From Thermoproteota archaeon (GTDB lineage: Archaea; Korarchaeota; JAOZGF01; JAOZFZ01), in the NCBI GenBank assembly GCA_027492035.1, contig JAOZFT010000001.1, positions 43,458 to 107,457 on the forward strand: a stretch of 64,000 nt of DNA, read 5' to 3'. This document shows positions 1-64,000 of this stretch, one piece after another; position 1 is the stretch's first letter; each line of letters begins with the position of its first letter. The notes below the pieces were generated by a model. The model saw only the letters and a program-made list of their open reading frames with translations, did not search any database and was not told where the DNA came from. The position numbers were made by a program, and so were the translations under genes.

Positions 1-1295
1 GCCCATTTAGGAACCCAATTAACTTTTTTGCTTTCTTCAATTAATTTATCCTTTATTTCTGTTACTTTAAAGAACCATTGAGGCATAGAAATTAAGAGGA
101 GAGGGGATTCGCATCTCCAACAGTGAGGATACTCATGTTCAATTTCCTCTTCTAAAAGCAAAAGCTTCCTTGACTTCAATTCATTAATTATTAACTTATC
201 AGCTTCTTTAACGTACATGCCTGCAAATTTACCGCAAGATTCATCGAAAACCCCGCTTATTTTAACAGGGGAAACAACTGGTAAACCTGTTTCTAAACCT
301 ACCTTGTAGTCTTCTTGGCCGTGTCCAGGTGCACTATGAACTAAGCCTGTACCTTCAGTTAAGGTAACGAATTGTTCAGATAAAACAACTCTATGAGCGT
401 TTTTCAGTTTCTTTTGGAAAGGGAATAGGTCAGCTAAGGGGTGTTCATACCTTAACCCCCCTAAATCCCAGCCTTTAACTGTCCCTAACACTTCATAATT
501 GTTGAAACCAAGTTTATCCAAAACAAAGCCAGCTAAAGCCTTGGCTAGAATAAAAACTTCACCTGTGGGAACTTTTACTTTAACGTATTCAGCACTTGGC
601 TTCACCATTACGCCGGTGTTCCCAGGCAGAGTCCATGGAGTAGTTGTCCAAATGACTAAGAAAACATTTTTCTCTCCCTCAACTTTAAATTTGACATAAA
701 TAGCTGGATCTTTAACTGTTTTGTATTCTATTTCGTTGTAAGCGACAGCTGTTTCACAGCGGGGGCAAACATGAACTGGGTAGCTTCCTTTGAAAAGGTA
801 TCCTTTCTCATATGCAGCCTTAAAAGTTGTCCAGGCTCCTTCAATGTAGTTATTGGTTAAAGTCAGGTAAGGATTATCCCAATCCATCCAAACCCCTAAG
901 TTTTTGAACTGCTGCGTCATAACGTCAATGTATTGAGTTGCAAATTTTCTGCATTCCTGAATAAAATTTTCAACACCGAATTTTTCAATGTCGCTTTTTA
1001 CTTTGAAGTTAAGTTTCTTTTCAACTTTGTTCTCAATAGGTAAACCGTGGCAATCATATCCTGGTTGATCCCAGACGTCGTAGTCCAGCATTCTGTGGAA
1101 GCGAATATAAAAATCTTTCAGGATCTTGTTTAAGGCTGTTCCTAAATGTATGGCTCCTGTTGCGTATGGAGGCCCGTCCATGAAAAACCATTTCTTTTTT
1201 CCTTTACGTAACTTTCTTGCTTTACTTAGGATGCTGTTCTCCTCCCAGAAATTCAGTATTCTTTCCTCCATTTTAGGTTGAGGCTCAAATTCCAT
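1..1295 (-). CDS. ileS: isoleucyl-tRNA synthetase, 5' part (continues beyond the window start)
   Basis: Not in the ORF track. Manual translation from ATG 1295: MEFEPQPKMEERILNFWEEN...FFMDGPPYATGAIHLGTALNKILKD...PGYDCHGLPIE...WTTTPWTLPGN...GTGLVHSAPGHGQEDY...YPHCWRC; class I HIGH-type motif and IleRS editing-domain motifs. Confidence 0.95.
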   Translation of the reverse strand, partial: MEFEPQPKMEERILNFWEENSILSKARKLRKGKKKWFFMDGPPYATGAIHLGTALNKILKDFYIRFHRMLDYDVWDQPGYDCHGLPIENKVEKKLNFKVKSDIEKFGVENFIQECRKFATQYIDVMTQQFKNLGVWMDWDNPYLTLTNNYIEGAWTTFKAAYEKGYLFKGSYPVHVCPRCETAVAYNEIEYKTVKDPAIYVKFKVEGEKNVFLVIWTTTPWTLPGNTGVMVKPSAEYVKVKVPTGEVFILAKALAGFVLDKLGFNNYEVLGTVKGWDLGGLRYEHPLADLFPFQKKLKNAHRVVLSEQFVTLTEGTGLVHSAPGHGQEDYKVGLETGLPVVSPVKISGVFDESCGKFAGMYVKEADKLIINELKSRKLLLLEEEIEHEYPHCWRCESPLLLISMPQWFFKVTEIKDKLIEESKKVNWVPKW

Positions 1296-1946
1296 GTAAC
1301 CCGCCTTTCTTCCCAACTGTTGGTTTCCTTAAAAGATGTAGGAAGGGTGTAAAAGGAACCTTTCCCTTATTTTAAGAAATTTTTAAAGAATTTTTTAATG
1401 CAAAGATGTTTTGGATGGTTTCTTTATGTCCTGACTCTTTATTAAAAATTTAACTTTTTCGATAGGAGAAGATGCGAAGTTCTTTTGCAGAGGAAGTCTA
1501 CAAGAGTTTAACAACTCATTAACAGCAAAGTTGTTTAAGAGTTAAGGAAAGAAAGTTAATTCCTTAATTGAAGGCCTCAAATAGAGCCTTTTGCTTAACG
1601 TTCAATAACCTTTTTAGCAAAAATATGAAACTTAGTTTTCTTTGCCATCGAGTTCTTCCTTGTCTCTATAACACTCCAAACAAGCGCAAGCAAGTTTTTA
1701 CGCTTAAAAATTCATCAGTCTTTTTTATCAATAACTCTTAAACCTAAAAAATGGTGAAACCTTTATTGAAGAGTTAAACTGAGGGAGATCCGGTCTAAAG
1801 AAAAACTGAGAGGATAGTAGTACAAAACTTTTCTTGTTTCTATTTCTAATAAAGTTTTCTTACTTCTAAAAAACTTTATAGGGTGCTGAATTAGGAAAAC
1901 AATAAATTTTCTAAGCTACAAAAATAAAGGTTTAGAGATGAATTTT

Positions 1947-2534
1947 TCAGTGCTTCTTTATTTTTTCGCCTATTTTATAACCTACATTGAAAGCTTTAAG
2001 GTTTAACTCTTTGAAATCAACGGGGGTATTCTTTATTATTGCCTTTTCAACTGCTTCTTTATTTATTAAAGGGAAGAGTTTTGTGAAGACACCTAGAAGT
2101 AAAGTGTTAGCTACAAGTTTGTTTCCGAGTTCTTCAGCCAATTTAGTTGCATGAACAGGAACTTTTTCCACGTCACTCCTTTCTCCTTGATTAATTTGGA
2201 CAAGGTCAGGGTCGTAAATTAGCACTCCGCCTTTCTTCAGTTTTGGCAAATACTTTTCATAGGCGAGTTTAGATAGAGCAATTAAAACATCTGACTCTGC
2301 TACTTTGACGAAATTTATTTCTTTCTCTGAAATGATTACTTCTGAGCTGGTGACTCCTCCACGTGAAGCTGGGCCGTATGATTGAGTTTGAACAGCTTCC
2401 TTCCCTCCATAAAGTGATGCAGCCATTCCTAGGATGATTCCCATTTTCACTATTCCTTGACCGCCTAAGCCTGCAATTCTTATTCTAAATTCACTGACCC
2501 CCTTAGTGGTTCCTCCACTGTTTCGTTTATTCAT
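1947..2534 (-). CDS. 2-oxoacid:ferredoxin oxidoreductase gamma subunit
   Basis: IRIAGLGGQG and QSYGPASRGG motifs; start uncertain (ORF is open to 2570). Confidence 0.92.
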   Translation of the reverse strand: MNKRNSGGTTKGVSEFRIRIAGLGGQGIVKMGIILGMAASLYGGKEAVQTQSYGPASRGGVTSSEVIISEKEINFVKVAESDVLIALSKLAYEKYLPKLKKGGVLIYDPDLVQINQGERSDVEKVPVHATKLAEELGNKLVANTLLLGVFTKLFPLINKEAVEKAIIKNTPVDFKELNLKAFNVGYKIGEKIKKH

Positions 2535-2640
2535 TTTTAACAGTCCCCGAACAACTATACCTCTCTTCAACTTTCTTTACCATTTTTCAAAATAGGGAAA
2601 AATTTAACATTTCTCACGGAATAAACAGTATAACCAAGTT

Positions 2641-3504
2641 TTATTCTTTGTGATAGGTCCGTTCCACTTTACCAATCTTTCCCCAAATTAGGTCAGTGTA
2701 TTCAGGCTTCTCTTTATCCACAAACTCCCCCACAACTATTATGTTTTGAGTAATTTCAGCCTTTATGGGGTCTATCTTATTTTGGATTATTGACGCTTGT
2801 TTCAGCCACTTCATCATCTCAACAGCGTTCATGTGTTTAGTATGTCTTCCATAGATTTCTGGACAGGGGGAAATGACCTCAATGAAACTGAACCCCTTTT
2901 TTAAAAGGGCCTTCTTTATGGAGTCAACTAAGTTTCTGACATGGTAGGCTGTCCACCGGGCAACATAAGTTGCTCCTGAACCTGCAGCTAAATAAACAGC
3001 ATTAAACGGGTGTTCAACGTTTCCGTAGGGAGAAGTTGTTGTTACAGCGTTTAAAGGAGTTGTGGGGCCACATTGACCCCCAGTCATTCCATAATTGAAA
3101 TTGTTTGAGAGTATAACTGTTAATTCAATGTTTCTTCTCGCCGCCTGAATTAAATGGTTTGCACCTATGGCTAAAAGGTCTCCGTCTCCACCGAAAACAA
3201 CAACTTTCAATTCAGGTTTAGCAAGTTTAACACCTAAAGCAAAAGGTATTGCCCTTCCGTGGGTGGTGTGGAACGCGTCAGCGTTTATGTAGCCTGAAAT
3301 CCTACCCATGCAACCTATACCCGAAACAACGACTAAGTTGTCCAAGTTAAAGTGCAGTTCCTTCAATGCCTGAAGGAAGCAGTTAAGGATTACTCCGTTT
3401 CCGCACCCTGGGCACCAGATGTGGGGAATCATCCCTTTTCTTAAGTAACTGTCCAAAGGATGTTTCCTTTCATGGTTAGTTAAATGTTTAATTGATTCTT
3501 TCAT
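2641..3504 (-). CDS. 2-oxoacid:ferredoxin oxidoreductase beta subunit (TPP-binding)
   Basis: WCPGCG, SGIGC, HGRA, GDGD and NNFNYGMTGGQ motifs. Confidence 0.95.
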   Translation of the reverse strand: MKESIKHLTNHERKHPLDSYLRKGMIPHIWCPGCGNGVILNCFLQALKELHFNLDNLVVVSGIGCMGRISGYINADAFHTTHGRAIPFALGVKLAKPELKVVVFGGDGDLLAIGANHLIQAARRNIELTVILSNNFNYGMTGGQCGPTTPLNAVTTTSPYGNVEHPFNAVYLAAGSGATYVARWTAYHVRNLVDSIKKALLKKGFSFIEVISPCPEIYGRHTKHMNAVEMMKWLKQASIIQNKIDPIKAEITQNIIVVGEFVDKEKPEYTDLIWGKIGKVERTYHKE

Positions 3505-3514
3505 TTTTTCCCCC

Positions 3515-4663
3515 TTAACTGGTGTTTTTCTCTATTATTTTCAGTATTTCGTTAGGGGTAGGTGGCTCTTCACCAACTTTAGGGAATGAAATTATTGGTG
3601 CGGTTGAAGAAGCTGCCTTCACCTCCCTAATTATTTGTCCTTGATTCATTTCTGGTACAATTATCAGTTTTGCTTCAGAAACAATTTTCGCCACCTCCTC
3701 CTCTGGAAAAGGCCAAACTGTTATTAATCTTAACAGTCCCACTTTTAATCCTTTTTCACGGCCTATTTTAACTGTTTCTTTGGCAGCTCTTGCAGGTGTA
3801 CCGAAAGCTATTATTACAGTTTCAGCGTCGTCTAAAAAGTATTTTTCAACTGTTATTATTTCTTTTTTATTTTTCCTTATTTTTTCACAGAGTCTACTGG
3901 TTAATTCCCTTTGTGTTTTGGCTGACATGTCTGGGTGACCTGATTCATCGTGTGTTAAGCCTGTGGCGTAGAATCTGTACCCTTCACCAAAACAAGACAT
4001 TGGTGGAACAAGATCTTCATCCGGTTTAAAAGGTAAGTACTCTTCCGGCGGAACTTTCGGCTTCTTCCTATCCACTGTTTTTATTTTTTCAGGTTCCGGA
4101 ATGACTAGTTTTTCTCTTGTGTGCGCAATTATTTCATCGGCTAAAATGAAACATGGAACCCTGAATTTCTCCGCTAGGTTGAATGCTTTAATTGTTAAAT
4201 CAAACATTTCCTGAACAGAGTAAGGAGCTAAAGTTATTATTTCGTAGTCTCCATGAGCAGCCCACCTGACCTGCAAAACATCTTGTTGACTTGGTTTCGT
4301 AGGTTGCCCTGTACTTGGGCCTCCTCTCATCATGTCAGCTATTACACAAGGGGTTTCTGTCATTATAGCTAACCCTATGCTTTCAACCATTAAGCTTAAT
4401 CCTGGACCTGAAGTCGCTGTCATTGCTTTAACCCCAGCCCAGCTTGCCCCTATGACTGACATCAGGGACGAAATTTCATCTTCAAGCTGAATAAATATTC
4501 CCCCAACTTGAGGCATTCTCAAAGCCATCCTTTCAGCTATGCTGCTTGCAGGGGTTATGGGGTAAGCGGAGTAGAACCTACAACCTGCAGCTATTGCCCC
4601 TTCAGCTAAAGCGAAGTTTCCTTGGACAAAGTATTCCCCTGTTAAAACATCTGGTTTTTTCAA
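3515..4663 (-). CDS. 2-oxoacid:ferredoxin oxidoreductase alpha subunit (KorA-like)
   Basis: YPITP, EDEI, ATSGPG and RGGPSTG motifs. Confidence 0.95.
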
Positions 4664-4902
4664 GACACCTCAACCTTTTCAGTTTCTTCTAAATAAATTG
4701 CGAAATCTGGACAGATGTTTTGACAGAATTTACAACCTATACAGTTATTTATGTATTTAGGTATGGGGTAATGGTTTCCGCGTTCATTAAAGTTCTCAGA
4801 AAAAACTAAAACTTTTCTTGGACAAAATTCTATGCAGTAACCGCATCCCTTACACCTTTCAGGAATAACGATAACGTTTCTAATTATTTTTAAGCGGCTC
4901 AT
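4660..4902 (-). CDS. 2x[4Fe-4S] ferredoxin, delta subunit of the oxidoreductase
   Basis: [12 protein letters not shown] and [12 protein letters not shown]; 4-nt overlap with the alpha subunit start. Confidence 0.93.
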
Positions 4903-5038
4903 ATTTTAAACTCCTTGTTTTTGTTTTCACCCTTTAAAGAGTGCACGGAGCTAAAAACAACTTCTTCCTTTAAGAAAAAATATTATTTAAAAGATTATCT
5001 TTACCTTCTTTTTCAGTGGTTTTTGGAGGAGAAGAGCA

Positions 5039-5596
5039 GTGGCGCTGCCAAGTAGAGATGAAGCTTTTGATTTTTTGAGACGGTACGTGAAGAGTGACAA
5101 GTTAATAAAGCATTGTTTAGCTGTGGAAGCTATAATGAAAGAATTAGCAAAGTATTTAGGTGAAAATGTTGAAGTTTGGGGTTTAACAGGCTTACTTCAT
5201 GACATAGATTACGAAACAGTTAGGGATATGAGTAGACATGGGTTAGTTGGGGCTGGGATACTGGAAAAGGAGAACTACCCTAGTGAAATGATTGAAGCCG
5301 TTAAAAGGCACAATTACTTGGTTTCAGGACCTCCAACTAACAAGTTAGAGAGATGTTTAGTTGCTGCTGATTCAGTTTCAGGCTTAATAATTGCCGCCGG
5401 TTTAATGATGCCTGACAAAAGACTGAAAACAGTGACTGTGAAAACAATTAAGAAGAAGTTTAAGGATAAGTCATTTGCTAGAGGCTGTAACCGGGAAGAA
5501 ATAAAAGAGATATTAAAAGTGGGCCTTACTTTGGATGAATTCTTCGGAATAAGTCTAAAGGCTTTACAGAAAATTTCTTCCGAACTAGAGCTTTAA
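5039..5596 (+). CDS. HD/HDIG-domain metal-dependent phosphohydrolase
   Basis: KHCLAVEA...GLLHDIDYE...KDKSFARG pattern; GGAG RBS. Confidence 0.88.
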   Translation: MALPSRDEAFDFLRRYVKSDKLIKHCLAVEAIMKELAKYLGENVEVWGLTGLLHDIDYETVRDMSRHGLVGAGILEKENYPSEMIEAVKRHNYLVSGPPTNKLERCLVAADSVSGLIIAAGLMMPDKRLKTVTVKTIKKKFKDKSFARGCNREEIKEILKVGLTLDEFFGISLKALQKISSELEL

Positions 5597-5631
5597 CATG
5601 TTTCTATGTTAAACAGGATCAAAATAAATGA

Positions 5632-5766
5632 TTAGGGACCGTGCTGTTCTCCCCAGCATGGAGATAAATTGTAGTATTTATCACAAAAATCTTCAAAGAT
5701 GCACTTTTTACCGTTAGCAATTGGACATTTCCCTTTAGTTTCTTCTTCAATTTCTTTTTCAAACAT
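5632..5766 (-). CDS. small Cys-rich protein (44 aa), possible metal-binding
   Basis: AGGTGA RBS upstream of ATG 5766; MFEKEIEEETKGKCPIANGKKCIFEDFCDKYYNLSPCWGEQHGP with four Cys. Confidence 0.55.
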   Translation of the reverse strand: MFEKEIEEETKGKCPIANGKKCIFEDFCDKYYNLSPCWGEQHGP

Positions 5767-6229
5767 CAATAAAATCACCTCTTCCCTTTTAAAATGAGGA
5801 GAGAAATAAGCAAATGTCTGAAGGAAATACACTTTATTTTTTGGAAAATAGATGAAGGAAAGAACATGCCCTTATGTAGTTTTAGGGATGGAGAGGTTGA
5901 GGTAGAGGTTACACAAGATGAAGAGATAAACTGAGATATGACCCCCCTGAAACAATTCATTATTGTGTTACAGGTAAACGAGGCTGTGGATGATTCTGTT
6001 TTTTTGCCTATATGTGTATTATGGCAATGGCAAAACTTTAACACCTTTCATGCAGAGAACCTCTACTTTTTTCATTTTTTCAATCATTTTATTGGATGAA
6101 GCCCAATAAAGTATGTTTTCCTTTAAAAATTTTACGTTTTTGTATTTTTTGAGCAGTTTAGTATTAATGTTGAAAAATTTAAAGAGGATCTCTCTTTTCC
6201 CATTCGCTAAAAAGGAAGGAAAATAAATT

Positions 6230-6976
6230 TTATTTCTTTTTAATAAATGCTTCAGTTCTTTCTCTGTATTCTTTGGTTTGCGAAAGGAGAACTAAGTCTT
6301 TAATTGCTTCTTTAAACCTCTTATTTTTCCTTTTCCTGTTCAACCAAATTTTTATTAGTTTTAGGGAGTATTCGGGCAAGTTAGCTATTTCTTCAGCTAT
6401 TTTTTTGGTTTCTTGAAAGAATTTATTTTCCGGAAAGAAGTCATTAATTAACCCTATTTCTTTAGCTTCTTTAGCTGAGATTCTTTCCCCTGTAAAAATT
6501 AAGTAAGCTGCTCTTTTGTAACCTATTAAATCTGGGAGCAGGGAAGTAGCTATCGGGGGAAAAGCGCCTATTTTGATTTCAGGCACTGCAAAAAAAGCTT
6601 TTTCAGAAGCGAAAGCTAAATCACAAAGTAAAGTTATTTCACAACCTCCCCCTACAGCTAAGCCGTTAACCGCTGCTATACTTATTTTTTCAAGCTTTAA
6701 GAAGGCTTCTAAGGAGGGATAAACAATTTGAAGAAAGAAATCCCAGGATTGACGGAAAGTCTCAGCTTTAAACATTTCATATATATCATCACCTGCTGAG
6801 AAAGCTCTCCCTTCCCCTGTCAAAACAACAACTTTAACTTCCTCGTCTAAATTGACTTCTTCCAGCTTCTTTTTAATTCCAATCCACATTTCCTTGTTTA
6901 AAGCATTCAGTTTTTCAGGCCTTTTCAACGTAACAAAGGCTACTTTACCCTTCATTTCAAGTTCTACAGAACCCAA
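6230..6976 (-). CDS. enoyl-CoA hydratase/isomerase (crotonase family)
   Basis: RPEKLNAL, AFSAGDD, GGGCE and PEIKIG motifs; likely TTG start at 6976 after a G-rich RBS. Confidence 0.92.
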   Translation of the reverse strand: MGSVELEMKGKVAFVTLKRPEKLNALNKEMWIGIKKKLEEVNLDEEVKVVVLTGEGRAFSAGDDIYEMFKAETFRQSWDFFLQIVYPSLEAFLKLEKISIAAVNGLAVGGGCEITLLCDLAFASEKAFFAVPEIKIGAFPPIATSLLPDLIGYKRAAYLIFTGERISAKEAKEIGLINDFFPENKFFQETKKIAEEIANLPEYSLKLIKIWLNRKRKNKRFKEAIKDLVLLSQTKEYRERTEAFIKKK

Positions 6977-7119
6977 TAAACCACCCCCCTTTCTTCCCCC
7001 AAAAAAATCAGGTGAGAATTTAAAAAATATTTTTAGAATCAATGAAAAAAAGGAAGTTTTAAAAGTTGCCCTTTATCGAGAGACAGAAAAACATAAAGCT
7101 TTTTTAGAGGGGATTTTGT

Positions 7120-8070
7120 TTGCAGCAATTAGTAAGTTACGACAGGGGCTTATTTTTTCATCCTTTAAAGATATGGCTGGATGCAAGAGGCAAAAAGCCC
7201 TTTTCTTTTGTTTCTCATGCTCACATTGACCATTTAGGAAACCATAGGAAAGTTTTCCTCAACATGGAAACCGCCCCCTTCTACCTTAGAAGAACAGGAA
7301 AAAGGAACTTCTTGGTCAGAGAATTTAATAAACCTTTTTACATAAATGATTACAAAGTCGAGTTGTTTCCTTCAGGCCACATGCTTGGGTCAGCTCAAAT
7401 AATTTTTGAGAAGGATTTAAAAATTGTTTACACAGGTGATTTTAAGCTTAAAAAGGGGTTAACTTCAGAAAAAATTCAAATAAAGAAATGCGACGTATTA
7501 ATAATGGAAGCTACCTATGGAAACCAGGAATTTTGCTTTCCTAAGAGGGAAGAAGTTATAGGGGAGTTAGTTGATTATGTAGATGAAGTTTTGGTGAATG
7601 AAGAAGTACCTGTTATTTACGCCTACCCCCTAGGTAAAGCTCAAGAGGTAATAAAGATACTTACCTCTAAAGGGTTCCAGGTGAGGGTCCATAAATCCAT
7701 TTTCTTCAACTCAAAAATCTATGAAAAATTAAGTGTTAACTTGGGACATTACACAATTTTTGATGGAGGAGAAACAAGGAGTGAGGTAATTATTTTGCCT
7801 ACTTCCACAAGAGGGAGGAGAAACATTAAAATTAAGAAAAAAAGAGAGATAATTGTTACTGGATGGGTTGCATCAGAAAAAATGAAGAAGAAGTTTAGAG
7901 AAGTGAAAGGTTTCCCTTTAAGTGATCATGCTGATTTCCCTGACTTACTCAATTACGTAAAGAAGGCAGATCCAGAAATTGTTTACGTAATAAAAAGTTA
8001 CAGCCCCTTCACAATAGATAATTTTCTGAAACAACTTTCAAAACAGGGATTTAATGCTTTACCGCTTTAA
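7120..8070 (+). CDS. MBL-fold/beta-CASP nuclease (DNA-ligase-associated exonuclease-like)
   Basis: SHAHIDH, SGHMLGS, YTGDF, EATYG, LGKAQE and SDHAD motifs. Confidence 0.88.
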   Translation: MQQLVSYDRGLFFHPLKIWLDARGKKPFSFVSHAHIDHLGNHRKVFLNMETAPFYLRRTGKRNFLVREFNKPFYINDYKVELFPSGHMLGSAQIIFEKDLKIVYTGDFKLKKGLTSEKIQIKKCDVLIMEATYGNQEFCFPKREEVIGELVDYVDEVLVNEEVPVIYAYPLGKAQEVIKILTSKGFQVRVHKSIFFNSKIYEKLSVNLGHYTIFDGGETRSEVIILPTSTRGRRNIKIKKKREIIVTGWVASEKMKKKFREVKGFPLSDHADFPDLLNYVKKADPEIVYVIKSYSPFTIDNFLKQLSKQGFNALPL

Positions 8071-8320
8071 CCTTTCCCCCCCAGTTCTTTAAACCTTAAA
8101 AACACTTAACGTAAATGCTGGATTTCTTGGATATGAAGTGAAGGAAACTTGTAACTGAAAATATAATGTCAACGCTATGTGTCGCAAATTTAAGTTTTTC
8201 GTTGCAAAAATACGTTGCAGATAATACTGAAAAACTTCAAGAGAATGCAGTGACTTGGTGTAAGTTACTTGTCACCAGCACCAAAATTTTTTTAAGAAGA
8301 ATTTAGCGGTTAAAAAAATT

Positions 8321-9025
8321 TCACTCTAAACTTTTCATTAATTTCTTAGCTTGAAAATGGGCAAGTCTCAGCGGTTCAGGTGTCCTGTGCTTTATTAGAG
8401 AAGTAACTATTTTTAGTGAAGTTTCAAGTGAAACCTTGTGGCCTGGACTCACATAAATTGGTTTCCTTTTTCCTCCAAGAGTTATTTCGTAACCCACTAG
8501 TTCACCCTTGTAGATTACTCCTTTAACGTTTCTGATGCCTAAATCACGAAGGTTTCCGCATAAAAGATTTTTTGCTACGCCTATGGTTGGAATGTTAAAG
8601 TAAACCCCAATCAATGTTGCTTCTCCTGCCTTAAATGGATGCAATAAGCCGTTGCCATCTATTAATAATAGGTCAGGCTTGTTTTCTAATTTTTTAATTA
8701 CAGAGATTATGGGTGAAGCTTCCCTGAAGAAAAGAAAGGTTGGGACATACGGAAATTTAACGTTGGTTATTGATTTTTGAACTTCTAAAATTTCCAGATG
8801 GGGAAATTTAATCGATACAGCAGCTGAGAAAGCCTTGTCCCCTTTATAGGACACATCGACACCAGTTACTACATTTATTGTTGAAGGTAAGTTGTTTTTG
8901 AAAACAGCTTTATTTGCAAGTAATTTCTGGGCTTTACGTGCTTTTTCGAAGTTGAATTTTTCAATTGTGGTTTTCAAAAAGAAACCCCTCATCGAAAAAA
9001 ACATGTTTTCTCTTTGCCTTTCCAA
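8321..9025 (-). CDS. nfi: endonuclease V
   Basis: GVDVSY, FPYVPTFLFFRE, DGNGLLHP, IGVAK, PIYVSPGH and PEPLRLAH motifs; true start probably slightly downstream. Confidence 0.95.
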   Translation of the reverse strand: MERQRENMFFSMRGFFLKTTIEKFNFEKARKAQKLLANKAVFKNNLPSTINVVTGVDVSYKGDKAFSAAVSIKFPHLEILEVQKSITNVKFPYVPTFLFFREASPIISVIKKLENKPDLLLIDGNGLLHPFKAGEATLIGVYFNIPTIGVAKNLLCGNLRDLGIRNVKGVIYKGELVGYEITLGGKRKPIYVSPGHKVSLETSLKIVTSLIKHRTPEPLRLAHFQAKKLMKSLE

Positions 9026-9191
9026 AAGGTCTTTACTTTATTAAAACTTCTTTTCTTTTCTTCCCTTCTCTCCTTTCACCATTCTTCTTTTTTCCTGATT
9101 TAAAAATGAAATAGAAAAAGCTTAAAAAAGGTTACTTGTTAAAAAATTAGGGAAAAAAGAAAAAGCAGTTTAAAGGATAGGAGAGAGTGAA

Positions 9192-9461
9192 ATGTCAGCA
9201 ATTAAAGTTGTTAAGGAATTAGGTGCAAGAATAATAGCTATGAAAGACGATGGCACACCTAGGCAGATACTGAAAGGGTACATAAAAGAGGGAAGGTATG
9301 GAAAATTTATTTCTATAGAGAAACATTGGGTGCAGACTGACTTAGAGGAATTTACTGATTCAAAATGGGCTAGATGGTCCATCTCAATACCTTACGACAG
9401 AGATAAAGCCATAGCTCTAATTGAAAATATGAAGGAACTGGTTGAGGAAGCTTTCAAATAA
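9192..9461 (+). CDS. small hypothetical protein, PC4/YdbC-like ssDNA-binding fold suspected
   Basis: GGAG RBS; beta-rich GKFISIEKHW...KWARWSISIP followed by an amphipathic helix, recalling PC4. Confidence 0.6.
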   Translation: MSAIKVVKELGARIIAMKDDGTPRQILKGYIKEGRYGKFISIEKHWVQTDLEEFTDSKWARWSISIPYDRDKAIALIENMKELVEEAFK

Positions 9462-9666
9462 AATTGTTAATTTTCAAGAATTTGAAGTGTTTAAGGGAGA
9501 AATACCGGGAAACATACTTAATAACTTGAATCAATCACAGCTTGAAGAGGAAATTCTTTAAGGAATCTGTAAGTGAAGGCAAAAACTCAATAAGGTAGAC
9601 ATTGCCCCAATCTTTTATTAATTTTCCTTTAATAAGGTTTTTCAACTGTTAAGGAAAGGGGTACAA

Positions 9667-10935
9667 ATGAAAATGAGCAAAGAAGAAGTCAGTGACAGGG
9701 AAATTGAAAAAGTAAGCCTTAAACTTTCTAAGAGTCTTTTTTTAGTTGCTGGTTTCTCTTCTTTTTCAGTCAGCTTATTTAACCCTTTCCTAAATTTTTA
9801 CGCTGTTTTCATTGGAGCCTCATTTACTGAACTTGGTTGGTTAACTTCTGCGAAAAACTTGTTTCTAAACGTTTTCCAACTTTTTTGGGGTTATTTAAGT
9901 GACTTAAAGGGTAAAAGAATTTTTTTGGGGGTTGGTTATTTATTTACGGGTTTATTGGTTTTAACTGTTTGTTGGGTTAACTCAAGCTTGGTCTTAATAG
10001 GTTTAGTTACACTTCTTTATTTTCTTTACTCAATGACTTTGCCTTCATGGACTTCTTTACTTGGCGATTACAGTGAAGAATCTACTAGAGGGAAAGTTTT
10101 AGGCATTGTTGGTTTTGTCTCCCAATTTGCAAGTGTAACAGCTTACTTAGTTGTTGTCACACTCACTTTCAACTCAAAGTTAAGTAATGAGTTCCTGATA
10201 AAGATACCTTTCATATTGGCGGGTTTTACGTCTTTAACAGCATCTTTTTTCGTTCTCCCATTGAAAGAAAAGAGAAACAACCAAATTAGAAAAATAGCTG
10301 AAAGTTTCACTGGAAGTTTTAAAGTGGGAAATTATAGACGTTTCCTTTACCTATCAAGCTTTAATGCTTTCTCAATGTCTCTTGTTTGGCCTATTTTTTC
10401 ATATTTAACCGTCTTATTAACAAATAATACTGTTTGGGAAATGGCTTTGATTTGGGGGGCTTGGAGCATTTCTAATTCATTAGGTCAAAGATTTCTAGGT
10501 AAACTCATTGATTTATATGGCAGGAAACCTTTTCTCATAATCAGTAAGTTTTCTTTATTCGTGGTTCCCTTAGGTTACATCCTTTCCAACCTTTCCAGTT
10601 CATGGGTTGAATTGTTTGTTGTTATGTTAACTGCTGGGGTTTTTATGTCCCTTTCAATAGTTTCAGAAACAGCTTATATTTTGGATTGTGCAGAGGAAGG
10701 AGAAAGAGCTTCCTTCACAGCAATGTTTAACTTTCTTACAGGTATTTTCTCATTTACGGGTTCAATGGTAGGAGGCTTTCTTACAGATTTGTTTAAATTC
10801 TCATTCACAACTTCAACCTCCCTTAATTTGGTGTTGCTTGTTTCTTTAGTACTAAGGGTAGTTTCAGGTCTCTCCTATAAAACTTTGAAAGAAGTACATG
10901 TTCCAATAAGGCAGCAATCCAGCTTTTCTTCGTAA
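9667..10935 (+). CDS. MFS transporter
   Basis: About 12 hydrophobic segments; motif A in both halves (GYLSDLKGKR, GKLIDLYGRK). Confidence 0.92.
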   Translation: MKMSKEEVSDREIEKVSLKLSKSLFLVAGFSSFSVSLFNPFLNFYAVFIGASFTELGWLTSAKNLFLNVFQLFWGYLSDLKGKRIFLGVGYLFTGLLVLTVCWVNSSLVLIGLVTLLYFLYSMTLPSWTSLLGDYSEESTRGKVLGIVGFVSQFASVTAYLVVVTLTFNSKLSNEFLIKIPFILAGFTSLTASFFVLPLKEKRNNQIRKIAESFTGSFKVGNYRRFLYLSSFNAFSMSLVWPIFSYLTVLLTNNTVWEMALIWGAWSISNSLGQRFLGKLIDLYGRKPFLIISKFSLFVVPLGYILSNLSSSWVELFVVMLTAGVFMSLSIVSETAYILDCAEEGERASFTAMFNFLTGIFSFTGSMVGGFLTDLFKFSFTTSTSLNLVLLVSLVLRVVSGLSYKTLKEVHVPIRQQSSFSS

Positions 10936-11052
10936 AGGGGACTTCATTTTGAACTTTAAAGTATTTCTGAACAAGGCAAGATCCCAGTTGGAAATTCAGA
11001 GAAGGTTTATTTCAGTTTTCTTCCGCAATTAGTGCAATAAATGCCATCTGGG

Positions 11053-13131
11053 TTAACAAGTGCACTGCAGAAGGGACAGTAACCCTGCTGCTTTCTTTTG
11101 AGCAGGTGGTGGGTAAGTGGAGGAAATAGGTGTTTGAGGCTTAAAACCTCTCTTACGCAAAAGATATACAGCAATAATAACAGCTACTACCCCAACTATA
11201 AGAATTAATGTGAATGAAGGTGCTTCGTAAGGGGATGGTGAAGGTGAAGCAGTAAAGGAGGGTTTTGGGCTTTGATAAGTGGGGGTTGAAGTTGGCGTGG
11301 GAAATGATGGTGGAGAGGGGGAAGGGACTGAAGGGGATGGAGTTAAAGTTGGGGTAGGAGAGGGAGTTGGTGAAGGAGATGAAACCGGTACTGCAGTTTC
11401 TGGGTAAGTGTATACTTCCGTTAACTGGTCGTTAGATGATACTTCATCATCTCCATCAACATCTTCCCATTCAACCACCAAATACTGGGCTGGTTTAGGA
11501 TTTTGGGCAAGTTTCCAAAAGTTATTCCTTAGATATTGGAGGGCTGCATCTGTACCTTGTTTAGTTATCCCCTCGATTAAAATAGAGGGGCTGTCGGATT
11601 TAACTTGAGCAGTGAATGCAATTATGCCATAATCCCTTTTTCCAACTTGGGAAGGATTTATTGAACCTCGAAATTCACCAATTTTAATTGTGTCACTTGT
11701 TAGGGTGATATTAAATATTTTGTTCAGTTTTGCTGTGGCAGGGTTATTTGAGGGGTTACCGATCACGTAACTATTAGGTTCCGGTTTATCCGTATATTTA
11801 ACAGTTCCCTTAATTTTGTTTGCGAAGTCTAAAGCTTGTTTTTTGTTTGGGGAATTTACACCTATGATTATCGTGGGTTGTGGTTTAAGGTTTCCTAATG
11901 ATTTAGAGTCAACAGAGTGCCATTTATTCAATGTTTTTTCTGCCTCGCTTAAGCATTCACTCCATTTACCGTTCAGGTAAAGGTTTTCAACTGAGGAAAC
12001 AGCGCTTGAAACCCAGTTCAAATTCAACTTATTACTTCTTTCCTTAAGTAAGTCTAGAGCTGAAAGAGCTTCACCTCTTTCAGGGTCTATTTTACTAAGC
12101 ATTTCTTTCCAGTTTGAAGATGATAAGGCAAGATTCCTTAATTCATCAAAGGCTTGGTAAATGTCAAACCCCTTTTCCTGTCTCAGTTCTTCATAGATTT
12201 CGTAGATGGTTTTTTGCGGAGGAGCCTCTAAAATAAGTTTCCAAAAGGTTTGAAGGATGCCTCTACCATATTTCTTGTCAATATAGTAAAGGAGGGTGTA
12301 ACCGACAGAGTAAATGTCTAAAGCTGCGCCTTTGTAGTAAAAGTTGTGAAGGTAATGTTTGGGATATGTCTCAAACCAGTACTGTGAATTGTAGTCTACA
12401 TTTATTGTTTCACCACTTGCTTTCTTGTAGTAAGAGTTGGGGTTTCGGAACATTTGGTAAGCCAGTTTAAAGTGTTCTTCTTCAGGGTTGATGCCGCATT
12501 TAACTTGTACCTCATCATCCTGAAAGAAAAGGTCGCATCTTATCGCTTTCTCAAATTGATTTGTTTCCCTTAAAAGGTTTAGTGAGACATACTCCGCAGA
12601 GGCTTCATCAACCCATAAACCAGTCCAGAAATTCTGCTGACTCCAAAGGGTAGTATCATAAAAATAGGAGTGAACTGCTTCATGAAGAACAGTTTGCTGA
12701 TGATCAAGGAAAAGTTCATAGTTATGTAAAACGATGTTTTTCTCTGCGGAGCGGATAGTATAAGCACCGCCTACAAGCCAATAAGTGCCAATTGATTCGA
12801 AAACAACCTGAACTTCACCTCTGTACCTAGGAGGAGTACCGATAAAGTCTTTCATGTAAGGAAACAATTGATTCAAGAAATTAGTGTAGTTTTCGCCTTG
12901 AGCCCGCATATTCACAGGAAAGTGTAGATATGGTTCAAGTTCAGGATGATATTTCTTAATCCATTCCCTACATGCAACAATAGACGAGGCAGTTTGAGGG
13001 AATTTATTAACAAAGATGATTTCAGGATTTTGGGCATGTATTGAGGGAACAGGAGTAATTAACAGGATCAACAATATTGTAAATGTATAGGGAAAAATTT
13101 TTCTTCTTTCCATTTTTTTTCCATCTTTCAA
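11053..13131 (-). CDS. secreted, membrane-anchored zinc metallopeptidase (gluzincin-like) with Pro/Ser/Thr linker; C-terminal zinc ribbon out of frame
   Basis: Signal peptide; HEAVH plus downstream DEASAEY; PST linker; one C-terminal TM helix followed by RKR; +1-frame CPFC...CTNCG tail ending at 11007. Confidence 0.8.
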   Translation of the reverse strand: MKDGKKMERRKIFPYTFTILLILLITPVPSIHAQNPEIIFVNKFPQTASSIVACREWIKKYHPELEPYLHFPVNMRAQGENYTNFLNQLFPYMKDFIGTPPRYRGEVQVVFESIGTYWLVGGAYTIRSAEKNIVLHNYELFLDHQQTVLHEAVHSYFYDTTLWSQQNFWTGLWVDEASAEYVSLNLLRETNQFEKAIRCDLFFQDDEVQVKCGINPEEEHFKLAYQMFRNPNSYYKKASGETINVDYNSQYWFETYPKHYLHNFYYKGAALDIYSVGYTLLYYIDKKYGRGILQTFWKLILEAPPQKTIYEIYEELRQEKGFDIYQAFDELRNLALSSSNWKEMLSKIDPERGEALSALDLLKERSNKLNLNWVSSAVSSVENLYLNGKWSECLSEAEKTLNKWHSVDSKSLGNLKPQPTIIIGVNSPNKKQALDFANKIKGTVKYTDKPEPNSYVIGNPSNNPATAKLNKIFNITLTSDTIKIGEFRGSINPSQVGKRDYGIIAFTAQVKSDSPSILIEGITKQGTDAALQYLRNNFWKLAQNPKPAQYLVVEWEDVDGDDEVSSNDQLTEVYTYPETAVPVSSPSPTPSPTPTLTPSPSVPSPSPPSFPTPTSTPTYQSPKPSFTASPSPSPYEAPSFTLILIVGVVAVIIAVYLLRKRGFKPQTPISSTYPPPAQKKAAGLLSLLQCTC
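11215..11400 (-). repeat. low-complexity Pro/Ser/Thr linker coding region
   Basis: SSPSPTPSPTPTLTPSPSVPSPSPPSFPTPTSTPT, typical glycosylated stalk of archaeal surface proteins. Confidence 0.8.
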
Positions 13132-13277
13132 AACAAGTACATAGACTGCAAAAATTTAGGGAAGATTTTGTAATTTTTAAACTTTTTGTTAAAAATTTTT
13201 CTTGAAATTGTAAATGAAGTTGAGGTTTAAATAATGGAAAGGCTAGTTTTTAAAACATGAAATATAAAGGTGAAAGT

Positions 13278-13300
13278 ATGTTACAGTTCCCCTATAACAT
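13278..13300. promoter_or_regulatory. inverted repeat, candidate operator
   Basis: ATGTTACAG-N5-CTATAACAT (8/9 dyad match) between the cdc6 3' end and the protease gene start. Confidence 0.35.
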
Positions 13301-13412
13301 CCTCTCGTTTTTCCTTTAAAAATACGTTTTGTACAGGTTGAATTTATTCCCTTTTTTACTCCTTCCCAAATAAGAAACTGCCTCCTCAAAAAAAACCTTT
13401 TTTTAGAGTTTT

Positions 13413-14591
13413 TCAAATAACGGTTTCCATCACTTTGTTTATTTTCATGATTAACCCGTTAAGGAAAGCGTTTAGCTCTGCTGTTTCAACTCCACTTACC
13501 CCTATTTTTGTTAATCCCTTGATTTCTATTAATCCCTTATCGGCTAGGTTTTGAAGTTGTTCATCTATCTCTTTCCTTTTCCTTTGTTTTAATTCTTCAC
13601 AAACAACTTTGTAAACTTCCTTTATTTTATTGTAGGGTACATAAGGTTCTTCTTTCCGTTGCAGTGCACGGGCTACACTTAAAAGAACAACTTTTTCTTG
13701 GAAAGGTAGATTTAATATTTCGTCTGTGGTGATTAAGTAGGATTTTTCTTTGAAAACGCTCCTAACGTGTTCGGGCATTATTTTCCTAAAACCTTGCGCT
13801 TCAGCCAGTGTCCCTGCATAGAGTAAAAGATCTAAAGCTGCCCTTGCGTCACCATTTATTGGAGGTTTAGAACAGAGGTCTGAAATAAATTCAACAAGGT
13901 CTTCACTCACCACTCCAGGTTTGAAAGATTCGTTAACTCGAAGCAATAAGATGTCTTTCAGCTGTTTGTGATTGTATGATTGAAATCTTATGTAGTTCCT
14001 TCCTAGAGTGCTTAATTCAGCTGGTTCAAGTTTTTCATGAAACTTCTTAGACCTAGCAATGAATATTTCTCCTAGGAAGTTTAAAGGTTCACCTGGGCTT
14101 AATTCGCTGAGCCTGGTCAACTCATAAACTAATTTTTCCCTGCTATAATTTACGAAGTAGTCTATCTCATCAAAAACAGCTATTAAGTAGGTTTTTTTCT
14201 TTTTTAAATAATTTATTAATTCATTAAGCATTTCAAGAGCACTTAAGTTTTGAGAAAAAATTTCAGGTGCTGCCTTTAAAACCATTGTGCGGTAAAGAAC
14301 TACTTTGCTTGTACCCAGCAGCCTTAAATTCAAATAAACTGACTTAATCCTTAATTTTTTCTTTAAAGCTTCTTTTTCAAATTCTTTAGTGAAAAGGATA
14401 GCTGTACATGTTTTCCCTGAACCTGTTACGCCGATTAATTGAGCTATTTTCAAAAATTTTTCAGAGGGTTTTTCCAATGAATCAAAAAACAAAAGTTTAA
14501 GCTGATTTAACTGCTTCCCTCTATGGGGGAGAGAGTTAGGTATGTAAGTGGGTAGGAGTTTATTTTTATCTTTAAAAATTAGACTTCGCAA
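13413..14591 (-). CDS. cdc6: Orc1/Cdc6 family AAA+ replication initiator
   Basis: LPHRGKQ, Walker A GVTGSGKT, Walker B VFDEID, sensor GDARAALDLL, C-terminal wHTH. Confidence 0.92.
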   Translation of the reverse strand: MRSLIFKDKNKLLPTYIPNSLPHRGKQLNQLKLLFFDSLEKPSEKFLKIAQLIGVTGSGKTCTAILFTKEFEKEALKKKLRIKSVYLNLRLLGTSKVVLYRTMVLKAAPEIFSQNLSALEMLNELINYLKKKKTYLIAVFDEIDYFVNYSREKLVYELTRLSELSPGEPLNFLGEIFIARSKKFHEKLEPAELSTLGRNYIRFQSYNHKQLKDILLLRVNESFKPGVVSEDLVEFISDLCSKPPINGDARAALDLLLYAGTLAEAQGFRKIMPEHVRSVFKEKSYLITTDEILNLPFQEKVVLLSVARALQRKEEPYVPYNKIKEVYKVVCEELKQRKRKEIDEQLQNLADKGLIEIKGLTKIGVSGVETAELNAFLNGLIMKINKVMETVI

Positions 14592-14638
14592 GGAAAACCT
14601 CTCAACACATTAAAAGGTCTTTCTTCATAGAAATCTTC

Positions 14639-15151
14639 TTAAGTAAAAGATTGAGAAATTTTAATCAATACATCATCTTGGTTGACGAATGCACCTTCCC
14701 TCACCATTACTTCGGTAATCACTCCCTCAACCGGGGAACGAATTTCATTTTCCATTTTCATTGATTCAATAATCAAAAGCAGTTCACCCCGAGCTACTTT
14801 TCCTCTATTCTTCACTTTTAAAGAAACAACTTTACCAGCCATTGGAGCCTTAACAATCACTTCCCCCTTTTCTCCCCTCTTCCCAATCTTTAATTCCTTA
14901 ACTGAAACAAGATGTTTAACCCCGTACTCTTCTACTAAATACACTCCTTCCTCTATTTCTTTAACGTTTACATAAAAGGGTTTGTTCTTTTGAGCAGTCT
15001 TAACTTGGACGTAGTTTCTGTTTTGCGGAGAAATTTGAAACCTTTCTTCTTTTTCGTTAATTACCAGCTTCACCGAATCTTCTAGGCTTAAATTTTCCTT
15101 TTTCACCCTGAACTTTTTCCCATCCACTGTGACTTCGAATTCCTTAACCAT
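14639..15151 (-). CDS. accB: biotin carboxyl carrier protein
   Basis: APMAGKV...ESMKMENEI biotinylation motif; GGTGA RBS. Confidence 0.92.
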   Translation of the reverse strand: MVKEFEVTVDGKKFRVKKENLSLEDSVKLVINEKEERFQISPQNRNYVQVKTAQKNKPFYVNVKEIEEGVYLVEEYGVKHLVSVKELKIGKRGEKGEVIVKAPMAGKVVSLKVKNRGKVARGELLLIIESMKMENEIRSPVEGVITEVMVREGAFVNQDDVLIKISQSFT

Positions 15152-16686
15152 TTAATCACCGAAAAGTGTTGATTAGCGTTAATTAATTCCCTCCTTCCCT
15201 GAATCAACCATCCATTGGAAGCCTTCGTTTCTCCTATCAAGTATTCGGTTTTAGTTTTTCTACCTGTTCTTAAATGGTAGTTTAGTGCTGCCGCTATTAA
15301 TGGGGAGCATTCGTCAATTCTTTTTTTAAAGAGGCTGCTTTTGTTTTCGTTTATGAATTGAGTATGGGTTTCTCCCTTGATAAATTTTTTATTTCTGACT
15401 AGGTTTCTAAAGAAAGGAATATTGGTTTTGACACCCGTGATTTCGAATTCTTCCAAGGCGTTACGCATTCTTTTAATTGTTTCCTCCCTGTTTCTTCCCC
15501 AAGTGATCAATTTAACTAATAAAGCGTCATAAAATGGAGAAACTGTGAAGCCTGGGTAAACTGCACTCTCAATTCTCAACCATCCCCCGCATGGAAACCT
15601 TAAACTTTCAATTTTTCCAGATGAAGGAGCAAAATCCCTTTCAGGATCTTCGGCGTAGATTCTGCATTCCATAGCATGCCCATTTAGTATCAATTTTTCT
15701 TGTTTTAAGTTTATTTCCTCTCCATAAGCTATTTTTATTTGTTCCTTAACTATATCTACGCCTGTAACCATTTCAGTGATAGGGTGTTCAACTTGTATAC
15801 GGGTATTTGCTTCTAAAAAATAGAAGCTGCCCTCTTCATCTCTTAAAAACTCTATCGTGCAGACGTTATCATAATTTGCCTCTTTAACAAGTTTCACAGC
15901 ATCTGAACAGATTTTTCTCCTCACTTCATCATCAACAACTGGTGAGGGGGTTTCCTCCAATAGTTTCTGATGCCTTCTTTGAATAGAACACTCCCTTTCA
16001 AACAAATGAATAACGTTACCGTGTTTATCGCTTAAAATCTGAACTTCGACGTGTCTGGGCCTACTTAGTTTTTTTTCAAGGTATAAGGTGGAGTTTCCAA
16101 AGGCTTTCAAAGCTTCCATTTTAGCTGATTCAAAAACATTAGCCAGTTCCCTTTTGTTTTTAATTAACCTCATACCTCTCCCGCCTCCTCCTCCTGAAGC
16201 TTTAAGGAGCACTGGATACCCTATTTTATCTGCCTCCTCCACTGCCTCGCTTAATTCCTTCACTGGTTTAAGGCTTCCAGGAATAATTGACCCCCCAATT
16301 TTTTCCATCATTTGTCTGGCGTTTATTTTATCCCCTAACTTTTCTAAGGCTTCAGGGTTTGAACCAATAAACGTTATCCCTTCTTCTTCACATCTTTTTG
16401 CAAAGAAGGCGTTTTCAGCCAAGAAGCCGTAACCGGGGTGAATAGCTTCTGAACCTGTCTCTTTACAAACTTTAATTATTTTTTCAATGTTGAGGTAGCT
16501 TTCGCTGGGTTTAGCTTCCCCAATTAAGTACGCTTCATCTGCAAATTTCACATGTAGAGAGTTCAGGTCCACTGTAGAGTAAATGGCAACTGTTTTTATT
16601 CCTAATTCTTTACAGGCTCTAATCACTCTTAGAGCTATTTCCCCTCTATTAGCAACTAAAACTTTCTTAAACAAGGAGCAACACAC
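15103..16686 (-). CDS. accC: biotin carboxylase
   Basis: ANRGEIA, HPGYGFLAEN, GGGGRG, RECSIQRRHQK and NTRIQVEH motifs. Confidence 0.96.
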   Translation of the reverse strand: MCCSLFKKVLVANRGEIALRVIRACKELGIKTVAIYSTVDLNSLHVKFADEAYLIGEAKPSESYLNIEKIIKVCKETGSEAIHPGYGFLAENAFFAKRCEEEGITFIGSNPEALEKLGDKINARQMMEKIGGSIIPGSLKPVKELSEAVEEADKIGYPVLLKASGGGGGRGMRLIKNKRELANVFESAKMEALKAFGNSTLYLEKKLSRPRHVEVQILSDKHGNVIHLFERECSIQRRHQKLLEETPSPVVDDEVRRKICSDAVKLVKEANYDNVCTIEFLRDEEGSFYFLEANTRIQVEHPITEMVTGVDIVKEQIKIAYGEEINLKQEKLILNGHAMECRIYAEDPERDFAPSSGKIESLRFPCGGWLRIESAVYPGFTVSPFYDALLVKLITWGRNREETIKRMRNALEEFEITGVKTNIPFFRNLVRNKKFIKGETHTQFINENKSSLFKKRIDECSPLIAAALNYHLRTGRKTKTEYLIGETKASNGWLIQGRRELINANQHFSVIKWLRNSKSQWMGKSSG

Positions 16687-16697
16687 CTTGAAACAGT

Positions 16698-18245
16698 TTA
16701 AAGGGGAATATTACAGTGTTTTTTAGGGGGCCTTCTCTCCCTTTTATTCCTTAAAATTTCGAGGAATTTGATCAAAGCAGGCCTTGTTTCAGCTGGGTCT
16801 ATTACGTCATCAATATACCCTAACCTGGCTGCCACGTAAGGGTTAGCGAATTCTTTCCTGTACTCTGAAAGAAGTTTCTCCCTGTATGTTTCAGGGTCAG
16901 AAGCTTTAGCTAATTCTTTTCTGAAAATAATGTTTATAGCTCCACTTGGACCCATTACTGCTATTTCTGCACTTGGCCAAGCCAGGTTAATATCTGCACC
17001 TACATGTTTACTGTTTAAGACATCGTAAGCTCCGCCATATGCCTTTCTCACAATAACAGTCATTCGAGGCACTGTTGCTTCGCAGAAAGCAAATAAAAGC
17101 TTTGAACCATGTTTAATTATTCCTCCATGTTCCTGCGCCGTACCTGGAAGGAAACCTGGAACATCAACAAACACAATGAGAGGGATATTAAATGCGTCAC
17201 AGAACCTTACAAACCTAGCTCCCTTTATTGAAGCATTTATGTCCAATGCACCAGCCAGGTGGTTAGGTTGATTTGCAACTATCCCTACAGAGTAACCGTT
17301 TAACCGAGCAAACCCTGTAATTATGTTTTTAGCCCAGTGTTTATGAACTTCCAAAAACTTGCCTTCATCAATTACCCTCCTAATTATTTCTTTCATGTCA
17401 TAAGGTTTATAAGGGTCTTCAGGCACAATCACTCTTAATTCTTCGTCTCTTCTAGCAGGGTTATCTTTAGGTTTAGCCCTTGGCGGGTCTTCCATGTTGT
17501 TGTTGGGAATGTAACTTAGTAACTCCCTCACTATTCTAAAAGCCTCTTCTTCATTTTCGGCCAAGAAATGGGCAACACCACTTTTCACATTATGAACTTC
17601 AGCTCCCCCTAATTCTTCAAAAGTTATTTCTTCACCTGTTACTGCTTTAATAACGTTAGGGCCTGTTATAAACATATAACTTGTTCCTTTCACCATTATG
17701 ATGAAATCTGTAAGTGCAGGTGAATAAACAGCTCCACCGGCACATGGTCCAAGCACAACAGATATTTGAGGAATAACCCCGGAAGCCAAGGTATTCCTGA
17801 AGAAAATATAAGCATAACCAGCTAAACTTAAAACCCCCTCCTGTATCCTCGCACCCCCTGAATCATTTAGACCAATAAAGGGTGCACCCACCTTCATAGC
17901 TAAATCCATAACTTTACAGATTTTCTTAGCATGCATTTCACCCAGTGACCCACCGAAAACGGTGAAGTCTTGGGAAAAAAGAAAAACAAGTCTTCCACTT
18001 ATTTTACCGTAACCTGTAACTACACCGTCTCCAAAAATTTTCTTCTCTCCCATCCCAAATTCTGATATTCTGTGCGTAACGAAAGGGTCAATCTCTGTAA
18101 ATGTCCCTTCATCAACTAAAAGGTTTATTCTTTCACGTGCAGTTAACTTCCCCCTTTTATGTTGCTCTTCAATTTTCTTTTTCCCTCCTCCAAGTTTTGC
18201 CTTCTCTTTCAGCTGTTTTAATTCTTCAATTTTGTCCTTTTCCAT
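16698..18245 (-). CDS. pccB: acyl-CoA carboxylase carboxyltransferase (PccB/MmdA-like)
   Basis: [29 protein letters not shown] and RKAYGGAY motifs; start set at MEKDK after a GAGGGG RBS. Confidence 0.93.
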
Positions 18246-19038
18246 TAACAATCGACCCCTCAAATACTTCAACAACTTCTCCATTCAATTTTTTAATCAA
18301 TAAACCACCTTTTGGACTTAAAGTTAAAGCTAAGCCTTCAATTACTTCCCTGTTACGAATTTTTACTTTTCTCCCAAAGACAGGAGAGAGTTCTCTATAA
18401 AGCTTTAATAATTTATCCTTCCCCCCCTTTTCTAGACTAAAGTAAAGAGAATCGATCTTTTCTAAGAGTTTTTTACATAGATTAAAAAAATCAATTTCGT
18501 GTTTTAATTCACTATAAAGAGTTGTTGCGGTTTTTCTTAAAATATGAGGGAAAGACTCGACAGGAAAGTTTATGTTTAAACCTATTCCTCCAATTGCAGC
18601 TTCCAAAATGTTTCCTGAGAATTTATTTTCAACTAGGACACCACAAACCTTCTTTTCTTCAATTAGGACGTCATTAGGCCATTTAATGGCTGTTTTTACG
18701 CCTAAAAACTCCTTTAAAACCAGGGATACAGCAATGCAAAGTAGATATTGGATAAAGTAAATTGTTTCAGGGTTACGGGGGGAGAAGATAATGGAAAGCC
18801 ATAACCCCCCCTTCGGAGAAAAAAAATTTTTTCCTTTCCTCCCCCTCCCTTGGGTTTGAGTATCAGCCAAAACAACTAGCCCCTCCTTAAACCCTTTCTT
18901 TAATAGAAAGTAGGCCACGTCATTGGTTGAAGAAACTTTTTCAAACCAAAAAATATTTGACCCTACAAATTTTGTTTTCAACAATTTTTTCAACTTACTT
19001 CCTCTAACAAAGGCTTCATTAAATGAAGGCTTAAACAT
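18226..19038 (-). CDS. birA: biotin-protein ligase (no N-terminal HTH)
   Basis: [19 protein letters not shown] and KKVCGVL motifs. Confidence 0.95.
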
Positions 19039-19083
19039 TCCTAATTAAACCCTCCAAAAGTGAAATTACTTGATAAAATTGGT

Positions 19084-19881
19084 TTAAGAGAAGAATATAA
19101 GTGGAATGAATAAAATCAGCCAAAACAAAGTAGGTAATGGGAGGCCAGGCATTACTCCTTTCTTTTCAGCTTCTTTCCTTAAAAGAGCAAGCCCTACATA
19201 AAAAGATATTAACGGAAGCGGAGCGAGTGGAAGCTGCAGATATCTAAATGGAAGGGAAGCCATTAAAGAGTACGAAATAATGTCACCCATCCCTATTTGA
19301 ACCTCACCTAGATTTACAAGGAACAAATTAAGATACCCCCTTTCACTCCTCTCGGATTCCTCACCCAATTTTCCTGCACTTAAAAACTTCTTTAATGGAC
19401 CTTTATAGACAGACCACAAATCATAAACAGCAAGTAAAACAACGAAGATTAAGGGAAAGAAGCTGCCGAAAGTTATAATTAAAGCCGCTGAAAAACCTCC
19501 CCCACAAATTATTTTCAAAAGATTAGAATAGAAACCTTTAACCATCAAGAAAGTAATAAAAGCAGCCGCTGAAAACATAGGAAGGAGAAGATTTAAGGAA
19601 AAAACTATATCGCTGTAGATTAGAAGGGAGAGGGTAGCGAAATTCATAAAGAAGAGACCGAGCACCCCCATTGCTTTTATTAGAAGTGCCAGTTTCCACT
19701 TTGCAAGAAAAAGAATTAAATAAGTGACTAAGGTTATTCCAATGATTAAGGTAATGGAGTAAGAAAAGGATTCAGTTGTAGATAAAGGCAGAATGTATTC
19801 TTCTCTGTATCTTAACAGGGAAAAAATGGAGACAAGCTGCGAAATAGCTATTAAAAAGGATTCTTTCAAGAAATTTTTCAA
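19084..19881 (-). CDS. presenilin-like GxGD intramembrane aspartyl protease (peptidase A22)
   Basis: Multi-TM; LAVYDLWSVY, IGMGD and MPGLP motifs; TTG start after GGAAGGTG (ORF is open to 19911). Confidence 0.85.
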   Translation of the reverse strand: MKNFLKESFLIAISQLVSIFSLLRYREEYILPLSTTESFSYSITLIIGITLVTYLILFLAKWKLALLIKAMGVLGLFFMNFATLSLLIYSDIVFSLNLLLPMFSAAAFITFLMVKGFYSNLLKIICGGGFSAALIITFGSFFPLIFVVLLAVYDLWSVYKGPLKKFLSAGKLGEESERSERGYLNLFLVNLGEVQIGMGDIISYSLMASLPFRYLQLPLAPLPLISFYVGLALLRKEAEKKGVMPGLPLPTLFWLILFIPLIFFS

Positions 19882-20004
19882 AGAAAAACACCTTCCAATA
19901 TTTCTCACCAACTTTTTAAAGTTAACTTGTGGAAAAGGGAAAAAGTTTGGGAAGAAAGTTGAAGAGAGACTATTTTCACGAAAATAATTTCACACATATA
20001 ATTT

Positions 20005-20649
20005 TCACTGCATCCACTTTTTAACAATTGCGACAGTTTCTCTAAACACTTCATCTATTGATTTGTTGCCATCTACAATTTCTAGAATGCCCTTTTCTCG
20101 GTAGTAGTTAATTAGAGGCTCTGTTTTTTTCCTGTACTCCATAATTCTTTTTTTAACTATCTCCTCTTTATCATCTTCCCTTTGAAAAAGTTTACTCCCG
20201 CACTTGTTGCAGATTTCATCCTTTTTAGGTGGATTAAAAAGTAAATGATAAACCATTCCACATTTAGGACATTGTCTTCGATAACTTATCCTTTTAATTA
20301 TTTCTTTTTCGTCAACGTTCAAGTAAATAGCCAAATCAAGTTTTTCAGGTTTAAGAATTTCCTCTAAAGCCTCAGCTTGAACAGTTGTCCTTGGATACCC
20401 ATCTAAAATGAACCCTTCACAATCCCTTCTCCTCAATTTCTTTTTTAGAAGTTCAATAACTATTTTATTTGGCACAAGCAAGCCTTTGTTAAGGTAACTT
20501 TTAACTTTATTGCCTAGTTCACTTTCTTCTCTTGAAACCTCCCTTATTATGTCACCCATAACTATGTGAGGCACACCAAGTAAGGCACTCAATTTTTCTC
20601 CCTGAGTTCCTTTACCTGAACCAGGAGGGCCGAGTAAAACAATTTTCAT
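20005..20649 (-). CDS. adk: adenylate kinase, bacterial type with Zn-LID
   Basis: GPPGSGKGTQ, GFILDGYPRT, CPKC...CNKC and QREDD motifs. Confidence 0.95.
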   Translation of the reverse strand: MKIVLLGPPGSGKGTQGEKLSALLGVPHIVMGDIIREVSREESELGNKVKSYLNKGLLVPNKIVIELLKKKLRRRDCEGFILDGYPRTTVQAEALEEILKPEKLDLAIYLNVDEKEIIKRISYRRQCPKCGMVYHLLFNPPKKDEICNKCGSKLFQREDDKEEIVKKRIMEYRKKTEPLINYYREKGILEIVDGNKSIDEVFRETVAIVKKWMQ

Positions 20650-20691
20650 CTTTAACACCCTCTAAAGTGTTTAGGTTTAAACTTTTTAAAG

Positions 20692-21036
20692 TTACCTTCC
20701 CTTTCCGGTTAAGGTTATACCCAGTGGAACCAGGGCCAAAACAAAAAAGAGAACATGCAACATTTCGTAATATATAGGGTACTTAGCAACTACATAAGCT
20801 GTGAAAGCCACCACATTCAGCAACGAATAAAGGATAAGTATAGCTTCTGAAAAGAAGCGGCTCTTGATTTTTAATGTGAAGGAGAGAAGTAAAGCAATAA
20901 AGAAAGTGAAGACACAGTAAATGTTAATAAGGAAATGGTGGAAGTTCAAGATGTAAAAAGGGGTTGGGGAATAAAGTATAGCTGAAATAAATGCAGAAAC
21001 AACATTTAATGAAACAGATAAACTGTATTTATCCAT
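20692..21036 (-). CDS. small integral membrane protein (about 4 TM)
   Basis: GGAGG RBS; hydrophobic; upstream of adk on the same strand. Confidence 0.65.
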   Translation of the reverse strand: MDKYSLSVSLNVVSAFISAILYSPTPFYILNFHHFLINIYCVFTFFIALLLSFTLKIKSRFFSEAILILYSLLNVVAFTAYVVAKYPIYYEMLHVLFFVLALVPLGITLTGKGR

Positions 21037-21105
21037 TTCCTAAATATTACCTCCACAACAAAAAACAATTTATTTTAAAAGATAGAGCCTACCTCTTCAA
21101 ACGGT

Positions 21106-21126
21106 ACCAATGCTCTTATATATAAA
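21106..21126. promoter_or_regulatory. TATA box in the divergent promoter region
   Basis: CTTATATATAAAG, near-symmetric, between the divergent genes at 21036 and 21213. Confidence 0.45.
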
Positions 21127-21212
21127 GTACCTCCCTTTAAAAGTGAATTGGAAGTCTGGTTTTTAAAGGGATGCAACTTCTTAGTAGGGAGGTGAAGAAG
21201 GGGGGTAAAAAC

Positions 21213-22013
21213 ATGTTTTTTGATTTAACCATCCCAATTGTTATCTTCATTTTCTCTGTTACAATATCCTACATTTATCCTTCATTCGAAAAAAGGGTGG
21301 AGAAATTATTTGCTGGAGAAAGGGAACTATCCTGCAAAGAAATTGCTTTGGTGCTGCTAATAATTTCAATAAATTTAGTTGTTATGTTTTTTCTACCTGA
21401 AAATTTTTTACCTTACTTAATTCTTTTTGCAACATGTGTATTTCTTTTTTCGGCGTTCTATATCCTCACAAACAAGGAGGCAATCTCTGTTGCACTTGTA
21501 ATCTTCTTTTTAGCCTCTTATTTCTTCCTGAAGGGGAACATTATAACCTTTAACATGTTCAGCTTTATAATAGCTTTTTCAGCTTCACTAATGTTTAACA
21601 CTCTCTTTACTTGGCGGACTGTTTGGTTATTTTTAACCGTATTAACAAGTTTAGATGTTTTTTTTGTATTCTGCACAAACATAATGGTTACTGTAGCTGA
21701 AAGAGCGTTAGAGTTATCTCTTCCACTACTTATAAAATTACCTTCCTTCCCCCTTTTCCTGAACCGAACAATAGGTTTAGGTTTAGGAGATTTACTTGTG
21801 GCTTCTTTGATTGCAGTCCAAACAGCTAAAGAGATAAACAAGAAAGCTGGGTTAATGAGCAGTATAGGTATGTCTTTAAGCACTGTAGTTATGGGGATTG
21901 TGTTGTTAAACTTTAAATCCGCTTTACCAGCAACAGTGTTTCTTTACAGTGGAGGAGCGCTGGTTGCTGTAATTTATTATTTAAAAGGGAAAATGGAGGA
22001 AGGGAGAGTTTAA
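21213..22013 (+). CDS. signal-peptide-peptidase-like GxGD intramembrane aspartyl protease (A22B-like)
   Basis: LDVFFVFCTNIMVTVA, GLGLGD and LPATVFL motifs; multi-TM; ATG after a GGGGGT RBS. Confidence 0.85.
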   Translation: MFFDLTIPIVIFIFSVTISYIYPSFEKRVEKLFAGERELSCKEIALVLLIISINLVVMFFLPENFLPYLILFATCVFLFSAFYILTNKEAISVALVIFFLASYFFLKGNIITFNMFSFIIAFSASLMFNTLFTWRTVWLFLTVLTSLDVFFVFCTNIMVTVAERALELSLPLLIKLPSFPLFLNRTIGLGLGDLLVASLIAVQTAKEINKKAGLMSSIGMSLSTVVMGIVLLNFKSALPATVFLYSGGALVAVIYYLKGKMEEGRV

Positions 22014-22738
22014 ACTTTAACTCCTTTGACAAGAAAGAAGAGAAAAAGCCTCGACTTCACAATCTCCGGCTTAAAATAGACTGTAAAAAATTTGAGAAAA
22101 GTTTTAAAGTTCCACATTTCTTGAAAAGTAGCATAAAATAAACTCCATGGAGAAACATCTCTAAAATTCATCGAAATAAATTTGCTTATCGCCGGTACTA
22201 AATATCGAATGTATAAGGAGGAAAGTGGGGTTATGCATTCATTAAGAGGCTTAAAAACATCCAAAATAACTACGGTTCCGTTTTCTTTCAGAACTCTATG
22301 TATTGCTTGCAGTACACGTAGCTTATTCAATGAATCCCTGAAACTGTAAGAAGCGAAGACAACATCGAAAGAACTGTTTGGGAAAGGAAGTTCCTCAAAG
22401 AAACCCTTAATAAACTTTTTATTCACACCTTTATAGGGTAAAAGCTTATTCTTAGCTTCTTTAAGCATTCTATCTGAAGCGTCTAAACAGAAAAGTTCCC
22501 CTCTCCCCAGTTTCTTTGCAATAATTACTGATGAAACGCCTGGGCCGCAACCTAAGTCTAAAACTTTGAAACCAGGTTGAATACCGGCTAGTTCAACTGC
22601 TTGTTTACGCATTCGAGGGCCTAAACCAAAAGAAATAACTTTGTTAACTTTTTCATAGTGAGGAATCGCTTTTTCAAGACAACCAATTACTTCTTCAATG
22701 CTGAAACCGTGTTTTTCATGTTTTCTCTGCAACTGCAA
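22010..22738 (-). CDS. class I SAM methyltransferase, UbiE/MenG family
   Basis: YEKVNKVISFG, VLDLGCGPG and LPFPNSSFD motifs. Confidence 0.85.
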   Translation of the reverse strand: MQLQRKHEKHGFSIEEVIGCLEKAIPHYEKVNKVISFGLGPRMRKQAVELAGIQPGFKVLDLGCGPGVSSVIIAKKLGRGELFCLDASDRMLKEAKNKLLPYKGVNKKFIKGFFEELPFPNSSFDVVFASYSFRDSLNKLRVLQAIHRVLKENGTVVILDVFKPLNECITPLSSLYIRYLVPAISKFISMNFRDVSPWSLFYATFQEMWNFKTFLKFFTVYFKPEIVKSRLFLFFLVKGVKV

Positions 22739-23078
22739 ACGTTCCCCCCTTAGTTAAGCCTTCAACTAAAAAGTAAACACCTAAAGCTGAAATAATGAAA
22801 CTGAGAATAATTGTGATTTTCCAGAGGTAAATAAAAAGAGTGAGAATCAAGGAAAAGGCTCCACCTGATAAAAGAATTAGGATCTTACCTCTCAAAAAGT
22901 TTTTCTCTTTACTGCCAAAGTTAAGAAATGAAACAGTTAAAGCTGAAAGTAGACCTGTTAAAACATAAACCGGTTTATCTTCGTTACTTATCCAAAGAAA
23001 AAGGGAGGAAACCCAGAAAACAAGGAAAAATCCTCCAAGCCAAGTTTCAAACCATTCCTCTTCACTTAACCCGCCCAT
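22716..23078 (-). CDS. small membrane protein (about 4 TM)
   Basis: Hydrophobic ORF inside the larB-methyltransferase run, overlapping the next start. Confidence 0.65.
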   Translation of the reverse strand: MGGLSEEEWFETWLGGFFLVFWVSSLFLWISNEDKPVYVLTGLLSALTVSFLNFGSKEKNFLRGKILILLSGGAFSLILTLFIYLWKITIILSFIISALGVYFLVEGLTKGGTFAVAEKT

Positions 23079-23110
23079 TTCTGAAACACCAATTCAATAG
23101 GTAAAGTAAC

Positions 23111-23869
23111 TTATTTTCTGGCGATTAAAGCAGCTATAACTCCTGCATTCACTCCATTATCGATGTTAACCACAGCTACGCCTAAAGAACATGACTGAAG
23201 CATTGTAGATAAAGCTGCTTCACCTTTCCCTCTGAAACCGTAACCAACACTTGTAGGTAAACCTATCACAGGTACATCAACCAAACTAGCTACAACAGAC
23301 GGCAGAGCCCCTTCCATTCCCGCTGCAGCAACTATTACATGAACTCCCTCCTTCACCATTTCCTTCAATGCTGAGAGCAACCTGAAAAAACTAGAGAGCC
23401 CTACATCATACTTTTTAATTGTTTCACATCCCATTTCTTCTGCAACCACTCTTGCTTCTTCAGCGGCTTTTATGTCAGCTGTTCCAGCAGCTAAAACACC
23501 AACTTTCCCCCTCTTTTCAACTTTAAAGTCTCCATGTTTAATAACTAGGATTTCTGCTTCTTCAAAAAAGGAGGAGAGATAAGGTTTATGTATCTCTTTC
23601 ATTATTTCTTCAGCTTTATCTCTGCCTAAACCCGAGACAATCAAGTGTTTTTTCACTTTAATTGTTTCAAGAATTATTTTTTTTAAATGACGCCACTTTT
23701 TAGGTTTAGCAAAAATCACTTCCGGTTTGTTCACCCTTTTCTCTCTTGAAACGTCAATTACAGCTAATTCCTCTATTTCCTTGACAGCGTTTAGTTTTAG
23801 TAATTTCTCGGCTTCATGAACTCCTATTTCTCCATTCTTAAATTTCTTCAAAATTTCTCGCAGATACAT
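23111..23869 (-). CDS. larB: nickel-pincer cofactor biosynthesis protein LarB
   Basis: PEVIFA, AGTAD, AGMEGALPS, PTSVGYG, MLQSC and NIDNG motifs. Confidence 0.93.
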   Translation of the reverse strand: MYLREILKKFKNGEIGVHEAEKLLKLNAVKEIEELAVIDVSREKRVNKPEVIFAKPKKWRHLKKIILETIKVKKHLIVSGLGRDKAEEIMKEIHKPYLSSFFEEAEILVIKHGDFKVEKRGKVGVLAAGTADIKAAEEARVVAEEMGCETIKKYDVGLSSFFRLLSALKEMVKEGVHVIVAAAGMEGALPSVVASLVDVPVIGLPTSVGYGFRGKGEAALSTMLQSCSLGVAVVNIDNGVNAGVIAALIARK

Positions 23870-23888
23870 CCCCCTAAGTTCCCCTGAT

Positions 23889-25166
23889 TCATTTCTTACC
23901 TTTAAAGAGACTTAATTCTCCATTAAACTCCTCCACTAATTTTTTGTAAACTAAAATTTTTATGTTGAGGATTGAAGTGTTCATTTTTTCAGCTAACCTT
24001 TTCAGATCTTCGAATTCAGGTTTAACTCTAACTACTTCCCCCCTTTCATTCCTTGCAACTTTCACCCTTACTTCAGCTTCAACCCCTTTAAAATTTATTT
24101 TTAATTTTAAAGTGTCCCTCCTTAATACAAACCTTTCACAGGATGAAACTCTTACACCTAGGGTACCTGTTTCCCGCATTATCAGTTCAGAGAAATAAGC
24201 AGCTTTATCCTCTTCAACAACAGCCTTTAAAACGTAGCCAGGCCTGTTTTTCTTGGTTAACATCGGAAGTAAACAAAGATCAAGCAACCCCTCCCTCGAA
24301 ACCTTCCTAAACAAGTTACCAAGCACTTCACCAGAAACATCATCTATGTTAGTTTCCAATAGCACCTTTCTGTCAACAAATAAAGACCTTATTTCCTCCC
24401 CAAAAATAATCCTTAAAACATTCGGCACCTCCTCAAAGTCCATTTGTCCAGCTCCATACCCCACCTTAAAGGGTTTAATTAATGGATAAGAAGGTGAAAC
24501 CTTTTCAACTAAATTGACAAGGATAGATGCACCTGTCGGGGTGGCTAATTCACGTTGAACAAATCCACCATGAAAAGGGTAATTCCTACTTGTCAATATT
24601 TCAACTGTTGCAGGGGCTGGGACAGGGTAGATCCCATGATGAACCTTTACTGAGCCTCTGCCGACAGCTACAGGTGTACCGAACACCTTACCTTCTAAAA
24701 TATTTAAGTCATCTAAAGCTGTGAAAGTTCCTACAATATCTAAAACCGTGTCAACGCCTCCCATTTCATGCAGCTCAACTTCACCCATTTTTTTGCCATG
24801 AACAATTGACTCAGCCTCAAGTAAGGTTTTTAAGGTTTCAACAGCTAAAACTTTCGCTTTACCAGATAAATTTGCTTCATCCAATGCTTCTTTAACCTTT
24901 CCAACCATTTCAATTCCTTTACTTCCCTCCCCTTCCTCTTCCAGGATTTTGATACTTAATTTCTTAGCCTTGATCCCCTTCTTATCTGTTTTTTCAACAT
25001 TAATCTTTACTTTTTGACACTCTTTAAACAAGGAAGCTGTGTTCTTCATAGCTTCAATAACCTTTCCTTCATCAGCTCCAAGGTCTAGTAAAGCTGAAAT
25101 AAACATATCTCCTGACACACCGGCTAAGCTGCAGTCTACAATTGTTAAATATTTTTTAGTCAGCAA
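23889..25166 (-). CDS. larC: nickel insertase LarC
   Basis: GVSGDM, HEMGGVD, HGIYPVPAPAT, TPTGA, ETNIDD, KKNRPG, ETGTLGVR and KPEFED; single unbroken ORF. Confidence 0.93.
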   Translation of the reverse strand: MLTKKYLTIVDCSLAGVSGDMFISALLDLGADEGKVIEAMKNTASLFKECQKVKINVEKTDKKGIKAKKLSIKILEEEGEGSKGIEMVGKVKEALDEANLSGKAKVLAVETLKTLLEAESIVHGKKMGEVELHEMGGVDTVLDIVGTFTALDDLNILEGKVFGTPVAVGRGSVKVHHGIYPVPAPATVEILTSRNYPFHGGFVQRELATPTGASILVNLVEKVSPSYPLIKPFKVGYGAGQMDFEEVPNVLRIIFGEEIRSLFVDRKVLLETNIDDVSGEVLGNLFRKVSREGLLDLCLLPMLTKKNRPGYVLKAVVEEDKAAYFSELIMRETGTLGVRVSSCERFVLRRDTLKLKINFKGVEAEVRVKVARNERGEVVRVKPEFEDLKRLAEKMNTSILNIKILVYKKLVEEFNGELSLFKGKK

Positions 25167-25196
25167 TTTCCCGTTTATCCCCCTACATATTATATT

Positions 25197-25385
25197 TCAT
25201 AAAGGTTTTAGGTATATTTTATGGTTTAAGAAGTTTATATGACTTATTTCAGCCTTCAAAACCTTTTTGTTGTTTAAAATATCTTGAATATATACTTTCC
25301 CATTTTCTACTTTCAAAAAAACACAGTCATCCATTAATTTTTTTTCTACACCGTTCTCTTCTAAGAAAACCTTCGATTGACACAT
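25197..25385 (-). CDS. cooT: CooT family nickel-binding protein
   Basis: MCQSKVFL start with Cys2 and a C-terminal NH motif; GGTGA RBS; adjacent to larC. Confidence 0.8.
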   Translation of the reverse strand: MCQSKVFLEENGVEKKLMDDCVFLKVENGKVYIQDILNNKKVLKAEISHINFLNHKIYLKPL

Positions 25386-25574
25386 TTCAATCACCCGTAA
25401 AAGATAATGAAAAGACATTTCCCTTCTTTATCAACCCTTATTTTAATTTTATTTATTGAAGATTTAAAGGGTACCGGAACAATGCTGAAATTTTCCTTTT
25501 CAAAACTCCATAAAAGTGTTTGCAGCTACTAAGTAAGGAGTCTTCCTCCCAAAAAACACAAAAAGGTTCCCTAA

Positions 25575-26648
25575 TTAATGAAACAAAAACTTATTTGATA
25601 CGTATTTCCCAGTTATGGGGACCCTTTCCCCACATCTCGGGCATTTATTTCCTTTACTTAAATTATACCTCAAAATTTTGACGTTCCACCTTTTTATTAA
25701 CAATTCCCCACAGTTTGGGCAGTAGGTGCTTTCATATTTATGTCCAGGAACGTTTCCAAGGTAAGGAAATTTCACCCCCTCCCTTTTAGCTATTTTGTAA
25801 GCTTTCTCTAAAAACTTGATAGAAGTCGGTGGCTGCTTAAACTTGTAAGCTGGGAAATAACGGGTGAAGTGAAGAGGAGTTTCAGACCCTGCAAACCTTA
25901 AATGTTTCTCAACCAAACCAATTATCTTTTCTTCTTTATCGTTCAAGCCTGTCACAACTAAATGTACAACCTCTACATGTAACCCTTTCCTTTTAGCTTC
26001 CTTAATGTTTCTCCACACAAAATCAACATTCACCCCTCCACAGTATTTTCTATACACCTCCTCATCCCCCTTTACATCTATCTTTATTCCATTTAGGCCG
26101 GAGTCAGCTAACATGTTTAACGCTTCTAAACTCATGTAACCATTTGACACAAACGTGTTATAAAGTTTATTTTCTCTAGCTAGTTTAAATGTTTCAATAG
26201 AGGCCTCAAAAAACAAAGTTGGTTCCTGGAAACTGACACACAAACCTTGATCCCCCCTCAACAATGCTTCCTTCACTATTTCACGTGGAGGCAGGAAAAA
26301 GGCTTTCAGGGGATTAGGAAGTGTAGCTGATAACTGAAAGTTTTGGCACCAAGGACATTTGAAATTGCAGCTCCAAGTGGAAACAGTTAAAGCTTTTGAA
26401 CCAGGCCAAAAGTGAAAGAAAGGTTTTATTTCTATGGGTCTACTTTCAATTACACTTAAGTCTCCGTAAACTAAAGTGTAAAGTTTACCTTCAACGTTTA
26501 CTCTTGTTCCACAAAAACCTGTTTGTTTTTCTTCCAGAACACATTTCCTTTCGCAAAGTAAACATTGAACCTTACTGCTTCTAAGCCTTCTATAAAGCAA
26601 AGCCTCCCTTACTGTAGAGGATTTTCGGAACTGTTCAGGAGTGAACAA
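25575..26648 (-). CDS. AmmeMemoRadiSam-type radical SAM enzyme
   Basis: CLLCERKC, PIEIKPFFHFWPG, CNFKCPWCQN, HFTRYFPAY and TYCPNCG motifs. Confidence 0.88.
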   Translation of the reverse strand: MFTPEQFRKSSTVREALLYRRLRSSKVQCLLCERKCVLEEKQTGFCGTRVNVEGKLYTLVYGDLSVIESRPIEIKPFFHFWPGSKALTVSTWSCNFKCPWCQNFQLSATLPNPLKAFFLPPREIVKEALLRGDQGLCVSFQEPTLFFEASIETFKLARENKLYNTFVSNGYMSLEALNMLADSGLNGIKIDVKGDEEVYRKYCGGVNVDFVWRNIKEAKRKGLHVEVVHLVVTGLNDKEEKIIGLVEKHLRFAGSETPLHFTRYFPAYKFKQPPTSIKFLEKAYKIAKREGVKFPYLGNVPGHKYESTYCPNCGELLIKRWNVKILRYNLSKGNKCPRCGERVPITGKYVSNKFLFH

Positions 26649-26783
26649 ACACAGTAACCCCCTTTAAAACCTGAAAGGATTTGTAGTGAAGAAATTGAAG
26701 CCTCCTAAAAAGGTTGAAAGTATCTCTCACTTATATTTTTCTAAACGAACCCTTTCTAAAAATTTTAAAAGAGGAAACATAGT

Positions 26784-27938
26784 TTAAAAAGTTGTTCCCT
26801 GTTTTTTAGCAGCTTTCTCAAATTCTGACATGTCCCTTAACCCTAAAAGATGCAAATTACCCACATTAACCCTGCTTAAATGTTTTTTAGCGGCTAAATA
26901 ACATTCCACAGCTTGTTCCAAGGGGGTAACGGGTAAATCTCTCATTAAGTACTCTGGATAGAAAATCAGTAAGCTGTAAGGGATGTCTTCATCTATATCC
27001 GCAATAAATTGAGCTATTTTTTCAACCTCTAATTCATCTACATAACCTGGGACAAGCAAGGTAGTTGCGTTTAAAACAGGGTTTCCCTTTCTTTCAAAAT
27101 AAAACTTTTCACCTACCAATTTAAAGTTGGAGTAAGCTTTACTGTTAGAGACGCCACTTAAAGCTAAGCTTAAGTTTGAATCAAAAACCTTCAAATCAAA
27201 TTTAATATTCCCACCACTAACTAACGAAAGTTCAGCAGCTTCTTCAACCAACTTACTATTTCCGCAGCCGTTCCATTCAAAACATACTCTTAAAACTCTG
27301 TCCCTGATTTGTTTCAAAACTTTCCTTGAAACATTTAAGGCGAAAGGAAGCTGAGGCTCAGGTGATCCACCAAAGAAACAAATACAAGTGACTTTACGGT
27401 TTCTGTTCACCACCTCCAGAAATTTTTCAGCTGTAACAAGTCCCCCCCGGCTTAAAATTTTATGTGTCCAGTTTTGACAGAATAAACAATCGAAATTGCA
27501 GCCGTAAAAGAAAACAGCTAAGTTGTAGTACCCGTATTCAGGTCCCTCCTTTACTGCATACTTCGGGAACCCTAAACCCGTAGCTGCTGGACAGTAATAA
27601 GCTGCGCAGCAGTTTGTTACGTGTGGATCTAGATACCAATCCAGTAATCCCTTCTCAGAACTCACCATACTTTCTAACTTGTTTCTTTTATTCTTCCTTA
27701 AACCGCAGAACCCACTTTCTCCATTTGCAATGGAGCAGTAGTTTGAACAAATTGAACATTTAACTCCTTCCCCAAACTTAGGTGGTTTAACCGGTAAACC
27801 ATACTTTACTCTTTCTTTATGAGCTTCCTCAACAAATTTAGAGGCTTCACTCCAGTTGTTTCTGATACAATCTATACAAACTTTCAGTGTTTCCGAAATA
27901 AGGGGGGATTCTCTTCCGCAAATAACGCATCTTTTCAA
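26784..27938 (-). CDS. radical SAM protein (PFL-activase-like) with N-terminal Cys clusters
   Basis: CVICG..CIDC, CSICSNYC, TNCCAAYYCP and CNFDCLFCQN motifs. Confidence 0.88.
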   Translation of the reverse strand: MKRCVICGRESPLISETLKVCIDCIRNNWSEASKFVEEAHKERVKYGLPVKPPKFGEGVKCSICSNYCSIANGESGFCGLRKNKRNKLESMVSSEKGLLDWYLDPHVTNCCAAYYCPAATGLGFPKYAVKEGPEYGYYNLAVFFYGCNFDCLFCQNWTHKILSRGGLVTAEKFLEVVNRNRKVTCICFFGGSPEPQLPFALNVSRKVLKQIRDRVLRVCFEWNGCGNSKLVEEAAELSLVSGGNIKFDLKVFDSNLSLALSGVSNSKAYSNFKLVGEKFYFERKGNPVLNATTLLVPGYVDELEVEKIAQFIADIDEDIPYSLLIFYPEYLMRDLPVTPLEQAVECYLAAKKHLSRVNVGNLHLLGLRDMSEFEKAAKKQGTTF

Positions 27939-28304
27939 GACACCTTCCTCTCTTATCCCTTCTTTACTTTTTCCCCGAAAAATTCATTTTTCCAGTTTAT
28001 ACTTGTAAGGGGGAGGTATAAGGTTTAACATGATCGGTGGCATAGAAGCTATTTTTAAGTAACTATGGATTCTGATAGTTTATAAGAAAGGAGTAATAAA
28101 ACATTTTTATTCTCAGTTAAAGCTTTCTACTTAGTACTTAGCAGTCATTTCCATGGAAAGCATAAACCTTATTTCCTGACCCCCTCCAAATGCTTTATCT
28201 TCCTTAAATTTTCTCTTTCACCCTTAAAATTTTATCAAAAAATTTATCTACCACGCAGGAAAAGGAAAACACTGCTGGAGGGAAATTGTTTCTTGTATTT
28301 TTAG

Positions 28305-29543
28305 TTAATTTATTAAACGTTTTTGTGGAGGGCCCCAGTTAGCTACTATCTCTTCTACTTTAGCCAGAAACTCCTCCTTTTTTTCTGAAGGTATTAAGGC
28401 GCTTGCAGCGTAGTCATGGCCATCAGCTATTCCGTAGCCTTTAACAGCCAAGTTAAGCAGTTCAATAGCTGAAGGCTTAGTCCTTTCCATTATTTCCTTT
28501 TTAAGTTTTGCAGGGATTCTTACTGAAATTTTAAGGTATTCTGTATTTAATTTACCGAAACCTGGTATCTCAGGCTTGAGGGGCATTGTCCCAAAGAGAT
28601 ATTTCCCTTCATTAATTAGTCTTTTCTGGAATGTTAAATATGAACAAAACGTTCCTACCACTTTTGTTCCCATTCCCTCATATACATTCTCGGAGTCGAA
28701 CCATTGAATATGTTTTGTTTGGTTTAACCCTTTTGTGTAAAGTATTGCAAGCATTTTTTTGTTAGCTTCCTTCCTTTCTTGCTCTAATTCCTTTAAAAGT
28801 TCTTTTGTTTCCGAGTTTAAACCTGTTAAGCATGTTTTAACCCCTATTAAGGGCCCGTTTCTATAGTAAGCAACTGGTCCTAGAATTTGAAGGAGAGAAA
28901 AGAGTCTTTTAGCTGTTAAGCCTATTTTTTTAATTTTTATTTTCCCTTTCTCATGCGAAACTACTCCTTTCTCAACAGCTTCCTTTAAAACTTCCAAATT
29001 TACACTTTTTAACCCATTGGGCAGCTCTTGGCTTCCCACCAGCGCTAAATAAGATAAATCAATATTTTCTTTATTCAATGTTTTAGAGAAAAGATACGCG
29101 GAAGTTGCTCCTGAAAAATCTGTTTCACCTTTTAAACCCTTAAATTCTAGGTTTAAGTTATAAACTAGAGGATCTTCACTCTTGACTGGGTTGTGGTGGT
29201 CAAGTATCAAAACTAAGTTTTTAGACTTGTTAAAACGGGATATCATGTCAGCATGAGGGGAACCTATGTCGCAATAGAAAAACACTGCTCCTTTTTTCCT
29301 GTGCAGTTTCTCAACTATTTCAGGTAAAATTTTTTCTATGCAGAGGAGACTTGGTTTAACTCTTTCCCTCTCAAGGGTTTTAAGCATTATGGCGGCTGAA
29401 CATAAGCCATCAGCGTCGTCGTGGTGGATAACAAATACTTCAGGTTTCTTGTTTCCTACTTCCTTGAACTTTTCAGCTGCGTCAGAAAAGAAGGGTTTAA
29501 GATTTCTCAAGCCCATAAACCGCATCTCACTTAAGGAATGCAA
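28305..29543 (-). CDS. DHH-family phosphoesterase (RecJ-like)
   Basis: HHDDADG, CDIG, LDHH and GHDYAA motifs. Confidence 0.88.
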   Translation of the reverse strand: MHSLSEMRFMGLRNLKPFFSDAAEKFKEVGNKKPEVFVIHHDDADGLCSAAIMLKTLERERVKPSLLCIEKILPEIVEKLHRKKGAVFFYCDIGSPHADMISRFNKSKNLVLILDHHNPVKSEDPLVYNLNLEFKGLKGETDFSGATSAYLFSKTLNKENIDLSYLALVGSQELPNGLKSVNLEVLKEAVEKGVVSHEKGKIKIKKIGLTAKRLFSLLQILGPVAYYRNGPLIGVKTCLTGLNSETKELLKELEQERKEANKKMLAILYTKGLNQTKHIQWFDSENVYEGMGTKVVGTFCSYLTFQKRLINEGKYLFGTMPLKPEIPGFGKLNTEYLKISVRIPAKLKKEIMERTKPSAIELLNLAVKGYGIADGHDYAASALIPSEKKEEFLAKVEEIVANWGPPQKRLIN

Positions 29544-29671
29544 TTTAAAAAGTGTAAATTTTAAATTTAAAAATAAATGTTCATAAAAAGGTGTTTCCTT
29601 TAATTACTCCATGGTTAAGGAGGAATGGAAACACTTAAAGAAAGGATTGTTTCTCCGGTATATAAAGGAGA

Positions 29672-29977
29672 GTGTGGAAAATGTTACATGTTTACCTGAC
29701 TGCTTCATGTTACTCATTACTTCAGCAACCCCCAGATTGGTATATGCAGTTGGCCGTTTTCTTTTGGAAATTTGTTGTTTTTATGGGTAGTTTTGTACAA
29801 CATATTCTTGAAACTGTTGGTGTGCCTATACCTGAAGCTTACACTGGAGTAATAGGGTTTTTAGTGACTTTAGCCATTATTTTAGGAGTTTTAAAGGCGG
29901 CTGAAAATACTTTGAAATATATAGTTCTAGTGATTGTGATTATAATTATTTTGAACGTAATCACTTATTTCATTTAA
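29672..29977 (+). CDS. small membrane protein
   Basis: Hydrophobic helices; TATA-like TATATAAA and GGAG upstream; start uncertain. Confidence 0.6.
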   Translation: MWKMLHVYLTASCYSLLQQPPDWYMQLAVFFWKFVVFMGSFVQHILETVGVPIPEAYTGVIGFLVTLAIILGVLKAAENTLKYIVLVIVIIIILNVITYFI

Positions 29978-30005
29978 ATTCAGAAACCTATTAAATTTTC
30001 TCCTT

Positions 30006-30557
30006 CTACCTTATAAGGTTTAATAAATCAGATTTTGTAACTATCCCTGTAATTTCACCCTTTCTCACAGTTAACACTGCCGGGAATTTTTCAAGTAAAG
30101 CCTTTAAGATTTTAACGGGAGTGTCTTCAGGAATTAGAGGGAAAGGGTCTCCCATTACTTCCTCCACTTTAAGATCTCTCCTTGAAAGAGTTTCAAATTT
30201 ACTTATTAAGTTTGATTCAGAAATCCCACCCACTACTCTGCCCTCCTCAATTACAGGGAGTTGAGAAATAGCGTAAGCATTCATTAATTTAACAGCTTTT
30301 TTAACGCTGTCTTCAGGAGTTACAGAAATGATTTTTTTGGTGCTAATTTCATTTGCAACCTTATTTTTCTCTTTCTTGGCTCTTTCCTTCTCTAAAGCTA
30401 AAAAAATTTTTTTAGTTATTGTGTAGGAGGGCTCCATTAACCCATTTTCAATTTTTGCTATTGTTGATTGGCTTACGTTTGCAATTCTAGCTAGATCAGA
30501 TTGAGTTAGCCCTAATTTCTTCCTTACCTTGCCTATTTCATCTAACTCGGGAAACAT
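30006..30557 (-). CDS. XRE-HTH + CBS-pair transcriptional regulator
   Basis: LGLTQSDLARIANVSQSTIAKIE followed by tandem CBS domains (ISQLPV, GIVTKSDL). Confidence 0.92.
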   Translation of the reverse strand: MFPELDEIGKVRKKLGLTQSDLARIANVSQSTIAKIENGLMEPSYTITKKIFLALEKERAKKEKNKVANEISTKKIISVTPEDSVKKAVKLMNAYAISQLPVIEEGRVVGGISESNLISKFETLSRRDLKVEEVMGDPFPLIPEDTPVKILKALLEKFPAVLTVRKGEITGIVTKSDLLNLIR

Positions 30558-30619
30558 CTTTTCAACATCCCCCCTATACCTAAAAATTAAAAATGAGTCT
30601 CCCCAAGTTTATGAAAAAT

Positions 30620-30680
30620 AGCTATGATGAAACCGCTCCAGAATGAGTGGGGGCATGATTAAACCTGAGGTAGCTGAGCT
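30620..30680 (+). ncRNA. box C/D methylation-guide sRNA
   Basis: Box C ATGATGA 30624-30630; 12-nt guide; D' ATGA 30643-30646; C' ATGATTA 30655-30661; 12-nt guide; box D CTGA 30674-30677; terminal AGC/GCT stem. Confidence 0.85.
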
Positions 30681-30691
30681 CTTATTTAATT

Positions 30692-31012
30692 TTAACTTAC
30701 TTTTGACCCGGGGGAAACAGGTTTATCCGTTGTTAAAAGTACAGGTTTACCTTTTTCTATAGCTGCCAGAAGCATTCCCTTTGACTCTATTCCTCTTATT
30801 TTTTTTGGCTGTAAATTAGCCACTACAATTATGGTTTTACCTGTTAATTCTTCCAGTTTGTACACGTCGGCTATTCCAGCAACTAATTGTCTCTTTTCTT
30901 TTCCAAGGTCAACTTCCAGCTTCACAAGTTTAGTTGTACCTGGAACTTTTTCAGCTTTCAAAATAACCCCGGTTTTTAACTCTATTTTTTGGAAATCAGC
31001 TATAGTGATCAA
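30692..31012 (-). CDS. stand-alone tRNA-binding OB-fold protein (MetRS C-terminal domain/Trbp111/CsaA-like)
   Basis: ITIADFQKIEL...VANLQPKKIRGIESKGMLLA; own GGAGGTGA RBS. Confidence 0.9.
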   Translation of the reverse strand: MITIADFQKIELKTGVILKAEKVPGTTKLVKLEVDLGKEKRQLVAGIADVYKLEELTGKTIIVVANLQPKKIRGIESKGMLLAAIEKGKPVLLTTDKPVSPGSKVS

Positions 31013-31297
31013 ATATTTTCACCTCCCACGGAAGAAAATGTACACAAGTTTTCGTTTAAACCCTTTTTTAAAAATGATTCCCTTGTTTTATTCTGAATTT
31101 TTGTTTCACAAAAGAAAGTAATCAGTTTCTTTTCTCCTAAATTTTCCTTAAATTTTAGGAGGGATCTTCCTTAATTTCTTTACCTAACTTTAGAAAAGAG
31201 TTAAAATTTGCTGTTCCAGAAAATTGTAAAAAAATTAAAATTGAATGGACGTCTTAGTTGGAGTTTAGGTGAAGTAAATTGAGAAGAGGCTGAAGGG

Positions 31298-32590
31298 ATG
31301 AAGGAATACTTGGAAGTAACTGTTCCTGGAGGAGATACTGTCCTGGTTGAGGGTGAAGCCCTATTTGAACTTGTAAAAGGGAAAGGTGAAATTTTTGGTG
31401 TGGAAATCCCATTAAATTCAAAAATAAAGGTTGAACTGTTTAAAGCAGTCCCCTTCCATGCTTTAACAAAAAGCGAATTGAAAGTTTTTTCAGGGAAGAT
31501 ATTGCCAATTAAAGGGGAAACTATTCCAAAGGATTGGAAAAACGTTTTTATCCGTTGTAAAGAAAGGAGGAAACCGTTGAAAGTATTGGTGATTGGGGAC
31601 GCTGATGTGGGTAAAACAGGGTTTGTTACCTTCTTAGCAAACAAATTTTTTAATGAGGGATTTAGAGTAGCTGTGGTCGATTCGGACGTAGGCCAAAGCG
31701 ATATAGGTCCACCTACTACTATTGGTTTAGGTTTGATGACTAAACAAGTAGTTATGCTTAGTGAAATACCTTTAATTGATGCCTTGTTTATAGGTTCAAC
31801 TTCACCCTCAAATTTATTCCACCGTGTAATTTCTTCTGTTTCTTATTTAGTAAACAAAGCTTTAAAGGAGTTGAAAAGTGAAGTAGTGATTATTGACACT
31901 ACAGGTTGGGTTCATGGTGAAAACGGGCGTGAATTAAAGTTTTCAAAAGCACTAGCAGTAAACCCTGACGTAATAGTTGGTATACAGAGAAAGACTGAAC
32001 TAGAACCGATACTTACCTACCTAGAAAAATTTTTTCACATTGAGAGAATTAACCCAGCTGAGTATTTAAGGTATAGAAAGAGAGAAGAAAGGAGAAAAAT
32101 CAGAGCTGAACAATTTAAAAAATGGTTTAATGGAAGTAAAGTAAAGGAAATTGATTTCAAGAAAATACCCATAAATTACTGTTTCCTTTTCACAGGTCAA
32201 CCTCTAAACAAAGAAGAAAAGAAATGTATACCGATAAGTTTCCTTGATAAAGTTGTTTATGGTGAAGTTTTGGAAGATAGAGTTTTACTTGTTCTGAAAG
32301 GAGGCTTTGAAGTGGACATGAACGTTTTAACTACAGTAAGCCGGTGTTTAAACAAGGAAAAAGTAACATTTACTAACGAGGACAAACTAAAAAATTTGCT
32401 TTTAGCTTTCCAAAGTAAAAGGAAAATGTTTGAGGGATTAGGTATACTTCTTTCAATTGACTTTGAAGGAAGGAGAGGTAAAGTTTTCACTTCTGTTGAA
32501 GTTAGGGAGGATTCTATTATCCAATTCGGTTGCTTAAAAATTGATCCCTTCTCTTTTGAAGAGAAATACGTTGGTAAATGGGTTATTTAG
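31298..32590 (+). CDS. clp1: Clp1/Grc3-family polynucleotide 5'-kinase
   Basis: GDADVGKT, DSDVGQSDIGPP, IDTTGW and RKREERRKIR lid motif. Confidence 0.9.
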   Translation: MKEYLEVTVPGGDTVLVEGEALFELVKGKGEIFGVEIPLNSKIKVELFKAVPFHALTKSELKVFSGKILPIKGETIPKDWKNVFIRCKERRKPLKVLVIGDADVGKTGFVTFLANKFFNEGFRVAVVDSDVGQSDIGPPTTIGLGLMTKQVVMLSEIPLIDALFIGSTSPSNLFHRVISSVSYLVNKALKELKSEVVIIDTTGWVHGENGRELKFSKALAVNPDVIVGIQRKTELEPILTYLEKFFHIERINPAEYLRYRKREERRKIRAEQFKKWFNGSKVKEIDFKKIPINYCFLFTGQPLNKEEKKCIPISFLDKVVYGEVLEDRVLLVLKGGFEVDMNVLTTVSRCLNKEKVTFTNEDKLKNLLLAFQSKRKMFEGLGILLSIDFEGRRGKVFTSVEVREDSIIQFGCLKIDPFSFEEKYVGKWVI

Positions 32591-33108
32591 TCTAATATTT
32601 TTATTTTTTTGCCCTCCTTTTCCTTTCTTTTCAATGTAACAGTCAAAACGCCGTTGTTCATTTTAGCTATGACATCTTCACTTGAAACTTCACTTGGCAA
32701 ACGTATTACAGTGTTATATTTCTTGTACTTGGTTTTTGCTTTAACCTCTAAATCGTTCCCCTTTATTGAAAGCTCCACATCTTTTTTTTCAGCACCAGGA
32801 AGTTCAATTATAACTTCGTAAACGTCATCTTTTTCATAAATGTCATAAAAAGGCGTTACTTCGTCGTCAACTTTTATTCCTATGGGTCTTTCAGGTTTAA
32901 TGTTCCCGAAGTACCTTATTTGAGGGGTAGGCATCCCTGTCCTCCATGAGTAAGTGAAACCGAAAGTCAAGGGTTCCCCTCTCTTTATCCTTTCATTTAT
33001 TTGGTCCTCAGGAATGTTGCTGATCGCCGTTAAAAACTTTCTCATCCTCCTTATTTCTTCTCTAAATAATTCATCGAATTCCTTAAAGAAGTCGTCGAAA
33101 TCTTTCAT
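32587..33108 (-). CDS. hsp20: archaeal small heat shock protein
   Basis: FGFTY...FGNIK, ELPGAEKKD and AKMNNGVLTVTL (alpha-crystallin domain); GGAGGTG RBS. Confidence 0.92.
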   Translation of the reverse strand: MKDFDDFFKEFDELFREEIRRMRKFLTAISNIPEDQINERIKRGEPLTFGFTYSWRTGMPTPQIRYFGNIKPERPIGIKVDDEVTPFYDIYEKDDVYEVIIELPGAEKKDVELSIKGNDLEVKAKTKYKKYNTVIRLPSEVSSEDVIAKMNNGVLTVTLKRKEKEGKKIKILD

Positions 33109-33283
33109 GGGCATCACCTCCAAAAAAATCTCAATTTCTAAAAAAATGAAAAATTTTTATTTAAATTTTATTTTAAAATTTTTTAAAAAAATAAAAAGGA
33201 ATTTTTTAAAAAAATCCAACAAAAACTCCTTTCTATGCAATCCCTTCTCTCAGAAACAAAGGAGAAATGAAAAACAGGCTAAA

Positions 33284-33754
33284 CTAAAGAAACTTAGCTA
33301 CAGGGAAGGGGATGAAGAAAGACTCGTTATTGTTAAGTTTTTTTATGTAATTCCAAAGTGAACGATAAGTAAAAGGATAAATTTTTTCGTTAAAATTTCT
33401 CTTTATAAGGAACCTAGCCGGGTCAGTTATGAACCTGGAAAAACCAATGAAAGAAATAAGGAAATACCTTTGAGGGGAGTCTATATAAATAGGGGTTGGA
33501 TGGCCTACAAGAACATTTTCAAGCTTCAAATGAAGGAGATAATTAAGTTTTTCAATGAATAAGATGCCTTCAATTTTAGTTTTTGAAGAAATATTCCAAC
33601 CATAAACTATTATATCAAGATCTGATTTCCCAGAGATCCATCTAAAGCTTTCTTTAGTCGAACCAAAAAACTCAACATCTGTAACTCCTTGTCTATTCAC
33701 CATAAACTTTTTATAACGCTTTTTGAAAGCTTCTATCTTTTCGGCATCCAGCAA
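33284..33754 (-). CDS. DNA pol beta-superfamily nucleotidyltransferase domain protein
   Basis: FFGS...SDLDIIV signature; TTG start after a GGGGGAG RBS (ORF is open to 33817). Confidence 0.72.
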   Translation of the reverse strand: MLDAEKIEAFKKRYKKFMVNRQGVTDVEFFGSTKESFRWISGKSDLDIIVYGWNISSKTKIEGILFIEKLNYLLHLKLENVLVGHPTPIYIDSPQRYFLISFIGFSRFITDPARFLIKRNFNEKIYPFTYRSLWNYIKKLNNNESFFIPFPVAKFL

Positions 33755-33917
33755 TATACTCCCCCAGGGAAAGGAATTAACGGTAAATATAAGAGTTAAA
33801 AAGGTAGCGAAATACATTCTTTTTAAAAGAAGCTAAGAAATAGAGAGTTAAATAATGGAATAAAAATTTTGCGAAGAAATTCTTAAAAAGTGGTTTAAAA
33901 GAACATTAAGAGTAAAG

Positions 33918-34862
33918 GTGCTTCTCTTGACTGTTTATTCATTAGAAATCAAAGATAATTGGTTAGATATATTAAATGCTTTAAGGGAGGAAGTAACCTA
34001 TAGGCAAGTAAAGATGAAAATTGATTTTTCGAAAACAATAATGGAGGTAAGAGGTTCAGCATTGAGCGGTTTGTTTCAGATAGTAGATGAAAACATCCTC
34101 AAACCGATAGGTTTCATTCTTTTAGACGTAGGAACAGATAAAAGCTTTATTTTTGAAACTTATCATTACCCTACCAAAAAACATAAAAGAGCGGTTTTAA
34201 AGTTTGAGAACAGTGTCCTTTCAAAACTAAAAAGTGGACAGGAATTCCTCATCCCCTTTTCAGACATGAACAAAACCAGGTCGCACATGAAAATTAAATA
34301 TAGATCCATAAATGTTAAACCGTTGTTCTTAACTAAGAAAATGGATGATGTTTTTGAGGTTGTTGATTTGCTTGATTCCATGCTTAATAGGGAATTTGAA
34401 AGGGAAATAGAAACAAAGACAAGTGTAAAGAAAAGGGGGAATAATGAAACCTTGAAAACAGTACATAGCTTTTCTCCTGTGGGGATTCTCACGGAAGACA
34501 ATGGAGAAACAGTGAATTATGCAATAGTGGACACTGTTTCAATAGAGAAAAACAAAATGAACATAGCAATTATAAACACAAAAATTTCGAAAAAGGAAAA
34601 ACTTATTTCAACTTTATTTAAAGGTAAAAGACGCTTCAGAAAACCTGCAGCAGCTATCTTAACAACTTACTTCCTGAACACACAAACCTTTTTTGGTGAA
34701 GAAGTAACAAAAGCTCTCGCTAAAGATTCAAGTGAATTGATTTCGGAAACACTAAACTTGATGGAAAGAAACCTTCTAAGCAACAAATTTACTCAACAAA
34801 TACCGCTTCCAGGGAAAACCAACTTAAAAAACCTTGAAGAAATGGATAAAGCCCTCATTTAA
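33918..34862 (+). CDS. hypothetical protein
   Basis: 314-aa ORF, no recognised motif. Confidence 0.65.
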   Translation: MLLLTVYSLEIKDNWLDILNALREEVTYRQVKMKIDFSKTIMEVRGSALSGLFQIVDENILKPIGFILLDVGTDKSFIFETYHYPTKKHKRAVLKFENSVLSKLKSGQEFLIPFSDMNKTRSHMKIKYRSINVKPLFLTKKMDDVFEVVDLLDSMLNREFEREIETKTSVKKRGNNETLKTVHSFSPVGILTEDNGETVNYAIVDTVSIEKNKMNIAIINTKISKKEKLISTLFKGKRRFRKPAAAILTTYFLNTQTFFGEEVTKALAKDSSELISETLNLMERNLLSNKFTQQIPLPGKTNLKNLEEMDKALI

Positions 34863-34905
34863 ACTAACTAAATAAGGAAGAAAAGAATAGGTTAAAGGGA
34901 CATTT

Positions 34906-35655
34906 TTATGTTAACCATTTGCAGCTGTCCCTCTTCCACTTCTGGTATGCCTCATCAAAACTCCTAGATTCCAAAACGTAATCAATGAATTTTAGATGTA
35001 ACGAAACAAGCTTTTTCACTTCTTCATCATTTATTTCTTTCCCAAAAAAAATCTCCTCCTTAATTTTCCATTCTAATAAATCTAAAGGCTTCAAAGATTC
35101 CTCAACTACCTCATTTTTAACTTTAAACCCTTCATTTTTCAATTTTTCAACCCCTGACTCCCCCAGATCTACACAGATCACTCTACCATCAATATGGTCC
35201 TTAACAAAATCAGCTTCTTCACGTCCACAATAGTAATCAACCAAAACCTTTTTAGAAATCACTTTCCTCCATTTATCTACCTGTATCCCTCCAACCCTGG
35301 AACGGAAAGTCAGTAAAAAAATCTCTTCTAATACTTTTTTCAGAGAATGGAAATGCTGCTTGTTCATGAAACATTGTACATTTAAGTAAAGGCGTTTTAA
35401 GGTTCTTAGAATTGGTTTATAAGGCTCCAAGAAAGGCTTCTCCAGAGTTGATTCCTCCTTCGCTTCAAAATTTTCAAGTGAGAAATCCTCTTTCTCAATT
35501 AACATATTCCCAAGCTCAGGGGGCAGAGGAAGAAATACAGAAGTAGTGAAAAACCTTTCCTCAAAAATTCTTTTGGCAACCTTGGTTTTAGCTTCAGTAG
35601 TACCCACAGAAGATAAAACAAGTATTTCCGACATCAAAGAAAAAAAGACAAACAA
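34906..35655 (-). CDS. hypothetical protein
   Basis: About 245-aa soluble K/E-rich ORF, no recognised motif. Confidence 0.65.
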   Translation of the reverse strand: MFVFFSLMSEILVLSSVGTTEAKTKVAKRIFEERFFTTSVFLPLPPELGNMLIEKEDFSLENFEAKEESTLEKPFLEPYKPILRTLKRLYLNVQCFMNKQHFHSLKKVLEEIFLLTFRSRVGGIQVDKWRKVISKKVLVDYYCGREEADFVKDHIDGRVICVDLGESGVEKLKNEGFKVKNEVVEESLKPLDLLEWKIKEEIFFGKEINDEEVKKLVSLHLKFIDYVLESRSFDEAYQKWKRDSCKWLT

Positions 35656-35738
35656 AACTTTAAAAGTTTAACGTTGCACTCCTAAAAACTGGAGGAAGAA
35701 GATGTAAGGTAATGAAGCGAATAAAATTGCTAAGGAGT

Positions 35739-36611
35739 TTAAGGCCGCGAAATTTTGTTGAGGTACTCATCAATTATTTCATTAAGTTCCTGCGGCTTTT
35801 CATAAAGCACCAAATGACCCGCCCCTTTTATTATTTTTATTTCACTGCCTGGTATTTGTTGATGGATTTGTTTGCTCCATTCTGGTGGTGTAACTCGATC
35901 ATGTTCCCCTACCACTATAAGAGTGGGGGTTCTTATTTCTTTTAACCAAGAACTTGCATTGTAGTGCTTGAAGTATTTAAAATACCTGTGTACATGCACA
36001 GGGAGATTTGAGATGTATTCCTCGTTGTCTTCCATGAATTCATGAAACACTTCCTCAGGCGTTGTTGGGCTGAAAAACATTTTTTTATACAAGCTAACTG
36101 TGAGAGGATTCTTTGTAAATAATAGTTTTCTCCAAAAAAGGGAGGGAAGCTTCTCTATTAATTTATCTGAAAGAGTCACAACCCATTTAGGAAGAGACCC
36201 AATTAAAACTAAACCTTTAACTTCCACGTTTCTAGCATAAGTTTGAGCAACTACAGACCCGAAACTATGCCCTATAAGCACTACTTCCTCAGGTTTTAAG
36301 TTGTAATGCTTCAAAACCTCCTCTAAATCCTGAAGATAGTCGTCGATTGATACTTTAGAGGGTTTATCAGAAGCCCCGTACCCTCTTTGATCATAAACTA
36401 TACACCTACATTTGTCACAGAAGTATTTCAACTGTTTCTTCCAGTTGCTGATTTGGCCAGGCATTCCGTGCAGAAACACTAGAGTTAAACCCTTCTTGCT
36501 TGGGTTACAGACACAAAGTTTCAAAACAACATCTCTAATCTTTGTTTTTGTACAGATTAAAAGAGGAGCTTCAGGCCCCGAACCCTTAGCCTCACTTGGA
36601 GATAAATTCAC
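35739..36611 (-). CDS. alpha/beta hydrolase
   Basis: LHGMPG, DQRGYGASD, nucleophile elbow GHSFG, GEHD and AGH (catalytic triad). Confidence 0.92.
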   Translation of the reverse strand: MNLSPSEAKGSGPEAPLLICTKTKIRDVVLKLCVCNPSKKGLTLVFLHGMPGQISNWKKQLKYFCDKCRCIVYDQRGYGASDKPSKVSIDDYLQDLEEVLKHYNLKPEEVVLIGHSFGSVVAQTYARNVEVKGLVLIGSLPKWVVTLSDKLIEKLPSLFWRKLLFTKNPLTVSLYKKMFFSPTTPEEVFHEFMEDNEEYISNLPVHVHRYFKYFKHYNASSWLKEIRTPTLIVVGEHDRVTPPEWSKQIHQQIPGSEIKIIKGAGHLVLYEKPQELNEIIDEYLNKISRP

Positions 36612-36995
36612 CCCTTTTCATCTCCACAAAATTTCGAAACTTCCCAAAAGGACTTTTATTAGTTAACTTAAATAATACTTAAAAACTTATTTTAATAAGT
36701 GAATTTAAAGAATTGAAAAAAAGTTAAGACCTTTGTTTAAGAACCTAAAAATTATTTAATAACTTCCGAGTTTCAACTGAACTTCCCTTATAGGTTCATC
36801 TTTTCAACAAGGGTAAGTCTCAACCAGAGACAGTGCTTAGAACCATTAAAGCTATTTTAAGTTATTTGTTTCAATAAAAATGAGAACCAAGAAATCGCAA
36901 TAAGTACGAACACTTGCTGAAATATATCAACATCTATCTGGTATCTAACAGTTTTAGGGTTTATTCTGAAAATTTTAGATACTAAAATCGATAAA

Positions 36996-37033
36996 TTTAT
37001 AAATAAGTGTCACTTTTTCTTTTTTTGTGTTAC
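36996..37033 (+). promoter_or_regulatory. TATA box plus candidate NikR operator
   Basis: TTTATAAA at 36996-37003, immediately followed by GTGTCAC-N13-GTGTTAC (37007-37033), upstream of nikM. Confidence 0.65.
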
Positions 37034-37057
37034 TAGCTTAGGAGAAAGGTGGCAAAA

Positions 37058-37726
37058 ATGCATATTCCAGATGGATACCTTGGACCCTTAACATGCGCAG
37101 TTATGTTTTTAGTGATGGTACCGATTTGGTACTTTGCTTTAAAAAACACGTCAAAGAGACTAGGTCCAAAAGAAGTTCCAATGATAGCTGTTCTTTCAGC
37201 AGTATCTTTTCTAGTAATGATGTTTAACTGGCCTGTACCTGATGGCACCACTGCCCACATGGTGGGTGGAACCCTTTTTGCAATCATCCTCGGTCCTTGG
37301 GCGTCAGTTATTGGAATCACTGTCGCATTAGTTATTCAAGCATTCTTTTTCGGTGACGGAGGAGTAACAGCTTTAGGAGCTAACTGTTTCAACATGGCAT
37401 TTGTGATCCCTTTTGTGGGTTACTTCATTTATAAAGCATTAAAAGAAAGGATCGGCAAGGTTGCATCTGCAGGAGTTGCTGCTTACATAGCAATAAACAT
37501 TGCAGCTGTGGTTGCAGCTATTGAATTCGGTGTTCAACCATACATTGCACCTGGGTACTGTCCTTACGGTTTAAATTTATCCATACCTGCAATGGCTTTC
37601 GCTCACTTGACAACTGCTGGACCTGTAGCTGCTGTTGTCACTGCGGTAGTGGTTGGTTACTTAGAAAGAAGCAGACCTGACTTACTTGCACTAAAGGAGA
37701 CTTCTCCAAATATTAGAGGTGAATGA
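37058..37726 (+). CDS. nikM: Ni/Co ECF transporter substrate-binding component (NikM/CbiM)
   Basis: N-terminal MHIPDG metal-binding motif; GTTAH and FGDGGVTALGAN motifs. Confidence 0.9.
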   Translation: MHIPDGYLGPLTCAVMFLVMVPIWYFALKNTSKRLGPKEVPMIAVLSAVSFLVMMFNWPVPDGTTAHMVGGTLFAIILGPWASVIGITVALVIQAFFFGDGGVTALGANCFNMAFVIPFVGYFIYKALKERIGKVASAGVAAYIAINIAAVVAAIEFGVQPYIAPGYCPYGLNLSIPAMAFAHLTTAGPVAAVVTAVVVGYLERSRPDLLALKETSPNIRGE

Positions 37727-37729
37727 GGA

Positions 37730-38050
37730 ATGGAGCCTTGGTTAAAAAGGACTTTAGTTGCACTTGCTGTGTTCATTGTTTTATCTCCGTTAGGTATACT
37801 TTTTACCTGGGACTACGGGGACGCATGGGGAGAGTGGGGTGAAGTTAAGTTACCAAATGGGAAAGTGTGGACGCCGAAATCCTATTTTAACGCACCTCTC
37901 CCAGACTATAACGTTGAAGGATGGGAAGATAAACTGATGGCTTCCATTGGGTACTGGATCTCGGCAGTAATTGGAGTTGCAGCCACTATGCTTATGTCTC
38001 TTGGAGTTGTGAAAACGATTGAACTCTGGAGAAGTGAAGAAGGCAAATAA
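37730..38050 (+). CDS. Ni ECF accessory subunit (NikN/PDGLE-like)
   Basis: Two TM helices; AWGEWG...APLPDY motif; operon position. Confidence 0.8.
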   Translation: MEPWLKRTLVALAVFIVLSPLGILFTWDYGDAWGEWGEVKLPNGKVWTPKSYFNAPLPDYNVEGWEDKLMASIGYWISAVIGVAATMLMSLGVVKTIELWRSEEGK

Positions 38051-38110
38051 CTGATAAAATACTTTTCTCCTTTTTTTGTTAAAAGAGAACGTAGGGGTTG
38101 GTTAAAGAAA

Positions 38111-38998
38111 ATGAGTTTCACGGAAAGAACACTTTACGAAATCATAAATTGGGTGAGGGATTCTGTTTTTTCTGAAATCTACGCGGATAAGAAAGGGTTC
38201 CTACAATCCTTGAACCCAAGAATAAAATTTATTGCATTTCTATGTCTATTGGTCAGTGTAGTGTGTGTCCGTAGCCTACAAGTCATTTTATTCTTTCTCC
38301 TATTTTCCCTTTTACTAGTTTATTTCTCAAAAATACCTTTCAAGTTTTACTTGACCAGAGTGTTAATTTTTATTCCCATATTTACGGGGATAGTGGCTTT
38401 TCCCTCCATTTTCAATATTTTCCAACAAAATAAGGGTAGACCCCTTATTGTACTTTACAATTTCGGTTACACCGTCAATTTTCCCTTCTTAAAACCTTTT
38501 TCAACAATTGAAATAACTGAGGAGGGTGTTTATTGGGCTTTAACTTTTGTTTTACGCGTCACAGTTTCTGTTTCTTTAACAGTATTACTTATACTTACAA
38601 CTAAATGGCCTAGCCTTCTTTCCTCCTTAAGTTCAATAAGGACTCCGGAAACCTTCATCTTTATTTTACACATGACCTACCGCTACATTTTCCTTTTAGC
38701 TACACTAGTTTCTAACATGCTTTTTTCAAGGAAAAGCAGAATAGTTGGGAAAGAAACTGCAATTAAAAGTTGGAAATTGAATGCAAACATAATTGGCGCC
38801 CTTTTTTTAAAATCTCATGATATGAGTGAAAATATTTACTTAGCGATGCTTTCAAGAGGTTTCAATGGACAAGTAAGTAGATCAATGATTAACGTGAAAG
38901 AAAGACAAATGAAGGAAGGGAACATAAAGAGCTATTTATTCCTTATTGCCACAGTAATTTTTTGTGCAACTATTTTGTTGAAGGAGGCATTGATGTGA
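38111..38998 (+). CDS. cbiQ: ECF transmembrane component (CbiQ/NikQ)
   Basis: LNPRIK, TYRYIF and AMLSRGF motifs. Confidence 0.92.
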   Translation: MSFTERTLYEIINWVRDSVFSEIYADKKGFLQSLNPRIKFIAFLCLLVSVVCVRSLQVILFFLLFSLLLVYFSKIPFKFYLTRVLIFIPIFTGIVAFPSIFNIFQQNKGRPLIVLYNFGYTVNFPFLKPFSTIEITEEGVYWALTFVLRVTVSVSLTVLLILTTKWPSLLSSLSSIRTPETFIFILHMTYRYIFLLATLVSNMLFSRKSRIVGKETAIKSWKLNANIIGALFLKSHDMSENIYLAMLSRGFNGQVSRSMINVKERQMKEGNIKSYLFLIATVIFCATILLKEALM

Positions 38999-39951
38999 AA
39001 AAGGCAAGTAATTTATGGAAGGAAAAAACTGCTTTACTTGAATTAAAGGGGGTTTGTTACAGTTACCCTGATGGAACAGAGGCACTGAATAACATAGACT
39101 TAACTATTTATAGAGGAGAGAAAGTGGCTGTTATAGGTCCTAATGGAGCCGGGAAAACAACCCTGCTTAAAATTTTAGATGGGCTAGTGCTCCCAACTAA
39201 AGGTGTGGCGAAAATTTTTGGCATGCCACTTAACAAAAAAATTTTAAACAGCAAAAAAATGTACAATGTCAGGAAAAGACTGGGTTTTGTTTTCCAAGAC
39301 CCAGATGTTGAACTTTTCTCAGCCACTGTATGGGATGACATAGCTTTTGGACCTTTACACCTAAACCTTTCACATAAGGAAATAGATAAGAGAGTGGAAG
39401 AGACTTTAAAACTTTTAAATATAGAAAATTTGAAGGATAAACATCCTTACAACCTCAGCGGTGGAGAGAAGAGAAAAGCAGCTATTGCAGCTGTTCTCAG
39501 TGTAGATCCGGAGGTATTGCTTCTAGATGAACCTACAGCAGATCTAGACCCAAGAAGCAAGGCTGAAGTTATTGATATAATAAATGAATTAAACAAGACA
39601 GGTAAAACAATTGTTACAGCAACTCAGGACATGGACATTGTCCCTGAACTTGCAGACAGGGTATATGTTTTAAATAAGGAGTTGATGGCTGAAGGAACAC
39701 CTAAAGAAATATTTTCAGATATTGAAATGTTAAAAAGAAACAATTTGGAAGTTCCTGAAGTGATGAAGCTCTTCGAAGTTTTGAAATGTTTCGGGTACGA
39801 CTACACAAGGTTACCTCTCTCAATTAATGAAGCAATAAAGGTGCTTACTGAAACAATTGAAACTGAGGGGGGACATATTCATTTACACATCCACGAACAT
39901 ACACATGAAGAAATAAAGAAACTGAAGGGAAAATATAACCATCACAGTTAA
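38995..39951 (+). CDS. cbiO: ECF ATPase (CbiO/NikO) with His-rich C-terminal tail
   Basis: GPNGAGKTT, LSGGE and LDEP motifs; GTGA overlap with cbiQ; tail HIHLHIHEHTH...HHS. Confidence 0.93.
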   Translation: MKKASNLWKEKTALLELKGVCYSYPDGTEALNNIDLTIYRGEKVAVIGPNGAGKTTLLKILDGLVLPTKGVAKIFGMPLNKKILNSKKMYNVRKRLGFVFQDPDVELFSATVWDDIAFGPLHLNLSHKEIDKRVEETLKLLNIENLKDKHPYNLSGGEKRKAAIAAVLSVDPEVLLLDEPTADLDPRSKAEVIDIINELNKTGKTIVTATQDMDIVPELADRVYVLNKELMAEGTPKEIFSDIEMLKRNNLEVPEVMKLFEVLKCFGYDYTRLPLSINEAIKVLTETIETEGGHIHLHIHEHTHEEIKKLKGKYNHHS

Positions 39952-40227
39952 GTTTTCTTCATTCCTTTAAATGTTCTGTTTTATTTATTTTTATGAAGTG
40001 TTTGAACTCTACTGCTCGAAAAATTTCTTCGTAAACCAGCTTATTCATTATAAATAAAAGGCTTCAGAGATTTTTCTTTATTAAAGTGTAAAATTCTTGA
40101 AGGCGGCAAAAGTTTAGGGATGATAATTTATGATAAGAAGTTGAAGAACCGAGAAATTTACAAAGGTTGTAGATAAGAGAGATTATTAAACTTTTGTAAG
40201 AGGGGAGAGGGTGTAGAGGGTAAAAAA

Positions 40228-40917
40228 ATGGTTACCGAATCAGTAAATGAAGAATCATTGATAGATAAGTTAAGAGGAATAATTAGAGAAGGGAAACAGG
40301 TAAGTAAGTTGATTTTTAAGATTTTAAGCTGTGGAAAAAGGTCGTTAACATTTGCAGAAATAATTGGTTTAGCTAGTGAAATAGTTACTTCTAATTTGGA
40401 TGAATTAATTGAAGAAAGTTTGTTAGTGATGGAGAAACTTAGACTCCTTCTACCAGTGCTTTCAAGGAACAGATTGTGTTTATCTTGGGAAAGCAGGAAA
40501 ATACTTTTCAGGTTGGACACAAAATTTGAGATACCAAACGTTATTGTTCATATTTTTAACGAGTTTCTTTCAACTGGAGAATGGAACTGGCGGAAAGCAG
40601 TTAAAAAATATTTTGAAGAAATAAGAAGCCCACGGAGAGAAGTCGTTCTTAGAATAATTGAGGAATTGATTGATGCAGCGTACAGTGGAGTTTATATAAA
40701 TGCAGGGATGATAGAGGAGAATTGTTCTAAATTCAAGATAGGCAAAGAAAGTGTTTCTGCTCTAATAGCTGAACTTAAGGGAGGAGGAATCATCAGCCCC
40801 TACATTGTCCCAGGTTTAACGAAACCCTTAAATGAGGCAGAGAAGAAACTTTTCCGTGAAGCACCTATTTACGAATTAAACAGGGCTCTTTTCCTGAAGG
40901 AAAAAGCCAATGAATAA
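40228..40917 (+). CDS. hypothetical protein, possibly tandem winged-helix
   Basis: 229-aa ORF with RBS; two helix-turn-helix-wing-like patterns (LIAELKGGGIISP...YELN). Confidence 0.65.
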   Translation: MVTESVNEESLIDKLRGIIREGKQVSKLIFKILSCGKRSLTFAEIIGLASEIVTSNLDELIEESLLVMEKLRLLLPVLSRNRLCLSWESRKILFRLDTKFEIPNVIVHIFNEFLSTGEWNWRKAVKKYFEEIRSPRREVVLRIIEELIDAAYSGVYINAGMIEENCSKFKIGKESVSALIAELKGGGIISPYIVPGLTKPLNEAEKKLFREAPIYELNRALFLKEKANE

Positions 40918-40947
40918 GGGGAAAGCTGTAAAAAGAAATTTGATAAT

Positions 40948-41946
40948 TTAATAAAGTTTGATAGTAGAGGAGAGAATGTCCAAAACTTCTTTCCTTTCCT
41001 GGGAAGTCAATTCTCGAGGGAAATTGAATAAGGGGCCGCTTGGTTTTTCATTATAGAAAGGTCTGTTACAGTGGGGGCAGCCCGATGTTTTAAAAGGCTC
41101 ACCAACCATTATTTCCTTTAACACTTCCTGTTCAGCAACTAAAATTTCATCTATGGCACCGTTTTTGTTCCATTTAATACTGAACTTTTCTCCATACCCT
41201 TTATTTAGTAAATAGTTTACTACTTGAAGTTTTCGGTAAGAGTACAGGTTTGGTGGATAGTTGAGGCCCATTTTTGTCCCTTTCACCGGTGTGAAAGCGA
41301 AAAGCCCCACTTTAACTCTTAAATTATTCATTTTACGGAGGAAAGAAACAACATCTTTCTCTCTCTCACCTAAACCTACAATTAAATGTGTATATACTTT
41401 CCCTTCACCGAAAACGTTCACGGCGTCTTTTAAAGCGTGGAAGTACGATTCCCAGGTGTATCCAGGCTTGATTTTATTAAAAATTTCTTTCTTCGCAGCA
41501 TCTAAAGGAAAACAAATGATATCTACTCCTAAATCTCTATATAAGCCAATTTCTTTTCTTCTAAGTGGAAAAACACTTAAAGAAATAGGTTTAAACTTAG
41601 GTAAGGCAGAAACCAGTCCCTTTAAGTATTCTTTAACCCCTTTAAAAACAGTTGTTTGGACACATACCCTCTTATATTTTGCTTTTCTTGTTTTTAGGGC
41701 TGAAACAAGTTTTTTTAAGGTGAAAACTGGCCACTTAATTCTTGACAAGCGACTTAAGTCACAGGAACTTGTTCTAGCTTGAGCACAGAAAGCACAATCC
41801 ATCAAACACTTACTGCCACTGTAACTCATTAAATAAATAGTTGTTGGGTAAACATCCATTTTCACATTTAAGAGACCTAACAAACCAGCTGAACCAATAG
41901 AAACCCTTACTCTAAAATTATCCAGGCCACTCAAATCTCCTACCAT
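40948..41946 (-). CDS. lipS2: radical SAM, archaeal-type lipoyl synthase subunit LipS2-like
   Basis: CLMDCAFCAQ and the C-terminal TSGCPHCNRP motif described for LipS2; paired with lipS1. Confidence 0.8.
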   Translation of the reverse strand: MVGDLSGLDNFRVRVSIGSAGLLGLLNVKMDVYPTTIYLMSYSGSKCLMDCAFCAQARTSSCDLSRLSRIKWPVFTLKKLVSALKTRKAKYKRVCVQTTVFKGVKEYLKGLVSALPKFKPISLSVFPLRRKEIGLYRDLGVDIICFPLDAAKKEIFNKIKPGYTWESYFHALKDAVNVFGEGKVYTHLIVGLGEREKDVVSFLRKMNNLRVKVGLFAFTPVKGTKMGLNYPPNLYSYRKLQVVNYLLNKGYGEKFSIKWNKNGAIDEILVAEQEVLKEIMVGEPFKTSGCPHCNRPFYNEKPSGPLFNFPRELTSQERKEVLDILSSTIKLY

Positions 41947-41988
41947 CACACCTCCCCTCTTCCTGAAACTGGGTAGGGAAAAAAGCAA

Positions 41989-42900
41989 TTAGAGGGCACA
42001 ACATTTCTTTTCAATCCTTAACTGCAACCCCTTCTTCCTAACGAAATCAAGAGTTTCTTTCTTTGGAAGAACAATTCCGTCTACACCACTTTTAATGGCT
42101 AAAACGTCAAACTTGTTCCTTTCAAACCAGGGGCGCATACATCCCAAATTTATTATTTTATCTGGGAACATTAACCTAGCCTTAGCTACAATGTAAGCCA
42201 CCTCCGTAGGTTCGGGAGGTTTAAGGTTCTGGTAAAATGTTCCTTTTGTAGGAACAAAAACTGTGATCACTATTTTTTGAGGATCCGCTTTTTTAAGAAT
42301 GTTTAAGGCTTTAACTTCGCCCCTTAATTTTCCTTTATAAAGGCCGACACATACGTGTGGAACAACCTCTTTCACACCAGCCCTCTTTAGGTTCTTAATT
42401 ACTTCTAAATAATCCTGTGGGGATTTGTTTAACCCATAAACCTCCTTTATTGTCTCTTCATCCCCTACAAAGTCGATAGAGACGGTATCAATTCCTGCTT
42501 CAACTATTTTTTCAGCATCTTTTTCGTTTACAAACCCGCAGTGTGCATTATAAACTAAATTAAATTTCTTTTTAGCTTTGAACAAAACCTTGCTAAATTT
42601 GTCGATAGGAACAATAAATCTCTGATCCAGTCCCCCACTTATAAGGAAACCTTCAGCTCCTTTGCTGTGAAGATGTTTCAACTTTTTGTAGAGTTCATTT
42701 TGGGAACGTACCTTAGTCATACCCTTCAAATAAATCCTTCCACAATGTTTGCAGTTAAGTGAACAGTTGGTTCCAGTTAAGGAAATAGAGGGAAAAAACC
42801 TACCCAGGTAGTAAATTGTTAAATTAGTGTTCCTACTCCTTTTCACCTTAAAAGCTTTCTCCAGTAACTTGTCTAAATTTTCAACCGGTGACATATACAT
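41989..42900 (-). CDS. lipS1: radical SAM, archaeal-type lipoyl synthase subunit LipS1-like
   Basis: CSLNCKHC, GCMRP and C-terminal CC motifs described for LipS1. Confidence 0.8.
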   Translation of the reverse strand: MYMSPVENLDKLLEKAFKVKRSRNTNLTIYYLGRFFPSISLTGTNCSLNCKHCGRIYLKGMTKVRSQNELYKKLKHLHSKGAEGFLISGGLDQRFIVPIDKFSKVLFKAKKKFNLVYNAHCGFVNEKDAEKIVEAGIDTVSIDFVGDEETIKEVYGLNKSPQDYLEVIKNLKRAGVKEVVPHVCVGLYKGKLRGEVKALNILKKADPQKIVITVFVPTKGTFYQNLKPPEPTEVAYIVAKARLMFPDKIINLGCMRPWFERNKFDVLAIKSGVDGIVLPKKETLDFVRKKGLQLRIEKKCCAL

Positions 42901-43060
42901 TCACAAGTAAAGAGAAACTAAACTCATGGAAAAATCTGGGAAAAATGAAAGAATTCCTAAAAGAAAAGTTATTTTCACTTTTTTAAATTGTTTTTAAATA
43001 GGGAGAAGATAGAGAGGAGAAATGAATAGTTCCTTAATTTGAAGGGGAGAGGTAGCTTAA

Positions 43061-44308
43061 ATGCCTATAAACTTTGACAATAAAGTTAAGTACAGGGAAG
43101 TAAAGGAGGTATACGCGGACATAAAAAGAATTTCTGAGTTTAAAAGGAAAGTAGAAACAGTAGATTTATATGAATCTTTAGGAAGAGTTTTAGCTGAGGA
43201 ACTGAAGTCTAAAATTGACTTTCCGCAAAAAAGCTTTTCCCATTTCGACGGATACGCAATTAACTCAAGAGATACAGAGGATGCTTCACCCGCAAACCCT
43301 GTTATTTTCAATGTTAAAGGCAAAGTTTTTCCAGGTGAAGAAGTAACCGTGAAACTTAAGGAGAAGGAGGCTTTTTACGTTGCAACAGGCGCTTATTTAC
43401 CAGAGAATGCTGACGCAGTCATTCCAGTAGAAAAAATAAAAGAAATTAAGGAAGGAGTAATTAAAATTTACCATAAAATAAAACGTTTTGAAAACGTGGT
43501 TTTGAAGGGTTCAGATTTCAGGAAAGGCCAAACAATTTTTAAGGCGGGGCATGAAGTAAAGCCTCTAGACTTAATGGCTTTAGCAGTTACAGAAAATTTT
43601 GAAGTAAGGGTTTTCAAAAAGGTAAAGGTTGCATTTTTTTCAGTTGGTAATGAACTTACAGACTCATTAAACCGGTTGAAGAGTGGAAAAAGATTTAGCT
43701 ACAACCTTACATTGTTAAATTTACTTAAGGAGAGGAAATGTGAAGCTGTAGATCTAGGCATTGTAGAAGATGAATTAAGAAAAGTAGAAATGAAAATTTC
43801 TGAAGCATTAAAAATCGGAGATATAGTTATAGTTGCAGGAGGATGCTCAGTAGGTGAGAAAGATTATGTCTTAAGAGCAGCTAAACAATTCAGAAGTTTC
43901 AAATTAATAACGAGAGGAATAAAAGTTCAACCAGGAAGAATGACAAGTGCAGCTTTTGTCCAAGGCAAACCTTTAATTATGCTTCCTGGCCATATCCAAT
44001 CGATGGTTACTGGCTTCTACTTAATAGCCAAACCATTAATAAACTATTTTTCGGGGCAGAAACTTGAAATAAGCAATAACGTAATTGAAGCATTAATTAA
44101 GGAAGAGGTAGAAATAAAAGGGTACTCCCCATTTTGGAGAGTTAGGTTTGTAGAATTGAAAAAGGAGAAAGGGAGATATGTCGCTAAACCTTTACTGGGT
44201 GATTCATCCCTATTTACCCCTCTTGTTAAGTCACAGGGCTTCACAATAATACCGCCCAAGAAAACAGTGTTAAGGAAAGGTGAAACAATAAAAATTTATA
44301 TCTATTAA
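43061..44308 (+). CDS. moeA: molybdopterin molybdenum/tungsten transferase
   Basis: GRVLAE, SHFDGYA, TGAYLPENADAV, GNEL, GGCSVGEKD and LPGH motifs. Confidence 0.92.
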   Translation: MPINFDNKVKYREVKEVYADIKRISEFKRKVETVDLYESLGRVLAEELKSKIDFPQKSFSHFDGYAINSRDTEDASPANPVIFNVKGKVFPGEEVTVKLKEKEAFYVATGAYLPENADAVIPVEKIKEIKEGVIKIYHKIKRFENVVLKGSDFRKGQTIFKAGHEVKPLDLMALAVTENFEVRVFKKVKVAFFSVGNELTDSLNRLKSGKRFSYNLTLLNLLKERKCEAVDLGIVEDELRKVEMKISEALKIGDIVIVAGGCSVGEKDYVLRAAKQFRSFKLITRGIKVQPGRMTSAAFVQGKPLIMLPGHIQSMVTGFYLIAKPLINYFSGQKLEISNNVIEALIKEEVEIKGYSPFWRVRFVELKKEKGRYVAKPLLGDSSLFTPLVKSQGFTIIPPKKTVLRKGETIKIYIY

Positions 44309-44428
44309 GGGGAGGCAGGAAGATTTTTAAAAGGGAAACATAGAGAAGATACTTTTGCAAAATAAAAATTTTTAAATAGATGTATCAAGAAAATATTCAA
44401 TCCTTTTCAAAAAAGTGAGGATGTAAAA

Positions 44429-46258
44429 ATGAATTTCGAGAAAAGAATGTGGGAAATCTTTGCAATAAGTGCATTAATAGGCATGATGCTGTTTGCGGGA
44501 TGTGTCGGGCAACCACCTACACCAACACCAACCCCAACACCTACAGCAACCCCAACACCAACCCCCACAGCAACACCAACCCCAACAGTTGTTAAACACC
44601 CTGACACAGTAACAGTAGCTACGATAGGTGAACCGGAGACACTGGACCCTGCTTGGGCATATGATACTGCAAGCGGGGAAGTAATTTTCAACGTTTACGA
44701 AACACTAATTTTCTTTGACGGTGAACATACCGACAAATTTGTGCCAAGAATAGCCACCAAAGTTCCCAGCGTTGAAAACGGTTTAATAAAGAAAAATGGC
44801 ACTGAAATATGGTTCCCTATTAGGGAAGGAATTTATTTCCACAATGGCGACCCCTTAACAGCAGAGGATGTTGAGTACTCCTTTGAAAGAGCAATGGTTC
44901 AAGACAGGGATGGTGGACCTGTTTGGATGCTTCTTGAGCCGTTACTCGGGGTAGACTCTACCCGTGACTCAGAAGGGAATATAGTAGTATCTTTTGAAGA
45001 CATAGATAAAGCAGTAGAAGTCAGGGGAGGTTTCGTTGTTTTCCACTTAAAGCAGCAATTCCCCATCACAACGTTCTTCCAAATCCTTTCACAAACTTGG
45101 TCATCAATAGTGGATAAAAAGTTCTGCATTGAACATGGAGACTGGCCTGGAACCGCTGAAACATGGAAACAATATAACAACCCTGAAGTTCCTCCACTGC
45201 AGGAGATTATGTGTGGTACAGGACCTTTCAAACTGTTAAGGTGGGAGAAGGGATCTCAAGTAATACTTGAGAGAAATGATAAGTACTGGAGAGGACCTGC
45301 AAAGATAAAGTGGGCTGTAATAAAGAAAGTTGATGAATGGTCTGACAGAAAACTTATGTTCATTAATGGTGACGCAGACATTGTCTATGTTCCCACTGCA
45401 CACATAAAGGAGCTAGAGGGAGTGGAGGGTATAAGAGTTGTAAAAGATCTTCCAGAGTTGGTGGTAGCTGCATTATTCTTCACTTTCGACATAGATCCAG
45501 AAAGCCCTTACATAGGAAGTGGAAAACTAGATGGGCAAGGAGTACCTCCCAACTTCTTCAATGACAAAAACATAAGATTGGCGTTTGCTTATTCCTTCGA
45601 TTACGACACCTACCTTAAGGAAGCTTGGTTAGGAGAAGCTGAACAACCTGCTTCACCAGTTATTAAGGGATTACCTTATAGAAATCCTGAGCAGGAGAAA
45701 TTCACTTTCGATTTAGACAAAGCAAAAAGCTACTTCAAAGTAGCATTTAACGGTGAAGTATGGAAAAAAGGATTCACAATGGATTTGCTCTATAACACAG
45801 GGAACGAACAAAGAAAGATAGCAGCGGAAGTTCTAAAAGAGAACATTGAGAGCCTAAATCCAAAGTTCCACATAAACGTAAGGGCTGTTGAGTGGCCTAT
45901 TTACCTAAGGGCAATGGTTAGAGGACAGCTACCCTGCTTCATAATAGGATGGCTAGCTGACTACCCTGATCCTCACAACTTTGTACACCCATTCATGCAT
46001 TCTCAAGGAGCATTTGCAGCATGGCAACACTACAGCAACCCTGAAGTGGACAAGTTAATCGATGAAGGAATAAGGACAATTAATCCCGACGCTAGGAAAC
46101 AAATATACTATAAATTACAGGAGATATATCATGAGGATGTCCCAAGTGTTCCTCTATATCAACCGTTAGGAAGACACTGGGAAAGAACATGGCTTCACGG
46201 ATGGTACTACAACCCAATATATCCAGGTGTCTACTTCTATCCGTTGTGGAAAGGCTAA
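44429..46258 (+). CDS. dppA: peptide/nickel ABC transporter substrate-binding lipoprotein (family 5)
   Basis: Lipobox LFAGC, PT linker; TLDPA..YD, GTGPF and GWLADYPDP motifs. Confidence 0.93.
   Translation: MNFEKRMWEIFAISALIGMMLFAGCVGQPPTPTPTPTPTATPTPTPTATPTPTVVKHPDTVTVATIGEPETLDPAWAYDTASGEVIFNVYETLIFFDGEHTDKFVPRIATKVPSVENGLIKKNGTEIWFPIREGIYFHNGDPLTAEDVEYSFERAMVQDRDGGPVWMLLEPLLGVDSTRDSEGNIVVSFEDIDKAVEVRGGFVVFHLKQQFPITTFFQILSQTWSSIVDKKFCIEHGDWPGTAETWKQYNNPEVPPLQEIMCGTGPFKLLRWEKGSQVILERNDKYWRGPAKIKWAVIKKVDEWSDRKLMFINGDADIVYVPTAHIKELEGVEGIRVVKDLPELVVAALFFTFDIDPESPYIGSGKLDGQGVPPNFFNDKNIRLAFAYSFDYDTYLKEAWLGEAEQPASPVIKGLPYRNPEQEKFTFDLDKAKSYFKVAFNGEVWKKGFTMDLLYNTGNEQRKIAAEVLKENIESLNPKFHINVRAVEWPIYLRAMVRGQLPCFIIGWLADYPDPHNFVHPFMHSQGAFAAWQHYSNPEVDKLIDEGIRTINPDARKQIYYKLQEIYHEDVPSVPLYQPLGRHWERTWLHGWYYNPIYPGVYFYPLWKG
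44513..44588 (+). repeat. Pro-Thr tandem repeat linker
   Basis: Degenerate ACACCA/ACCCCA hexamers encoding PPTPTPTPTPTATPTPTPTATPTPT. Confidence 0.9.
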
Positions 46259-46260
46259 AA

Positions 46261-46284
46261 CCCCTCTTCTTTTTCTTTTTTATT
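46261..46284 (+). terminator. oligo-T/pyrimidine tract after dppA
   Basis: CCCCTCTTCTTTTTCTTTTTTATT directly after the stop codon, archaeal terminator-like. Confidence 0.5.
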
Positions 46285-46369
46285 AAACAAACTTTTATAA
46301 ATTTTTGTAAGGTTTTGTGATGAAAAGCATATTGAAGAGAAAATTCCTCTTACCTGGTGACTGAAAGAG

Positions 46370-47401
46370 ATGGGCATGAGGGCTTATATTGCGCGGAGAC
46401 TTCTACTTTTAGTCCCTACCTTAATTGGTTTAAGTATTTTGATTTTTGCAGTTTTACAAGTTTTCAGCCCCGTGGAAAGGGCAGCTTTATACATTAGAGA
46501 CCCTAAAGCTGCTAAGAATATAGGGGCTATAATAAGGAAGTATCATTTGGATGCTCCTCTCTACGTCCAATACTTCACTTGGTTAAGTGAAGTATTGCAT
46601 GGGAATTTAGGATGGTCCAAAAGTGTAAACATGCCTGTTAGTGAGGCCATCAAAACCTTTTTACCTGCTACGGTGGAGCTTGTTGCATTCTCTATACCCT
46701 TAACGGTTATTGTAGGCATTTATCTCGGTGTTATTTCAGCAACTCATAAAGATAAAGCCTTGGACCATGCCACTAGAGCTCTTGCCATAGCTGGTTGGTC
46801 TCTTCCTTCTTTCTGGCTTGGCTTAGTTTTAATATCAATTTTCTATGGAGGATTAAAAATATTCCCACCCGGAAGACTTTCAACTGAACATTCCATAGTG
46901 GTTAACAGCCCAGGGTTTATACGTTACACAGGAATGAATACAATTGACGCTCTTTTAAACGGTAACTTAGAAATTTTTCTAGATGCATTGCAACACTTAA
47001 TTCTGCCAACTATTACTTTAACTACTATTAATATAGCTTTGATTGTGAGAATAATGCGTTCAGGCATGTTAGAGTCTCTTAGTAAAAATTATGTTTTGGC
47101 AGCTCGAGCTAAAGGACTGCCTGAGAAAGTTGTTATTAATAAACATGCTAGAAGAAATGCTTTAATTCCTGTAATTACAGTCTCAGGCTTATTAACTGCA
47201 GGGATGTTATCTGGAGTAGTTATAACAGAAACCGTTTTTAATTACCACGGTATTGGTTATTGGGCTGCTAATGCTGCTACTCAACTTGATATACCTGCTG
47301 TTTTAGGTTTTGCCATTTTTACCGGTCTCCTCTTTATTTTTGCAAATCTCATCGTAGATTTACTTTATGCTTATATTGACCCGAGAATTAGGTTAGAGTG
47401 A
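46370..47401 (+). CDS. dppB: peptide ABC permease
   Basis: PATVEL, SLPSFWLG, ARAKGL...HARRNA and IDPRIR motifs. Confidence 0.93.
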   Translation: MGMRAYIARRLLLLVPTLIGLSILIFAVLQVFSPVERAALYIRDPKAAKNIGAIIRKYHLDAPLYVQYFTWLSEVLHGNLGWSKSVNMPVSEAIKTFLPATVELVAFSIPLTVIVGIYLGVISATHKDKALDHATRALAIAGWSLPSFWLGLVLISIFYGGLKIFPPGRLSTEHSIVVNSPGFIRYTGMNTIDALLNGNLEIFLDALQHLILPTITLTTINIALIVRIMRSGMLESLSKNYVLAARAKGLPEKVVINKHARRNALIPVITVSGLLTAGMLSGVVITETVFNYHGIGYWAANAATQLDIPAVLGFAIFTGLLFIFANLIVDLLYAYIDPRIRLE

Positions 47402-47408
47402 TGAAGCG

Positions 47409-48335
47409 ATGAGTGGAAAAGAAGCTTCTGGTGGAGGGGGGAGGGAAGCATTCCTAAAGGAGTTAAAATTTACAGTTAAAAGGATAAGAGAAAGTCCTCT
47501 ATCGATTTTAGGCCTCGCCATAATTACTTTCTTTGTGTTAATAGCTGTTTTAGCACCTGTTATAGCTCCACCTAAAAAGGCAGACCCTTACATGATACCT
47601 AGGTATGGGTATACTCAGGAACCTAAACCTCCAAGCCCAGAGCATATTTTCGGAACTGCTCAAGGCCAGTACGACGTTTTTTATGGAGTTATTTGGGGAA
47701 CTAGGTCAGCTTTCAGAGTAGGTGTAATAGTGATTGGAATAACTATTTTAATAGGTGTCGCTATAGGTAGTGTCTCCGGTTACTATGGAGGCATAGTTGA
47801 TGAAGCGATGATGAGAATTACAGATATTATCCTTGCTTTTCCAGCTTTAATACTTGCAATGGCCTTGGTTGTAGCCTTCGGCCCTGGGCTTAACAGTGTA
47901 ATGCAAGCATTCATCTTAATTTGGTGGGCTAGTTACGCCAGAGTTACCCGAGGAGAAGTTTTAAAAATAAAGCAAGAGGATTTCGTTGAAGCTGCGAAAG
48001 CTATTGGCTGCAGCGACTTCCGCGTCATAACTAGACATATTCTGCCCAACATTATTTTTCCAGTTCTTATTATGGGGTCACTTGATATAGGGAGTGTGGT
48101 TTTAGTTGCTGCCGCCCTAAGTTTCTTGGGGTTAGGTGCACCTTTAGGTTACGCTGACTGGGGACAAATGATAAGTATATCAAGGAATTGGATACTTGGA
48201 AAGGCAGGAAACCCTTTTGCTTACTGGCACACTTTCATTATACCTGGTTTATTTATTTTCTTCTTTGTAATGGGCTGGAATTTGCTTGGAGACGCCTTCA
48301 GAGACATACTTGACCCTATGATGAGGAGAAGATAA
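47409..48335 (+). CDS. dppC: peptide ABC permease
   Basis: HIFGT..G.D, FVEAAKAIG, HILPN and GDAFRDILDP motifs. Confidence 0.93.
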   Translation: MSGKEASGGGGREAFLKELKFTVKRIRESPLSILGLAIITFFVLIAVLAPVIAPPKKADPYMIPRYGYTQEPKPPSPEHIFGTAQGQYDVFYGVIWGTRSAFRVGVIVIGITILIGVAIGSVSGYYGGIVDEAMMRITDIILAFPALILAMALVVAFGPGLNSVMQAFILIWWASYARVTRGEVLKIKQEDFVEAAKAIGCSDFRVITRHILPNIIFPVLIMGSLDIGSVVLVAAALSFLGLGAPLGYADWGQMISISRNWILGKAGNPFAYWHTFIIPGLFIFFFVMGWNLLGDAFRDILDPMMRRR

Positions 48336-48336
48336 A

Positions 48337-49482
48337 TTGGGAGAAATACTGAAAGTTGAAGATTTAAAAGTTAGGTTTTACACTTACGAAGGAATAGTTA
48401 AAGCTCTAGAGGGAGTAAATTTAGATGTTTTAGAAGGTGAAACCTTAGGAATAGTTGGAGAAACAGGATCCGGAAAAACAGTTACAAGTTTATCTATTCT
48501 TGTCCTGATTCCACCACCCGGAAGAATAGAAGAAGGAAAAATTCTTTTTAGGAGAGGTAAAGAATTTCTGGATTTCTTAAGAAATACACAGGTTATGTAT
48601 CAAATAAGAGGTAAAGAGATTTCAATGGTTTTTCAAGAACCTAACGCCGCTTTAAACCCGGTTTACACCGTAGGCGACCAAGTTTCCGAGGTTCTAGTTC
48701 TCCATAGGAGGAAAGAGTTTTTGAAAAAGACAGTTGAGGAAATAGAGGAAGAACTTGAAAGGGGGACGGGTTTCAAAAAGTTTCTGTTAAGGATTGAAAA
48801 GAAAATTTACTCGGGAATGTTAAAGGAACAACTTCCTCTGGCTTTACGGTTTCTTTTAAAGGTTCCAATCCTTAACAGGTTAGGTAAATCAAGGTTCAAT
48901 AAGGAAGTAAGGAATGAAGTAGTGAATATTCTTAGAGAGATGGGTATAGGGGATCCTGAAAGAGTTGTTGACATGTACCCTCACGAACTAAGTGGAGGCA
49001 TGCAGCAAAGGGTTGTAATAGCGATGGCTTTAGCCTGCAACCCAAAACTTTTAATTGCAGACGAACCCACTACTTCACTGGATGTTACAGTGCAGGCACA
49101 GATTCTAGACCTTATTAGGGAACTTAAAGAGAAATTTAAATCATCAATAATCTACGTCACTCACGACATGGGGGTAATAGCTGAACTCTGCGATCGAGTG
49201 GCAGTAATGTATGCAGGAACGATATGTGAAGTTGCAAATGTTTTAGAGTTGTTCAAAAACCCTCTACACCCCTACACAAAAGCATTACTTGAGTCAATAC
49301 CTAAACCAGGAAAAGAATTGAAAGCTATAAGAGGAACAGTTCCCAATTTAGTTGATCCTCCTTCAGGATGCCGATTCCACCCTAGATGTGATTACAATAT
49401 GCCTATTTGTTCAAAAGAGAAACCTGAATTGAGAGAAATAAAGAAGGGACATTATGTAGCTTGCCACTTATATAAGCGGTGA
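48337..49482 (+). CDS. dppD: peptide ABC ATPase with helical insertion
   Basis: [19 protein letters not shown] and GCRFHPRC motifs; about 60-aa insert. Confidence 0.93.
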
Positions 49483-49488
49483 ATACAT

Positions 49489-50541
49489 GTGGAAGCCTTT
49501 CTTGAAACAGTAAATTTAAAGAAGTATTACCCAGTTAAGGGAGGAGTGTTTAAAAGAAAGAAAGCAGACGTTAAAGCAGTAGACGGAATAAGTATAAACA
49601 TTAAGAAGGGGGAATGCTTCGGTTTAGTTGGGGAATCAGGATGTGGAAAAACAACTTTCGGCAAAACAATAATAAGGTTACTAAAACCAACTTTCGGTCA
49701 CATATATTTCAAAATTCCAGAAAAAGTAAGGAGCGATATAAAGGAATTAGAGAAGAATTCAAACAATTCACCGGAACTTAATAGGCTTTATGAAGAATAT
49801 GATTTAGGCACTTTCAAAGGGGGGAGATTGAAACAATTAAGAAGAAAAATGCAGATAGTTTACCAGAATCCTTCCACTTCACTTAATCCACGAATGCTTG
49901 TTAAAGACATCGTTGCTGAACCCTTAATTGTTCAAGGAATAGCTAAAGGCAGAGAAGCGAATGAAAAAGTTCTAGGTATCCTTAGTAAGGTTGGATTGAC
50001 TGAAAAACATCTTTACAGGTATCCTCATGAATTCAGTGGGGGGCAAAGGCAAAGAATAGCTATTGCACGCGCACTTATTACAAACCCAGAATTCGTGGTG
50101 CTAGACGAACCAACTTCCTCGGTTGACGTATCTGTCAGAGCCCAGCTTCTAAATTTATTCCAAACATTAAGGAAAGAGTTTAACCTAACCTATTTATTTG
50201 TAAGCCATGACTTAAGCGTGGTTGAATGCATTAGTGACAGGGTTGCAGTTATGTATTTAGGAAAAATAGTGGAATTAGCTAAAACTGAAGAACTGTTCAA
50301 AAACCCTTTACACCCTTATTCACAAGCCCTTTTCTCTGCTATACCAATACCAGACCCTACAGTAAAAAAAGAAAGAATAATTTTGAAAGGGGATGTACCT
50401 AGTCCCGTCAACCCCCCTTCAGGATGCCGTTTCCATCCAAGATGTAAATATGCCACTGAAGTATGTGGAAAAAGGGAACCTCAACTGGAAGAAATAAAGG
50501 ATGGACATTATATAGCATGCCACAACTGGGAAAGAATCTAG
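49489..50541 (+). CDS. dppF: peptide ABC ATPase
   Basis: GESGCGKT, FSGGQRQ and GCRFHPRC motifs. Confidence 0.93.
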   Translation: MEAFLETVNLKKYYPVKGGVFKRKKADVKAVDGISINIKKGECFGLVGESGCGKTTFGKTIIRLLKPTFGHIYFKIPEKVRSDIKELEKNSNNSPELNRLYEEYDLGTFKGGRLKQLRRKMQIVYQNPSTSLNPRMLVKDIVAEPLIVQGIAKGREANEKVLGILSKVGLTEKHLYRYPHEFSGGQRQRIAIARALITNPEFVVLDEPTSSVDVSVRAQLLNLFQTLRKEFNLTYLFVSHDLSVVECISDRVAVMYLGKIVELAKTEELFKNPLHPYSQALFSAIPIPDPTVKKERIILKGDVPSPVNPPSGCRFHPRCKYATEVCGKREPQLEEIKDGHYIACHNWERI

Positions 50542-50604
50542 AAGAATAAAATTCTCTACTTCTCATTGTTAAGAAAAAGTTTAGTTGATATTCTCCACCT
50601 CTTT

Positions 50605-52401
50605 TTAAAAAAGCTCTTTTGGGATCTGAAGAGGCAGAAGATTTATTTGTAAAATAAAACCTAGGATTAAGAAGAACACGTAAATGAAGACGACATTAAT
50701 TAATACGGGAATAACGAGGGAGAGGGACACCTGAGAACTTTTTAAGTTACGAATTTTTTTCTCTGCCAGAAAAACAACCCTGAATTTCAACACAAGAAGA
50801 ATTACTGCTAAAGTTAAGATACTTACTTGGATTACGAATGTAATTAAGGGAGTCAAAGCCACTAAGAATTGAATTGCAACCAAAGGAATAATGAAAAGTA
50901 TAACGAAGAGGAGGTTAGCAAAGTCTGAAGCAAGGTAGATTTTAGTTGTTTCAGTAGCAGGCACCATGTTTTTAGAAAAGAACTTGGATAAATAACCCAC
51001 AAGGGAACCTAATGCAATTGATTGCATAACAAAAAGAACTAAACCAATTACTCCCACCACAAAAATAATAATGGTGGATGTAGCTTGTAAACTGGATAAA
51101 TTTACAGGTAAAATTACACCGAATCCTTTAAGGAATGAATGGAAAGATTTAACAGCTGGTTTCAGCCTTGAGAAATCAAACCCTGGAATCCAAGGAGAAA
51201 GGGTTGCAGGCAATATTAATAGGAGGAAAAGAAAGAAACTTGTTTTAAAAACTAATTCGCCTAAAGTACTGCCTGTAAAAAGGCTTCCAGCAAAATTCCA
51301 AATTTTATCTTTCCCTGAAAAGAAAAGGGGAAAAATGTGGAAAGTATTTGGAGATTTTCCGGATATATAGGGCTTAGTTTCGGTTTTCACGGTTTTCTCC
51401 GAAACAGCAAACCTAATTTTTTGAATTTCAGCTTCCACAGGCTTTAAGTTCTTCTTAACTATTTTCTCTGTTTTTTTCGGGAAATCACGTTCAAATTTTT
51501 CAAGAGATGAAACCCTGTTACTTAATTCAGTGGATATCTCTCCCAATTTAAGTAATTTTGTGTTTAAATCCGTTAAATATTTTTCTGACCTTGATACTGC
51601 CTCTCTTAAGCTGACAAGTTTGTTAATTTTATCCTCAAAAGTACTTAACTGCCTAGAAACTTCTTTCGAAACAAGTTTAGAGATATCGGGTAACTCCTTC
51701 AGTTTTTTCGGCACCGGACCCTTGGCAATTTTACTAAAGGATTCATTCAACAAGGAAATTTGTTCAGTGAGTCCACTTCTTAACTCTGAAATTTTGTTGC
51801 TTAAGTCTGTTTTAAGGGTGGAGAGTTCCTCCTCAAGATTCTTTATTTTGGAATCAACCTCACCAGCAAAGGTTTCTAATTGAGCAGAAGGAACCCCTCC
51901 CCCACCCAACCTCTCACTCAAAGAACCAAAATCCTTCTCTAGACTTAAAACTTTTTCATTTAGGGATTTCACTCTGTTAATTACTTGGTTACCGAATTTT
52001 TCCAATTGTTCATTCACTTTGTTAACAATTAAAGTAATCAACTCATCTCGGGAAGTCTCTCCTCCAGAAGCTTCTTCAACTTTACTTTTCAAAGAATTAA
52101 GTTCAAGAAGAGTTTTTTCAGTTCTCTTATTAACTTCTTGAATCATCTTCCTTAATTGTTTAATTTCAGTCGAAACAGGGCCTATAGGAGCCGGTGCAGC
52201 CTTTAATTTCTGGAACTCAGAACTTATTTTTTCAATTTGAGCTTGTAAGTTATTAATTTTGGCTGATAACTCTCCAATATCATATTTCTTTTTAACAAAA
52301 CCTAAATAGATTTTAATTAGTTCTAGTTCGGATGAAAATATTTCTTTGAGCACCTTTACCGTTTCACTTAAATTTTTTTCATTTTCCAAAATTAAAAACA
52401 C
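50605..52401 (-). CDS. long coiled-coil protein with C-terminal multi-pass (Yip1-like) membrane domain
   Basis: About 330 aa of heptad-rich segments broken by G/P linkers, then about 5 TM helices; no signal peptide. Confidence 0.7.
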   Translation of the reverse strand: MFLILENEKNLSETVKVLKEIFSSELELIKIYLGFVKKKYDIGELSAKINNLQAQIEKISSEFQKLKAAPAPIGPVSTEIKQLRKMIQEVNKRTEKTLLELNSLKSKVEEASGGETSRDELITLIVNKVNEQLEKFGNQVINRVKSLNEKVLSLEKDFGSLSERLGGGGVPSAQLETFAGEVDSKIKNLEEELSTLKTDLSNKISELRSGLTEQISLLNESFSKIAKGPVPKKLKELPDISKLVSKEVSRQLSTFEDKINKLVSLREAVSRSEKYLTDLNTKLLKLGEISTELSNRVSSLEKFERDFPKKTEKIVKKNLKPVEAEIQKIRFAVSEKTVKTETKPYISGKSPNTFHIFPLFFSGKDKIWNFAGSLFTGSTLGELVFKTSFFLFLLLILPATLSPWIPGFDFSRLKPAVKSFHSFLKGFGVILPVNLSSLQATSTIIIFVVGVIGLVLFVMQSIALGSLVGYLSKFFSKNMVPATETTKIYLASDFANLLFVILFIIPLVAIQFLVALTPLITFVIQVSILTLAVILLVLKFRVVFLAEKKIRNLKSSQVSLSLVIPVLINVVFIYVFFLILGFILQINLLPLQIPKELF

Positions 52402-52421
52402 CTACACACGAAAACTTTATT

Positions 52422-52802
52422 TTAGATAAGTTGTAAAATAAGTTTTCGAACATTTTTAACTTTAATAATTAATTCTTTCTCATCTAGGAAATGGGGAAGA
52501 GAGAGGGTTTTGGCAAGCTTTAAAAATGAAACCTTTAAGTTACCAATTAAAATAAAGAGCTCAGTTAATAACTTTTTTTCGTCGAACTTACGTATAGTAT
52601 CTTCACTAAATATCGTGGCTTCTACAGAACTTTGATTTTCGACTTTTTCCCGTAAAAAAGCTTCAATTCTATTTAGTTTTTCTTTTATAGAAGTTAGTTC
52701 TTTCTCGTTAATTCCTTCCTTTTGAAGTAAGTCAAGCTCTTTTTTCAAGTTTAAAGTGAGGGAAATAAGATCCCTGATAAATACTTCACTCACCGAAATC
52801 AC
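52422..52802 (-). CDS. small helical hypothetical protein
   Basis: 126-aa ORF ending 20 nt upstream of the coiled-coil gene, same strand. Confidence 0.65.
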   Translation of the reverse strand: MISVSEVFIRDLISLTLNLKKELDLLQKEGINEKELTSIKEKLNRIEAFLREKVENQSSVEATIFSEDTIRKFDEKKLLTELFILIGNLKVSFLKLAKTLSLPHFLDEKELIIKVKNVRKLILQLI

Positions 52803-53054
52803 TTCATAAGAAAAATTTCTGGAAAGGGTGAGAGAGGGACAACATGACCCTTTTTACTTTTTAATATTTAGGGTTGAAAGACCCCCCTTTTTAAAATTTT
52901 GCGGAAAATTTACTTTAATTGTTCACTTCATTTTTCCTTATTTGTTTTATCTACACTTTTCCCAACCTATTAAGGGGTGTAAGATATCCTCCCGTGCTTC
53001 TTCAACCCCTCTTTTCATTTAAAATGAACCGAAAAGGTTTAGTGAATCTGGTTT

Positions 53055-54110
53055 TTAAAATATCCAGTAACTCCTTTTTGTTTCCTTATATTTACCTACT
53101 ACATTAATTTTTTCTCCGCAATTAGAACAGTTGTTTTTTTCGTCAAGGCCCCAGTCTGTTATTGTGAAACCTAACCTTCCAATTACTTTTTCTCCGCAAT
53201 TTGGGCAGAATGTGTTCTCTAATTTATGGCCCCACACGTTTCCAACGTAAACGTATTTTAATCCTTTCTTGAAGGCTAAATTAGCAGCTTTCTCCAGTGT
53301 TTTTACCGGGGTTGAAGGTTTATCTGTCATTAAATAGTCTGGATGAAATCTTAAGAAATGGACAGGTGTGTCTTCACCCAAGTTGTCAAGCACCCAGTTC
53401 AGCATTTTCTCTATGTACTGGAAATTATCTCCTACTTCAGGAACTATTAAGTCAGTTATTTCTACATGTATTTTTTCTTCCACCATTTTTTTAATTGTTT
53501 CATAAATTGGAGATGGGTTATCTACGCCCATGTATCTTTTGTAAAAGTTTGGGTCACCTGAACCTTTAAGGTCTACAGTTGCAGCGTCCAAGTAAGGAGC
53601 CAGTTTTTCAACAGCTTCAGGGGTCATATACCCGTTCGTGACTATTGTGTTAAACAACCCCTCCTTCTTGCTCAAAACAGAAGTGTCAAGCATGAATTCA
53701 TAAAAAACAGTTGGTTCATTGTAGGTGTAACTTATTCCGTCAGCTTTACCTTTCAAAGCGGTAGAAACAACTTCTTTAGGGGTATATTTTTCACCAATTA
53801 TTTCTTTTTCTTGGCTTATGTTCCAGTTTAGACAGAACCGGCACTTGAAGTTACAACCCACTGTTGAAATAGACAACACGTTTGAGCCAGGATAGAAATG
53901 GAAGAGGGGTTTCTTCTCTATTGGATCCGTGTTCAGTGCAGTGAGTAACCCATAAACTAGAGAGTAGAGAACTCCATTTATGTTTTTTCTAACCCTACAA
54001 ACACCAGTTTTTCCTTCAGGTATTTTGCAGAAACGATTACAAAGTTTACAAACCACCTCTTTGTTTGATGAGGGTTCCCAGAAAAGAGCTTCCTTCAAAT
54101 CTTTCTTCAC
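53055..54110 (-). CDS. AmmeMemoRadiSam system radical SAM enzyme
   Basis: CKLCNRFC, DPIEKKPLFHFYPG, CNFKCRFCLNW, YTYNEP, RFHPDY and TFCPNCG motifs. Confidence 0.92.
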   Translation of the reverse strand: MKKDLKEALFWEPSSNKEVVCKLCNRFCKIPEGKTGVCRVRKNINGVLYSLVYGLLTALNTDPIEKKPLFHFYPGSNVLSISTVGCNFKCRFCLNWNISQEKEIIGEKYTPKEVVSTALKGKADGISYTYNEPTVFYEFMLDTSVLSKKEGLFNTIVTNGYMTPEAVEKLAPYLDAATVDLKGSGDPNFYKRYMGVDNPSPIYETIKKMVEEKIHVEITDLIVPEVGDNFQYIEKMLNWVLDNLGEDTPVHFLRFHPDYLMTDKPSTPVKTLEKAANLAFKKGLKYVYVGNVWGHKLENTFCPNCGEKVIGRLGFTITDWGLDEKNNCSNCGEKINVVGKYKETKRSYWIF

Positions 54111-54261
54111 CCTTTAGAAGAAGGTTTATTTTTCAGAAAATAGAAAAGGAAAACTTTTAATCCAGTCCAGCTTTCCTCTACTTCAAAAGGTTTTTAAAGA
54201 ATTAAAAATGTTTTGTGAAAACTAGAACTTGAATAAGAAAATAAAGAGGAAAAGTGAGCAA

Positions 54262-55425
54262 ATGAGGAATGCAAAGCTTTACTTAATGGCTTTACTTGTT
54301 TTAACATTGCCTTACTTCTTTCTTCAAGCAAAAGCGCAAGGTAATGTAAAGTTTTACATTTACGGCTCCAGAGAATGTTCAGCTTGCAGAAGCACAGAAG
54401 ATTTCTTAACAGCTTTATTTGGTGACAATTCAGTAACTTTTTATGAACTCAAGGGGTCTACAGAAAACGCTGACAAATTCCTGAAAATTTATGACTGTAT
54501 AGGACCAAACAGAGCAAAATATATTCCGGTGGTAGGGGTTTTTGTTAACAATAGCTTAAAATCAATAGTAGTGGGTTTCAGGAAGAAGGAGTTCTGGAAG
54601 TCAGTGGTTGAAAAACCCGTTAAAAATGGAGAAGCGGAAGTGTATTGGCTTGGTTCTAGCCAGCCATCTTCCATAAAGAATGCCACAATTATTTTGCAAT
54701 TGTACACCCTTTTTACAAAGAGGGGATTGGCTAAATTGAAAGGCAACGTATCGATAGGAAATGTTAGCATAGTTGAATTGGTGTCAGTTATCGTTCTTTC
54801 AGCTTTAGCTGACTCTATAAATCCATGTGTACTTTATATTTTCACTGTGCTTTTAATAATAGCTTCTATTCTTAAAAATAAAAAAAGAGCTTTATCTATA
54901 GGTTTATTTTTTATTTTAGCAGTCTTTATGGTTTATTACCTTCTCGGTTTAGGGTTGGTTAACGTTTTAAGTTCCAGCCCATACATAAAGTATGTAGTAG
55001 GAGGTTTAGCTTTCCTTTTAGGCAGTTACTTAATTTACGGAGGATTGAGGGAGGAGACAGTAAGTTTGGAGCCTGAATTCCTCCGAACGAGTCTGGTTAA
55101 GAAAATAAGGAAGGTTACTTCTGAACCTGCAGCTTTTATTGCTGGGTTAATTTCCGGTTTAACCCTTCTTCCCTGTTCGAGCGGGCCTTACATTGTAGCT
55201 TTAACCTTGCTTGCCCAAGAAAGCACAACAATGAAACTTTTATTCCTTGCACTGTATAATTTCATTTTCGTTTTACCAATGATAATTATTTTAATTACTC
55301 TGTACTTCTTCTCTCTCACCAAATGGAGGGAATTCTTTTTCAACAAGAAAAGAATAAATATATTAAGTTTAGTAGAAGGAATTGTACTGGTAACTTTAGG
55401 TGTCTTCATTCTTTTGAAAATTTAA
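54262..55425 (+). CDS. thioredoxin-like domain fused to DsbD/CcdA-type transmembrane electron carrier
   Basis: Signal peptide, CSAC redox motif, TM Cys motifs DSINPC and LLPCSSGPY. Confidence 0.85.
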   Translation: MRNAKLYLMALLVLTLPYFFLQAKAQGNVKFYIYGSRECSACRSTEDFLTALFGDNSVTFYELKGSTENADKFLKIYDCIGPNRAKYIPVVGVFVNNSLKSIVVGFRKKEFWKSVVEKPVKNGEAEVYWLGSSQPSSIKNATIILQLYTLFTKRGLAKLKGNVSIGNVSIVELVSVIVLSALADSINPCVLYIFTVLLIIASILKNKKRALSIGLFFILAVFMVYYLLGLGLVNVLSSSPYIKYVVGGLAFLLGSYLIYGGLREETVSLEPEFLRTSLVKKIRKVTSEPAAFIAGLISGLTLLPCSSGPYIVALTLLAQESTTMKLLFLALYNFIFVLPMIIILITLYFFSLTKWREFFFNKKRINILSLVEGIVLVTLGVFILLKI

Positions 55426-55523
55426 ACGGAAAAATGGAAACTGTAGAATGGAGGCAAGTATCTCCCTTAGTTATTCCTTTTCCTAGACTGGAACCTGCTT
55501 TGTCCCCAAAAAATTTTAAAAAA

Positions 55524-56156
55524 TTAAAGAACGCCTTTGATGTAAAGCCTTGTATTTTTAACTTTGTAAGTGGCGAAGTGAAGGAGAAGGAAACTTGTTA
55601 GAAAAGTAATAATCGCACCTCCAACGAATTTTCTCAGAAAAAGAGGCAAGAGGAAATCCTTTGAAGCTTTAACAAGAATTATTGAGCAAACTGATTTAAG
55701 AGATGCATCAACCAAGTTAACAAATAAGACAGGGAAAACAAGGTATATAATTAAGCTTCTTTTGTCTTTCAGAGATTCATCCAATTCAAGAAACCTGAAA
55801 AGGGTTAGAGGAATAATTGAAAAGAGGAAATCAGGCAAAAAATAAATGAAAGAAATTGTTAAAGGCAATTGTTGCGTGAAACCGCCTAAAACAGCGCCTA
55901 AGTAACTTCCTAAGCAACCCCAGAAACCAAACCATAAACCAAAAGTGACCTCAAAACCTGAAGTGTAAGAGACATCAACATAATAGCCTAGAAAGGGGTT
56001 GTTGGAGGAACTAAATAAATTTAAAACAAAAATTGAAACACCTGAGACAATTAAAATTAAAGGAATAATTTCTAAATGAGTTTCGCTGCTTTCAACTTCT
56101 CTCCTCCTCACTTCCTCATTTACTCCTTCTTGGTTCCTAATCACCAATATTTTCAC
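55524..56156 (-). CDS. integral membrane protein (MASE1 or ECF S-component-like)
   Basis: 5-6 TM; FGLWFGFWGCLGSYLGAVLGG; start uncertain. Confidence 0.6.
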   Translation of the reverse strand: MKILVIRNQEGVNEEVRRREVESSETHLEIIPLILIVSGVSIFVLNLFSSSNNPFLGYYVDVSYTSGFEVTFGLWFGFWGCLGSYLGAVLGGFTQQLPLTISFIYFLPDFLFSIIPLTLFRFLELDESLKDKRSLIIYLVFPVLFVNLVDASLKSVCSIILVKASKDFLLPLFLRKFVGGAIITFLTSFLLLHFATYKVKNTRLYIKGVL

Positions 56157-56379
56157 CTCTTTCCTCAGAACCTTCCTCTAAAAATCTTTAAAAGGAAAAG
56201 AAATAACTGAAACCCTTTCTTAAAAGAGGAAAAAGAACATATTTCTTTTAAAACCATTTATTTTAAAAGTTTTTCATTTAAAAAATGAAAAACTTATTTA
56301 TTTCTTGTCCCGTAAAACCGCCTTTCTTACTTACAAAGGAAAGTGCCAGAAAACATCCTATTCTTTAGCGGAAATAAAT

Positions 56380-56830
56380 GATGCTAACAAATAACCGTAT
56401 CAAGTTGTGGAATGAAGTAAACTGTGAGCAAAGATAAATGGTATACGTGTCATAGGAAGTTTAAAGAGTACCCGAAATACCTATGCACGAAGCATGTTTT
56501 GTTAATAAGCTCAGCAGTGTTTTAACAGGCAATAAAAAGGGACAATGAAGCTTGAAGAAACTTTCTAAAACTTAAGAAACTTGAGAAAAAGGGGGTAAGA
56601 ATATACTGAATCCACATCAAACCTTAAGCTTCTGCTTGATATGTGGGAGTAAGTTAAGCTCGAAATGGGTAGAGGGTTTGAAGTGCAAATAGGGTTTAAT
56701 TGCTGATAGAGGTGTAACCAGTAACTTAAACATAAAATCGAGAGAACTGAAGCTCCCTGGTGAATTTTAAGGAAGAAAGACTCTCATTATGAATGTACCA
56801 AAAAGCTATAAAAAGCGGTGGGGAGTTAGA
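56380..56830 (+). mobile_element. tnpB: degraded, internally deleted IS200/IS605-family tnpB remnant
   Basis: Fragments KLWNEVNCEQR (56402), AQQ (56509), DNEA*RNFLKLKKLEKKG (56541), then NPHQTLSFCLICGSKL...LKCK*GLIADRGVTSNLNI (56609-56733); stops and frameshifts. Confidence 0.75.
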
Positions 56831-56858
56831 ACAGATCCTACTTAGGTTAGAGGAAGTA

Positions 56859-57587
56859 TCAAATAAAATCAAGTAAAGTACCTTTAAGTTTTAGCTTGAA
56901 TAGATCCACAACCACTATTTCTTTTCTTGCAGGAAGAGCCACATTTAAAACCTTCGTGGAATTAATTTCTGCTTCAGGTAAAATAGATTTGTGTGCATGT
57001 CCATGAAACCAGAAATCAGGTTCATATTTTGTTATTAACTTCTCTAATTTACGGCAACCTATTTCAGGAAAGAATTTTTCTTTTTCTCCTTTTAAAGTCA
57101 CATAAGTTGGAGCGTAGTGGGTTAAAACAACTGTTATTCCGTTTCCTTTCTTTGCTTTAATTAAAAGCTTTTCAATTTTATTCGCTTTCTCCCGGTAAAT
57201 ATTCCAAATATTGTTTACATGTGTTCTTTGCCAATAAGTGGGTCTGTCAAGACAGCCACGTGAACCAATTATATTAATTATTGTTTCGTTTGCTTTAACT
57301 CTTTTCAGTTCATCATTCAACCAAGTTATTTCTTTAAATTCTAAGTATTCATTCATTGACTGGCTGTATTCTTCGTTCCCGAAACAAGCAAGTACCTTCC
57401 CCGTGTAAAAACCTGTAATTGCTTCTAAAACTTTGTTTAAGTCATGCACACGGTTTTTCAGCACTATGTCTCCAACCAAAAGGAAAAGGCTGCATTCCTG
57501 AATTTCTTTTTCAGCTTTTTTTAAGGAATCAGTCAACAACCCCAAATACTTTGGGCCATGGATATCAGCTGTAACAGCTACCTTCAT
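56859..57587 (-). CDS. calcineurin-like metallophosphoesterase
   Basis: ADIH, GD, FGNEE, THYAP and HGHAH motifs. Confidence 0.9.
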   Translation of the reverse strand: MKVAVTADIHGPKYLGLLTDSLKKAEKEIQECSLFLLVGDIVLKNRVHDLNKVLEAITGFYTGKVLACFGNEEYSQSMNEYLEFKEITWLNDELKRVKANETIINIIGSRGCLDRPTYWQRTHVNNIWNIYREKANKIEKLLIKAKKGNGITVVLTHYAPTYVTLKGEKEKFFPEIGCRKLEKLITKYEPDFWFHGHAHKSILPEAEINSTKVLNVALPARKEIVVVDLFKLKLKGTLLDFI

Positions 57588-57620
57588 TAACTCACCAAAA
57601 AAGTTTTCCAGGGAGAAACA

Positions 57621-59843
57621 TTAGTTTGAATAAAAGTTTACCGTCCAATCTAGAGGCTTGATTCCTCCTTTACTGACTAAATTGCTCCAGGATTTATCTG
57701 TTAACCTTTTATTTATAGGTTGTTTAAATTCAAAGTAATTGTAAATCGGCCCTATTGCAGCGTATAATTTGTGATTTTTGTTGCTGAAAACGACAATTAC
57801 CATATTTAATTTCCCCAAGGCTTCCTCCAAAACTTGTTTAGTGTTTAAGTCTGTGTGGACATCCACTACAATCGTTACTTTTCTTACTTTTTCAGAAGAA
57901 ACCTTAAGTATTTCTGTTAAACTATAGACACTACTCACCAATTGATTTTCTTCATTACTACTTAATTCTTCACCTTTCAATTCCTTAATTGAAGCCTTCT
58001 CCAAAAGGTTAAGAATAGACTTGAAGGAAGTAAGGCTTTGTTCTAGGTCGGGAGACAAAACATGAAACGCTTTTAAACCATTCATTGTCATTTCAACAAG
58101 CATTTCAAGCCTAAAGTAAGTTTCAGGGTAGGGTTCCACAAAAACTTTAAATTTCTCCTTTTCATGTTCAGGCACAGGTACAGCAGTAATTTTTGGGGTG
58201 TAGGATTGTTTAGCGTAGAGAATTGTATCATGCCTCGCCTCTGTCCAACCCCCTAAGAAGGTTTGTACCTTTTCGAAAAGCCATGATTCTGTTCTCATAA
58301 AGGTTGGGTACGGTTTACTTCTGGTATCCTTTAGGGTGGTTTTTAAACTATAAAGCCAAGTTAAGTAAAGGTTCTTTGTCCAGTTTTCCGGAGATAATTT
58401 AGCCATTTCATTCCTTAACTTATCGGCTTTGTCAAGGTAGCCCGTAAATTTGTTCTCGGTTTTATTTAAGGCTTTTTCAGCAACTTTTGAACCAAGTACA
58501 GAGGGGAGGTCAAGAGCCTTTGGGAAAAGCCTAGGGTTAGTGAAGGTTCCAACTTCTGGATAAACAAGTTTCTGGAAGATGTAAGAGTCAGGAGTGAACC
58601 TTTGTCCCATGAAACGCAACCCTGCTGTTTTATTAAGTATCCTTTCAAGTTCTTTTTGCTGAGGAAGCCAAGGATAAGTTTCACCATAGGTTCCAAGTAT
58701 TTTGCTTCTGTTTCTCTTTAAAAGAAGAGAAGTTAATTGTTTCAATGTTTCCTTCTGGTTAAGTTGTTCAGGTGAAGTTATGTTTAATTCTGTGAGCACA
58801 GTGAAGTAATCTTCGAAAGTTAAATCATCTGAGTAACCAACAAAAAACTTAGTTATTTCATATATTCTTTTCCATTTCCCTAACAGGTTGTCGTGTTTCA
58901 TTAAGAAACAAAGGAGAACTGCTGCCTTTGTGTGGGTTTCGTTTTTTAGAGAGAAACGCATTCTTCCAAGCCACATCATTACTTTAAAGTAAGACTTAAG
59001 TTCTTCGTTTTCTGTGTAATGTTCTCTGGGTATATATTGTGTGTAGTCTTCTTTGTAACCGAAAACAAAGCTTTTTGAAATAGATGAGTGGTTATTAATT
59101 AATTCCAATTCTTTCTCAGCTTCAGCAGAAGATAGAGGGTAGTTTGGGTTTCTTAATTTATAAGCGACTTCAATATACTGGAACAGTAAAGTGGAAGCCG
59201 GTTCAAGTTGAGATCCCTTATACTTCTTCACTTCTTCACTGGATAACTGGAGAAGTGAAAGTAATATAGTGTCTAGGTCATGCGTTAAATTGTTTATTTC
59301 AACTTTTTTCAGGGTTTCATCAAATAAGACATGGTAAGAGTGAAAAACTGAATCTGTGGTGATAAGTAAAGGTAAATTGTTTTCTAAAATGAAACTATAG
59401 GCTTTTTCTAGGGTTTCAAACCTGTTTAACCTGAGTCCCACAAAGCCATTATTTGAAAGAAACTCCTTTTGCTTATTGTTTAAAGGAAAACAATTGGTTA
59501 TTTCCCTGTATCCTGACACTTCCTCAAGGTTCAAAGGAAGTTCATATTGAGGTGCATCAACTACATAGGAAACCCCTTCCCCTTCAGCTTTGAAGTAACC
59601 GAATCCAAGTTTTTCCCTGGGAATACCTTCCTCTAGCCCTTTATTACTTTTAGGTAAAGTAGGCACAGGCATAGGGACGGGAAAAGACCGAAATTTACCT
59701 TTACGAAAAAACCCAGTCGTTAAAAAAGAAAGAAATGTTCCGAAAAGGAAACTGCTAGTTAAAGCCAAAACTATAATTGTTACCAAAGTGGTTTTTCTAA
59801 CGTAAATGTTTCGCTTAATCCATGGAATCCTTGAAGAAACCAT
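57621..59843 (-). CDS. membrane-anchored DUF3160-like exported protein
   Basis: N-terminal TM; ITTDSVFHSYH, EDYTQYIPR.HY, FMGQRFTPDS, RHDTILYAKQSY and DVHTD motifs. Confidence 0.8.
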   Translation of the reverse strand: MVSSRIPWIKRNIYVRKTTLVTIIVLALTSSFLFGTFLSFLTTGFFRKGKFRSFPVPMPVPTLPKSNKGLEEGIPREKLGFGYFKAEGEGVSYVVDAPQYELPLNLEEVSGYREITNCFPLNNKQKEFLSNNGFVGLRLNRFETLEKAYSFILENNLPLLITTDSVFHSYHVLFDETLKKVEINNLTHDLDTILLSLLQLSSEEVKKYKGSQLEPASTLLFQYIEVAYKLRNPNYPLSSAEAEKELELINNHSSISKSFVFGYKEDYTQYIPREHYTENEELKSYFKVMMWLGRMRFSLKNETHTKAAVLLCFLMKHDNLLGKWKRIYEITKFFVGYSDDLTFEDYFTVLTELNITSPEQLNQKETLKQLTSLLLKRNRSKILGTYGETYPWLPQQKELERILNKTAGLRFMGQRFTPDSYIFQKLVYPEVGTFTNPRLFPKALDLPSVLGSKVAEKALNKTENKFTGYLDKADKLRNEMAKLSPENWTKNLYLTWLYSLKTTLKDTRSKPYPTFMRTESWLFEKVQTFLGGWTEARHDTILYAKQSYTPKITAVPVPEHEKEKFKVFVEPYPETYFRLEMLVEMTMNGLKAFHVLSPDLEQSLTSFKSILNLLEKASIKELKGEELSSNEENQLVSSVYSLTEILKVSSEKVRKVTIVVDVHTDLNTKQVLEEALGKLNMVIVVFSNKNHKLYAAIGPIYNYFEFKQPINKRLTDKSWSNLVSKGGIKPLDWTVNFYSN

Positions 59844-59969
59844 TTTCTTAAAACCCCCCTCTCAACACTTTTCCAATTTCTAACAAAGAAATTAGGCTTT
59901 ATTATTTTTACGTCTAGTTAAGCATTAAAAATTTTTGAACATGAGAAAACGAAAGATTACACACTTTTT

Positions 59970-60428
59970 TCAACTTTTTAATCTTTTCATGAGGAGATAA
60001 GCTTCTGAAAGGAAGCCGAAAGCACTAAAAAAAGTTAAGGAAAGTATAATAAAGTCTTTATACTCCCAGTTGAAGGATGAATAATAGAGGTAAGATATGA
60101 AAAGCCCTATAACGAAAACACCGTAAAAAAAAAGTTTAGGTATGAGCTTACCCCCTACAAAAACAAAACTTTTTAAAACACTTATTTGAGCCTTAGATTT
60201 CGCAACATACTTACCTGAAGGATCTTTCTGAATCAATCCAAGCTCAACAAGTTTGTTGATGTGGTACTGGGCAAGACTTGGAGTAGATAAATTAAGCCCT
60301 TTCCAGACTTCACGTACACCTACAGGGTGGTTAGAAGTTAAAATATATAGATAAACATCCCAAGTTTTTCCTGAAACTAAACCTGAAGCTTCACTTTTCA
60401 ACTTTCTATAACCTTTCAACCTAACCAA
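59970..60428 (-). CDS. membrane-tethered winged-helix transcription factor
   Basis: GVREVWKGLNLSTPSLAQYHINKLVELGLI wHTH followed by two TM helices. Confidence 0.8.
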   Translation of the reverse strand: MVRLKGYRKLKSEASGLVSGKTWDVYLYILTSNHPVGVREVWKGLNLSTPSLAQYHINKLVELGLIQKDPSGKYVAKSKAQISVLKSFVFVGGKLIPKLFFYGVFVIGLFISYLYYSSFNWEYKDFIILSLTFFSAFGFLSEAYLLMKRLKS

Positions 60429-60470
60429 ATCGAAAGATTTTCTTTAAAAGTTCTGTAAAAGAATAGATTT

Positions 60471-61448
60471 TTAGGGGTATAGGTGACAAGCCACATAATG
60501 TCCCTTCTTTATTTCTCTCAATTCAGGTTCTCTTTTTTCGCAAATTTTAATTTTTTCAATGCATCTAGGGTGGAACCTACATCCCTTAGGTATATTAATG
60601 GCAGAAGGAATTTCGCCCTTAAGTTTAATTCTTTCCTTTTTAAGCTTCGGAGTAGGGACAGGAATAGCTGAAATAAGAGCTTTGGTGTAAGGGTGCAAAG
60701 GTTCTTTAAATAGAACATGAGTTGGGCCCATCTCAACTATTTTCCCTAAATAAAGCACAGCAATTTTGTTCGAAATGTATTTGGCTACTGCTAAGTCGTG
60801 GGTTATAAAGAGGTAGGAAAGCTTTAGCTCCTCTTTCAGGTTCATCATTAATTCAAGGATTGACGCCCTAAGTGAAACATCTATTGAGGACACAGGTTCA
60901 TCAGCTACAATGAATTCCGGCTTAGTTATCATGGCTCTAGCTATAGCTACTCTCTGCCTCTGTCCACCACTCAATTGATCTGGGTAAATATCATAAAATT
61001 CGTCAGCAGGGCTTAACCCTACTTTTTCAAGCATGTTTAATACTAATTCTCTTTCTTTATCACCCTTAGCTATTTCATGTATCTCTAAAGGATGCCCAAT
61101 AGCTTCTCCTACTTTCATTCGTGGATTCAAAGATGAGTAAGGGTCTTGGTAGATTATTTGCATATATCTCCTCAGTTTCCTAAGTCCTTCACCCTTAAGA
61201 TTAGTGATATCTTGTCCGTCAAAGAAAATTTTTCCAGAAGTTGGGTTAATCAGTCTCAGTATCAATTTACCGGTTGTGCTTTTACCGCTTCCTGTCTCCC
61301 CAACAAGGGAAAAAACTTCTCCTCTTTCAATCCCAAACGTTATATTGTCTACAGCTTTTACGTATTTCCTTTGCCGAGTCAGCAATTTTTCTATAAATGT
61401 TTTCTCAACTGGAAAATACTTCTTCAAGTTTTCAACTCGAACTATCAT
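60471..61448 (-). CDS. dppF: peptide ABC ATPase (second system)
   Basis: GETGSGKST, LSGGQRQ and GCRFHPRC motifs. Confidence 0.93.
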   Translation of the reverse strand: MIVRVENLKKYFPVEKTFIEKLLTRQRKYVKAVDNITFGIERGEVFSLVGETGSGKSTTGKLILRLINPTSGKIFFDGQDITNLKGEGLRKLRRYMQIIYQDPYSSLNPRMKVGEAIGHPLEIHEIAKGDKERELVLNMLEKVGLSPADEFYDIYPDQLSGGQRQRVAIARAMITKPEFIVADEPVSSIDVSLRASILELMMNLKEELKLSYLFITHDLAVAKYISNKIAVLYLGKIVEMGPTHVLFKEPLHPYTKALISAIPVPTPKLKKERIKLKGEIPSAINIPKGCRFHPRCIEKIKICEKREPELREIKKGHYVACHLYP

Positions 61449-61478
61449 TAACCTTCACTTTTAAAATTAAGGGGGGTA

Positions 61479-62438
61479 TTAAGTAAAAAGGTGGCATTTT
61501 ACTAATCTATCTTTTACCTGTATGGTGCAGGGCTCTTCTTTTCTGCATTTTTCCATAGCTTGTGGGCATCTAGGGTGAAATCTACACCCTTTAGGTGGGT
61601 TTATTAAGTCTGGAGGGTTTCCTGGGATGGACACAAGTTTTTGATCATCTAGAAGCACATTAGGTATCGCTTTTAAAAGTTCTTTTGTGTAGGGGTGTAG
61701 AGGATCTGAAGCTATTTTTTCAGCTGGGGAAAACTCAACAAGCCAACCTCCATAAAGGACAGCTACTTTATCCACAACTTCAAGTTCTAAAGCTATATCG
61801 TGAGAAATAAGGATGACACTCATACCTAGTTTCCTTTGAAGATTTCGAAAGAGTTTAAGAATTTGATCTTGCACAATCACGTCTAGAGCTGTGGTGGGTT
61901 CATCCGCGATAATTAATTCTGGGTTGAGGGAAATTGCCATTGCAATCATTACTCTCTGCCTCATTCCTCCGCTTAATTGATGCGGATAGGCTTTTATTCG
62001 GTCTTCTGAGATTCCAACTGACTGAAGGAGCCTTACAGCTTTCTTCTTAGCTTCTTCATGGCTTAGTTTTTGATGTACAGTTAAGGTTTCAATTAATTGG
62101 TCCCCTATCCTCATTAAGGGATCTAAGGAGGTCATGGGATCCTGGAAAACCATACTTATATGTTTACCTCTTACGTTCCTCATTTCTTTGTCGTTAAGGT
62201 GAGTTATTTCTTTACCGTTAAACATTATTTTTCCCCCCACTAGTTTCCCAGGTGGGGGAATGATTTTTAAAATAGACAACCCAAGTGTGCTTTTCCCTGA
62301 ACCTGACTCACCGACCAAACCTATAAATTCACTTTTACCCACATTGAAAGTGACTCCATCCACTGCTCTAACTACTCCCCTTCTTGTGAAGTAGTATGTC
62401 TTTAAGTTTTCAATTGAAAGCACATTGCTTCTGTTCAT
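61479..62438 (-). CDS. dppD: peptide ABC ATPase (second system)
   Basis: GESGSGKST, LSGGMRQ and DEPTTALD motifs. Confidence 0.93.
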   Translation of the reverse strand: MNRSNVLSIENLKTYYFTRRGVVRAVDGVTFNVGKSEFIGLVGESGSGKSTLGLSILKIIPPPGKLVGGKIMFNGKEITHLNDKEMRNVRGKHISMVFQDPMTSLDPLMRIGDQLIETLTVHQKLSHEEAKKKAVRLLQSVGISEDRIKAYPHQLSGGMRQRVMIAMAISLNPELIIADEPTTALDVIVQDQILKLFRNLQRKLGMSVILISHDIALELEVVDKVAVLYGGWLVEFSPAEKIASDPLHPYTKELLKAIPNVLLDDQKLVSIPGNPPDLINPPKGCRFHPRCPQAMEKCRKEEPCTIQVKDRLVKCHLFT

Positions 62439-62440
62439 TC

Positions 62441-63313
62441 CTACCTCTCCATTTCACTTGGGTTCAGAACAGCATTCAACCCGTCCCCAAGTAAGCTGAA
62501 CCCTAAAGAGAGTATAATTATCATTAAACCCGGAAATGTAACTAACCACCAGTAACCTGAAAGAAAGTATCTTTGGCCATTTTTTAAGTCAAAACCCCAG
62601 TCAGGAGTTGGGGCAGGGACGCTTAAGCCTAAAAAGGAGAGACCTGCTTCAGTTAAAACAGCATCTGCTACGTTTAAGGAGAAAACAACAACTATTATTG
62701 GGAGGACATTAGGTAAAAGATACTTGCGAAGTATTGTTCTACCTTTAGCTCCTAAAGCTTTAGCCGCTTCAATAAAGGTTCTTTCTTTAAGTGAAAGAGT
62801 TTCCCCCCTCACCATCCTGAAATATGTTGGAATGTAAACTACCGCTATCGAAATTGCGGTGTTGTACACCCCTGGCCCAAGCATTGCAGCAATTGCAATA
62901 GCTAAAATTAAACCTGGGAAGGAGTAAATGCTATCCATTATAAGGGAAAGAATTCTATCTATAACTCCCCCTGTGTAACCAGAAGCTAAACCTAAAGGTA
63001 TACCTACACTCATGGATAGTATAGTGGAGAAAATAACTACGAGAAGCATGGTTCTGGAGCCATAAATTATCCTACTTAACAAATCCCTTCCTAATGAATC
63101 TGTACCAAGCAAGTATTTTTTGGAGGGAGGCAAAGCAGGCCTACCAACTATTTTTATTGGGTCATAAGGAGCAAGATACTCTGCAAACGCAGCCATTACA
63201 ACCACAGCTAGAACTATAATTAAACCAATACTTATTATTACCTTCTCCAGTTTCCCCCCTCTCATAAGCAGTTTAATTTTAGGACTTATGAATTTTTCAA
63301 CCAAGGACACCAT
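62441..63313 (-). CDS. dppC: peptide ABC permease (second system)
   Basis: LGTDSLGRD, FIEAAKALGA and EAGLSFLGL motifs. Confidence 0.93.
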   Translation of the reverse strand: MVSLVEKFISPKIKLLMRGGKLEKVIISIGLIIVLAVVVMAAFAEYLAPYDPIKIVGRPALPPSKKYLLGTDSLGRDLLSRIIYGSRTMLLVVIFSTILSMSVGIPLGLASGYTGGVIDRILSLIMDSIYSFPGLILAIAIAAMLGPGVYNTAISIAVVYIPTYFRMVRGETLSLKERTFIEAAKALGAKGRTILRKYLLPNVLPIIVVVFSLNVADAVLTEAGLSFLGLSVPAPTPDWGFDLKNGQRYFLSGYWWLVTFPGLMIIILSLGFSLLGDGLNAVLNPSEMER

Positions 63314-63325
63314 ACATTTCCCTCC

Positions 63326-64000
63326 TTAGTACCTTATCCTCGGGTCAATATATGCATAAACGAGATCCACTATTAGACTAACCACCACAACAAAGATTGC
63401 ATAGAAAACAATGGTTCCTTGGACGGTGGTGAAGTCCCTGTAGGTTATCCTATCCATTAGAAAGGTACCCATTCCAGGCCAAGAGAAAGTGGTTTCTGTA
63501 AGAACAGCTCCAGCCAGCAAAATTGCAAACTGTAAACCCATCATTGTCAATATTGGAATAAAAGCGTTTTTCAGAGCATGCCTAAAAAAGATAAGCCTTG
63601 ACGGTATCCCTCTGGATTTAGCGGCCCTAATGAAATCTTTAGATAACACTTCAATAAGGCTAGATCTGACCAGTCTAGTATATGCACCTGAAAGAACGAA
63701 ACCCAAAGTAAGTGAAGGCAGGAAAAGGTATTTAAGAGCTGAGATGAGGCTTTTAAAGTTTAAAGTAAGTATGCTGTCCAGCACATATAACCCCGTGATT
63801 TTTTCAGGTTCAAGTAAAGGTTCGATTCTGCCCCCCACAGGAAGCCATTTAAGCCAAACACCGAAAATTAACTGGAGCATCATTCCAAGCCAAGGAATAA
63901 AGAGGGTATAAGCAACTACACTTAAAAGCCTCATCCCTACATCTAACCCTGTCCCTTTCTTAAGTGCCGCTATTGAACCTGTAACTAAACCAAACAGTAC
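63326..64000 (-). CDS. dppB: peptide ABC permease (second system), 5'-truncated by the window edge
   Basis: Frame open to 64000 (VLFGLVTGSIAAL...); AAKSRG...HALKNA and IDPRIRY motifs. Confidence 0.92.
   Translation of the reverse strand, partial: VLFGLVTGSIAALKKGTGLDVGMRLLSVVAYTLFIPWLGMMLQLIFGVWLKWLPVGGRIEPLLEPEKITGLYVLDSILTLNFKSLISALKYLFLPSLTLGFVLSGAYTRLVRSSLIEVLSKDFIRAAKSRGIPSRLIFFRHALKNAFIPILTMMGLQFAILLAGAVLTETTFSWPGMGTFLMDRITYRDFTTVQGTIVFYAIFVVVVSLIVDLVYAYIDPRIRY

Follow-up and report, generated by a model that had tools for sequence, protein, structure and literature searches.

Presenilin and SPP are the textbook pair of intramembrane proteases: one fold, two membrane orientations, with type I helices cut by the former and type II helices by the latter. 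In the window (the whole 64,000-nt stretch of Thermoproteota archaeon DNA analysed here), two dissimilar genes with GxGD motifs, called A and B below, are found in close vicinity, together with adk and a gene for a small membrane protein. A sequence-only reading saw in them a candidate for an undescribed, clustered proteolysis system that would cover both substrate orientations, with the small protein as a possible accessory subunit. Are the two proteins indeed presenilin-like and SPP-like proteases of opposite topology, and does their vicinity reflect a common function?

Organization of the locus

The four open reading frames and the six motifs on which this reading relied were all recovered at their positions when the ORF list and the motif coordinates were recomputed. 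The features are as follows.

19084..19881, minus strand: protein A, predicted presenilin-type GxGD intramembrane aspartyl protease, 265 aa from TTG at 19881
19084-19911, minus strand: longest ORF of protein A, 275 aa
19141..19149, minus strand: PGL of A, residues 255-257; PAL-type motif at the start of TM9
19282..19293, minus strand: GMGD of A, residues 207-210, followed by IISYS; D210 is the predicted second catalytic Asp, in TM7
19420..19425, minus strand: YD of A, residues 163-164; D164 is the predicted first catalytic Asp, in TM6
20005..20658, minus strand: adk, adenylate kinase of the long type with lid domain
20692..21036, minus strand: small orphan membrane protein, 114 aa, four hydrophobic segments
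21037..21212, no strand: divergent intergenic region between the small gene and the start of protein B
21171-22013, plus strand: longest ORF of protein B, 280 aa
21213..22013, plus strand: protein B, predicted SPP-type GxGD intramembrane aspartyl protease, 266 aa from ATG at 21213
21651..21656, plus strand: LD of B, residues 161-162, followed by VFFVFCTNIMVTVAE; D162 is the predicted first catalytic Asp, in TM6
21780..21791, plus strand: GLGD of B, residues 204-207; D207 is the predicted second catalytic Asp, in TM7
21927..21935, plus strand: PAT of B, residues 253-255; PAL-type motif at the start of TM9

Protein A probably starts at TTG 19881 (residue 11 of the longest ORF), since a database protein 99% identical to it begins at the matching residue and GGAAGGTG lies just 5' of this TTG. 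Protein B probably starts at ATG 21213 (residue 15 of the longest ORF), because most aligned relatives begin there. The adk product is well defined, with Pfam matches to PF00406 at 4.7e-46 and to ADK_lid at 2.3e-17, and it clears the NCBIfam model NF001380 (270.8 bits against a cut-off of 251). It belongs to a housekeeping run on the minus strand, in the order small membrane gene, adk, A, birA, pccB, accC and BCCP. The small membrane gene heads this run toward A, the intergenic distances being 33 and 123 bp, and protein B is transcribed the opposite way, out of the shared intergenic region.

The 134 bp at 21037-21170 are AT-rich and contain TTATATATAAAG at 21116-21127; a second AT-rich element, TTTTAAAATAAAT, is found on the minus strand of the 21037..21212 region, and GGAGGT-type motifs precede both divergent starts. 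This composition suggests that the 134-bp stretch is a putative promoter. A combined sigma-70 promoter and terminator scan gave 10 sites against 8.8 expected, that is, background, with a sigma-70 model unsuited to archaea. Scans for tRNAs and Rfam families over the whole window gave no matches.

Two distant members of the A22 superfamily

Direct BLASTP comparison of A and B yielded nothing significant (best E 6.7). Comparison of the A-family and B-family profiles gave a probability of 96.3% and an E-value of 1.5e-9, with YD/LD, GMGD/GLGD and PGL/PAT in register. Both proteins carry the A22 marks, namely the Asp pair on TM6 and TM7 and a PAL-type variant on the last helix. The nine-helix presenilin fold is found for B, whose AlphaFold2 model is strong (pLDDT 94.5, pTM 0.90); the A model is weak (pLDDT 61.8, best TMq 0.46 in Foldseek). 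Judged from their sequences, both proteins are members of the A22 GxGD superfamily and stand in different branches of it.

In protein A, D164 aligns with the YD of PS1 and is invariant in 16/16 family sequences. The GMGD segment aligns with GLGDFIFYS of PS1, and G207, G209, D210, Y214 and S215 are kept in at least 90% of the family. P255, G256, L257 and P258 are invariant in a five-sequence alignment and correspond to ALPALP of PS1. Every family-invariant residue (G137, G139, A161, D164, V168, G171 and P172) is retained in A. When run against PDB sequences, the A-family profile found PS1 and PS2 at 3.6e-13 to 5.1e-13 and PSH at 0.24, and the top 22 among the Foldseek matches listed for the A model are all PS1, PS2, PSH or SPPL2a. 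PF01080 is matched by 14/16 members of the family, and protein A alone matches neither PF01080 nor PF04258 at E-values up to 1. Its scores with PF06550 (20 bits) and NF041679 (29.6 bits) fall below the cut-offs of 23.9 and 125, and a single-sequence PDB search returned nothing useful. With HMMs built without the window proteins, A scored 70.7 and 100.3 bits for the presenilin-like models, 55.2 for the PF06550-type and 3.3 for the PF04258-type.

In protein B, the LD motif aligns with the YD of PSH and SPPL2a. Its D162 (D148 in the 266-aa numbering) is invariant in 34/34 family members, as are, in the same 266-aa numbering, V152, M158, G190, G192, D193, P239 and T241; A240 is kept in at least 90%. 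Short relatives of the PF04258 type have YD and PAT, and YD is combined with PAL in P0147, a relative of eukaryote-like kind. The B-family profile matched PSH at 4.6e-12, SPPL2a at 2.1e-7 and PS1 at about 1e-4 to 3e-4 among PDB sequences. By E-value, the best Foldseek match of the B model is SPPL2a 9k93 (9.9e-7, TMq 0.71), with PS1 at up to TMq 0.73 and PSH also among the top matches. Among the 34 family members, PF06550 is matched by 13 and PF04258 by three. Protein B alone matches neither PF04258 nor PF01080 at E-values up to 1, remains under the cut-offs of PF06550 (10.6 bits against 23.9) and NF041679 (15.5 against 125), and gave nothing useful in a single-sequence PDB search. The HMMs built without the window proteins gave 233.9 bits for the B family, 105.0 for the PF04258-type model (self-built from 28 PF04258-type hits), 61.8 for the PF06550-type and -6.8 and 10.1 for the presenilin-like models.

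The position of A remained unsettled in a quick 89-row tree: a search constrained to keep A on the SPP side reached a likelihood 22.5 units above that of a short free search (AU p = 0.81). A careful 53-row tree with more A-type relatives was therefore used, and only this tree places A. Here, A lies inside a presenilin-like clade (support 100/100) and joins the PF06550 side. The B family forms a clade (100/99) joined at 100/99 to the PF04258-type proteins, themselves a clade at 97/95. The four key branches all have support of at least 97/95, and A and B are split by a branch at 100/99. The log-likelihood drops by 26 units when A is forced onto the B/SPP side (AU p = 0.027). Each tree gives A by far the longest terminal branch (2.9 with a median of 0.72 in one, 2.33 with a median of 0.8 in the other), and none of the relatives in the careful tree is more than 28% identical to A. 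On these sequence comparisons, A is very divergent, and B is not a clean SPP, with PSH above SPPL2a in the family profile and with LD and PAT motifs.

Collectively, family profiles, independent HMMs, the careful tree and the AU test agree that A and B are two different A22 kinds, one presenilin-like and the other SPP-like, as the sequence-only reading had proposed. Novelty is another matter: archaeal homologues of presenilin and of SPP are already published. For Asgard archaea, PMC7997004 describes presenilin homologues that are eukaryote-like alongside others that are PSH-like, so that ‘undescribed’ is not supported as a description of such proteins.

Predicted membrane orientation

Orientation was predicted by the positive-inside rule, from K+R counts in the loops on each side of the membrane, with helix cores set from the models and from hydropathy. 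In the A family, the side with the N-terminus and loops L2, L4, L6 and L8 has a mean K+R of 13.4 against 0.7 on the opposite side, with the same sign in 16/16 sequences; the values for A itself are 18 and 3. The B family shows the reverse, with 3.65 on the N-terminal side against 14.7 opposite (34/34), and 5 against 13 in B itself. The charge orientation of B is found in 28/28 PF04258-type hits and that of A in 11/11 PF06550-type hits. Thus, the N-terminus and the TM6-TM7 loop of A are predicted to be cytoplasmic, and B is predicted to have its N-terminus outside and its lysine-rich C-terminus inside. An outside N-terminus of the B type fits with three relatives (P0048, P0098 and P0151), in which TM1 is preceded by a hydrophobic leader at the N-terminus and by a cohesin domain. 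The opposite orientations assumed from the start are therefore borne out at the level of prediction, by a K+R asymmetry that is reversed between the two families.

Conservation of the neighbourhood

A synteny scan yielded 80 A-type loci in other archaea, all of them distant relatives and none above 41% identity. The flanks measured 3 kb or more to either side in 57/80 loci and 9 kb or more in 44/80. Within the fetched flanks, a B-type gene, adk, the small membrane gene or a 120-aa membrane gene occurred in 0/80 loci. No partner gene is conserved beside A-type genes across phyla, nor beside A here. The two patterns of the scan did not match A's own motifs (GMGDIISYS and LAVYDLWSVY) and were thus blind to close relatives, so the synteny test is incomplete and the idea of a module is weakened by it. 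The A-B adjacency is probably specific to this lineage, and at present the linkage gives no support to a new system.

Different genes are conserved beside the A-type gene in Bathyarchaeia. One of the links seen, between an archaemetzincin gene and the A-type gene, is confined almost wholly to Bathyarchaeia and is therefore taken as lineage synteny.

The small 114-aa protein shows four hydropathy peaks and belongs to no Pfam or NCBIfam family; its best Atlas score is 0.89, with none reaching 0.9 and no family there. A complex prediction combining the A-family and B-family alignments with this protein gave no answer, both scores being 0.00 where the mark is 0.32, in a run without controls that counts neither way. 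The small protein is an orphan, and no link to either protease is seen. Its proposed role as an accessory subunit is not supported, given that it has no family, that its relatives are absent from all 80 A-type loci scanned in other archaea and that nothing else points there.

Function and alternative explanations

The likely explanation, as judged from the sequences, is that A and B are two separate and probably active A22 proteases from two deep branches, which most likely became neighbours by a lineage-specific rearrangement. Protein A would be a presenilin-type enzyme of nine helices and protein B the same fold inserted the other way round. In each of them, conserved residues and fold suggest that the Asp of TM6 and the GxGD Asp of TM7 would activate water within the membrane, and that the active site would take its shape from the PAL-type motif of TM9. 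By analogy with eukaryotic presenilin, A would cut N-out/C-in helices (type I stubs); by analogy with eukaryotic SPP, B would cut N-in/C-out helices (type II), for example leftover signal peptides. The two genes would be at most loosely co-expressed. To our knowledge, no natural substrate is known for archaeal relatives of presenilin and SPP.

It is tempting to propose a tighter arrangement, in which A and B form a coordinated two-orientation module under one bidirectional control region, with the 114-aa protein as a lineage-specific accessory partner or substrate. The opposite predicted orientations would suit it, as would the single AT-rich region of 134 bp that is flanked by the A-side run and by B, and the place of the small gene at the head of the run to A, 33 and 123 bp being the gaps. 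Moreover, two superfamily members within 3 kb should rarely meet by chance; this improbability is an argument and not a computation, and it leaves room for a functional link. However, the 80 distant A-type loci, which show neither a B-type gene nor adk nor the small gene, speak against a clustered system. So do the lack of family or relatives in those loci for the 114-aa protein and the position of A among genes of unrelated housekeeping function (adk, birA and those for the carboxylase). We consider such a module improbable; if it existed, transmembrane helices of both orientations would be cleared or processed by one co-expressed unit.

The divergence of A raises another issue, namely whether A is a degenerating or repurposed paralogue, such as a non-proteolytic scaffold or an ion-leak channel, leaving B as the sole working protease. 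Its longest branch in both trees, the low pLDDT of its model and its identity of at most 28% to relatives in the careful tree would all be compatible with such a fate, and presenilin-like GxGD proteases are reportedly endowed with dual roles as enzymes and ion channels, according to the title of a paper cited in PMC7997004. Against this stand an intact ORF, the retention of all family-invariant residues as well as of GMGD..YS and PGLP, and the K+R ratio of 18 to 3, which argues for proper membrane insertion; loss of proteolysis in A thus has a small chance of being correct. Least of all can A and B be viewed as ordinary archaeal PSH (PF06550) paralogues of identical topology, the outcome that the sequence-only reading had set against itself and that appears very improbable. 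PSH is the best PDB match of the B-family profile, and the only Pfam or NCBIfam matches of the window proteins are weak ones to PF06550 and NF041679. Yet these matches are below the curated cut-offs for both proteins, and the PF06550-type HMM is beaten by the presenilin-like models for A and by the PF04258-type model for B. The two proteins also lie across a 100/99 branch of the careful tree, a separation in line with the AU test, and have reversed charge asymmetry, B being unlike 11/11 PF06550-type proteins.

Comparison with known systems

Presenilins are generally known to have an N-in topology. Among eukaryotic members (MEROPS A22A, PF01080), human PS1 in gamma-secretase (5a63 and 6iyc) and human PS2 are matched by the A-family profile at an E-value of about 4e-13, in two stretches that correspond to YD..GP and GxGD..YS..PALP. 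Both the N-terminus and the TM6-TM7 loop of presenilin are cytoplasmic (PMC2947513), and the same N-in side and cytoplasmic loop are predicted for A. However, presenilin has a long cytosolic loop where A, with 265 aa, has only ∼27 residues between TM6 and TM7; it also has PAL where A has PGL, and A itself lacks a PF01080 match. Presenilin acts within a complex that contains nicastrin, APH-1 and PEN-2, and its loop is cleaved by endoproteolysis.

Archaeal PSH/MCMJR1 (PF06550, NF041679; 4hyc and 4hyg) has the nine-helix fold and the catalytic motifs in common with the window proteins. It is matched by the B-family profile (4.6e-12) and shares charge orientation and tree side with A. It differs in that the A-family profile reaches it only at 0.24, that both window proteins are under the cut-offs of its models and that B is charge-reversed with respect to 11/11 PF06550-type proteins, across the 100/99 split.

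The value of the locus lies in its compactness. A small presenilin-type and a small SPP-type protein, each of ∼265 aa and apparently without extra domains, are found side by side, and such a pair lends itself to asking, within a single background, whether substrate choice depends on orientation alone.

Eukaryotic SPP/SPPL (MEROPS A22B, PF04258; human SPPL2a 9k92 and 9k93) provides the best match of the B model by E-value and shares with B the D-V-x-x-V-F-x-T-x-x-M context after the first Asp. The N-out/C-in charge pattern of B is also that of 28/28 PF04258-type hits. In contrast, SPP/SPPL proteins have YD and PAL (in a QPALLY-type motif) where B has LD and PAT. In addition, B is much shorter (266 aa, without an ectodomain), and its family forms a clade (100/99) separate from that of the PF04258-type proteins (97/95).

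Independently of any module, the B family stands as an unrecognised archaeal SPP clade, some members of which have extracellular domains. Most of the B-type clade goes without a Pfam match: among 89 representative hits scanned, 38 had none at E-values up to 0.001. The Atlas cluster of the B family comprises 476 members, mostly labelled ‘hypothetical’ and 73% of them from Archaea. A family model for the clade would thus improve archaeal annotation. Eukaryotic SPPL2 has a luminal domain, and the N-terminal cohesin of some B relatives recalls it.

Organization of the divergent locus

Gene calling and a script check of coordinates recovered the four open reading frames (ORFs) of the sequence-only reading, with all the motifs of the two candidate proteases at the places claimed. 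Protein A is the presenilin-type candidate and protein B the signal peptide peptidase (SPP)-type candidate.

19084-19911, minus strand: protein A, longest ORF, 275 aa; YD at residues 163-164, GMGD at 207-210, PGL at 255-257
20005-20658, minus strand: adk (PF00406, 4.7e-46; NF001380, 270.8 bits for a cut-off of 251)
20692-21036, minus strand: small membrane protein, 114 aa, four hydrophobic peaks
21171-22013, plus strand: protein B, longest ORF, 280 aa; LD at residues 161-162, GLGD at 204-207, PAT at 253-255

The true starts of A and B are likely to give shorter proteins than these longest ORFs. For protein A the more likely start is the TTG at 19881, because a 99%-identical database protein begins there and GGAAGGTG lies upstream. 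The probable start of protein B is the ATG at 21213, the start position of most aligned relatives. The 21037-21170 interval between the divergent genes is AT-rich. Its sequence reads TTATATATAAAG at 21116-21127, the minus strand shows another AT-rich element, and both starts are preceded by GGAGGT-type motifs; divergent promoters are plausible here. The adenylate kinase encoded by adk is of the long type and includes a lid domain (ADK_lid), NF001380 being the adk equivalog; it is similar to the long enzyme of bacterial type, not to the short archaeal one.

On the minus strand, protein A belongs to a run of seven genes (small membrane gene, adk, A, birA, pccB, accC and BCCP) separated in this order by 33, 123, 45, -59, 11 and -49 bp. 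The short gaps and overlaps among the genes on the birA side suggest one long transcript in which adk and A are included. The segment directly downstream of A (14639-19038, minus strand) encodes a biotin-protein ligase (birA), a carboxyl transferase, a biotin carboxylase and a biotin carboxyl carrier protein.

Family-level evidence for two GxGD proteases

Matches of the single sequences to curated models are weak and all under cut-off. For protein A the score is 20 bits with PF06550, whose cut-off is 23.9, and 29.6 bits with NF041679, whose cut-off is 125; protein B reaches 10.6 and 15.5 bits with the same two models of the archaeal presenilin homologue (PSH). BLASTP finds no match between A and B (best E 6.7), and PDB searches with either single sequence return nothing relevant.

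At the level of families the evidence for GxGD proteases is clear. Word-indexed searches gave 4, then 16 relatives of A, and in the A-family alignment (n = 16) D164, G171 and P172 are invariant and GxGD..YS is conserved in at least 90%. An exhaustive profile search for B returned 148 representatives at E<=1e-3, 31 of them at E<=1e-30; both aspartates, both glycines, P239 and T241 are invariant in the B-family alignment (n = 34). The two family profiles align with a probability of 96.3% (E 1.5e-9), all three motifs being in register. The AlphaFold2 model of B (pLDDT 94.5, pTM 0.90) finds as best PDB matches SPPL2a (E 9.9e-7, TMq 0.71), PS1 (TMq <=0.73) and PSH (TMq 0.59-0.65). The model of A is poor (pLDDT 61.8); among the matches listed for it, the top 22 are all PS1, PS2, PSH or SPPL2a (best E 3.8e-4, TMq 0.46).

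Presenilin-type versus SPP-type assignment

Searched against PDB sequences, the A-family profile finds PS1 and PS2 at 3.6e-13 to 5.1e-13 and PSH at 0.24, with SPPL2a not listed. The B-family profile finds PSH at 4.6e-12, SPPL2a at 2.1e-7, PS1 at ~1e-4 to 3e-4 and PS2 at 1.1e-3. In Pfam, the presenilin family PF01080 is matched by 14/16 members of the A family and PF06550 by 3/16; in the B family, PF06550 is matched, weakly, by 13/34 members and the SPP family PF04258 by 3/34. A wider Pfam scan covered 89 of the 147 representatives of B beyond the near-identical P0005 (length 220-999 aa; fragments and one 2970-aa protein were left out). The best match is PF04258 in 31 of them and PF06550 in 17 (11 strong), a cohesin domain alone is matched in 3, and 38 have no match at E<=0.001. 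Group HMMs built without the window proteins and then scored on A and B separate the two.

Scores of proteins A and B against group HMMs (bits)
Presenilin-like, 15 database proteins: A 70.7; B -6.8
Presenilin-like, 77 genome loci: A 100.3; B 10.1
PF06550-type: A 55.2; B 61.8
PF04258-type: A 3.3; B 105.0
B family: A 0.9; B 233.9

A quick tree of 89 rows opposes presenilin-like plus PF06550-type proteins to the B family plus PF04258-type proteins (SH-aLRT 99), and holding A with the B/SPP side gives a likelihood 22.5 units above that of a short free search (AU p = 0.81). As A is thus unreliably placed, a more careful tree was built from 53 rows, combining a subset of the groups with 13 locus-derived A-type proteins that serve to break the long branch of A. 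In this tree A lies inside the presenilin-like clade (100/100) and B inside the B family (100/99), apart from it across a deep split (100/99); the PF04258-type clade has 97/95. When A is constrained to the B/SPP side, the log-likelihood drops by 26 units (AU p = 0.027); A keeps the longest end branch (2.33). Collectively, profiles, Pfam matches of relatives, HMMs and the careful tree agree that A and B are of different A22 kinds, one presenilin-like and one SPP-like, which confirms the classification proposed from the sequence alone.

PSH/MCMJR1 is described as a characterised archaeal GxGD protease in PMC2947513. Reviews present one archaeal A22 class of 'presenilin/SPP homolog' and HVO_1107 (DUF1119) as a predicted signal peptide peptidase (PMC4343526, PMC9263693, PMC8305020), and an Asgard transporter survey reports eukaryote-like presenilin homologues together with PSH-like ones (PMC7997004). 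Literature searches on presenilins in Bathyarchaeota, on archaeal presenilins in connection with eukaryogenesis and on intramembrane aspartyl proteases of Asgard archaea found no account of neighbouring A22 genes with opposite orientations. The Atlas places B (score 0.97) in a cluster of 476 members named 'hypothetical protein' without a common Pfam family; 73% are from Archaea, with Bathyarchaeota as the most frequent phylum. The SPP-type clade that includes protein B is poorly annotated; the locus is read as holding two further representatives of already known protease kinds.

Predicted membrane orientation

Lysines and arginines (K+R) were counted in the loops across family alignments, with helix cores taken from models and hydropathy. 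By the positive-inside rule, the side richer in these residues faces the cytoplasm.

Loop charge by family (K+R on the side of the N-terminus, L2, L4, L6 and L8; K+R on the other side; members agreeing)
A family: 13.4; 0.7; 16/16
B family: 3.65; 14.7; 34/34
PF04258-type: 4.7; 14.0; 28/28
PF06550-type: 12.8; 1.7; 11/11

The window proteins themselves have 18 versus 3 (A) and 5 versus 13 (B). From this asymmetry, the predicted topology of A is that of presenilin, with the N-terminus and the TM6-TM7 loop on the cytoplasmic side, and the predicted topology of B is that of SPP, with an outside N-terminus and an inside C-terminus. The opposite orientation of the two proteases, put forward earlier, is thus upheld as a prediction. 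According to PMC2947513, SPP and presenilin have opposite topologies, a difference linked to their substrates, type II for SPP and type I for presenilin. An independent hint comes from three relatives of B (P0048, P0098 and P0151), in which a hydrophobic N-terminal leader and a cohesin domain precede TM1, an arrangement that fits an outside N-terminus.

The same three proteins carry N-x-S/T sites before the protease body. Other relatives of B show an N-terminal domain of ~170 aa without assignment (P0032) or two additional hydrophobic segments after TM3 (P0041, P0044 and P0054).

Conservation of the gene neighbourhood

A genome scan seeded with the A family gave 243 relatives, of which 80 loci were kept (~60 from Bathyarchaeia, 8 from Aenigmatarchaeota, few from Thermoproteota/Nitrososphaerota, one from a Methanocella MAG, and three for which no phylum is stated). 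Flanks of 3 kb or more on each side are present in 57/80 loci, of 5 kb or more in 48 and of 9 kb or more in 44. Loci were queried as six-frame ORFs with both family HMMs and the window neighbour proteins. Both scan patterns mismatch the motifs of A itself (GMGDIISYS, LAVYDLWSVY) and no locus exceeds 41% identity, so that close relatives of the window organism are invisible to the scan.

Within this reach (loci at <=41% identity), a second, B-type gene occurs in 0/80 A-type loci, five weak matches of the B-family alignment being to the A-type gene itself. The 80 loci likewise contain no adk, no birA and no relative of the 120-aa membrane protein encoded beyond gene B; a ubiE-like methyltransferase is found in 2/80, several kb off. 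The small membrane protein, proposed as an accessory subunit, has no Pfam or NCBIfam family match, no relative among the six-frame ORFs of the 80 loci and no Atlas match scoring >=0.9; position is its sole link to either protease. The idea of a clustered system with such a subunit is not supported by this evidence, in which the synteny scan is blind to close relatives, and the adjacency of A and B is probably specific to the lineage of the window.

A different neighbourhood is conserved in Bathyarchaeia, where a same-strand array lies upstream of the A-type gene (e.g. locus L015:8851-9510, L070:1843-3252, L072:6834-7997 and L039:5062-7089). Counted over the 80 loci, its members are a tRNA-guanine transglycosylase (45), a PHP-domain protein (49) and a beta-CASP metallo-beta-lactamase (63), and an archaemetzincin M54 is present in 46-47/80, at most 200 bp upstream of the A-type gene in 46/47. 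This array, M54 included, is absent from all 8 Aenigmatarchaeota loci.

Surroundings in the window

The rest of the window (GC ~36%) is ordinary archaeal chromosome; among its gene products are Cdc6/Orc1, CLP1, ABC transporters, LarB/LarC and a 2-oxoacid:ferredoxin oxidoreductase. Scans of all 64 kb (1-64000) for tRNA genes and for Rfam families at gathering score found neither. Next to gene B, the 22010-25166 region holds a ubiE-type methyltransferase gene (minus strand), convergent with B and overlapping its end by 4 bp. Ahead of it lie the gene for the orphan 120-aa four-helix membrane protein (22716-23078, minus strand), which has no family, and minus-strand genes of LarB-like and LarC-like proteins, with AIR carboxylase and nickel insertion domains. 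Three large minus-strand ORFs (11053-13131, 50605-52401 and 57621-59843) are scantily annotated or not annotated at all: a 692-aa product is without a Pfam match, for a 598-aa product the sole match is a sub-threshold one to baculovirus PEP_C, and a 740-aa product belongs to DUF3160 (1.2e-166). Five radical-SAM genes, including two adjacent pairs, are scattered over 25575-27938, 40948-42900 and 53055-54110.
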